From positions 1 to 34,472 of the IMG/VR virus record IMGVR_UViG_3300044820_000076: DNA of 34,472 bases. One strand, 5' to 3'. Position 1 is the stretch's first letter. The number at the start of each line of letters is the position of its first letter. The notes beneath the pieces are model-generated. The model did no database searches. It worked only from the letters and a program-made list of their open reading frames with translations, and was not told where the DNA came from. This document shows positions 1 to 34,472 of the stretch, piece by piece. The stretch is from a virus. Taxonomy: Duplodnaviria > Caudoviricetes. The position numbers and the translations under genes are program-made.

Positions 1-2
1 CG

Positions 3-347
3 CTAACACAAAACGTAGCGCCAGAAGTCTATACTGCCATTAGCAAAGAAAATATTAAAGATATAAGCGACTATATCGGTTCTCCTATGACAGCCACGAC
101 ATTCTCAAAAGACGATGACAAAGTAACAAACAGAGAAATTATTACGGCAGAAATTATTTATTATTGGATGATCACTCTGAACGTTCCTTTTGAGTGCCAG
201 AAGTGGCATCTCAATCGTCTTTTAACGCTTATTAATGTGTGTAATATTAAGAATCAACCATCTAAAAACATGAGTAAACAGGATGTTTTAGCTAGAAATC
301 GTGCTCTCAATGAGGCGAGGAAAGCGCAACTTAATACTAAAGGCTAA
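3..347 (+). CDS. Tail assembly chaperone-like protein, 5'-truncated by the window edge
   Basis: The frame is open from position 3 (LTQNVAPEVY...) into ORF 87..347. The C-terminal 'IIYYWMI..NVPFECQKWHLNRLLTLI' resembles pre-tape-measure chaperones, and the gene lies two genes before the TMP. Confidence 0.6.
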   Translation, partial: LTQNVAPEVYTAISKENIKDISDYIGSPMTATTFSKDDDKVTNREIITAEIIYYWMITLNVPFECQKWHLNRLLTLINVCNIKNQPSKNMSKQDVLARNRALNEARKAQLNTKG

Positions 348-357
348 AGGAGTTATT

Positions 358-738
358 ATGATTCGTTTCAAACAGTCTGGTAACTTCAATAATTCTGAGA
401 AGTTTCTTACTCGCGCTCAGAAGATTAAAATAGAACTTGTTTTGGAGAAATATGGACATGTTGGCGTCGCGGCCTTGTCCTCAGCTACACCAAAAGATAC
501 CGGTTACACGGCCGATGCTTGGGATTATGAGGTAAGCGTCAAAGATAGTGGGTATAGTATAGCCTGGACAAACTCAAGTGTTACTCCTGACGGTATTCCC
601 ATTGTTATTCTTTTACAATATGGGCATGGTAATGGTAAAGGTGGCTATGTCGAGGGTCGGGATTTCATCAATCCTGCAATGAGGCCCATATTTGACAAGG
701 TAGCAGAAAATCTATGGCAGGAGGTGACTAAGTTATGA
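358..738 (+). CDS. HK97 gp10-like tail completion/neck protein
   Basis: AAGGAG RBS before ATG358; 'ATPKDTG..A.AW' and 'LQYGHG...GGYVEGRDFINPA' motifs; ATGA overlap with the TMP gene. Confidence 0.7.
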   Translation: MIRFKQSGNFNNSEKFLTRAQKIKIELVLEKYGHVGVAALSSATPKDTGYTADAWDYEVSVKDSGYSIAWTNSSVTPDGIPIVILLQYGHGNGKGGYVEGRDFINPAMRPIFDKVAENLWQEVTKL

Positions 739-3700
739 GTACAATTGATAAACGTGTCGTCGAGATGGATTTTGATAATCAAGGGTTTGAGGCTGGGACT
801 AAAACGAGTCTCAACTCAATTGCTCTTCTTAAAAAAAGTCTTAATTTCGACGACTCTGTAAGAAGTTTGAACGGCCTTGCCTCCGCTGGTAAATCATTTT
901 CTCTAGCAGGAATTGGCGAGGGCGTACAAAATATCTCCAACTCATTTTCTGCGTTGGGAATCATGGGGATAACCATATTATCGAACATTGCTACCGCAGC
1001 CTTAAATCTTGGAGAAAAACTTGTTAAGGTTGCTCTTGGCATCGACCAAATTCAAGGCGGTTTTGCTGAGTATGAGCAAGGGTTGACAGCTTTTCAAACA
1101 ATCGTTGCTAATACCAAGACTGCTGGGGCAACAATTGATGACGTGAATGCGGCTATGGTAGCATTGAACAAATATGCCAACTTAACTATTTATAGTTTTG
1201 GTGACATGACAAAGGCCATCGGTCTTTTCACCGCGCAAGGTGTCAAACTAGACGACTCTGTCTCGGCGATCAAAGGTATATTTAATATCATTTCTCTTAC
1301 TGGCGGTGACGCTAATAAGGCAAATGGTGCCATTTATCAATTGTCGCAGGCCATTGCCAGCGGTACAGTTAGAGCACAAGACTGGATCTCAGTTATTAAT
1401 GCCGGTATTGGTGGCGAGGATTTTCAGCATCAACTCGAGCAAACAGCTCGTGTGCATGGTGTCGCTGTCGATAAGATGATCAAGAAGGAAGGTAGTTTTA
1501 GATTATCACTACAGGATGGGTGGCTGTCTTCCCAAATTCTTCTTGAGACTTTACAACAATACACTGGTGATTTGTCCGCGTCCCAACTTAAATCGATGGG
1601 ATACTCCGAAAAGCAGATCAAGCAAATCCAAGAACTTGGCGCTACAGCCAATGAGACAGCGACAAAAATGAAGTCTGTTTCTCAATTAATTGAGACGTTA
1701 ACTTCTAATACTGTCACCGGTTGGGCTGCAAGTTTTAAATATGTGATCGGAGACCTTGACGAGGCGTCAGCTATTTGGACCGAGATTGGTGGGACAATCG
1801 GTAATGTCTTGCAAGACTCAACAAATGCTCGCAATGAACTTCTTCGTGGTTGGAAAGCGTTTGGCGGTAGAGTAGCTCTTATAGATGGAATTCGCAATGC
1901 GTTTACTGCTCTTGGAGCGATTTTAACGCCGATCAGTCAAGCAATGTCCGAGGTATTTCCTGCTATCACATCGCAAGAATTGAAGATGCTGACAGTCGGG
2001 GTCAGAGACTTTGTCAAAAGCTTAATTCTAAACGAAGATGCCGCTGCAAAAGTAAAAACTATTTTCAAAGGCCTCTTTTCCATATTTGACATCGTTGCTA
2101 AGTCTATTAAGGCGGTTGTCGATGGGCTATTAAAGCTAGCTGGGGCTTCCGATTTAGGCGGTAAAGCTACAAGTATTCTCGACTTTGCTGCTGGTTTAGC
2201 CACGGCTGTAACCAAATTTCGTGATTGGGCAATTGCTAACGACGAGTTTAACAAAACAGTAACAAAGATTGGCATATTTTTAGGCAAAGCAAAAGATTCT
2301 ATCGTCAAGTTTGTTAAAGATTTTAGTGCCGCCTTCGAAGAGTTTAAGAAGAAATTTCAGACTTTTGCCAATACGGTAGTGACAAATCCAACAGTTATGG
2401 CGGTCGTTGACGGACTAAAAGCTTTTGTCGGTGTTCTAGTAACCCTTTTCAACAACGTGCGTAAGATAGATTTCCGGTCTATATTTACTAAGATCAGTGG
2501 AGATTTCGAGGCTTTTCGTAAGACCGTTGCCGAGAATGGGTTGTTCGCAGCGATTGTTGAGGGAATTAAGAATTTCGGTACTACCATTGGAAAGATATTT
2601 GATTCTTTCGGAAAAGTTAGTACTGGAGGTCTTGACAATTTAGGAACTCGTATCAGCGAACGTTTTGGTTTTCTATCAAATATCGGGGACACGTTAGCTA
2701 AGATATTTGCTACGATGGGTCCTCGAATTCAAAAAGCATTCTCCATATTCTCTAAGATTATGGGTGCTGTTGGCGATATTCTTGGTAAGATTATTGACGC
2801 CGTGTTGAACGGCCTTGATAATATTGACTTCAAAAATGTCGACTTTAGTAAGTTCTTTGACACTCTTAATGCCGGTCTACTTAGTGGATTGATCCTCGCT
2901 GTCACGGGTTTCGTTAAAAATGGGAGCAGTATTTTTGACGGAATCAAGGATATTTTCAAAGGTGTTAAAGGCTTTGAGAGCAGTTCTAAAGGTGTTTTGG
3001 ATGGAATCAGAGGCGTACTAGATGGCGCTAAAGATAGTTTTAAAGCCTGGCAAGAGCAATTGAAAGCCAAAGTTTTGATGCAGATTGCTTTAGCTGTTGC
3101 TATCTTGGCAGCGTCCCTTATCGCATTAACACTGGTTGACTCGGCCAAATTGACTATCGCCTTGGGATCTCTCACTATCCTTTTCGCAAATCTTTTCGGA
3201 TCGATAGCAATACTTGACAAGGCTGGTGGATCAGAGGGCTTTGGCTCAATGGGAAAAGCGGCTATTGGCTTAACTGCCATATCTATTTCTGTTGGAATAA
3301 TGACACTAGCGGTTATACCACTAGCGAATCTTGACCCAACAAAATTGGCTAATGCCATGCTGTCGATTACAGAACTGGTAGGACTTGTTGTAGGGGCATC
3401 TTTGTCCTTATCAACCAATTCAGGAACGATCTTAAAGACGTCGGGTGGGATGATCTTATTCTCAGTTGCTCTAGGCCTGCTAGTTGGTTCGGTCAAGAGA
3501 ATGAGCGATATAGATCTTACAAAACTCGAGCATGGATTGTTTGGCCTTGGCGTTATAATGGGTGAACTTGCCATATTTATGAAGGTAACCGACAAACTCA
3601 ATGGAAAAGCTATTATAAACTCAGTAGGTATATTAATACTGGCTGGGGCATTAATAGTGATGTCTGTTGCTGTCGGTAAATTTGGTGATATGAAACTCGA

Positions 3701-5507
3701 CACAATGCTAACGGGTCTTGCCGTAATCAGTGGTGTTCTTGCTGCGCTGGCGCTCTTCACAAACATGACAAAGAAAGCAACCAACGTTATTGAGACTGCT
3801 GCCGGACTTGTCATCATCGGTGCATCTATGCTCATATTTGCTGAGGCAATAAAGAGGATGGGTGCCTTGTCCTGGGATGAGATTGGTAAGGGTCTTGCGA
3901 CAATGGCTGGCGCATTAGCTTCTGTGGCTGTTGCGTTGTTATTATTGCCAAAAGATACATTGATAAAGAGTGTTGGATTGGTTGTAGTAGCTGGTGCTTT
4001 AGTTATCCTGGCTGGCGTGATGAAAACCTTAGGCGGAATGAGTTGGGATCAAGTAAGCGTAGGTCTTACAACTCTTGCCACAGCCTTAGGAATAATCGCT
4101 GTAGCTATGGGCGCCATGGAAGAAGGTCTTCCTGGGGCAGCAGCAATGCTTGTTATGGCCGCAGCTCTACTTGTGCTTATACCGGTGCTCACAACGCTTG
4201 GCGCCATGTCTCTTGCCCAAGTTGGTATCGCATTACTAGCGATCGCTGGCATATTTACTGTTCTAGGATTGGCAGGCCTCATTCTCACACCTGTTGTGCC
4301 TATCATAGCAGCCTTGGCGGCCGTGCTACTTCTCTTTGGGGTGGCGTGCGTATCTATTGGGGTTGGTATGCTGGCATTTGCAGCGGGCTTGACAATGATG
4401 GCAGCAATTACTGGGGTAGGGGTAACGGCAATAACCGTTCTTATAACGGGCCTTATTGCTTTGATTCCTCTGATCGCAACACAAATAGCACAAGGTATCA
4501 TATCCTTTGCTAAGACGGTTGGCGATGGCGCTCCGGTGATTGGCGAAGCTATATTGGCATGTCTAAAAGCTTGGCTAAATACAATCGTAGCATTTACTCC
4601 GCAATTTGTGAGCACAATGCTCGATTTAATAACCCAAACTTTAAAGACAATCGCCGATAAATTGCCAGATATCATCGCTGCAGGTATGAGCATCGTCATG
4701 GCCATACTTAAAGGCGTTCAAGATAATATCTATCAGATAGTAACGACTGCTATATCTATCGTTACTAAGTTTATTGACGCAGTGTCAGCAAAACTACCAG
4801 ATATTATTGACAGCGGCCTTAAGTTGATCGTGGCATTTGTTAGTGGTTTGGCTGATGGCATTGATAAAAATACTAAGCCAATGAACGAAGCTTGTATCAA
4901 ACTTGGTAAGGCGATTGTTGATGGTGTCATAGGCGGATTGGTTGGCGGAATTGGCTCGGTGATCGGTGCCGTGCAGGATATGGCAAATCAGGCTGTTCAT
5001 GCTTTTTATAAAGCTATTCAAGCTAGATCACCGTCAAAGCTTTTCAGAAAGATCGCCAACTATATTCCAGCAGGAGTAGTTCTTGGGATAAAGGATGGCA
5101 GTTCTGCTGTTGCAGGAGCTATAGATGACATGGCTGGGTCTGCCATATCGAACATGACAAATGCCGTTAGTATGATCGCCAGTTCCATCGATACAAACAT
5201 TGATGCTAATCCTACGATTCGTCCGGTCATCGATCTAACGAATATTGAGGATGGAGGAAAGCAGATAGATAGTCTTCTTAGTAATAAAACTATCAACGTA
5301 TCTGCGTCTGTATCCAAGGCGTCCAGTATTACCAGTGGTATGCAGGCAACAAGTACTATCAAGCAGACTGCCAGCCAAGCGTCAGGACAGATAGCTACCA
5401 TATCCTTGACCCAAATCAATAATTCTCCAGCTGCCTTATCACGACTAGAAATCTACAGGCAAACGAAGAATCAAATTTCAACTTTGAGAGGACTAATACC
5501 CGCATGA
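735..5507 (+). CDS. Tail tape measure protein (1590 aa)
   Basis: Very long Ala/Gly/Leu/Ile-rich helical protein with an N-terminal tape-measure domain, a hydrophobic repeat stretch and a C-terminal 'SPSKLF' motif; precedes Dit/Tal. Confidence 0.95.
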   Translation: MSTIDKRVVEMDFDNQGFEAGTKTSLNSIALLKKSLNFDDSVRSLNGLASAGKSFSLAGIGEGVQNISNSFSALGIMGITILSNIATAALNLGEKLVKVALGIDQIQGGFAEYEQGLTAFQTIVANTKTAGATIDDVNAAMVALNKYANLTIYSFGDMTKAIGLFTAQGVKLDDSVSAIKGIFNIISLTGGDANKANGAIYQLSQAIASGTVRAQDWISVINAGIGGEDFQHQLEQTARVHGVAVDKMIKKEGSFRLSLQDGWLSSQILLETLQQYTGDLSASQLKSMGYSEKQIKQIQELGATANETATKMKSVSQLIETLTSNTVTGWAASFKYVIGDLDEASAIWTEIGGTIGNVLQDSTNARNELLRGWKAFGGRVALIDGIRNAFTALGAILTPISQAMSEVFPAITSQELKMLTVGVRDFVKSLILNEDAAAKVKTIFKGLFSIFDIVAKSIKAVVDGLLKLAGASDLGGKATSILDFAAGLATAVTKFRDWAIANDEFNKTVTKIGIFLGKAKDSIVKFVKDFSAAFEEFKKKFQTFANTVVTNPTVMAVVDGLKAFVGVLVTLFNNVRKIDFRSIFTKISGDFEAFRKTVAENGLFAAIVEGIKNFGTTIGKIFDSFGKVSTGGLDNLGTRISERFGFLSNIGDTLAKIFATMGPRIQKAFSIFSKIMGAVGDILGKIIDAVLNGLDNIDFKNVDFSKFFDTLNAGLLSGLILAVTGFVKNGSSIFDGIKDIFKGVKGFESSSKGVLDGIRGVLDGAKDSFKAWQEQLKAKVLMQIALAVAILAASLIALTLVDSAKLTIALGSLTILFANLFGSIAILDKAGGSEGFGSMGKAAIGLTAISISVGIMTLAVIPLANLDPTKLANAMLSITELVGLVVGASLSLSTNSGTILKTSGGMILFSVALGLLVGSVKRMSDIDLTKLEHGLFGLGVIMGELAIFMKVTDKLNGKAIINSVGILILAGALIVMSVAVGKFGDMKLDTMLTGLAVISGVLAALALFTNMTKKATNVIETAAGLVIIGASMLIFAEAIKRMGALSWDEIGKGLATMAGALASVAVALLLLPKDTLIKSVGLVVVAGALVILAGVMKTLGGMSWDQVSVGLTTLATALGIIAVAMGAMEEGLPGAAAMLVMAAALLVLIPVLTTLGAMSLAQVGIALLAIAGIFTVLGLAGLILTPVVPIIAALAAVLLLFGVACVSIGVGMLAFAAGLTMMAAITGVGVTAITVLITGLIALIPLIATQIAQGIISFAKTVGDGAPVIGEAILACLKAWLNTIVAFTPQFVSTMLDLITQTLKTIADKLPDIIAAGMSIVMAILKGVQDNIYQIVTTAISIVTKFIDAVSAKLPDIIDSGLKLIVAFVSGLADGIDKNTKPMNEACIKLGKAIVDGVIGGLVGGIGSVIGAVQDMANQAVHAFYKAIQARSPSKLFRKIANYIPAGVVLGIKDGSSAVAGAIDDMAGSAISNMTNAVSMIASSIDTNIDANPTIRPVIDLTNIEDGGKQIDSLLSNKTINVSASVSKASSITSGMQATSTIKQTASQASGQIATISLTQINNSPAALSRLEIYRQTKNQISTLRGLIPA

Positions 5508-5632
5508 TAAAAAAACTAATCGCATGGTTGTTAGTCATTCTTACGGAGATTTTCAAGCAGAAACTCACTCCTATACCAGTAAAGGTAAAAAAGATTGAGT
5601 TTCCAATGGAATTTCCTTTTGAATCAAATTAA
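5504..5632 (+). CDS. Small 42-aa protein between TMP and Dit (MIKKLIAWLLVIL...EFPMEFPFESN)
   Basis: Manually translated; ATGA overlap with the TMP stop and GAGG upstream; fills the gap before Dit; below the ORF-track size limit. Confidence 0.45.
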   Translation: MIKKLIAWLLVILTEIFKQKLTPIPVKVKKIEFPMEFPFESN

Positions 5633-5669
5633 TTAGACTTTATCTCAAGAAAGGATTGGTAATTTTGAT

Positions 5670-6575
5670 ATGATAAACGCAATAACAGTAACCAACCACT
5701 TGGGCGAGTCTATCACTATGGAATTGAAGTTCCCGGAGAAATCCGGGTTCTTCATCCGTAATGTGGATGGTCTTACGCCACCCAAAGCAACTGTCAACAT
5801 AACTGAGATAGCCTCAATGGATGGGGCTACTTTTAATTCAGCAAGACTCAACTCAAGGAATGTGGTGTTTTCGTTAGGATTTTTAGAATGTCCAACGATT
5901 GAGGATGCTCGTCAGAAGACATATAAATATTTTCCACTAAAGCATCAAATCAATATCATTGTGGAAACAGACAATCGTATTTGCGAGGTAAATGGGGTTG
6001 TTGAGTCTAACGAGCCAACCATATTTGACAAAGAAGAAGGCACTGTCATCTCTGTTGTATGTCCGACATCATATTTAAACTCGTTACTAAAAGGAGTGAC
6101 AAACTTCAGTTTTGCTGGAGCGATGTTTGAATTTCCATTTTCTAATGAGTCACTCACTGAGAAATTACTCATCATAAGCGATCTTCAGATCCATACAACC
6201 AAATCAGTCTACTATGATGGGGATATCCCTGTTGGAGTTCTTATTTTTATTCATGCGATTGGCTCTGTCACAAATATCAGGATTATTAACACCAGAACTC
6301 GTGAAATCATGGCGATCAACACGACTCGCATAGCAGAAATAACTGGACACGGCATCGAGGAAGGCGACGATATTATCATATCGACCATCAAAGGCGACAA
6401 ATTTGTGATATTACAGCGAGAGGGGGTTGCTTATAATATTATGAACTCAACAGATAAGGACCGAGATTGGTTCCAGCTTGACCAGGGCGATAACCTTTTC
6501 ACTTATACGGCTGAGGCCGGAGTTGAGAACTTGCAGTTCAGAGTCGAAAATCAAATTGCATACGACGGAGTCTAA
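5670..6575 (+). CDS. Distal tail protein (Dit)
   Basis: Directly after the TMP; 'DGLTPPKA.VN...DGA.FNSARLNSRNVVF' N-terminus and 'WFQLDQGDN' C-terminus are typical of Dit. Confidence 0.85.
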   Translation: MINAITVTNHLGESITMELKFPEKSGFFIRNVDGLTPPKATVNITEIASMDGATFNSARLNSRNVVFSLGFLECPTIEDARQKTYKYFPLKHQINIIVETDNRICEVNGVVESNEPTIFDKEEGTVISVVCPTSYLNSLLKGVTNFSFAGAMFEFPFSNESLTEKLLIISDLQIHTTKSVYYDGDIPVGVLIFIHAIGSVTNIRIINTRTREIMAINTTRIAEITGHGIEEGDDIIISTIKGDKFVILQREGVAYNIMNSTDKDRDWFQLDQGDNLFTYTAEAGVENLQFRVENQIAYDGV

Positions 6576-6578
6576 AAT

Positions 6579-7652
6579 ATGGAAATAACCACTTTAGATC
6601 GGAATCTTGTGCAATTGGACGTTTTGGATTTGTATGAGTCTTTAATTTGGACAGAACGTTATAGCAAAGCGGGTGATTTTGAGATCGCAGCTCCTCCGAT
6701 CAGTAATATTCTAAATAAGTTGAACGGAGTAGAATACCTGGCCCTTGACGAGTCCGATCGTTTGATGGTTTTTGACAGCATGAATATCCACACCGACGTC
6801 GAGGCTGGTAACAAAATAATCGTTAAAGGCCCGTCACTCGAGTCAATTCTTAATCGCCGAATTGTCTGGGAACAGACCATTTTGCAGGGCAATTTTCAGC
6901 AAGCGATGTGGCGTCTAATAACGGATAACGCTATCAATCCAACAAATCCTGCCAGAATGATATCAAGGCTAGATTTTGCGTATTCTGATGATCCCATATT
7001 TACGACACTTGAGGTAGACGCGCAATTGTTTGGAAATAACCTATATGACGCCGTGACAGATCTATGCACGAGTAAGGGTGTCGGCTTCAAGATAACAGTT
7101 CTTGATAATGGCATGTTCCAGTTCAAATTGTACGCTGGCACTGATCGTTCATATTCTCAAATAGCAAATCCTTACGTTGTGTTTTCCCCAAAATCTGAAA
7201 ATCTGATAAATGCTGACTATAATCAAAGCACTAGCAGTTTGAAAAATACTACGTTGGTAGTTGGTGAGATTGGTGTTGGTAACGGTCGCCGAGCTATAGA
7301 AGTTGGCGTTCCTGGGGGAATGTATTCCGATATTGATAGGCGAGAAATCTTCACTGATGCTAGTGGCGTGACACGTGCTGTGCAAAATGCTGATCCTCTA
7401 ACCGACGATGAATATGACGCCCAGTTGCGCCAAAAAGGTCTAGAAACGCTGTTTAATAACCAGGAAATCAAGACTTTTGAAGGCCAGGTTGATGCTACAT
7501 ATTTGTATACCCTAGATAAAGATTATCTCATGGGAGATATTGTCCAGGTTGAGGATAGTTATGGGCATGAGGCTCGTTCTAGAGTAACCGAGGTTATTCG
7601 TTGCCTGGACAACTCTGGAACAAAAACCTATCCAACATTTAGTCCAATTTAA
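6579..7652 (+). CDS. Tail hub/Tal-like minor tail protein (ReqiPepy6 Gp37-like)
   Basis: 'YESLIWTERY..AGDFE', 'RREIFTDA' and 'DYLMGDIVQV' motifs; follows Dit. Confidence 0.85.
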   Translation: MEITTLDRNLVQLDVLDLYESLIWTERYSKAGDFEIAAPPISNILNKLNGVEYLALDESDRLMVFDSMNIHTDVEAGNKIIVKGPSLESILNRRIVWEQTILQGNFQQAMWRLITDNAINPTNPARMISRLDFAYSDDPIFTTLEVDAQLFGNNLYDAVTDLCTSKGVGFKITVLDNGMFQFKLYAGTDRSYSQIANPYVVFSPKSENLINADYNQSTSSLKNTTLVVGEIGVGNGRRAIEVGVPGGMYSDIDRREIFTDASGVTRAVQNADPLTDDEYDAQLRQKGLETLFNNQEIKTFEGQVDATYLYTLDKDYLMGDIVQVEDSYGHEARSRVTEVIRCLDNSGTKTYPTFSPI

Positions 7653-7667
7653 AAAAGGAATATGCTA

Positions 7668-8804
7668 ATGAGTTTAACATGTGGTTTTTATAATTCAATT
7701 GACGGTGATCGCAAATATGATTCTCCTCAGATGTCCAGTTTATTCGATGGAATTATCCGAGATGGCGTCTTTATGTCGATTGGCACGTGTCTTGTAGTGA
7801 CGCCTGGCGGTGGAATGAATTTAACCGTCGGTGCAGGCCGGGCTTGGTTCAACCATACCTGGACTTATAATGACGCGGCAATGGTCCTTTCCTTGGATCA
7901 ATCAGATCTGGTTTCTCCACGAATTGACGCTGTAGTTCTGGAAATCAATTCTTTGAATGATGTCCGAACTAACACCATTAAGAAAATCACGGGAACACCC
8001 GGGACATATCCGGCTAGGCCTACGTGGACCAACACACCAGCAGTTCACACATATCCTCTTGCTTATGTTCTGGTTCCCACTGGCGCGACAGAGAATACCA
8101 CTGGTAATATCACAAATATGGTTGGCACTTCAGACTGTCCATTCGTTACGGGGCCTTTAACTGGCATTAATAGCGACACTCTTCTTACTCAGTGGAACGC
8201 TCAATTTGGTGTGTGGTTCCAGCATATGAAAGATCAGCTTGATACCGATGCTGCTGGGCATTTACAAAATGAAGTCGACGCTTTGGTTGCTGCGGACATT
8301 CTCATTAATACCGCCATATCCTCTGGTGACTCAACTCTCCAAGGTAACATCAATGCCGTGCAAGAGGCTTTCAATCAGGCAATGGATGTGCTCTCAAATG
8401 GCGGTGTTAGCCAAGCCTATCTTCGAGACGATGCTGGGAAAATGATTTGGCGAAAAGGTTCTGCTACGAATGACTGGTCTGCCCCTGGTAACGACAATGT
8501 ACCAGTTACCGCAGCATCAATCCAATTTGGCGTTGTTGAGGCCGATTCTCCGGTAACTATTGCTGAAAATGGCTTATTCTCTATAACCTTTCCAACGCCA
8601 TTTGTTGGGACGCCTCATGTTATTATCACACCATATAGTACTGCTGATAATGACAATGCCTACTCGGCGAATCTATATACTGTCCACTCGACCCATATCA
8701 CTGGGCGGGTTATTGCAATGAATATTACTGACGGACCCATCCTTATTCCGCATCCTGTCCGTGTCTATTGGGAAGCCAAGGGCCTAGTCGCTTTAGTGGG
8801 TTAA
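7668..8804 (+). CDS. Baseplate upper/receptor-binding minor tail protein with a C-terminal beta domain
   Basis: Conserved N-terminus 'GFYNS.DGDRKY', a coiled-coil middle and a C-terminal 'ITFPTPF...P.V...VYWEAKG' tail-fibre-tip/H-lectin-like domain. The start may be 7662. Confidence 0.75.
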   Translation: MSLTCGFYNSIDGDRKYDSPQMSSLFDGIIRDGVFMSIGTCLVVTPGGGMNLTVGAGRAWFNHTWTYNDAAMVLSLDQSDLVSPRIDAVVLEINSLNDVRTNTIKKITGTPGTYPARPTWTNTPAVHTYPLAYVLVPTGATENTTGNITNMVGTSDCPFVTGPLTGINSDTLLTQWNAQFGVWFQHMKDQLDTDAAGHLQNEVDALVAADILINTAISSGDSTLQGNINAVQEAFNQAMDVLSNGGVSQAYLRDDAGKMIWRKGSATNDWSAPGNDNVPVTAASIQFGVVEADSPVTIAENGLFSITFPTPFVGTPHVIITPYSTADNDNAYSANLYTVHSTHITGRVIAMNITDGPILIPHPVRVYWEAKGLVALVG

Positions 8805-8812
8805 GATTATGT

Positions 8813-8842
8813 CTCGCGGGAAAAACAAGCGCTATAGTGAAA
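8813..8842 (+). promoter_or_regulatory. Cassette motif copy 1 (CTCGC-N15-TATAGT-GAAA)
   Basis: CTCGC at 8813 and TATAGT at 8833; same 20-nt register as the other copies. Confidence 0.75.
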
Positions 8843-8868
8843 GAAATTAAATCTTGAAAGGATACTAT

Positions 8869-9150
8869 ATGAGCACCAAACCCAAGAAACTGAAGATTGA
8901 TGATGAGATACAGCATATACTTGAGGCTCTTAAAACGATGCCAGTAGATTCTAAAGAATATTTCACGACCTGCGATAATCTGGCCATACTGATGAAAGCG
9001 AAAAACGAAAGTAATTCGAATAAAGTTAGTATGGACACGATTGTTCTGGCCGCGACCAATATTGTCGGAATTTTGCTGGTGCTGAATTATGAGTACTTGC
9101 ATGTTGTTAGCAAAACCGCTTTAGCCCAAGTGGCTAAGTTGCGCTTGTAG
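8869..9150 (+). CDS. Hypothetical protein with a C-terminal hydrophobic helix
   Basis: TCTTGAAAGGA RBS at 8852, ATG8869; followed by a terminator. Confidence 0.8.
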   Translation: MSTKPKKLKIDDEIQHILEALKTMPVDSKEYFTTCDNLAILMKAKNESNSNKVSMDTIVLAATNIVGILLVLNYEYLHVVSKTALAQVAKLRL

Positions 9151-9172
9151 AAACCAAGAAAGATTAATTAAT

Positions 9173-9209
9173 AAAAGTAGGTGTCATGGAAACATGGCAT
9201 TTACTTTTT
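9173..9209 (+). terminator. Intrinsic terminator
   Basis: AAAAGTAGGTGTCATG-GAAA-CATGGCATTTACTTTT hairpin with a U-tract. Confidence 0.85.
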
Positions 9210-9340
9210 GCCTTTTGGCGTCAAAATGGCAGTAATCTGTAACCAACTCAATTCAAAAAATTAATTCCGGCGTCCTGTCATACAAAACATTGCCAAAAAA
9301 TTGCCCCGGTGAAAATTTCCTAAAAACAAAGATTAAAATT

Positions 9341-9370
9341 CTCGCGCGAAAAACATGTCCTATAATGAAA
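9341..9370 (+). promoter_or_regulatory. Cassette motif copy 2
   Basis: CTCGC at 9341, TATAATGAAA at 9361. Confidence 0.85.
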
Positions 9371-9394
9371 TTAAAATTCTAAAAGGAGATTATT

Positions 9395-9562
9395 ATGGAC
9401 AAGTTTTATAAATGGTTAGAACGGCAACCTGAACCCTTGCAAAATTTGATATTGGCGCCAATGGTTATTGGAGCGTATATTATCGGGTTATGCCAAGGGT
9501 CATGGGAAGCTTTCATGATCGGCTATAAAGAAGGTCGTAAAAAGATTGAGAATAGGAAATAA
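9395..9562 (+). CDS. Small membrane protein, 55 aa (MDKFYKWLERQPEPLQNLILAPMVIGAYIIG...)
   Basis: Manually translated; AAGGAG RBS; sits between the motif and a terminator. Confidence 0.75.
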   Translation: MDKFYKWLERQPEPLQNLILAPMVIGAYIIGLCQGSWEAFMIGYKEGRKKIENRK

Positions 9563-9569
9563 AATTCGT

Positions 9570-9606
9570 AAAGGTAGTGCCGTTTAAAACACGGTATTAT
9601 CTTTTT
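9570..9606 (+). terminator. Intrinsic terminator
   Basis: AAGGTAGTGCCGT-loop-ACGGTATTATCTTTTT. Confidence 0.8.
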
Positions 9607-9608
9607 AC

Positions 9609-9636
9609 CTCGCACTTTTTACACGCCTTATAATGA
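9609..9636 (+). promoter_or_regulatory. Cassette motif copy 3
   Basis: CTCGC at 9609, TATAAT at 9629. Confidence 0.85.
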
Positions 9637-9728
9637 GAAGAAGTCCTATGGACAGTCATACGGAAGTTGGGCAGCGTCGGAAACTGCAGATTTATTGGCC
9701 CCACCAATATCTTCTCATTATTTTTTTT
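9630..9728 (+). ncRNA. Candidate structured small RNA A
   Basis: Closing stem ATAATGAGAAGA/TCTTCTCATTAT, three internal hairpins (GTCC-TAT-GGAC; GCAG..CTGC; TATTGG-CCCCA-CCAATA) and a U-tract; no RBS-led ORF. Confidence 0.65.
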
Positions 9729-9756
9729 CGCGGCCTAAACATGGGCTATAATGAAA
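9727..9756 (+). promoter_or_regulatory. Cassette motif copy 4
   Basis: TTCGC at 9727, TATAATGAAA at 9747. Confidence 0.8.
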
Positions 9757-9782
9757 CTATATTTTCTATAAGGAGAGTTAGC

Positions 9783-10004
9783 ATGAACGAAAAGATCAAG
9801 AAATTTTATCAGGATCACGAAGAGCAAATTCAGATTGTAGCGCTTCTTGGTGCTCAGGCAGTTGGCGTGTGTTTATTATGCGCTATCGTTGCTAAGGCGT
9901 CCAGGGCGGAAACTCTGAATAATTTGCACATCAAAGATATCCTGAACAAAGACGGCAAACTTGTCGGGCTTATTATCGACGGAATCACTTATATGCATCA
10001 TTAA
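9783..10004 (+). CDS. Small membrane protein, 73 aa (MNEKIKKFYQDHEEQ...)
   Basis: AAGGAG RBS before ATG9783; one hydrophobic segment. The track start at 9633 runs through RNA A and motif 4 and is unlikely. Confidence 0.8.
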   Translation: MNEKIKKFYQDHEEQIQIVALLGAQAVGVCLLCAIVAKASRAETLNNLHIKDILNKDGKLVGLIIDGITYMHH

Positions 10005-10010
10005 GTTTCA

Positions 10011-10046
10011 GAGAGGAGTGTCATGAAAACATGGCATTCCTTTTTT
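10011..10046 (+). terminator. Intrinsic terminator
   Basis: GAGAGGAGTGTCATG-AAAA-CATGGCATTCCTTTTTT; homologous to the 9173 terminator. Confidence 0.85.
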
Positions 10047-10047
10047 C

Positions 10048-10076
10048 CTCGTAAAAAAACACGTGCTATAATGAAA
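10048..10076 (+). promoter_or_regulatory. Cassette motif copy 5
   Basis: CTCGT at 10048, TGCTATAATGAAA with TATAAT at 10067 (spacer one nt shorter than the others). Confidence 0.85.
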
Positions 10077-10104
10077 TTAAATTCTAAATTAAGGAGATAC
10101 TAAA

Positions 10105-10347
10105 ATGTCTACTCTATATACGAACACCAGCAAAGTTGGCGCAGTAATCGGACTCGTTGTTACGACCGTTGCCGTAACGTACGCTTCACAGCACTCGACC
10201 GAAATTGTTAATGGCACATTGTCATTAGCAAAAAAAGGAATCGATAAAGCGAACAGTATGTTGCACAAAGGAAAGAAACAATACTCGGTTTGCACCCGCA
10301 TGGCGGATGGACGCATTGTTGATACAGGCGAAAGACTCTGGAAATAG
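10105..10347 (+). CDS. Small membrane-anchored protein, 80 aa
   Basis: AAGGAG RBS; N-terminal hydrophobic helix. Confidence 0.8.
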   Translation: MSTLYTNTSKVGAVIGLVVTTVAVTYASQHSTEIVNGTLSLAKKGIDKANSMLHKGKKQYSVCTRMADGRIVDTGERLWK

Positions 10348-10353
10348 ATTTAA

Positions 10354-10390
10354 AAAAGAAAGGTCTCATGAAAACATGGGATCTTCTTTT
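10354..10390 (+). terminator. Intrinsic terminator
   Basis: AAAGAAAGGTCTCATG-AAAA-CATGGGATCTTCTTTT. Confidence 0.85.
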
Positions 10391-10392
10391 AC

Positions 10393-10422
10393 CTCGCGTT
10401 AATTACATGTCCTATATTGAAA
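10393..10422 (+). promoter_or_regulatory. Cassette motif copy 6
   Basis: CTCGC at 10393, TATATTGAAA at 10413. Confidence 0.75.
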
Positions 10423-10496
10423 GAGGTGTGTAGCAACCAGTCAATGGACTCACTACTGTAGCTTAGTATACAGCAGCTTACACATCTCTTTAATAT
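10414..10496 (+). ncRNA. Candidate structured small RNA B
   Basis: About 18-bp closing stem ATATTGAAAGAGGTGTGTA/TACACATCTCTTTAATAT enclosing two hairpins (AGTC-AATG-GACT; CTGTA..TACAG); no ORF. Confidence 0.65.
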
Positions 10497-10501
10497 TATG
10501 C

Positions 10502-10531
10502 CTCGCACTTTTTACACGTGCTATAATGAAA
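10502..10531 (+). promoter_or_regulatory. Cassette motif copy 7
   Basis: CTCGC at 10502, TGCTATAATGAAA with TATAAT at 10522. Confidence 0.85.
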
Positions 10532-10560
10532 TTAAACTAAAAATTAAAGGGAGAGAAATC

Positions 10561-10704
10561 ATGTTAAAAAAATTAGGAAAGTTTTTAGATTCACACGAAA
10601 ACGTGATGGTCAATGTTGCATATGGATTTGCAGCTGTGATTATCGCGGGAACGTTGATCTTCAACGTCCTGGTAGCAACGCATGTAATTGAATTCGTTAA
10701 GTAA
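10561..10704 (+). CDS. Small membrane protein, 47 aa (MLKKLGKFLDSHENV...)
   Basis: AAGGGAG RBS before ATG10561; single TM helix. Confidence 0.75.
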   Translation: MLKKLGKFLDSHENVMVNVAYGFAAVIIAGTLIFNVLVATHVIEFVK

Positions 10705-10712
10705 ATTTAATC

Positions 10713-10749
10713 AAAAGAAAGGTATCAAGGAGACTTGGTATCTTCTTTT
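10713..10749 (+). terminator. Intrinsic terminator
   Basis: AAAAGAAAGGTATCAAG-GAGA-CTTGGTATCTTCTTTT. Confidence 0.85.
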
Positions 10750-10751
10750 AC

Positions 10752-10781
10752 CTCGCGTTTTTTACACGTGCTATAATGAAA
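10752..10781 (+). promoter_or_regulatory. Cassette motif copy 8
   Basis: CTCGC at 10752, TATAAT at 10772; 35 nt identical to copy 7 (10509-10543 = 10759-10793). Confidence 0.85.
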
Positions 10782-10825
10782 TTAAACTAAAAAATTAAAT
10801 TAACTATGAACTATAGGAGATTAAA

Positions 10826-10996
10826 ATGTTAGAAACAATTGCAATTATCTTAGTAGTATTGATAATCCTTGCTATTGGTGGCGTTCGCTTATTGAAAGCC
10901 ATCATATTAGGGATGTTAATCGGCTGGGCAATCGCCGTGGTTTGTAATATTGTAACCTACGTTGGAATCAAAATTAAGTTAGCTTTAGCTAAATGA
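10826..10996 (+). CDS. Small two-TM membrane protein, 56 aa (MLETIAIILVVLIILAIGG...)
   Basis: Manually translated; AGGAG RBS; almost entirely hydrophobic. Confidence 0.75.
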   Translation: MLETIAIILVVLIILAIGGVRLLKAIILGMLIGWAIAVVCNIVTYVGIKIKLALAK

Positions 10997-11000
10997 CCAA

Positions 11001-11040
11001 AAAAGAAAGGTCTCGTAAATAAAATACGGGATCTTCTTTT
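11001..11040 (+). terminator. Intrinsic terminator
   Basis: AAAAGAAAGGTCTCGTA-loop-TACGGGATCTTCTTTT; homologous to the 10354 terminator. Confidence 0.85.
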
Positions 11041-11064
11041 AACTTTTTCTTGAAAGGAGAAAGA

Positions 11065-11289
11065 ATGTACAGATCAGGTTATAACGAAGTTAAAGTCGGG
11101 GACCGCGTTGTTGTTAATGTGCACGGTGTTAATCGAGGAAAAAAAGGAACTGTTTCCAAATTGCGTGATGACCACGAAACGGCTGAATGCGGTGGACCAA
11201 TTTGGATTCGCTTTGATGATGGAACAGAGCACCGTATTTCTCATCGGTTCGTTTCGATCATAGAATATGTGGATGTTCATACATCTTGA
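11065..11289 (+). CDS. Small KOW/SH3-like beta-barrel protein
   Basis: 'VKVGDRVVV....NRGKKGTV' KOW-like motif and 'WIRFDDG'; TCTTGAAAGGAG RBS. Confidence 0.65.
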   Translation: MYRSGYNEVKVGDRVVVNVHGVNRGKKGTVSKLRDDHETAECGGPIWIRFDDGTEHRISHRFVSIIEYVDVHTS

Positions 11290-11300
11290 AAGGAGATAAT

Positions 11301-11645
11301 ATGGCGCAGGCACTTAACCGAGAACAGTATAACGCATATATGCAAGCCAGGAAGTTATTAGAATCGCTCGGGTATGTTCTTATAAATCGTGAATTATATT
11401 ACGAAATGCAAGAACAAATGTCCGTTATAATCGACCATATTTCCGACAAAACAAAAATTGTCCCAGTTCCATATGGCGATGATGCGGGTCTTATTCCACG
11501 GAAAGGCAACGAGTTGCCAAGTTCTAATAATTTCGTTCGTGTACCAATGTTTAGGTTATTTAATAGAGTAGTTGGTTACAATGTTGACGAGGATATTATT
11601 GTGTATTGGAAGGAGAAATACTATGACGGCATTCGATCCGAATGA
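11301..11645 (+). CDS. Hypothetical protein (paralogue of 12102..12374)
   Basis: TCTTGAAAGGAG RBS; shared motifs listed in the findings. Confidence 0.75.
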   Translation: MAQALNREQYNAYMQARKLLESLGYVLINRELYYEMQEQMSVIIDHISDKTKIVPVPYGDDAGLIPRKGNELPSSNNFVRVPMFRLFNRVVGYNVDEDIIVYWKEKYYDGIRSE

Positions 11646-11880
11646 ACTTCTGTCTAAGATTGTTAGCCAACTCTTGAATATCAAGATCATTGAGAGTGTA
11701 ACTATTGAAAAAGATGACCCAACACAATACAGGATAATCGTTCGATATTACAATTTCAAAAAGTATGTTTCGCTTATCATTCCTCTTATTGAGATAGAAA
11801 CAGCAAACTTTGACGTTGTTGAGTACACAGTTCAACAAATTCAACATTATATTGATGAAGAATCGAAAAAAAAAAGGTAA
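11623..11880 (+). CDS. Hypothetical protein
   Basis: AAGGAG RBS before ATG11623. Confidence 0.7.
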   Translation: MTAFDPNELLSKIVSQLLNIKIIESVTIEKDDPTQYRIIVRYYNFKKYVSLIIPLIEIETANFDVVEYTVQQIQHYIDEESKKKR

Positions 11881-11889
11881 GGAGTTAGT

Positions 11890-12105
11890 ATGTCTGATTT
11901 TTTGGATGTTTTTATGTATATGGGGGCCTTTTTTATTAATCTGACCGGAACCCTCGTGATCCTCATTTTAGTGCCTTTTGGTGTTATTGAGATCCTACTC
12001 TTCCGAAAACCTGGATATAAGATCGCTACTTTAAAGAACTTATTAGTGATCACAGGTCGCGAGATTAAGAAGTTATGGACTCAGAAATATGGGAGAATAA
12101 AATGA
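11890..12105 (+). CDS. Small membrane protein
   Basis: GGAG RBS; hydrophobic N-terminal half. Confidence 0.7.
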   Translation: MSDFLDVFMYMGAFFINLTGTLVILILVPFGVIEILLFRKPGYKIATLKNLLVITGREIKKLWTQKYGRIK

Positions 12106-12374
12106 GTGACGACTCAAATTTAGAACGATTGATCGATGGGGCGACCGTAGAATCCACTCAGAAATTGCTGCGCGACTTAGCCGCTCATTTTTCCGAGAAG
12201 ACTGAATTTGTTGCCATTCCTAATGGCGTATATTCGTGGGACACGCAAGTTTATGACGTTACACCAGACGGTATTAAAATGCACGTTGAGAGCACGCCAT
12301 TAGTGCCATTTTTTGGTATGATGGTTGGTTACAATTCCAAGCGTGATGTCATGGCCACATGGAAACCAAAATAA
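12102..12374 (+). CDS. Hypothetical protein (paralogue of 11301..11645)
   Basis: GGGAG RBS; ATGA overlap with the upstream gene. Confidence 0.75.
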   Translation: MSDDSNLERLIDGATVESTQKLLRDLAAHFSEKTEFVAIPNGVYSWDTQVYDVTPDGIKMHVESTPLVPFFGMMVGYNSKRDVMATWKPK

Positions 12375-12383
12375 GGAGTTACT

Positions 12384-12590
12384 ATGGGGCGAAAGAAAAA
12401 AAAACCGCCAATAATAGTAAGACTAATCACTCAGCAGACGATCGGTCTATCGCTAGATTTTGATATAATCTATTACGAGCAGAGATACGAGATGAGTGAC
12501 GGATCTGTAAAAAAAATGTACGCGTCACGCGTGCACGGCAAGATGTCAACTCCAAGTGAGACCAAACCTCACATGGATCTACCATTGTAA
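12384..12590 (+). CDS. Hypothetical basic protein
   Basis: AAGGAG RBS; compact gene packing. Confidence 0.65.
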   Translation: MGRKKKKPPIIVRLITQQTIGLSLDFDIIYYEQRYEMSDGSVKKMYASRVHGKMSTPSETKPHMDLPL

Positions 12591-12615
12591 TCATATTTTG
12601 AAAGGATATTGTAAG

Positions 12616-12792
12616 ATGGGTGGGATTAATTCAAGACATGTTAACTGGAAACCGGCGCCATTGCCTAGAAAAATGGCCCGCAAACCAAAATCTGGCTTAT
12701 ACTACGCTCTTAGTGTTCTGGGAGGGACCTGCATTGCTGGGATCATTATCTGGGGATTTTGGGGCGTTATTGTGCTGACGTTCTGGAGGTAA
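12616..12792 (+). CDS. Small membrane protein with a C-terminal TM helix
   Basis: GAAAGGA RBS before ATG12616. Confidence 0.65.
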   Translation: MGGINSRHVNWKPAPLPRKMARKPKSGLYYALSVLGGTCIAGIIIWGFWGVIVLTFWR

Positions 12793-12793
12793 G

Positions 12794-12970
12794 ATGACGA
12801 AAAATATGAAATGTTACTTCACCATAACTGGGCCTGTTCCGATGATTGCTGCCGGAGTGCTTCCTGTATTTGCCGATCATATTCCGTCATTTGCAAAAGA
12901 AATAGGTATCGCTTTCATTTTCCTTGGAGTAATATTTTTGATCTATATTTGGAGGATAAAGGAGAAATAA
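12794..12970 (+). CDS. Small membrane protein, 58 aa
   Basis: Manually translated; GGAGG RBS; TAATG coupling to the next gene. Confidence 0.6.
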   Translation: MTKNMKCYFTITGPVPMIAAGVLPVFADHIPSFAKEIGIAFIFLGVIFLIYIWRIKEK

Positions 12971-13224
12971 TGGCCGAACAAACTGAGGTTATAGTTAGAT
13001 ACCCAACTGGAATGACAGAAGAAGATAAAGACTCCCTTTACAAAGAAGTTATCGGCAATATTGAAAAATTGAAAGGCCGAATAGTGGAAGGAGAACCGAT
13101 TGAAGAAATTCATGTCGTCTTAGTCGGGACTCGACTTGTTGTTGAGGGCATCGAGCATTTTACAACTCAATTATCAACGGTTATAGACAGAAAAGAAGTC
13201 ACCTTCAAATCATTGGACGATTAA
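12970..13224 (+). CDS. Hypothetical acidic protein
   Basis: AAGGAG RBS before ATG12970; the track start at 12811 is unlikely. Confidence 0.7.
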   Translation: MAEQTEVIVRYPTGMTEEDKDSLYKEVIGNIEKLKGRIVEGEPIEEIHVVLVGTRLVVEGIEHFTTQLSTVIDRKEVTFKSLDD

Positions 13225-13251
13225 GAAAAAAACTCTTGAAAGGAGAATAAA

Positions 13252-13722
13252 ATGCAAAGGAAAGGTTTGAATAGCGCTGTTGCTCGTAATGTTTTGGCCA
13301 AGTCTCTGTACGATTGCATTGAGAAGGTTAACAAAGAGCGCTGGCTGACGAATACCACCGAGGGCCAACTCTACGCGGCCAAAATCAAGCAGGAAGCAGA
13401 GAACACCGAGCTGAAAAAGCAGTTTGCGGTTGGCCAGATGGTTTGGCGAGAGGACATTGCTTATCCTCAGGATCTCAACTCAGGAGTGGACGACGGCTGG
13501 CTTGTAAATCGCTGCAATCGAATTACCGAGGTGCATGACAGTTTTGTCCAAACTGAGATGCTTTTCGCTATTGACGCTGACGGCTTTACCAGACAGGATG
13601 AGTATTCTATTTGGTCTGGTTATATTTGCAAGAAGGGCGACGAGCAGATCTATATGTTTTACGAGTTGGAGAAGCATATCGCCAAGAGTGGTAATACCTG
13701 GTGGCGATTTAAAATCAAGTAG
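13252..13722 (+). CDS. Hypothetical protein
   Basis: TCTTGAAAGGAG RBS; 156 aa. Confidence 0.8.
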   Translation: MQRKGLNSAVARNVLAKSLYDCIEKVNKERWLTNTTEGQLYAAKIKQEAENTELKKQFAVGQMVWREDIAYPQDLNSGVDDGWLVNRCNRITEVHDSFVQTEMLFAIDADGFTRQDEYSIWSGYICKKGDEQIYMFYELEKHIAKSGNTWWRFKIK

Positions 13723-13752
13723 CTCGTAGAAAAAACACACGTTATAATGAAA
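13723..13752 (+). promoter_or_regulatory. Cassette motif copy 9
   Basis: CTCGT at 13723, TATAATGAAA at 13743. Confidence 0.85.
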
Positions 13753-13809
13753 GAGTTATATTGGCCAACTGCTAACTGCAGGTTATTGCTGATATAACTC
13801 TTATTTTTT
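13751..13809 (+). ncRNA. Candidate small RNA C or attenuator hairpin
   Basis: 15-bp stem AAGAGTTATATTGGC/GCTGATATAACTCTT (two G-U pairs) with an inner CTGC-TAACT-GCAG hairpin, then a U-tract. Confidence 0.55.
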
Positions 13810-13833
13810 CCCTAATCTTAAAAGGAGATTAAA

Positions 13834-13971
13834 ATGAAATGGACTAAAGGTCAAGGCTTAGTTGAGTACGCATTGGTTATCGTACTTGTTGCGATCGTTG
13901 TTATTGCTATTTTGGCCATATTAGGCCCGGCGATCAGCATGATTTTTGACAATATTCTTACCGCTCTCTAG
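13834..13971 (+). CDS. flp: Flp-family (Tad) pilin, 45 aa
   Basis: Manual translation MKWTKG/QGLVEYALVIVLVAIVVIAILAILGPAISMIFDNILTAL: prepilin G-cleavage site, E5-Y6 Flp motif and hydrophobic helix; AAAGGAG RBS. Confidence 0.9.
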   Translation: MKWTKGQGLVEYALVIVLVAIVVIAILAILGPAISMIFDNILTAL

Positions 13972-14011
13972 GCCGTAAGAACCATATTTTCGCATCTTGA
14001 AGGGAGATAAA

Positions 14012-14812
14012 ATGGATTTAAATTTGAAAGCACTGCAAGTCGTTGCCAAGAATGTTGGCGACGGAATGGTGAAAAACTCACCAAGTATTATGACTGGTCT
14101 AGGAGTTGGTGGGGTTCTGACAACTGCTATCTTAGCAGTAGGAGCCACGCCAAAAGCAATAGAACTGGTTGAAGAGGAAGACGCTCGGCGTGTTCAAGCC
14201 TGGGAAAAAGACAAAATCATTTATGAGCCACCGAGTAAACTTGACATGGTCAAACTAACCTGGAAGTTATATTTGCCATCTGCTTTGATGGGAGTTGCCA
14301 CGATCGCTTGCATTGTTGGCGCTAACTCCATTCATCTGCGTCGCTCAGCAGCCCTTGCTGGGGCATATTCCCTGGCTGACACTGCTTTGAAAGAATACCA
14401 AGCAAAAGTTCTGCAGCAACTCGGCGAAAAAAAAGAGCAATCTCTTATTCGTGACGAGATCGCCCAGGACAAATTGAACGCTAACCCAGTTGATGGCAAG
14501 CAGGTTATCGTGACTGGCAATGGTGACTGCATGTGTTACGAAGCACTATCAGGTCGCTATTTCAAGAGTAGTATGAACGCGATCAAGACCGCCGAGGCCA
14601 ACTTCAATCATGATTTGTTCACTGGGCGGATCGCTTATGGAACTCTTAACGAGTTTTATGACAATCTGGGCATCGAGCATTCGACCATGGGCGAGAATAC
14701 TGGTTGGTCGGTGAACCAACCTTTGAACGTCATTTACAGCTCAAAAATCGCCGTTCCGAGCAACGAGCCGTGTCTTGTACTGCAGTACTCCACCCCTCCG
14801 AGGCCTCTTTAA
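14012..14812 (+). CDS. DUF6353-like phage protein (paralogue 1)
   Basis: 'KNSPSIMTGLG..G....AV.ATPKA', 'LAGAYSL....LKEY', 'SGRYF' and 'LNEFYD.LG....G...GW' motifs. Confidence 0.75.
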   Translation: MDLNLKALQVVAKNVGDGMVKNSPSIMTGLGVGGVLTTAILAVGATPKAIELVEEEDARRVQAWEKDKIIYEPPSKLDMVKLTWKLYLPSALMGVATIACIVGANSIHLRRSAALAGAYSLADTALKEYQAKVLQQLGEKKEQSLIRDEIAQDKLNANPVDGKQVIVTGNGDCMCYEALSGRYFKSSMNAIKTAEANFNHDLFTGRIAYGTLNEFYDNLGIEHSTMGENTGWSVNQPLNVIYSSKIAVPSNEPCLVLQYSTPPRPL

Positions 14813-14846
14813 TACGGTTTTCACATATTTCAACGAAGACGAAGGA

Positions 14847-14942
14847 ATGTACTTCTTGATATGTGACGCCTGTGGTGAAGAGTGCCCTGCCGAAGAGTGG
14901 TTCAATTATGGGCATAGGTGCCCTAACATATTCTCCTCGTAG
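14847..14942 (+). CDS. Possible 31-aa zinc-finger mini-protein
   Basis: MYFLICDACGEECPAEEWFNYGHRCPNIFSS with CxxC...HxC; weak RBS. Confidence 0.35.
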   Translation: MYFLICDACGEECPAEEWFNYGHRCPNIFSS

Positions 14943-14965
14943 AATTTACACGTGCTATAATGAAA
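14936..14965 (+). promoter_or_regulatory. Cassette motif copy 10
   Basis: CTCGT at 14936, TGCTATAATGAAA with TATAAT at 14956. Confidence 0.85.
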
Positions 14966-14993
14966 TTAAATTCTAAAAAATAGGAGATTACCA

Positions 14994-15173
14994 ATGTTTG
15001 ATAAAATCAAAAGTATTGTAGCTGATCCCTTTGTACGCCAGACGGCTAAAGAAGTAGTAGGTGCGGTTGTTGTAACCAGCACTGTACTGATCACGACCGT
15101 CTTCGTCAAAGCGGTGATGGGCACAGTAGTTGATGCTATCAACGGCGAGAAGAAACCCGTTGAGCAGAATTGA
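14994..15173 (+). CDS. Small membrane protein, 59 aa (MFDKIKSIVADPF...)
   Basis: Manually translated; AGGAG RBS; Val/Thr-rich hydrophobic segment. Confidence 0.75.
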   Translation: MFDKIKSIVADPFVRQTAKEVVGAVVVTSTVLITTVFVKAVMGTVVDAINGEKKPVEQN

Positions 15174-15181
15174 TTTAGACT

Positions 15182-15219
15182 GATTAGATGTTAAGGAAAC
15201 TTAGCATCTAGTCTTTCTT
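15182..15219 (+). terminator. Intrinsic terminator
   Basis: GATTAGATGTTAAG-GAAA-CTTAGCATCTAGTC-TTTCTT. Confidence 0.8.
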
Positions 15220-15249
15220 CTCGCATAAAAAACACGGGCTATAATGAAA
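15220..15249 (+). promoter_or_regulatory. Cassette motif copy 11
   Basis: CTCGC at 15220, TATAATGAAA at 15240; GGGCTATAATGAAACTATATT is identical to copy 4. Confidence 0.85.
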
Positions 15250-15281
15250 CTATATTCTATTTATCTTGAAGGAGATTAAAA

Positions 15282-15476
15282 ATGATCGAACAGATTAAAG
15301 CGTTTGCAGTGTCCCATAAAGACGAAATCGTAAAGAAAGCTATCATCCTTGGTGGCGCGGTCGTTGGCTTAATTGTCACGAGCGTTGCCGTCAAATTGAC
15401 CAGCCCCTCTACCGAGATCGTTTCCGACGTGGAACCCGAATCGCAAGAACCGGTCGACCCTGAAATCCAGGCGTAG
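15282..15476 (+). CDS. Small membrane protein, 64 aa, with an acidic tail
   Basis: TCTTGAAGGAG RBS; one TM helix. Confidence 0.8.
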   Translation: MIEQIKAFAVSHKDEIVKKAIILGGAVVGLIVTSVAVKLTSPSTEIVSDVEPESQEPVDPEIQA

Positions 15477-15488
15477 ACAGAATTAGTG

Positions 15489-15527
15489 AAAGGAAGGGTG
15501 TTAAGGAAACTTAGCACCTTTCTTTTT
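15489..15527 (+). terminator. Intrinsic terminator
   Basis: AAGGAAGGGTGTTAAG-GAAA-CTTAGCACCTTTCTTTT; core identical to the 15182 terminator. Confidence 0.85.
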
Positions 15528-15544
15528 CTTTTTGAAGGGAAGAA

Positions 15545-15754
15545 ATGGCTAAGGTAATTGTCAATAAATGCGCATATTGTGGCTCCCCAATTAGCGAGCA
15601 CGAGGCTAGCAATGATATTTTCAACGACACAAAAAATCGCTTGGCCGTTCAAGCTCGGACATTCCCAAATCGCGAACCAACAGGGTTTGTTGCGGACGAC
15701 ACTATTATTCTTTACGAGCAGGTTTGCAAGACTTGCAAAAAACATGTTAGCTAA
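15545..15754 (+). CDS. Small zinc-ribbon protein
   Basis: CAYC and CKTC pairs; GAAGGGA RBS. Confidence 0.7.
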   Translation: MAKVIVNKCAYCGSPISEHEASNDIFNDTKNRLAVQARTFPNREPTGFVADDTIILYEQVCKTCKKHVS

Positions 15755-15779
15755 CATCATCTTGAAGGGATGAACACTT

Positions 15780-16034
15780 ATGTCTGATAAAGTTAAAAAA
15801 TCAATTTACCATATTCATGTCGTTACTGACAGCTCGAAAATATCCGTTCCACAAGTTATTGTGTTTGACTCGGTAAATGCTATTTGTGAGTTAGATAAGA
15901 TGGTAAATTTTGTCCGAGATATTATAGGTAATGACGTTGTTTTCTGTGACGGCCAGGTAGCACGATTCTGGGACAACAGTAAAGTTTATTGGTATAGGTG
16001 CTGTGATGGGGGGTGCCTAAATCATGACCACTAG
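15780..16034 (+). CDS. Hypothetical protein
   Basis: TCTTGAAGGGA RBS. Confidence 0.65.
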   Translation: MSDKVKKSIYHIHVVTDSSKISVPQVIVFDSVNAICELDKMVNFVRDIIGNDVVFCDGQVARFWDNSKVYWYRCCDGGCLNHDH

Positions 16035-16161
16035 AGAGCAGGAAAAACGTAGGCAGGAAGAAGAGCGACGTCGTCAGAAAGCAGACCGCTGGATTAAAAA
16101 AGAGCAAACAACTCTGCTTGTTCATATTCGTGAGAACGAGCAGAAAAAAAATAATAAATAG
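16024..16161 (+). CDS. Small charged helical protein, 45 aa
   Basis: Manually translated (MTTREQEKRRQEEERRRQK...); fills the gap between neighbours. Confidence 0.5.
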   Translation: MTTREQEKRRQEEERRRQKADRWIKKEQTTLLVHIRENEQKKNNK

Positions 16162-16170
16162 GAGGATATC

Positions 16171-16500
16171 ATGTACGAGCGCTTTATTGACATGCTAACA
16201 AATTATGGCGATTTAGCTGCATATTTGCTAGTTAAATGCGAGACCAAAACTTTAACTGAGGAAGACGTGCAATGGGCGAAAAATGACGAGATGTCTTCCA
16301 GCACGTTGATATCAATGCTCGGTGGTGCTCCCGAAGAGAACCCCGACGTTGAGTTTTTGGCGCGTGAGGGTGTTAACGCGATCGCTTTTGACTTGCACCT
16401 GAACACACAAAACTATTTGCGAGAGCTTGGTCTTATTCCTCCGACGAGTGTCTGGGGCGAAGATGAGATGGAGTGCAAAGCTGATGATAGCGAAGACTAG
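16171..16500 (+). CDS. Hypothetical acidic protein
   Basis: AGGAGG RBS. Confidence 0.75.
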   Translation: MYERFIDMLTNYGDLAAYLLVKCETKTLTEEDVQWAKNDEMSSSTLISMLGGAPEENPDVEFLAREGVNAIAFDLHLNTQNYLRELGLIPPTSVWGEDEMECKADDSED

Positions 16501-16930
16501 TAATCCGTCTATAACCATATTTCGAAGTTTAATGTTCTTAATCGCGGCAACCCTGGTCTTTCTCGCGTTCAAAGCGATCGAACCATTTTTGGTGTTAGAA
16601 GCCGTCGACACGGAAGTTTTAGAAGCTGAGCCGGTGATGGTTATCGCTCCTAACAAAGTTTCCGATCATGGACTAACCAAGCACGCTGAGGCCAGTGCTA
16701 TACAGGACTCCTGCAATAAATCTATTTATCAGGTATGGAGAGATAAGTATGAGAGAAAATATTACTACTTATGCAAATTACAGAATGATAAATGGGGGAT
16801 TATTCCTGTTATTATTTCTAGCACCTCTGAAATTTGGAAAACTGCTTTTAGCCCTGGCAATGGGTGCTGGGCTGATACCTTTCGATATTTATCTAATACT
16901 GCCACTAAGTTCACAGGAGTTGTCCGTTAA
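16484..16930 (+). CDS. Membrane-anchored/secreted protein
   Basis: GGAG before ATG16484; N-terminal TM followed by a Cys-containing domain. Confidence 0.7.
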   Translation: MIAKTSNPSITIFRSLMFLIAATLVFLAFKAIEPFLVLEAVDTEVLEAEPVMVIAPNKVSDHGLTKHAEASAIQDSCNKSIYQVWRDKYERKYYYLCKLQNDKWGIIPVIISSTSEIWKTAFSPGNGCWADTFRYLSNTATKFTGVVR

Positions 16931-16944
16931 ATCTTGGAGAAGAA

Positions 16945-17061
16945 ATGGGCGACAAATTCTTAGGATCATCAATCGGAATGTTAGTGAAAAGTATAATCTT
17001 TGGTATTATACTACTTGGACTTCTTTTAGGTTTGATTTACGTGTTAGGATCTATGAGTTGA
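16945..17061 (+). CDS. Membrane mini-protein, 38 aa
   Basis: Manually translated MGDKFLGSSIGMLVKSIIFGIILLGLLLGLIYVLGSMS; GGAG RBS. Confidence 0.55.
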   Translation: MGDKFLGSSIGMLVKSIIFGIILLGLLLGLIYVLGSMS

Positions 17062-17159
17062 AAGAAGTTCTTAAAGAAGTTCGTCCAACGATAGGTGTGG
17101 TTTTCGCTATTATAACGATTACCACACTTATCATATTTATGATGTATATCTTCTCGTAG
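17058..17159 (+). CDS. Possible membrane mini-protein, 33 aa
   Basis: TTGA overlap with the previous stop; hydrophobic C-terminus (3' end of track ORF 16695..17159). Confidence 0.4.
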   Translation: MKEVLKEVRPTIGVVFAIITITTLIIFMMYIFS

Positions 17160-17182
17160 AAAAAACATCTCCTATAATGAAA
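17153..17182 (+). promoter_or_regulatory. Cassette motif copy 12
   Basis: CTCGT at 17153, TATAATGAAA at 17173. Confidence 0.85.
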
Positions 17183-17204
17183 TCATATTCAAAAGGAGAA
17201 ACTA

Positions 17205-17477
17205 ATGGATAAAGTTAAAATTGCTAAAGTTGTTGGCAAAGGTCTTATCTCATTTTTAACGAGCGCTTCTGTAGGAGCTGTTGTTGAGAACGCTATTGAG
17301 TTCACTACCCCTGCTGGATTAAAGCCTTATAAAAAGGTTTTGGTCGCAGTTGGAAAGGTGATCATCAGTGGTATTGTCGCGACAGCCGCTACGAAGTACG
17401 TTGAGAAAGAGATGGAGACTTTTGGCAAAATCGAAGTGGTTATTACCAAATCACAGGAAGAAGAACCAAGTATATGA
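17205..17477 (+). CDS. Small membrane-associated protein, 90 aa
   Basis: AAAGGAG RBS; two hydrophobic helices. Confidence 0.8.
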   Translation: MDKVKIAKVVGKGLISFLTSASVGAVVENAIEFTTPAGLKPYKKVLVAVGKVIISGIVATAATKYVEKEMETFGKIEVVITKSQEEEPSI

Positions 17478-17483
17478 TCCCTT

Positions 17484-17519
17484 AAAAGTTGGATACTATA
17501 AACATAGTATCTAGCTTTT
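17484..17519 (+). terminator. Intrinsic terminator
   Basis: AAAAGTTGGATACTAT-AAAC-ATAGTATCTAGCTTTT. Confidence 0.85.
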
Positions 17520-17549
17520 CATTTTTCATCTTGAAAGGACAAAACACCA

Positions 17550-17930
17550 ATGGCGACTATTCTATTTTTTAATAACGAGAGATACATCAGACTCGAACAC
17601 CGAACTTTTAACATCACGAATGAATATACCAAAGTATTTAACGGCAATTCGCATCACTATTTTAAAAATGCTGGCTTGGATCTGTATTTCTTGAAACGTA
17701 CCGAAAAGTATGCCAACGATATTCTCGATGTTCAGGGGCATCTCTTTCTGAACGAGGTTTTTGACATGCTAGGATTGCCAAGAACTACCATCGGAGCTAT
17801 CGTTGGTTGGAATAAAGGCCCGGTAAACTTTGGATTACCAGAGAAGATAACAAAAAAACTTATCGAAAAGCCAGAGTTCGTCCTCAATTTCAATGTTGAT
17901 GGCGTGATTTTTGACACGATCGAATCTTGA
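17550..17930 (+). CDS. DUF6353-like C-terminal-domain-only protein
   Basis: 'YANDILDVQGHLFLNEVFDMLGLPRT..GAIVGW...FNVDGVI' closely matches the C-terminus of 19374..20273. Confidence 0.8.
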   Translation: MATILFFNNERYIRLEHRTFNITNEYTKVFNGNSHHYFKNAGLDLYFLKRTEKYANDILDVQGHLFLNEVFDMLGLPRTTIGAIVGWNKGPVNFGLPEKITKKLIEKPEFVLNFNVDGVIFDTIES

Positions 17931-17947
17931 AAGGATGATCACACCAA

Positions 17948-18127
17948 ATGACTTTTGAAGAATTTTTGAGTCATGTGCGTCGAGAAATCGGTAGTTATTG
18001 CACGGACTCATATTGGTTGTGGAAATACAATACTTTGCCAGACAAATCGGCAGAAGGTATTAAAAAAGTAACATTTCTATTGGCGGTCAATGCGATTGCC
18101 ACCGACTACTCAAGTACCTATATTTAA
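17948..18127 (+). CDS. Hypothetical protein, 59 aa
   Basis: Manually translated; TCTTGAAAGGA RBS. Confidence 0.6.
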   Translation: MTFEEFLSHVRREIGSYCTDSYWLWKYNTLPDKSAEGIKKVTFLLAVNAIATDYSSTYI

Positions 18128-18132
18128 GGAGA

Positions 18133-18795
18133 ATGATAATGACAATGCCTAAACCCGAATTTCCGGGTAACAGTTACAAAGAGCGTATGGACCCAGAGCG
18201 AAAAGCAGTGCCAGAACCAGCTCCTGAAAAGGTTGTTGGGAAGGTGGTAACTGGACGGGTTATGCGAAAAAAAAAGGGCGCGCTTGACAAATTTGCTGAG
18301 ACCTTCTTCGGTCAGTCAGCGCAGTCCGTTGGGCAGTATGTCTTATTTGACGTACTAATCCCGGCAGCAAAAGAGACTCTTGTTGACATGGTTAAGAGTG
18401 GTATCGAAATGCTCGTGCTCGGGGAAGCAAGACGGCCAGGTGTTCGCCGAGGTGATGGCCGTGATCGAACGATGGTGTCATATAATGGCCTTTTTAAAAG
18501 CGATCGCGACCGGCAACAGGATCGCAGGCCATTATCTCCTCGAAATCGAGCCACGCACAAATTTGACGAGCTTGTCTATGAGACGTATGTCGAGGCCGAC
18601 GATGTTCTGGACAAACTGCTGGAACTCATCGACATGTACGGATCGGCCAGTGTTGCTGATTTCTATGAGGCGAGTAATGTCACTGGCGATTGGATCGACC
18701 AAAAATGGGGCTGGACAAATCTTCGCAGTGCTACCAGGCAGAGGGTTCGTGAGGGATATATTCTGATATTGCCAGAGGCCGAACCTTTGGATTAG
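18133..18795 (+). CDS. Conserved-looking hypothetical phage protein
   Basis: AAGGAG RBS; C-terminal 'YGSASVADFYE...D.KWGW.NL...R.GY.L.LP' domain. The start may be 18139. Confidence 0.8.
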   Translation: MIMTMPKPEFPGNSYKERMDPERKAVPEPAPEKVVGKVVTGRVMRKKKGALDKFAETFFGQSAQSVGQYVLFDVLIPAAKETLVDMVKSGIEMLVLGEARRPGVRRGDGRDRTMVSYNGLFKSDRDRQQDRRPLSPRNRATHKFDELVYETYVEADDVLDKLLELIDMYGSASVADFYEASNVTGDWIDQKWGWTNLRSATRQRVREGYILILPEAEPLD

Positions 18796-18804
18796 GAGGA
18801 ATTA

Positions 18805-18963
18805 ATGATGAAGCACAACAATAAAAAAAATCAACGTCGTATTCGTGCCCTTGAACGCCGAGAGAAAGATCTTGAGGAACTTAATAACAAAAGTCTCTAT
18901 CAAGTACATGATCACATTCGCATCAAATCCGAAATCGCGGTACTTAAATTGTGGATAGTATAG
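18805..18963 (+). CDS. Small basic protein, 52 aa
   Basis: Manually translated; AGGAGG RBS. Confidence 0.6.
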   Translation: MMKHNNKKNQRRIRALERREKDLEELNNKSLYQVHDHIRIKSEIAVLKLWIV

Positions 18964-18964
18964 C

Positions 18965-19183
18965 ATGAAGAAGCTTTTCAAAGAAGCTATAACCACTATC
19001 TTTATTCTAACTATAATCACGTTTGTTGGAATGTACTACGTCGGCTTCACGGTCGGCGTAGTATACCTCATCAAATGGGTCATTGGTTTTAGTTGGACGG
19101 CGCCATGTTTCACACTTCTATTCATATTTCTTTTGTTATGGAAAATAGGGGATGACATTAATAAGAAAATCAGATCAAAATAA
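18965..19183 (+). CDS. Small membrane protein
   Basis: Two hydrophobic segments; compact packing. Confidence 0.7.
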   Translation: MKKLFKEAITTIFILTIITFVGMYYVGFTVGVVYLIKWVIGFSWTAPCFTLLFIFLLLWKIGDDINKKIRSK

Positions 19184-19194
19184 GAGGTAATAAT

Positions 19195-19377
19195 ATGAGT
19201 GAAGAAGATGATAGCAAAATTGACAAAGCTATAAGGACCATTAATTTGGCCTATTTTTTAAACAATCTTTTCTTAGCAAGGAGTATGCAGAAGCATCTTG
19301 AGACTCTGCAGGATAAACAGGTGTTGAGAGACAAAGAGCGCCGGGCTGAGAACGAATCAAAAAGGAGAACGAAATGA
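19195..19377 (+). CDS. Hypothetical protein
   Basis: GAGGT RBS; ATGA overlap with the next gene. Confidence 0.65.
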   Translation: MSEEDDSKIDKAIRTINLAYFLNNLFLARSMQKHLETLQDKQVLRDKERRAENESKRRTK

Positions 19378-20273
19378 TCAACTTGGGAAATTGGAAAAGC
19401 AGTTTGTATCGTGGCGCCTTAGTCGCGCAGAAATATAGCCCAGAACTTCTGATGGGACTGGGCATCGGTGGTATCATTGGCAGTACGATCTTGGCCTGCA
19501 GAGCGACACTGAAAGTGGAAGCGATCATGACCAAATCGAACGAAAACATTGCCAAAATTAACGAGGTCGTTGACAGCGGAAATCCGCTCTACACAGAGCA
19601 GGACGCGCAAAAGGACATAATGATCAATGCTGTCCAGACAGGGGCCTCCTTGGTCAGTTTATACGCTCCTGCTGCCATTCTAGGAGTTATTTCAATCTCC
19701 TGTATTCTTACTTCGCACTCGATCGTGACGAAGCGGAATTTGGCACTGATGGCGGCCTACAAAGTGGTCGACGAATCGTTCAAGCAGTATCGCGATCGCG
19801 TTGCTGCCGAGATTGGTCCTGAGAAGGAAGACCTTATTCGCCACAATACCAAGCAGACCGTGACGACCGAGACCGTCGTGAATGAGGATGGAAAAAAGGT
19901 CAAGCAGCAGAAGGTTGAGAACGTTCTTGACCTGACGAATCTAAGTCCTTATGCCAGAGTATTTGATGAGTTCTCAAAAGAATATCAGAAAAATGCTGAC
20001 ATGAACATGTTCTTCCTGATCACCAAGCAGAACTGGGCGAACGATATGCTGCACGTGCATGGCCATCTCTTCCTGAACGAGGTGTACGACATGCTCGGAA
20101 TGCCACGCAGCCAGGAAGGTGCTATCATGGGTTGGGTCCTCGGGGCCAACGGCAAAGATCAGAAAATTGACTTTGGTATTTATGCTCCAGGAAATGCCCA
20201 ATTCGTTGCTGGCTACGAGCGGGCCTGTTGGCTGGATTTCAATGTGGATGGGATCATCTGGAATTTGATCTGA
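19374..20273 (+). CDS. DUF6353-like phage protein (paralogue 2)
   Basis: 'KYSPELL.G.GI.G......AC.AT', 'ALMAAY......FKQYR.RV', 'GHLFLNEVYDMLG' and 'LDFNVDG' motifs. Confidence 0.8.
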   Translation: MINLGNWKSSLYRGALVAQKYSPELLMGLGIGGIIGSTILACRATLKVEAIMTKSNENIAKINEVVDSGNPLYTEQDAQKDIMINAVQTGASLVSLYAPAAILGVISISCILTSHSIVTKRNLALMAAYKVVDESFKQYRDRVAAEIGPEKEDLIRHNTKQTVTTETVVNEDGKKVKQQKVENVLDLTNLSPYARVFDEFSKEYQKNADMNMFFLITKQNWANDMLHVHGHLFLNEVYDMLGMPRSQEGAIMGWVLGANGKDQKIDFGIYAPGNAQFVAGYERACWLDFNVDGIIWNLI

Positions 20274-20297
20274 CTGAGGGATGGCCTGAAAGCTAAA

Positions 20298-20341
20298 GGA
20301 TCTGGGTGGTTCGAGCAAGACTTAATGGATTACCCAGATCT
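20298..20341 (+). other. Intergenic RNA hairpin without a U-tract
   Basis: GGATCTGGGTGGTTC / GGATTACCCAGATCT, 15 bp including G-U pairs. Confidence 0.55.
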
Positions 20342-20400
20342 ATATTTGTACGACGAAGGTCGTTATATTAACTACCCAAAAAAAGGAGAATTGATTTACC

Positions 20401-21240
20401 ATGGATCTGAACAAGCCGTTGAGTATGCAGGAATTAGAGACTTCGGAACCAAATTTGGTTGCGGAGAATTCCTTGAGCGAGGTGAAAGTGGCAAAACCTC
20501 GCAAGCCGCGAGCGAAAAAAGAAGAGATTCCCGTTCCACCAAGTTATAGTGAAGTAAAAATGGTACTCAAAACTTTAAAAGATGCGAAGACTGATTTGGC
20601 AGAGGACGAAAGAAAAATTCTCTATGGCGATCCGACAGCCGAAGAACCAGTTGGTATCATTAATGGTATGGCTGCCAGCGAAGTCATATTTAATGAGTGG
20701 CATCCGTCCGAGGTCAATATTGACAGCGTTATTCTTGGCGTGAGAGAAGAAGTAGAAAGCCATGGTGTAATGCTGCCCGAAACTTTGACCGATCGGATGA
20801 TTCTAGCACTGATGGCCGAAGAACACCTGACAAAAGAATCAACTAAAAAGATTCTGAAAGATGTGTTTGACGCATATTGCAAAGAGTCTTTGACCAATTG
20901 GAAGCCGACTGATCCGGCAGAACTAGAAACTCAGCATCAGAAGGAAGTCATGGCACGTCTTGCTATGGTTACAAAATTGGTGCAAGGAGTTGTTCGTGCG
21001 CCGACAGATGTGCAAACTAAAATCATTGATGCTCTTATGTCAAACGAGTCCGATAAACCTGAGCCTGAACTGAGGGCACGCCTTCGAACCGGGGCAACTC
21101 TCGTTGACACTGATACCGCCTCGGCCGACCGTGTCCAAATCAAAGCACCAACTAACCACGACCGTGTTATCTGGGAGCGCGCAAAGCGCCTGGGTATCTC
21201 TGTCTTGGATTATATTGCAACGCATTGCAAGAAAGGTTAA
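20401..21240 (+). CDS. Hypothetical protein
   Basis: AAAGGAG RBS; 279 aa. Confidence 0.8.
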   Translation: MDLNKPLSMQELETSEPNLVAENSLSEVKVAKPRKPRAKKEEIPVPPSYSEVKMVLKTLKDAKTDLAEDERKILYGDPTAEEPVGIINGMAASEVIFNEWHPSEVNIDSVILGVREEVESHGVMLPETLTDRMILALMAEEHLTKESTKKILKDVFDAYCKESLTNWKPTDPAELETQHQKEVMARLAMVTKLVQGVVRAPTDVQTKIIDALMSNESDKPEPELRARLRTGATLVDTDTASADRVQIKAPTNHDRVIWERAKRLGISVLDYIATHCKKG

Positions 21241-21245
21241 TTATT

Positions 21246-21950
21246 ATGAATATTCACACCGTTAAACTTGGTCTTATCTATATTCTTGGTGCCGCGCTTG
21301 GTGGGCTTTCCGGTGCCGCTATCGCCGATCATTTCTTCCCCGAGTGGGAAGAGACCCCTGCTGCCGAGCCTCTGCAGCCCGAGTTCAATTTCTCAAAGCC
21401 CACGATCGACGATCAGATCGATAGCAGTATGAGCGATATGCCGCATGTGATCCCGGCCGATCTGAAGAAATATAAAGGCATTGTCAAGAAAACCGACTAC
21501 GCCGCGATCAGCAAGAAGGACGACAAGGGTACGTTAGAAGAGGTTGCAAAGGAACTTTTAGGAGAAGAGGTTGTTGACGAAGTCGCAAAGCCGATGGAAC
21601 CATATCTGATCTCCTATGACACGTACGCTGTCAACACCAACGTGCAGGAAAAAAAGGTCTTTACCTATTTTGCTGTGGATAAGGTTCTAGCCGACGAGAA
21701 CAACTCGGAAGTTGCCTTTCCAAAATCAGTTTTGGGTGATGATGCTCTCGAGCGTTTTGGCGAGGAGTCGGATGACCCTGACACTGTCTATATTCGTGAT
21801 CCGATGCTCGAAGTTGATTACGAAGTAGTACGTGTCAAGCAGTCCTACAAAGTGACTGTTTTGGGTATTCCTGACGTGAAGCCCGGAAAGCAGCGCAACC
21901 TTCGCAACACCAAGAAGGTAGAAACCCATGAACCAGACGACGAGGAATAA
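21246..21950 (+). CDS. N-terminally membrane-anchored acidic protein
   Basis: TM helix, then 'PYLIS...TYFA.DKVLAD...FG..S.DPD.VYIR...DYEV'. Confidence 0.8.
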   Translation: MNIHTVKLGLIYILGAALGGLSGAAIADHFFPEWEETPAAEPLQPEFNFSKPTIDDQIDSSMSDMPHVIPADLKKYKGIVKKTDYAAISKKDDKGTLEEVAKELLGEEVVDEVAKPMEPYLISYDTYAVNTNVQEKKVFTYFAVDKVLADENNSEVAFPKSVLGDDALERFGEESDDPDTVYIRDPMLEVDYEVVRVKQSYKVTVLGIPDVKPGKQRNLRNTKKVETHEPDDEE

Positions 21951-22503
21951 GTCGGACAAAGAGATAGAGCAAAACTATTTCCTTTGGCTTTGTGATATTG
22001 TTGGTATTGGTCGGACGTCGAAAGACCGCCGGGCGAGAGAACTAGCATGGTTTTTGCATAATCGCGAGTTTACCTATTTCATCCCGAACGATGACAATCG
22101 GGCAGAAGATGGTAAAAAACTGCGTGAGCATTACTCTGATGCATTTCTTGATAGTAATGATTGTGTATGCCTTGATGGGCCGTGCACAGTGTTTGAGATG
22201 CTAGTTGCTCTTGCCAAGCGGATCGAATATCAGGTCGCAAAGCCACAGTATGAAGACCGTACATCCCTCTGGTTTTGGGGTATGGTCAACAACCTTGATC
22301 TGCAGCCATTTTTGGAAGGTGAGCCTCGGGCCGAGAGGAAAATCGAACGCAATAATATGCTGGTCGATCAACTTCTCAACAGGACATATTCTAGACTTGG
22401 CAAAGGCGGACTTTTCCCTCTGAGGAGATCTGCGCAAGATCAGAGGAAGATAGAAATCTGGTACCAAATGATGGCATATTTGGAAGAGAACTACGTGGAT
22501 TAG
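21928..22503 (+). CDS. Conserved-looking hypothetical phage protein
   Basis: 'YFLWL', 'DDNRAEDG..LR', 'C.VFEMLVALA', 'GGLFP' and 'EIWYQM..YL' motifs. Confidence 0.8.
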   Translation: MNQTTRNKSDKEIEQNYFLWLCDIVGIGRTSKDRRARELAWFLHNREFTYFIPNDDNRAEDGKKLREHYSDAFLDSNDCVCLDGPCTVFEMLVALAKRIEYQVAKPQYEDRTSLWFWGMVNNLDLQPFLEGEPRAERKIERNNMLVDQLLNRTYSRLGKGGLFPLRRSAQDQRKIEIWYQMMAYLEENYVD

Positions 22504-22529
22504 GTTTGAAATTTTGAAGGGAGTTTAAG

Positions 22530-22964
22530 ATGAAAAAAGTAGAAATTGGTTTTACGTTTTTAAAGATTCTGATGTGCTTGCTGGCCTTTGTGATGATCAT
22601 GTCTGACTGTTCACCAGCAGATGTGGCATCACAAAACCTGTCGACGGCTGCCGATAGTTTCCAGGTTGATCGCCGTATTGTCTTCGTCAATGGGATTACT
22701 GACAAATACCTGATGACGATCGAAGGAAAATGCTCGCTTGGAAATAGCGATCCGGCCCGTGAGATATCTGTTACCTGCAAAACCGGAGTTGATGCGGCTG
22801 GTAACCCTGTATTTAAAAAGGCCTTCTGGGGTCTGAGCGATAACGTATTCTATATGGTCGAGCAGATCGACGGTTACGCAACGGATGATTTCCACTACAC
22901 GGTCATATTCCGGCCTGAAGTGGTTATTCCAAACATTCAGGTGAAGACGAGCGGAAATAAGTAA
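22530..22964 (+). CDS. Lipoprotein-like beta-rich exported phage protein
   Basis: Signal-like N-terminus ending in Cys (weak lipobox MSDC); 'S.NLS.AAD.F.V.RRIVF.NGITD.YL..IEG.CS'. Confidence 0.7.
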   Translation: MKKVEIGFTFLKILMCLLAFVMIMSDCSPADVASQNLSTAADSFQVDRRIVFVNGITDKYLMTIEGKCSLGNSDPAREISVTCKTGVDAAGNPVFKKAFWGLSDNVFYMVEQIDGYATDDFHYTVIFRPEVVIPNIQVKTSGNK

Positions 22965-22977
22965 ATATTAAGTGCAT

Positions 22978-23054
22978 CGCCATTGCTTACTGGCGAGCTG
23001 GACAGTGTAACCGGCCTGGGAGGGGCGACCCGCACCAGTAAAAAGCGGGAAGCT
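22978..23054 (+). ncRNA. GC-rich structured RNA leader upstream of the tRNA-like element
   Basis: Hairpins TCGCCA/TGGCGA, GCTGG/CCGGC and CTGG..GGG-GCGA-CCC..CCAG, with alternative pairing CCCGC/GCGGG. Confidence 0.5.
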
Positions 23055-23055
23055 A

Positions 23056-23146
23056 GGGGATGCAAGCGGCAGTTGGGAAGCCGACCGTCTGATCAACGGG
23101 GCGACGTGATAAGTTGCCAGGTTAGGTCCGAATCCTATCGTCCCCA
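23056..23146 (+). tRNA. Atypical tRNA-like element with a long variable arm and apparent anticodon GAT
   Basis: Acceptor GGGGATG/CGTCCCC+A; D-arm CGGC/GCCG with GG in the loop; anticodon arm CCGT-CTGATCA-ACGG; variable arm GGCGAC/GTTGCC; T-arm TAGG-TCCGAAT-CCTA. Confidence 0.65.
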
Positions 23147-23183
23147 TTTTTGAGTACCATATTTTCTTGAAAGGAGAATACCG

Positions 23184-23495
23184 ATGTTAGTAATTGCTAG
23201 ACCAAGAGGTTCTGGTAAGACAACAGAACTCATTAAGATGTCAGCTAAAAACTGGATATACATTGTAGTTAAAGATCATCGCACTGCTTACAGAACGATG
23301 GAAATGGCTAAACGAATGGAATTAGAAATACCATTTCCTTTGACTTTTGAAGAGTATATTAATGGCCAATTTAGCATCACGATCAGTAAAGTCTTGATTG
23401 ATGATGCTGAATTTTTACTTCAAGAGGTGGCTGGACGTAGAAGACCAACAATACAAGCAATAACTATATCTACTGGAACCGATTACGAGGAATAG
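23184..23495 (+). CDS. Miniature P-loop NTPase-like protein (terminase/helicase ATPase-like)
   Basis: Walker A 'ARPRGSGKTT' and Walker B-like 'VLIDD' in only 103 aa. Confidence 0.7.
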   Translation: MLVIARPRGSGKTTELIKMSAKNWIYIVVKDHRTAYRTMEMAKRMELEIPFPLTFEEYINGQFSITISKVLIDDAEFLLQEVAGRRRPTIQAITISTGTDYEE

Positions 23496-23498
23496 AAA

Positions 23499-23876
23499 AT
23501 GACCATATATCGTGAATTACTTGCTACCACTAATCAAGTTGGTGGCGATGTGCTTTCTGAGGAATGCTTGAAGAAGATGGCTGAACAGATGAATAATGGA
23601 CTTATTCCAGTGACATTGAATTACAATCATATTCCTGTCGGTAAAATAACCGGAGGAAAAATCACAGAAGAAGGTCTTATTGCTACATTTGATCTCTGTA
23701 ATTTAGTATTAGGTGATATTGTATATCTTGTGCCGGGTATTCGTGTCATTGAGATGCATAAGAAAGGTGACGTTCGGGTTATTGATGAGGGTAAGATTTA
23801 TGAGACTCCACTTGTATTTTATCCGGCAGATACCAAATTGACACCAGTTGAGAAAAGAGAGGACGACTTTGGATAA
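23499..23876 (+). CDS. HK97-type prohead-protease-like protein, probably inactive
   Basis: 'GDV.....L...IPV.LNYNH.PVG.....EEGL' and 'RVI.E..IYETPLV.YPA' follow the protease pattern; the catalytic Ser motif appears as LVPG. Confidence 0.55.
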   Translation: MTIYRELLATTNQVGGDVLSEECLKKMAEQMNNGLIPVTLNYNHIPVGKITGGKITEEGLIATFDLCNLVLGDIVYLVPGIRVIEMHKKGDVRVIDEGKIYETPLVFYPADTKLTPVEKREDDFG

Positions 23877-23882
23877 TATTAT

Positions 23883-24266
23883 ATGAAAAACCACATAGTC
23901 TATATTACAATGATGTGTTGTGGGGAAGTAATGAATGAAATATGGGAAGAAGATAAGAGAATAGCATGTGTCTGCCAAATCTGTAAAAAGAAATGGACAC
24001 CAACTCCAATATCCGAACCCATTATCACATATAAAAAGTTTACCATCATACCAAGAGGTTCTGGTAAGAGTTTAACGTCGACGTTATTTTATGAAACTGC
24101 AGAAAAAATTGCGGCTATTACCAGTATGTCAGCAATGGATGTACTAGACAAAGTATATCAACTATCACAAACCACTCCTTATAGCATCTATGATATTCTT
24201 AGCAGTATGTACGACAAGGCGCTTAGAGGAGAAGATCTGGATAGTATCATAATGGGGCTAAAATGA
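23883..24266 (+). CDS. Hypothetical chimeric protein (Cys-rich N-terminus, PRGSGKS motif)
   Basis: CC..CxCxxC followed by 'IIPRGSGKS'. Confidence 0.65.
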   Translation: MKNHIVYITMMCCGEVMNEIWEEDKRIACVCQICKKKWTPTPISEPIITYKKFTIIPRGSGKSLTSTLFYETAEKIAAITSMSAMDVLDKVYQLSQTTPYSIYDILSSMYDKALRGEDLDSIIMGLK

Positions 24267-24318
24267 TTCTAATAAAAAGGAGAACATGTAATTATATTGC
24301 GGGATGGTGAGTATTAGG

Positions 24319-24345
24319 CTCGTAGAAAAAACGTGGCATAGATAG
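24319..24345 (+). promoter_or_regulatory. Degenerate cassette motif copy
   Basis: CTCGTAGAAAAAAC matches copies 9 and 12; the TATAAT box is degenerate (CATAGAT). Confidence 0.45.
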
Positions 24346-24473
24346 GGATGGTAGAATACTAAGGAAATTGAATAAGAGCATATATCGATAGCCCTTTTCC
24401 TTGACTTCATAACTCGGATCGACGAGAGTTTCGCTTAATATGAGGCGTCTACTATCCCTTTTTATGCTACGTT
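24330..24473 (+). ncRNA. Candidate structured RNA D (about 144 nt)
   Basis: 26-position closing stem 24330-24355/24448-24473 (three G-U pairs, one mismatch); inner stems AAGGAAA/TTTCCTT, CTTCATA/TATGAGG and AACTC/GAGTT. Confidence 0.7.
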
Positions 24474-24490
24474 GATGATTTTTGATGAAA

Positions 24491-24706
24491 AAATGTTACA
24501 AATGTTACAAAATGTTGCGTTTTTAAAACAGAAACGCAACACCTAAAAAGGTGGTTTTTGGGTCGATTTCACGCCTACAGACCATCTTTTTTTGCCTGAT
24601 TTTGGCAAAATGTTGCGTTGTTACACTTTTTCTTACCACCTTTATAGAGAAAAATATAGATATATAAAGAGTTTATAGATATTAAATGTAACAACGCAAC
24701 GCAACA
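24491..24706. repeat. Putative replication origin with direct and inverted repeats around an AT-rich core
   Basis: AAATGTTAC x2, then AATGTTGCGTT; IR TGTTGCGTTT/AAACGCAACA (24513-24541); perfect 14-bp IR GTTGCGTTGTTACA (24612-24625)/TGTAACAACGCAAC (24687-24700) flanking TATAGA-rich DNA; directly before the replicase gene. Confidence 0.7.
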
Positions 24707-24735
24707 AAATTGTTGAAAGGAGAAACAAAACACTA

Positions 24736-27700
24736 ATGGCTCTGGACTTTTATCAAATAAGAGAGCGAATTCCTAAAGCCGGTACGATCGAAGTTTTTCC
24801 GGATTTTATTGTTAAGCGGTCAAAAGACTTAATGGTAAGAGGAAAGTGCTTTTATGCCGTATGGGACGAAGAGAAAGGAATGTGGTCGACCGATGAGTAT
24901 GACGTCGCCAGATTAGTTGATGCGGAACTCATTGCTTATCGCGATGCTCTGGCTATTAATAACGAGAACATTATTAGAGTCAAACTGTTATCTGATTTCT
25001 CTAACAAGACGTGGACAGATTTCAAAAACTATCTAAGCCGAGTTTCAGATAATTCAACGCAATTGGATACGTCTTTAGCCTTTCTAAACACAAAGATTAA
25101 AAAGAAAGACTATATTAGCAAGAAGTTGCCATATTCTTTAGAAGAAGGAAAATACGACGCATTCGAAGAAATAATGAGCACGTTGTATGATCCAGAAGAA
25201 AGAGCAAAACTGGAATGGGCAATCGGTTCGATTGTTGCTGGAGATTCAAAAGATATTCAAAAGTTCTTTGTTTTGTATGGAGCACCAGGAACAGGTAAAT
25301 CAACATTCTTCAATATTGTTCAGAAGTTGTTTGAAGGATATTATGTGGCGTTTGATGCTAAAGCTCTAACGTCTGCAAGTAATGCCTTCGCAACAGAAGT
25401 GTTTAGGACAAATCCGTTAGTAGCAATTCAGCATGACGGAGATCTGTCAAAAATTGAAGATAACACAAAACTTAATAGTATTAGTTCTCACGAAGAAATG
25501 ACGATGAACGAGAAGTATAAATCTACATATACGGCTAGATCTAATGCTCTCTTATTTATGGGAACTAATCTCCCTGTCAAAATTTCGGATTCTAAAGCTG
25601 GCGTTATCCGTCGTTTGATGGATGTATCTCCGTCGGGGCGAACGATCCCAACAAAAAAGTATCACGCATTAATAGCACAGATAGACTTTGAGTTGGGGGC
25701 GATAGCGCATCATTGCTTGGAGGTATACCGAGAAATGGGTAAAAGCTATTATTCGACATATCGTCCTTTAAACATGATGTTCCGAACGGATGTTTTCTTC
25801 AATTTTGTTGAAGAGAATTACAGTGTTTTTAAAGAGCAAGACGGAGCAACACTTGCACAAGCTTTTGAGATGTATAAGACATTTTGCCAAGATAGTAATA
25901 TTGACAACAAAATGCCAAAGTATAAATTCAGAGACGAACTAAAGAATTACTTTAATGAGTTTTCCGCAAATGTTAAAAGAATAGACGGAAAATTGGTTAG
26001 GAGTTATTACTCTGGATTTATTTCTTCGAAATTTACATCTCAAAAAGAAGAAAAAGAAGAACCTTCTAACTGGGTAGTTCTAGATCAGACCAAGTCCATA
26101 TTTGATGAGGTGTGCGCGGATTGCTTTGCCCAGTATGCCACCGAGAAGGAAACTCCTTACAAAAAATGGAGTGAGGTAACCACAAAACTTTCTGACATTG
26201 ACACAACAAAACTTCATTATGTTGTTGTTCCATTAAACCATATTGTCATTGACTTTGATTTGAAGAATGACAAAGGCGAGAAATCTGCAGAACTAAATTT
26301 TGAAGCAGCTAGTAAGTGGCCACCTACTTATGCTGAGTATAGCAAAAGCCAGAGTGGGTTGCATTTACACTATTTTTATGACGGAGATACGGATCGACTT
26401 AGTTCCATATTTGAGGAAGGCATTGAAGTTAAGGTCTTCAGAGTTGGAAATGTCGGACCAAGTTCTCTTAGAAGAAAATTGAGCAAATGCAATAACATTC
26501 CAATAAGCACCATCAACAGCGGACTTCCCTTGAAAGGAGAAAAAGTGATAAACATTGAGGTGGTTAAGAGCGAGAAGGCTCTTCGCGAGTTAATCCTCCG
26601 AAACCTCCGTAAAGAAATTCATCCAGGTACCAAGCCAAGCATTGATTTCATTCATAAAATCTTAGAGGAATCATATTCTTCGGGGTTGAAGTATGACGTC
26701 AGCGATTTGCGAGGAAAAGTTATGGTGTTTGCCAACAATAGTACAAACCAAGCACCATATTGCCTAGATCTTGTTAGTAAGATGCATTTTGCCTCAGACG
26801 AGCCATCAGTCGACACTGCGATTTATGATAGCGACACGATCGTCTTCTTTGACATTGAAGTATTTCCAAACCTGGTAATGGTTAATTGGAAACCTGCCGG
26901 AGAAGAACATGCTTGTGTGCACATGATAAATCCAACTCCGTCAGAGATTGAGGGAATCTTCAAGTTTCGTCTTGTTGGGTTCAACAATCGTAACTATGAC
27001 AACCATATTCTCTATGCTATCTATATGGGGTATAAGGTTGAGGATATTTACGCTCTTAGTCAAAGAATTATCGTTGACGAAGCTCGTAACGCAAAGTTTG
27101 GCGAGGCTTATAATATCTCTTATGCCGACGTCTACGATTTCTCTAGTGTCAAGCAAAGTCTTAAGAAGTGGCAAATTCAACTTGGCATCCACCATCAAGA
27201 GCTAGGACTTCCTTGGGATAAGCCAGTACCAGAGGATAAATGGCCGGATGTGGCAAATTATTGCGATAATGATGTCATATCTCTTGAGGCAACTTTCGAT
27301 TTCTGTCATGAGGATTTCATTGCCAGGCAAATCCTTGCCGAGTTAAGTGGATTAACCGTTAATGACACAACTCAGCAACATACTGCAAGGATCTTATTTG
27401 GTAATGATTCAGCACCTCAAAAGAAGTTTATCTACACTGATCTTAGTGTAATGTTTCCAGGATATAAATACAGTCTTGGAAAAAGTACATATCGTGACGA
27501 AGATCCAGGGGAAGGTGGCTATGTTTACTCCGAGCCAGGGATTTATAGCAACGTTGCATTGCTGGACGTTGCATCAATGCATCCGACATCAATAGAGTTG
27601 CTTAATCTTTTTGGCCCTTACACCAAGACATATTCAGAAATCAAAGCTGCAAGAATTGCCATTAAGCACAAGGATTATGATTCTGCTTGTGGAATGCTTG

Positions 27701-28542
27701 GAGGAATTCTGGATAAGTATCTGTCCGATCCAAAAACATCAGATGCTTTGTCTTACGCTTTAAAGATTGTTCTTAATATTGTCTACGGTCTCACCTCGGC
27801 AAAGTTTGATAATAAATTCCGTGATCCTCGCAATGTCGATAATATTGTGGCAAAACGTGGAGCGTTGTTTATGATCGATCTCAAATATGCCGTCCAAGAA
27901 TTGGGCTTTACTGTTGCCCATATTAAGACCGACTCGATCAAGATACCTAATGCCACACCGGAGATAATTAATTTTGTCTTCGACTTTGGCAAGAAATATG
28001 GTTACAACTTCGAGCACGAGGCTACGTACGATAGATTCTGTCTAGTTAACGATGCTGTGTATGTGGCTCGTTACAAAGATGGAAAACATGCTGGAGAGTG
28101 GACAGCTACTGGAACTCAATTTCAGCAGCCTTATGTCTTTAAGACCATATTCAGTAAAGAGCCAATTGAGTTCAAAGATCTGTGCGAAACAAAAACAGTC
28201 TCGTCGGCGTTATATCTTGACATGAATGAAGGATTAGGAAAGGACGATCACGATTACCATTTCGTCGGGAAGGCCGGTCTATTTTGTCCTATCAGACCTG
28301 GTTTTGGGGGTGGGATTCTTTATAGGGAAAAGGATGGAAAGTATTATGCTGTTACTGGGACAAAAGGCTATAGATGGCTTGAGTCGGAAGTTGTCAAATC
28401 TCTAGAAAAAGAGGAGGCGATAGATTTAGAATATTATAGAAAACTTGTTGACGACGCAATTGAGGATATTCGCCAATATGGTGATTTTGAGTGGTTCATG
28501 TCTAATGAGCCAGCTCTTGAACCCATGATTCCATGGGATTAA
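24736..28542 (+). CDS. SF3 (D5-like) helicase / AEP primase / family B DNA polymerase fusion
   Basis: Walker A GAPGTGKS; AEP motifs 'IDFD' and 'SKSQSGLHLHY'; Exo I FDIE, Exo II GFNNRNYD, Exo III YCDND; Pol motifs DVASMHP, KIVLNIVYG and KTDS. Confidence 0.9.
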   Translation: MALDFYQIRERIPKAGTIEVFPDFIVKRSKDLMVRGKCFYAVWDEEKGMWSTDEYDVARLVDAELIAYRDALAINNENIIRVKLLSDFSNKTWTDFKNYLSRVSDNSTQLDTSLAFLNTKIKKKDYISKKLPYSLEEGKYDAFEEIMSTLYDPEERAKLEWAIGSIVAGDSKDIQKFFVLYGAPGTGKSTFFNIVQKLFEGYYVAFDAKALTSASNAFATEVFRTNPLVAIQHDGDLSKIEDNTKLNSISSHEEMTMNEKYKSTYTARSNALLFMGTNLPVKISDSKAGVIRRLMDVSPSGRTIPTKKYHALIAQIDFELGAIAHHCLEVYREMGKSYYSTYRPLNMMFRTDVFFNFVEENYSVFKEQDGATLAQAFEMYKTFCQDSNIDNKMPKYKFRDELKNYFNEFSANVKRIDGKLVRSYYSGFISSKFTSQKEEKEEPSNWVVLDQTKSIFDEVCADCFAQYATEKETPYKKWSEVTTKLSDIDTTKLHYVVVPLNHIVIDFDLKNDKGEKSAELNFEAASKWPPTYAEYSKSQSGLHLHYFYDGDTDRLSSIFEEGIEVKVFRVGNVGPSSLRRKLSKCNNIPISTINSGLPLKGEKVINIEVVKSEKALRELILRNLRKEIHPGTKPSIDFIHKILEESYSSGLKYDVSDLRGKVMVFANNSTNQAPYCLDLVSKMHFASDEPSVDTAIYDSDTIVFFDIEVFPNLVMVNWKPAGEEHACVHMINPTPSEIEGIFKFRLVGFNNRNYDNHILYAIYMGYKVEDIYALSQRIIVDEARNAKFGEAYNISYADVYDFSSVKQSLKKWQIQLGIHHQELGLPWDKPVPEDKWPDVANYCDNDVISLEATFDFCHEDFIARQILAELSGLTVNDTTQQHTARILFGNDSAPQKKFIYTDLSVMFPGYKYSLGKSTYRDEDPGEGGYVYSEPGIYSNVALLDVASMHPTSIELLNLFGPYTKTYSEIKAARIAIKHKDYDSACGMLGGILDKYLSDPKTSDALSYALKIVLNIVYGLTSAKFDNKFRDPRNVDNIVAKRGALFMIDLKYAVQELGFTVAHIKTDSIKIPNATPEIINFVFDFGKKYGYNFEHEATYDRFCLVNDAVYVARYKDGKHAGEWTATGTQFQQPYVFKTIFSKEPIEFKDLCETKTVSSALYLDMNEGLGKDDHDYHFVGKAGLFCPIRPGFGGGILYREKDGKYYAVTGTKGYRWLESEVVKSLEKEEAIDLEYYRKLVDDAIEDIRQYGDFEWFMSNEPALEPMIPWD
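26528..26547 (+). promoter_or_regulatory. Internal translation start (extended SD plus in-frame GTG) at the primase/polymerase junction
   Basis: CCTTGAAAGGAGAAAAAGTG; GTG26545 is codon 604 of the fusion. Confidence 0.55.
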
Positions 28543-28567
28543 TTCATATCTTGAAAGGATAATTGCA

Positions 28568-29071
28568 ATGCCAGGTAAAACCAAAGCTCCAAAAGTTTTA
28601 GACAACATCACAATTGAGAACGCGAAATTGATGTATCGAAATTTCAGTGGTAAAGAAGGCCAGATGAACCCCGCTGGTCGTCGTAATTTCTGCGTTGTTA
28701 TTCCTCCAGAAATTGCTGAGAAATTGGTGGTTGATGGCTGGAACATCAAGTACCGCGAACCTCGCGATCCATCGGACGATCGTCTTCCATATTTGCAAGT
28801 GTCTGTAAGTTTTGCTCACTTTGCTCCGAACATCATTTTGATCTCGTCCAAAAACAAGACACGCGTTGACGAGAAAAATCTTAACATTCTCGATTTCGCT
28901 GAGATCTCCCAGGCCGACATCATCATCCGTCCATATAACTGGGAAGTTCAAAACAAGTCCGGTGTGAAAGCTTATCTGAAGACCATGTATATCACCTTGG
29001 TCGAAGACGAGTTCGCCGATAAGTACCGCGATATTCCCGACGCGGCTGCTGATTTCGACGACGTTGCTTAA
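28568..29071 (+). CDS. Putative single-stranded DNA-binding protein
   Basis: 'RNFSG......AGRRNF', 'GVKAYLK.MY.T..ED' and an acidic C-terminal tail; follows the polymerase. Confidence 0.75.
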   Translation: MPGKTKAPKVLDNITIENAKLMYRNFSGKEGQMNPAGRRNFCVVIPPEIAEKLVVDGWNIKYREPRDPSDDRLPYLQVSVSFAHFAPNIILISSKNKTRVDEKNLNILDFAEISQADIIIRPYNWEVQNKSGVKAYLKTMYITLVEDEFADKYRDIPDAAADFDDVA

Positions 29072-30284
29072 GCTTTACGAGCACCAGCAGAAAGCGGTAA
29101 ACGAACTGAAGACCGGCTCCATCTTAGTTGGTGGAGTCGGTTCAGGTAAATCGCTAACTGCAATAAGTTACTATTACTATGTCGAGTGCGGTGGAAAAGA
29201 AAAAGATGATGGTTTTAGGTTTATGGAAAGACCGAAAGATTTATACATCATAACAACAGCCGCAAAGAGGGACACACTCGACTGGGAACGCGAGTGCTTA
29301 CCGTTCCTGATATCTCGAGCAAGAGAAGTAAGTATTAGTAATGTCCTAGTAACTGTTGACTCGTGGAATAACATTGGAAAATATATCAAAGTTAAGGATG
29401 CATTCTTCATATTTGACGAGCAACGAGTTGTTGGTAGTGGTGCTTGGGTTAAATCTTTCTTAAAAATAACCAAGCAAAATAATTGGATATTACTTAGTGC
29501 TACTCCTGGCGATACTTGGATGGATTACATACCAGCTTTTATCGCTAATGGATTCTATAAAAATAGAACTGAGTTTATTCGTGAACATGTGGTTTATAAC
29601 ACGTTTACGAAATATCCAAAAGTTGATCATTATGTTGAACAAGGTAAACTTATAAGATTAAGAAATCAAATTCTTGTAATGATGCCTTATGAGAAACCAA
29701 CGACAAGCTATACATATACGGTTGACGTTTCATACGATGAAGAAATTTTTAACACGGTTATGCTTAAAAGGTGGAACCCATACAAGAACGAACCGATAAA
29801 AGACATTAGTGAATTATGCTACACGATGCGAAAAGTTGTTAATAGCGATCTTAGCCGATATAACGCAATCAAAGATCTTATTGACAAACATCAAAAAATA
29901 ATTGTCTTTTATAATTTCAACTACGAACTTGATATCTTGAGAATGCTAAGCTATGTCCGAGACTTAACAGTTGCTGAGTATAACGGGCATAAGCATGAGC
30001 CAGTTCCTAAGACAGAAAAGTGGGTTTATCTAGTCCAATATACTGCAGGAGCAGAAGGTTGGAATTGCATAGAAACAAACGTTATAATTTTTTACTCTCA
30101 GAACTATTCTTATCGAGCAACGACTCAAGCTGCTGGTAGAATAGATAGACTTAACACACCGTTTACAAAATTGTATTATTACACCCTGAGATCTAAATCG
30201 CCAATCGATTTGGCCATTTCAAAATCGTTGACTAAGAAGAAAGATTTCAACGAAGCAAAATATTTTGGATCAATGTTATCTTGA
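29064..30284 (+). CDS. SF2 (SNF2-like) DNA helicase
   Basis: Q-motif LYEHQ, Walker A GVGSGKS, DEQR, SAT and motif VI QAAGRIDR. Confidence 0.88.
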   Translation: MLKLYEHQQKAVNELKTGSILVGGVGSGKSLTAISYYYYVECGGKEKDDGFRFMERPKDLYIITTAAKRDTLDWERECLPFLISRAREVSISNVLVTVDSWNNIGKYIKVKDAFFIFDEQRVVGSGAWVKSFLKITKQNNWILLSATPGDTWMDYIPAFIANGFYKNRTEFIREHVVYNTFTKYPKVDHYVEQGKLIRLRNQILVMMPYEKPTTSYTYTVDVSYDEEIFNTVMLKRWNPYKNEPIKDISELCYTMRKVVNSDLSRYNAIKDLIDKHQKIIVFYNFNYELDILRMLSYVRDLTVAEYNGHKHEPVPKTEKWVYLVQYTAGAEGWNCIETNVIIFYSQNYSYRATTQAAGRIDRLNTPFTKLYYYTLRSKSPIDLAISKSLTKKKDFNEAKYFGSMLS

Positions 30285-30296
30285 AAGGAGATAATT

Positions 30297-30431
30297 ATGA
30301 AAGTAAGAATGACGGTTATTTCACCATTAGGAACTTTAGATTTTTCTACCGTTAAAATTAACGGAGAAAAATTATATTTTCAGAAAGAAATAATTCGGAA
30401 CTCAATTGTGTCTATAAAAATACTTGAATAG
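30297..30431 (+). CDS. Small hypothetical protein, 44 aa
   Basis: Manually translated; TCTTGAAAGGAG RBS. Confidence 0.55.
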   Translation: MKVRMTVISPLGTLDFSTVKINGEKLYFQKEIIRNSIVSIKILE

Positions 30432-30433
30432 AC

Positions 30434-30499
30434 CTCGCGTTCCAAACATGTGCTATAATAGAAGGAGAATGAGTAATATCATTCTCTTTCTTTATTTTT
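30434..30499 (+). promoter_or_regulatory. Cassette motif copy 13 followed by a terminator/attenuator hairpin
   Basis: CTCGC at 30434, TGCTATAAT with TATAAT at 30454; hairpin AGAAGGAGAATGA-GTAATA-TCATTCTCTTTCT plus TTATTTTT. Confidence 0.75.
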
Positions 30500-30511
30500 C
30501 AGGAGAAAAGT

Positions 30512-30835
30512 ATGTCAATTCTAGAATCGCGGTTTCAAGCAAAAGTGATTCGTGAACTTCACGAAACATTTCCTGGTATTATTGTTTTAAAAAACGATCC
30601 AAATTATCTTCAAGGTTTTCCAGATTTGACTTTACTGTATCATAATTACTGGTCAGTTTTGGAAACAAAAAGACTTGAAGATTCTGATCGTCAGAATAAC
30701 CAGGAATACTACGTTAAAGAACTTAGTAAATGGAGTTATACGAATTTTATATATCCTGAAAATAAGGAAACAGTACTCGATGAACTTCAATACGCATTCC
30801 GACTTAAAAGATCAACACGCATTCTTAGGCGCTAG
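30512..30835 (+). CDS. VRR-NUC-family nuclease (Holliday junction resolvase-like)
   Basis: 'LESRFQ', 'GFPDL', 'LETK' and 'NQEYY' PD-(D/E)XK pattern. Confidence 0.8.
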   Translation: MSILESRFQAKVIRELHETFPGIIVLKNDPNYLQGFPDLTLLYHNYWSVLETKRLEDSDRQNNQEYYVKELSKWSYTNFIYPENKETVLDELQYAFRLKRSTRILRR

Positions 30836-31340
30836 TAAATATCATTGGCTTAACTACAGCGAAGAGAAACTTGGTTACTCATATTTGAATTTTCTAGCGG
30901 TTCAAAGAGGAACTGAACTTCATGAGTTTGCCTATCAATGCATTCGTCTTGGTCAAAGATTACCAAAAAGTAAAAAATCTCTAAATATGTATGTTAACGA
31001 TGCTATAGGTTACCGAATGATACCAGAACAAACCTTGTATTATTCTGATAATAGTTTTGGAACGGCAGATGCCATTTCGTTTAGAGACAAACTTCTTCGG
31101 ATTCATGATTTAAAAACTGGAGTTTCTCCAGTATCGATGAACCAACTGTATATCTATACAGCATTATTTTGTTTAGAGTATTCGGTTGAGCCAAGAGACA
31201 TATCTGTTGAATTGCGGATATATCAGCTAGATGAAATTGTTGTTGATAACCCAATCGATACTTTAATTCATGAAGTGATGAATAAAATAATCATGTTTGA
31301 TAAGAAGATTGAACAACTAAAACTGGAGGAGAACTTATGA
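30780..31340 (+). CDS. PD-(D/E)XK exonuclease-like protein
   Basis: 'HAFLGAS', 'RGTELH', 'EQ.L', 'FGTADAI', 'IHDLKTG' and 'QL.IY'; AAGGA RBS before ATG30780. Confidence 0.8.
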   Translation: MNFNTHSDLKDQHAFLGASKYHWLNYSEEKLGYSYLNFLAVQRGTELHEFAYQCIRLGQRLPKSKKSLNMYVNDAIGYRMIPEQTLYYSDNSFGTADAISFRDKLLRIHDLKTGVSPVSMNQLYIYTALFCLEYSVEPRDISVELRIYQLDEIVVDNPIDTLIHEVMNKIIMFDKKIEQLKLEENL

Positions 31341-34138
31341 CCACGGATGACGAACTGAAACATATTGGAGTTAAAAGACGTTCCGGCCGTTATCCTTGGG
31401 GTTCTGGAAATGACCCAGAACAAAGAGGCACAAGTTTTCTTGGAACCGTTGAGCAACTTCACAAGCAAGGTCTTTCCGAAGTTGAAATTGCCAGAGGTTT
31501 AGGGATTAAAACATCAGGTTTAAGATCCCAGAAAACGATTGATCTTGCTGCCAAGAAAGCAGCAGATGCGGCATTTGCCTATCGTTTAAGAGAAAAAGGA
31601 ATGTCAAAATCGGCAATCTCTAAACGAATGGGCATTAACGATCATACGGTTGCATCTCTTCTCAATCCATCAACACAAGCCCGAAATGCATCTTTAAAAA
31701 ATATATCAGATGTATTAAAGACATGCGCTGATGAAAGTCCATATGGAATTGATGTTGGCGCTCATGTTGAAAATCATCTCGGCGTTACTAATACCAAACT
31801 AAAAGTAGCCATCAAGATGCTTGAAGATCAAGGATATAAGATTCAATATCATGATGTCATTCAGAGTGGCACCGGTAAAAAGACTTCTCTTAAATATTTG
31901 GTAAAACCTGGAACAGATTGGAAAGATGTTGAAGCAAATAAAGAAAAAGTTCAACTTCCAGGTGCCCATTCTCAAGATTATGGCGTAACTTTGACTCCGC
32001 TTGAACCAGTTCGCCATATTGATAGTAAAAGGATTGAAGTTCGTTATGCTGAGGATGGTGGCAGTTTAAAAGATGGTGTTATTGAACTTCGTAAGGGTGT
32101 TCCAGAGTTAGCTCTATCAACTCATTATGCCCAAGTACGTATTGGTGTTGACGGGACCCATTTCATGAAAGGAATGGCCATATATACCGATAACATACCA
32201 GAAGGAAAAGATATCATCTACAACACTAATAAACCAAAAGGGTCTTCGAAAGATTTAATTTTCAAGCCTGTTAAAAAAGATAAACTGACGAAAGTAGTTG
32301 ATGAGACCAATCCTTTTAATGCCTCAATCACGCAAAGGCACTATATTGATGCTGATGGAAAAGAGCAATTGTCAGCTTTAAATTTGGTAGGCCAAGGAAC
32401 ACACATCAACGAAGAAGGTGCTTGGAGCAACTGGTCAAAAAGTTTATCGTCGCAAATCCTTTCAAAACAACTTCCAGAAGTAGCAAAAAAACAATTGGGT
32501 GAGGCATTAACAGAGAAACAGAAAAGTTTTGAAGAATTGCAATCTCTGACTAACCCAGTTGTAAAAAGAGTTCTACTTCAAAAATTTGCATCTGAATGTG
32601 ATTCTGGGGCTGTTGATTTAAAAGCTGCTGCTTTGCCACGACAGTCGTCGCATGTTTTGTTGCCTGTTGTTAGCCTGAAGGAAAATGAAGTATTTGCTCC
32701 TAATTTTGAAAATGGAGAATCTGTTGTTCTGATTAGGCATCCTCATGGAGGTCCTTTTGAGATACCAGAACTTATTGTAAACAATAAGAATCAAGAGGCT
32801 TTAAGTGTTTATGGAAAAGATGCAAAAGATATGGTTGGGATAAACCCAAAAGTTGCTGGAAAATTATCAGGAGCAGATTTTGATGGGGATGCGGTAATTG
32901 TTATTCCAAACGCTAATAAAAACATAAGGACGGAATCTTCTTTAAGAGGATTGAAAGGTTTTTCAACAACCGAGGCTTATCCTGAGTATCCAGGAATGCC
33001 AAAAATGAGTCCGAAAACAAAGCAGACCGAAATGGGTAATATTAGCAATCTTATTACTGATATGACGATTAAGGGAGCAAGTGATGACGAATTGGCAGCA
33101 GCAGTTCGTCATTCTATGGTTGTAATCGATGCCGAAAAGCATAATTTAAATTATAAGCAATCGGCATTGGATAACAATATTTCGTCATTAAAACTTAAGT
33201 ATCAGGGAAAGACAACTGGTGGAGCAGCAACCCTTATTTCAAGAGCTGGCTCTGATTTCAGAGTTCCTTTACGCAAAGATCAAGTTTTAACTGATCCTAC
33301 AACAGGAAAGAAGGTTTATCAATATATAACTGGCGAAACTTATATTAACGCCAAAGGGCATAAGGTTAAAGTAACAACGCCAGATATAAATATAGCGAAA
33401 GCCTCTCCAGGAGAAATATATGTCACTCAAAAATATAAAAAAGACCCCGTTACAGGGAAAAAAATATATTTAGAGGGACAATATAAGAGCATTAAACGGG
33501 AAACCAAAACAACGAAGATGGCACAAACTGAAGATGCCCGTACTTTGATTGGTTCCACAAACACAAGAATGGAAGTCATCTATGCTGATCACGCCAATGC
33601 TCTTAAAGATCTTGGAAATAAGGCTAGATTGTTATATCTTAATACCCCTGGTCTTTCTTACTCCCCCTCTGCTGCAAAGACTTATAGCAATGAAGTTAAA
33701 TCCCTAGATTCTAAGCTTAACGAAGCCTTCAAAAATGCCCCCCTAGAGCGTCACGCTCAGACTATCTCTGATAAGAAGATCAAGACAAAGATGCAGTCTA
33801 ATCCTGATATGGAACCTGATCAGATTAAGAAGTTAAGAGGACGCAGTCTTATAGAAGCACGTACTCTTGCAGGAGCAGGCAAGAAACCTGTTGAAATTAC
33901 TGACAGAGAATGGGAAGCCATACAAGCAGGTGCTATCTCTAACAATAAGTTAGTACAGATACTAAACAATACTAATGTTGATGCCCTAAAGCAGCGTGCG
34001 TTGCCTCATAGTACAGTAACTATTAGTGATGCCAGTGCATCTAGAGCAAGACAGATGCATGATTCAGGGCAATCAAGAGCAGAGATAGCATCAACCTTAG
34101 GCGTATCATTAAGTACAGTAGATAAGATTCTAGCATAA
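31337..34138 (+). CDS. Single-chain two-barrel RNA polymerase (YonO / cellular-RdRP-like) with N- and C-terminal HTH domains
   Basis: Catalytic GADFDGD (32876-32890), upstream 'LIRHP', 'QVRI....FMKGM' and 'VIDAEK'; HTHs 'SEVEIARGLGI', 'SKSAISKRMGI' and 'SRAEIASTLGVSLSTV'. Confidence 0.8.
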   Translation: MTTDDELKHIGVKRRSGRYPWGSGNDPEQRGTSFLGTVEQLHKQGLSEVEIARGLGIKTSGLRSQKTIDLAAKKAADAAFAYRLREKGMSKSAISKRMGINDHTVASLLNPSTQARNASLKNISDVLKTCADESPYGIDVGAHVENHLGVTNTKLKVAIKMLEDQGYKIQYHDVIQSGTGKKTSLKYLVKPGTDWKDVEANKEKVQLPGAHSQDYGVTLTPLEPVRHIDSKRIEVRYAEDGGSLKDGVIELRKGVPELALSTHYAQVRIGVDGTHFMKGMAIYTDNIPEGKDIIYNTNKPKGSSKDLIFKPVKKDKLTKVVDETNPFNASITQRHYIDADGKEQLSALNLVGQGTHINEEGAWSNWSKSLSSQILSKQLPEVAKKQLGEALTEKQKSFEELQSLTNPVVKRVLLQKFASECDSGAVDLKAAALPRQSSHVLLPVVSLKENEVFAPNFENGESVVLIRHPHGGPFEIPELIVNNKNQEALSVYGKDAKDMVGINPKVAGKLSGADFDGDAVIVIPNANKNIRTESSLRGLKGFSTTEAYPEYPGMPKMSPKTKQTEMGNISNLITDMTIKGASDDELAAAVRHSMVVIDAEKHNLNYKQSALDNNISSLKLKYQGKTTGGAATLISRAGSDFRVPLRKDQVLTDPTTGKKVYQYITGETYINAKGHKVKVTTPDINIAKASPGEIYVTQKYKKDPVTGKKIYLEGQYKSIKRETKTTKMAQTEDARTLIGSTNTRMEVIYADHANALKDLGNKARLLYLNTPGLSYSPSAAKTYSNEVKSLDSKLNEAFKNAPLERHAQTISDKKIKTKMQSNPDMEPDQIKKLRGRSLIEARTLAGAGKKPVEITDREWEAIQAGAISNNKLVQILNNTNVDALKQRALPHSTVTISDASASRARQMHDSGQSRAEIASTLGVSLSTVDKILA

Positions 34139-34148
34139 AGGAGATTAC

Positions 34149-34415
34149 ATGGCAGACGAACCAGTAATGTTAACAACAACAGACAATCCATACAATCCTT
34201 TTGTGCAATGGGATCTATGGCGTTCGTATGATGAAGGTCAAGGTTACTACACCTGCCCCTACCTGGCTAGGGTAGCCAAGACAAGTGATGACTTGAGTGA
34301 AACTGATCAAGAACAGGCCATCCTAGAAGCAATTGACAGCATCATCGCAACAAACATATTAGGAACTTACATAAAAGTAACTCCTTCTTACTTTAAAACG
34401 AATAAATCGACTTAA
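34149..34415 (+). CDS. Conserved-looking small acidic protein
   Basis: 'MLTT.DNPYNPF.QWD.W..YD...GY.T..YLAR'; AAGGAG RBS. Confidence 0.8.
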   Translation: MADEPVMLTTTDNPYNPFVQWDLWRSYDEGQGYYTCPYLARVAKTSDDLSETDQEQAILEAIDSIIATNILGTYIKVTPSYFKTNKST

Positions 34416-34438
34416 AAATGCATTAAAAGTGATAGGCG

Positions 34439-34464
34439 GGGGGGTCTCGTAAAACATACCCCCC
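34439..34464. repeat. G6/C6 inverted repeat at the window end
   Basis: GGGGGGT-CTCGTAAAACAT-ACCCCCC. Confidence 0.5.
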
Positions 34465-34472
34465 TTGCTTAT

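Follow-up and report, generated by a model that had tools for sequence, protein, structure and literature searches.

The window analyzed here, the whole 34,472-nt stretch of a Caudoviricetes virus record (IMGVR_UViG_3300044820_000076), carries near its right end a gene for a 933-residue, single-chain protein with the marks of a two-barrel RNA polymerase (RNAP). The genes for a VRR-Nuc-like protein and a Cas4-like exonuclease precede it in the same predicted operon, and a conserved small gene separates it from the genome end. A repeated motif with the consensus TCGY-N7-ACA-N5-TATAAT-GA is located before small-gene cassettes and before the operon of the polymerase itself. The coordinates of all features are shown in Table 1.

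Table 1. Motif copies, genes and polymerase domains in the window (residue numbers refer to the 933-residue protein)
Feature	Position	Strand	Remarks
Motif copy	8813..8840	+	
Motif copy	9341..9368	+	
Motif copy	9609..9636	+	Followed by non-coding multi-stem cassette, 9635-9720 (z -1.6, weak)
Motif copy	9727..9754	+	
Motif copy, spacer 1 bp shorter	10048..10074	+	
Motif copy	10393..10420	+	Followed by non-coding hairpin cassette, 10419-10495 (z -3.4)
Motif copy	10502..10529	+	
Motif copy	10752..10779	+	
Motif copy	13723..13750	+	Followed by non-coding hairpin cassette, 13749-13808 (z -6.4)
Motif copy	14936..14963	+	
Motif copy	15220..15247	+	
Motif copy	17153..17180	+	
Degenerate motif copy	24319..24346	+	Upstream of primase-polymerase gene; score 20.9
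Motif copy	30434..30461	+	Upstream of VRR-Nuc / Cas4-like exonuclease / RNAP operon
Hairpin and T-run	30460..30500	+	Directly behind hexamer; predicted 5' leader/attenuator; z -5.4
VRR-Nuc-like gene	30512-30835	+	Same predicted operon as RNAP
Cas4-like exonuclease gene	30780-31340	+	Same predicted operon as RNAP
Single-chain two-barrel RNAP gene, 933 aa	31337..34138	+	1706 gp75 / PHROG 4291 family
Disordered leader (1-29)	31337..31423	+	L-x-H-x-G tag; putative head-loading signal
HTH1 (34-70)	31436..31546	+	R63 in 126/128
HTH2 (74-112)	31556..31672	+	Residue 103 codon 31643-31645, His here
Extended winged-helix domain (about 118-205)	31688..31951	+	Also given as ~111-205
First barrel region (about 225-360)	32009..32416	+	D246, R268, K278
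Catalytic double-psi barrel (432-532)	32630..32932	+	R467-x-P469; D514-F-D-G-D518 (32876-32890)
C-terminal HTH (897-933)	34025..34135	+	Weak sigma4-like match
Conserved small gene	34149..34415	+	PHROG 4303; last before genome end

The marks from which a sequence-only reading had proposed a polymerase (GADFDGD at residues 512-518, RHP at 467-469, QVRI at 266-269 and KGM at 278-280) were all located, and the eight candidate catalytic residues (D246, R268, K278, R467, P469, D514, D516 and D518) were invariant in 128 of 128 family rows. The two-barrel fold suggested by that reading was borne out by an AlphaFold model (pLDDT 83.5, pTM 0.76), for which the top Foldseek match was QDE-1 (E 1.7e-9), followed by plant RDR2 and the P74-26/P23-45 non-virion RNAP. 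By VIA, QDE-1 (chain 681-1186) aligned with residues 225-767 of the model (Z 13.6, 376 aligned, rmsd 4.7) and RDR2 reached Z 13.2; however, both are eukaryotic silencing enzymes with 11-15% identity, and the match spans the core, leaving the HTH modules outside. Matches to the double-psi barrel lay across residues 432-532, where the DxDGD loop and the upstream R-x-P are found, and the second barrel holds an Asp and two basic residues, as is typical of the two-barrel superfamily. Judging from residue order, D246, R268 and K278 are the probable counterparts of QDE-1 D709, R738 and K743. Model and alignment thus support the fold and the catalytic residues, which point to RNA polymerase activity. 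A PDB sequence search with the polymerase gave no significant match, the eukaryotic RdRP profile PF05183 scored 13 bits (E 0.042) against a gathering score of 23.8, and no RNA synthesis assay on a 1706/PHROG 4291 polymerase was found in the literature searched.

Four modules outside the core resemble DNA-binding domains. The two N-terminal HTHs reported earlier and the C-terminal HTH, then called sigma4-like, are all present, and a third N-terminal module, the winged helix, as well as the leader, had been missed. A DeoR HTH matched structurally across residues 68-116 (Z 7.2), and the winged helix gave matches at Z 8.0 and at Z 8.9 (87 aligned, rmsd 3.2). The C-terminal HTH matched HTH_7 (E 1.2e-8) and, with the whole protein, Sigma70_r4_2 (26.9 bits against a cut-off of 25.7), generic HTH models outscoring the latter. 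With a single-sequence model of the N-terminal piece (pLDDT only 67), Foldseek returned no match at E <= 0.001, and no sigma factor was among the top VIA matches listed. In the leader, H9 and G11 were invariant in 91 sequences, and the L-x-H-x-G tag is common to head-module proteins of relatives. In addition, the ReqiPepy6 record labels the 1706 orthologue a structural protein. On the basis of this database note and the shared tag, the polymerase is probably carried in the phage head.

The protein matched over its full length (E 0, residues 2-932) the gp75 of Lactococcus phage 1706, the 'putative RNA polymerase' of FP_oengus and an actinophage 'HTH DNA-binding domain protein' (PHROG 4291). Relatives were identified by tblastn in 250 phage records, of which 249 reach a coverage of 80% or more, and 7995 environmental matches were found. 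Full-length homology, HTHs at both ends and the right-end position behind VRR-Nuc and exonuclease place it in this family, which also shares the window's gene order (VRR-Nuc, exonuclease, RNAP, small gene, genome end); however, it is less than 60% identical to any relative listed, and its HTH2 has diverged from the 1706-family form. The family has been named YonO-like (PMC2919709) and described as RdRP-like, having DxDGD and an HTH at each end (bioRxiv 10.1101/842583). The parts consulted of these two sources contain neither a promoter link nor a specificity residue, the word 'promoter' being absent from those of the latter; those of PMC7302621, PMC5513430, PMC13313380 and PMC13432834 hold no relevant passage.

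Two characterized systems are comparable. [quoted passage not shown] No Bacillus phages were among the 250 tblastn matches (E 1e-5), a search in which homology to YonO beyond the catalytic motifs did not show; the earlier reading, which named YonO as an example of such enzymes, holds for the two-barrel signature, but the family is that of 1706/PHROG 4291 and not YonO proper. The Thermus phage enzymes P23-45 gp64/P74-26 gp62 and the TMP-fused gp96 gave structural matches at Z 12.0 and 9.9. According to the parts consulted of bioRxiv 2022.12.01.518664, these are single-chain RNAPs, each with its own promoter motif, and gp96 is virion-borne. However, the match covers only the core (model 225-772), with the HTH modules outside it, and the Thermus motifs were assigned by ChIP-seq and 5'-end mapping, while packaging there depends on fusion to the tape measure protein.

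Besides 12 strong copies of the motif, the window contains one whose spacer is shorter by 1 bp and one that is degenerate; every copy lies on the + strand. The CTCGY element noticed earlier is thus real: the strong copies scored 29-38, compared with a maximum of 12.1 in 20 shuffles, by a matrix trained on the window's own sites. The repeat is an observed sequence feature, for which a promoter function is predicted. Three of the cassettes behind it are non-coding; the stable hairpins agree with the small-RNA cassettes previously suggested, but Rfam and ARAGORN gave 0 matches over the window, so that no known RNA family or tRNA could be assigned. In one metatranscriptome (6% of words), six short contigs fell on 8800-17500, from which strand, start and level could not be read. 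The hairpin behind the operon hexamer is common at the same site in relatives. Bases -6 to -2 paired better with their own 3' arm (-14.55 kcal/mol) than did swapped blocks (-13.78 +/- 0.10 kcal/mol; kinship not corrected), hinting that these bases are transcribed.

Across the family, 235 strong sites were found in 26 of 28 genomes examined (GC 0.32-0.61), whose hosts are actinobacterial, Lactococcus and Faecalibacterium. The two genomes lacking a strong site were G002, with a single site below threshold, and G024, a fragment that does not include the cassette region; the tree left out both, together with G009, in which the RNAP is cut at the edge of the sequence retrieved. Orientation was strongly biased (196 sense vs 3 antisense matches in 160 loci), and the spacer was rigid (8 bp in 61 of 62 matches with 7-9 allowed). 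The motif was nearly absent from structural arms (2 weak matches in 178 kb vs 97 in 349 kb). An intergenic repeat published for clusters DJ (Vardy, Conley) and AU (Giantsbane) lies in the same genome region, and the DJ version holds TATAAT; phages Gill (cluster DJ) and Gordon (cluster AU) carry the TCGY motif. In the parts consulted, that repeat is interpreted as a host sigma70 -10 element (PMC9671010, PMC10868162) or as a recombination repeat or boundary (bioRxiv 2020.01.10.891226), and is not linked to a phage polymerase.

All 12 strong window sites have a TATAAT-like -10 (TAnnnT), but none of the 12 passed a -35/-10 scan (-35 at 16-18 bp) and only four carry a TG extension. A-11 is critical for sigma70 promoters. 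It was absent from Oengus (0/14), G013 (0/11) and G023 (0/10), as well as from the majority of Clostridia prophage sites that precede the RNAP operon (TTTTAT/TGTTAT). At least two lineages have lost A-11, phages of Clostridia hosts among them, whereas the best-conserved bases, C-19 (1.00) and T-10 (0.98), remained fixed. On the other hand, most lytic lineages, among them that of the window, have retained a perfect TATAAT, suggesting that selection for host sigma acts too.

The covariation of HTH residues with the motif in related phages, a check put forward by the sequence-only reading, provided the main link between polymerase and motif. After 24 rows more than 95% identical had been dropped (152 to 128), column 103 against base -28 ranked first among 3612 tests. 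T-28 accompanied Gly103 in 12 of 12 rows, His103 in 3 of 4 and Ser103 in 5 of 104, the other 99 Ser103 rows having C-28; it should be noted that many rows rest on a single motif site. A prediction set beforehand was examined in 185 loci from two motif scans (60 without a family marker in the flank): among the 44 with the RNAP start inside the flank, Gly or His103 was present at 11 of the 16 TCGT loci but at none of the 28 TCGC loci. When whole contigs of Gly103 genomes were recounted with -28 left free, T was present in 16/17, 4/4, 4/4, 4/5 and 2/3 sites, and one apparent Ser103 exception became 5/6 C. Tests on independent pairs gave p 0.016 and 0.031, with none in the opposite direction; 4-7 pairs were supported, and p was 0.06-0.125 with a core-only tree and 0.125 for new rows alone (row L269 was scored as C, after recount, in the core-only tree and in the test giving 0.031). 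The tree showed seven changes to or from Gly at residue 103, which lies within the predicted recognition helix of HTH2. Low GC does not explain the pattern, since C-28 is retained by 37 of the 38 rows that have Ser103 and less than 40% GC.

When ten further positions of the motif were scanned, the raw associations that looked strong could be put down to clades and had no backing from independent pairs, and the C-terminal HTH had no supported column for -28 or for these ten positions (few independent changes, hence low power). Of the idea that the fused HTHs read CTCGY, the part concerning HTH2 therefore gained support and the C-terminal HTH found no partner base. In the window itself, HTH2 has D102-H103-A106 (DHTVA for ESSVR; R106 is kept in 118 of 128 rows), and yet all 12 of its sites retain TCG, and 9 of the 12 have C-28. 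The covariation points to a contact between HTH2 and base -28; at best it speaks for binding, and it does not identify the initiating enzyme.

Taken together, we consider it likely that this is a sigma-independent, probably virion-loaded, DNA-dependent RNAP for non-structural genes, which likely binds TCGY via HTH2; with an HTH2 residue that covaries with a motif base, this one-piece polymerase likely recognises its own promoters without host sigma. The proposed mechanism is as follows. The enzyme would be loaded into the phage head by its L-x-H-x-G leader, and hence be injected, with the non-structural arm as its first target of transcription. The motif would serve as promoter for the small-gene cassettes and the polymerase's own operon: HTH2 would bind the upstream TCGY element and touch base -28, HTH1 or the winged helix might, as a guess from the 10-bp phasing, read the ACA box one turn downstream, and melting would take place in the AT-rich hexamer. 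Initiation may occur directly behind the hexamer, away from the sigma70 position, for which hairpin pairing gives weak support. Since the structural genes carry no motif, their transcription would depend on a different promoter or on read-through over the joined ends of the genome, and the motif evidence for the 'self-contained' system of the earlier reading covers the non-structural arm and the polymerase operon, but not the late genes. About evenly balanced for and against, in our opinion, is a fuller version, in which a widespread phage lineage has an injected 100-kDa one-chain two-barrel RNAP that, with an HTH array in place of sigma, reads a three-box promoter by a one-residue/one-base code (Ser103-C, Gly103-T) and starts behind a TATAAT look-alike, a box that drifted from the host consensus in temperate lineages.

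The leading, though unlikely, alternative is appropriation or dual use, in which the HTHs bind TCGY/ACA and recruit host sigma70 holoenzyme to TATAAT, while the phage core serves other (late) genes like YonO, or in which, in lytic lineages, the site is shared by the two enzymes. T4 middle promoters are a precedent for such appropriation, the perfect TATAAT of most lytic lineages would fit it, and binding alone accounts equally well for the covariation. The late-gene role of YonO (PMC5467207) and the two announcements that take the motif as a sigma70 -10 also agree, as far as those sources were consulted. However, the loss of A-11 with T-10 and C-19 fixed, the rigid spacing and the own-arm pairing of bases -6 to -2 argue against it, and no separate late motif was found: the left arms hold no full motif, and none was seen by eye at genome ends.

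There is a slim chance that a different protein of the phage is the motif's reader, the polymerase HTHs having some other target. The window, with HTH2 diverged and motif intact, and CHPC971, whose sites read CAC though HTH2 keeps ESSVR, would be in line with this, and many conserved unknown genes exist beside the polymerase, on which the covariation test was run; against it stand the repeated same-direction changes of residue 103 with base -28 (seven to or from Gly) and the location in the predicted recognition helix. Slimmer still is the chance that the motif represents no more than an ordinary host sigma70 promoter, or a recombination boundary, unrelated to the polymerase: both have been published, but the missing -35, rare TG, cross-phylum conservation, A-11 loss, strand bias and HTH2 covariation disagree, and recombination between copies may be a side effect. 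Least probable is an RNA-dependent polymerase or primase-like enzyme, perhaps acting on hairpin RNAs, as the PHROG/RefSeq name, the nearest solved folds and the weak PF05183 match might suggest, since it has four DNA-binding modules, of which one covaries with a motif in DNA, and the reports consulted describe the single-chain relatives from phages that were tested, YonO and P23-45 gp64, as DNA-dependent.

The new element of the sigma-independent reading is the evidence tying the polymerase to the motif; a putative RNAP with terminal HTHs has already been predicted in print, in the parts of the literature consulted, and promoter repeats and virion location may already have been described in Garneau 2008 or Summer 2011. 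The question of how a single-chain two-barrel polymerase locates its promoters in the absence of sigma was not settled for YonO, in the sections consulted (PMC5467207), and the 1706 family offers a ready test, with a defined promoter, phages cultured in laboratory hosts and a predicted one-residue/one-base specificity switch. If this reading is right, a core gene would be reannotated in some 250 records of sequenced phages and in environmental relatives numbering in the thousands, a motif now taken for a host promoter would be reinterpreted, and a compact orthogonal transcription system usable in several phyla would be at hand. In the fuller version given above, the enzyme would be the smallest promoter-specific cellular-type RNAP with mapped, switchable specificity.

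We found that the open reading frame at positions 31337-34138 encodes a protein of 933 aa (RNAP), whose translation contains all the polymerase motifs named in the sequence-only reading: QVRI (residues 266-269), KGM (278-280), RHP (467-469) and GADFDGD (512-518). The window covers 34.5 kb of a siphophage genome, and every gene recognised in it lies on the + strand, in the order tail genes, small-gene run, primase-polymerase, annealing protein, helicase, VRR-Nuc, exonuclease, RNAP, one small gene and genome end. An AlphaFold model of RNAP built from 91 sequences (pLDDT 83.5, pTM 0.76) was matched by Foldseek to QDE-1 (E 1.7e-9), plant RDR2 and a Thermus phage non-virion RNAP, and, among the matches listed, every one at E <= 0.001 was one of these three (VIA scores Z 13.6, 13.2 and 12.0, respectively; model residues about 225-770 aligned). 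Eight residues (D246, R268, K278, R467, P469, D514, D516 and D518) were invariant in 128/128 family rows and matched, by order, the eight given in PMC2919709 for all two-barrel enzymes. The fold matches and invariant candidate catalytic residues bear out the earlier claim of a single-chain two-barrel polymerase, and RNAP very probably has DNA-dependent RNA polymerase activity. The two N-terminal helix-turn-helix modules (HTH1 and HTH2) and the C-terminal one that had been proposed were also found, together with a winged helix that had been overlooked; the sigma4 likeness of the C-terminal module was marginal.

RNAP matches PHROG 4291 over its full length. Phage records with a tblastn match numbered 250 (Arthrobacter 95, Gordonia 55, Streptomyces 54, Lactococcus 13, and others), with no Bacillus phages among them, and in the protein collection 7995 of the 8000 candidates that were scored matched. 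PMC2919709 names a 1706 family of YonO-like proteins. For the RNAP family, bioRxiv 10.1101/842583 reports homology to RdRP, the DxDGD signature and an HTH at each end, and the word 'promoter' is absent from its available part. RNAP adds a member to this family, which earlier publications had predicted, so as a protein it is no novelty.

The CTCGY element noticed earlier was confirmed in the window as 12 strong copies of the CTCGY-N7-ACA-N5-TAT(A/G/T)-GA type. Two further copies accompany them, of which one has a shorter spacer and the other is degenerate; every copy is on the + strand. Copies follow terminator-like hairpins or gene ends and lead into either small genes or short hairpins that are non-coding; the VRR-exonuclease-RNAP operon also has one upstream. 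Exact pattern matches occurred in 12 of 15 IMG/VR records of relatives (reversed control 0), 61 of 62 sharing one spacing, and matrices refined per genome gave 235 strong sites in 26 of 28 genomes. No strong site lay between terminase and tape measure in any of 23 genomes, and a relaxed scan gave 2 weak matches in left arms (178 kb) versus 97 in right arms (349 kb). In sigma70 numbering, conservation was 1.00 at C-19, 0.98 at T-10, 0.96 at T-7, 0.94 at C-30 and A-18, and 0.84 at A-11.

Earlier reports on the Gordonia phages Vardy and Conley read the intergenic repeat as a -10 motif for sigma70 (PMC9671010, PMC10868162); one on cluster AU phages calls it a recombination repeat (bioRxiv 2020.01.10.891226). 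A-11 was missing from every site in phage Oengus and two further genomes (G013 and G023), its losses sit on separate tree branches, and the hexamer ahead of the RNAP operon in Clostridia prophages was mostly TTTTAT or TGTTAT. A scan of the window sites found no -35 box. Sigma70 needs A-11 and tolerates varied spacer length; thus, the motif pattern fits a phage-encoded reader better. The main rival, in which RNAP is activator-like or the promoters serve host sigma as well, is kept alive by the perfect TATAAT of lytic lineages, but we regard it as unlikely; initiation by RNAP at the motif without sigma is the probable reading. The hexamers most distant from TATAAT were in temperate Clostridia members (GTDB prophage loci L183-L247), in which the drift may leave the promoters unused by host polymerase during lysogeny; additional motif copies lie 3' of RNAP in some of these loci.

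The recognition helix of HTH2, with consensus E-S-S/T-V-R, includes residue 103. Gly103 occurred in four of 113 paired rows, and all four carried T instead of C at -28, the Y of the motif. The prediction drawn from these rows was recorded first, and viral contigs were then scanned for TCGT and TCGC versions. Among loci with the RNAP start inside the flank, Gly or His103 was present in 11/16 TCGT loci (including the earlier genome G008) versus 0/28 TCGC loci; locus L077 has Gly103 and L004 His103. After removal of near-identical rows (152 to 128), T at -28 accompanied Gly in 12/12, His in 3/4, Ser in 5/104 and other residues in 1/8. Column 103 ranked first of 3612 tests (Fisher 1e-11, which ignores kinship), its neighbours 108, 101 and 98 being among the next-ranked, and it alone among the top 60 columns was supported by independent pairs. 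On trees built without HTH2, all pairs pointed in the same direction and none opposite, with p of 0.016 (FastTree, 7 pairs), 0.031 (IQ-TREE quick, 6-7 pairs) and, with the core columns alone, 0.06-0.125 (4-6 pairs); new rows by themselves gave 0.125. Whole-contig recounts with -28 left free gave T shares of 16/17 (G032), 4/4 (G033), 4/4 (G040), 4/5 (G029) and 2/3 (G034), 2/3 for the His-type G030, and 5/6 C for the Ser-type G035; the sole site of two Ser-type fragments stays T. Low GC does not account for the association.

The covariation check across related phages that the sequence-only reading had suggested gave support for residue 103, and there is good reason to think that HTH2 binds the motif. 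That reading had proposed that the fused HTHs could recognise CTCGY; in a scan of low power, no column of the C-terminal HTH, nor any column for ten other motif positions, had a supported independent pair. As counter-evidence, the window HTH2 has D102-H103-A106, yet its TCG is intact and C-28 is present in 9/12 sites, and phage CHPC971 has a standard helix but CAC sites. One 61-kb IMG/VR record (G002) has a full-length family RNAP and only one weak site by the family matrix; it may use a diverged promoter and is a useful extra test of the residue-base code.

At 103 sites ahead of the RNAP operon, a hairpin starts immediately 3' of the hexamer, with pairing probability 0.60-0.84 at -6 to -1 versus 0.23-0.45 in the hexamer. 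Own bases at -6 to -2 paired better than swapped ones (-14.55 versus -13.78 +/- 0.10 kcal/mol), a comparison that ignores kinship and in which purine runs readily pair with T tails; bases -6 to -4 gave a small advantage and the hexamer none. These sequence patterns hint that initiation might occur ahead of the sigma70 position.

Related terminator-like hairpins end the window cassettes, often immediately 5' of the next motif, in modular promoter-gene-terminator units. As to the proposed small-RNA cassettes, three motif copies precede gene-free stretches of 60-85 nt that fold (z -1.6, -3.4 and -6.4), and Rfam and ARAGORN gave no match in the window. Sequences resembling tRNA follow motif copies in G008 (39278), where the closing stem begins at the first base 3' of the hexamer, and in CHPC971 (30681). 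Other features are collected below.

Coordinates of features in the window and in RNAP
Feature	Position	Remark
Terminator-like hairpins closing cassettes	9173-9208, 10018-10045, 10360-10385, 10719-10744, 11007-11035, 15182-15213, 15488-15527	
Multi-stem cassette	9635-9720	fold similar to G008 tRNA-like element; no ARAGORN call
Flp/Fap pilin-like ORF	13834-13971	45 aa; immediately after motif and hairpin cassette
DUF6353 paralogues	13997-14812, 17550-17930, 19374-20273	three, one truncated; two share a 69-nt repeat at 80%
AT-rich non-coding region	24450-24730	short direct repeats; 5' of primase-polymerase gene; candidate replication origin
Genome-end inverted repeat	34433-34465	G-run/C-run
HTH1	residues 34-70	DNA-binding module of RNAP
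HTH2	residues 74-112	DNA-binding module of RNAP
Winged helix	residues about 111-205	DNA-binding module of RNAP
C-terminal HTH	residues 897-933	DNA-binding module of RNAP

The pilin-like ORF matched PF04964 below the cut-off (E 1.2e-4) and is possibly host-derived; such pilins are typical of Chloroflexota.

The disordered leader of RNAP has L-x-H-x-G, a tag that also opens head-module proteins in 15/15 relatives examined, and the orthologue in the ReqiPepy6 record is described there as a structural protein resembling 1706 gp75. Packaging of RNAP in the virion is thus likely. The enzyme would then be injected, and this could account for the first expression of a gene that lies behind its own promoter. 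The loop of the genome-end repeat carries a TCTCGT half-site resembling the promoter upstream box. At this place Mudcat, Gordon, Rima, Scap1, Camille and Pepy6 have TCTCGC, and CHPC971 has TCAC, matching its own promoters; the half-site may be a polymerase binding site at the DNA end.

Our literature search found no paper testing the RNAP family enzyme or tying it to the motif, and neither the protein-promoter link nor the residue-base code was found in the searchable literature. With these, sigma-free promoter recognition becomes directly testable.
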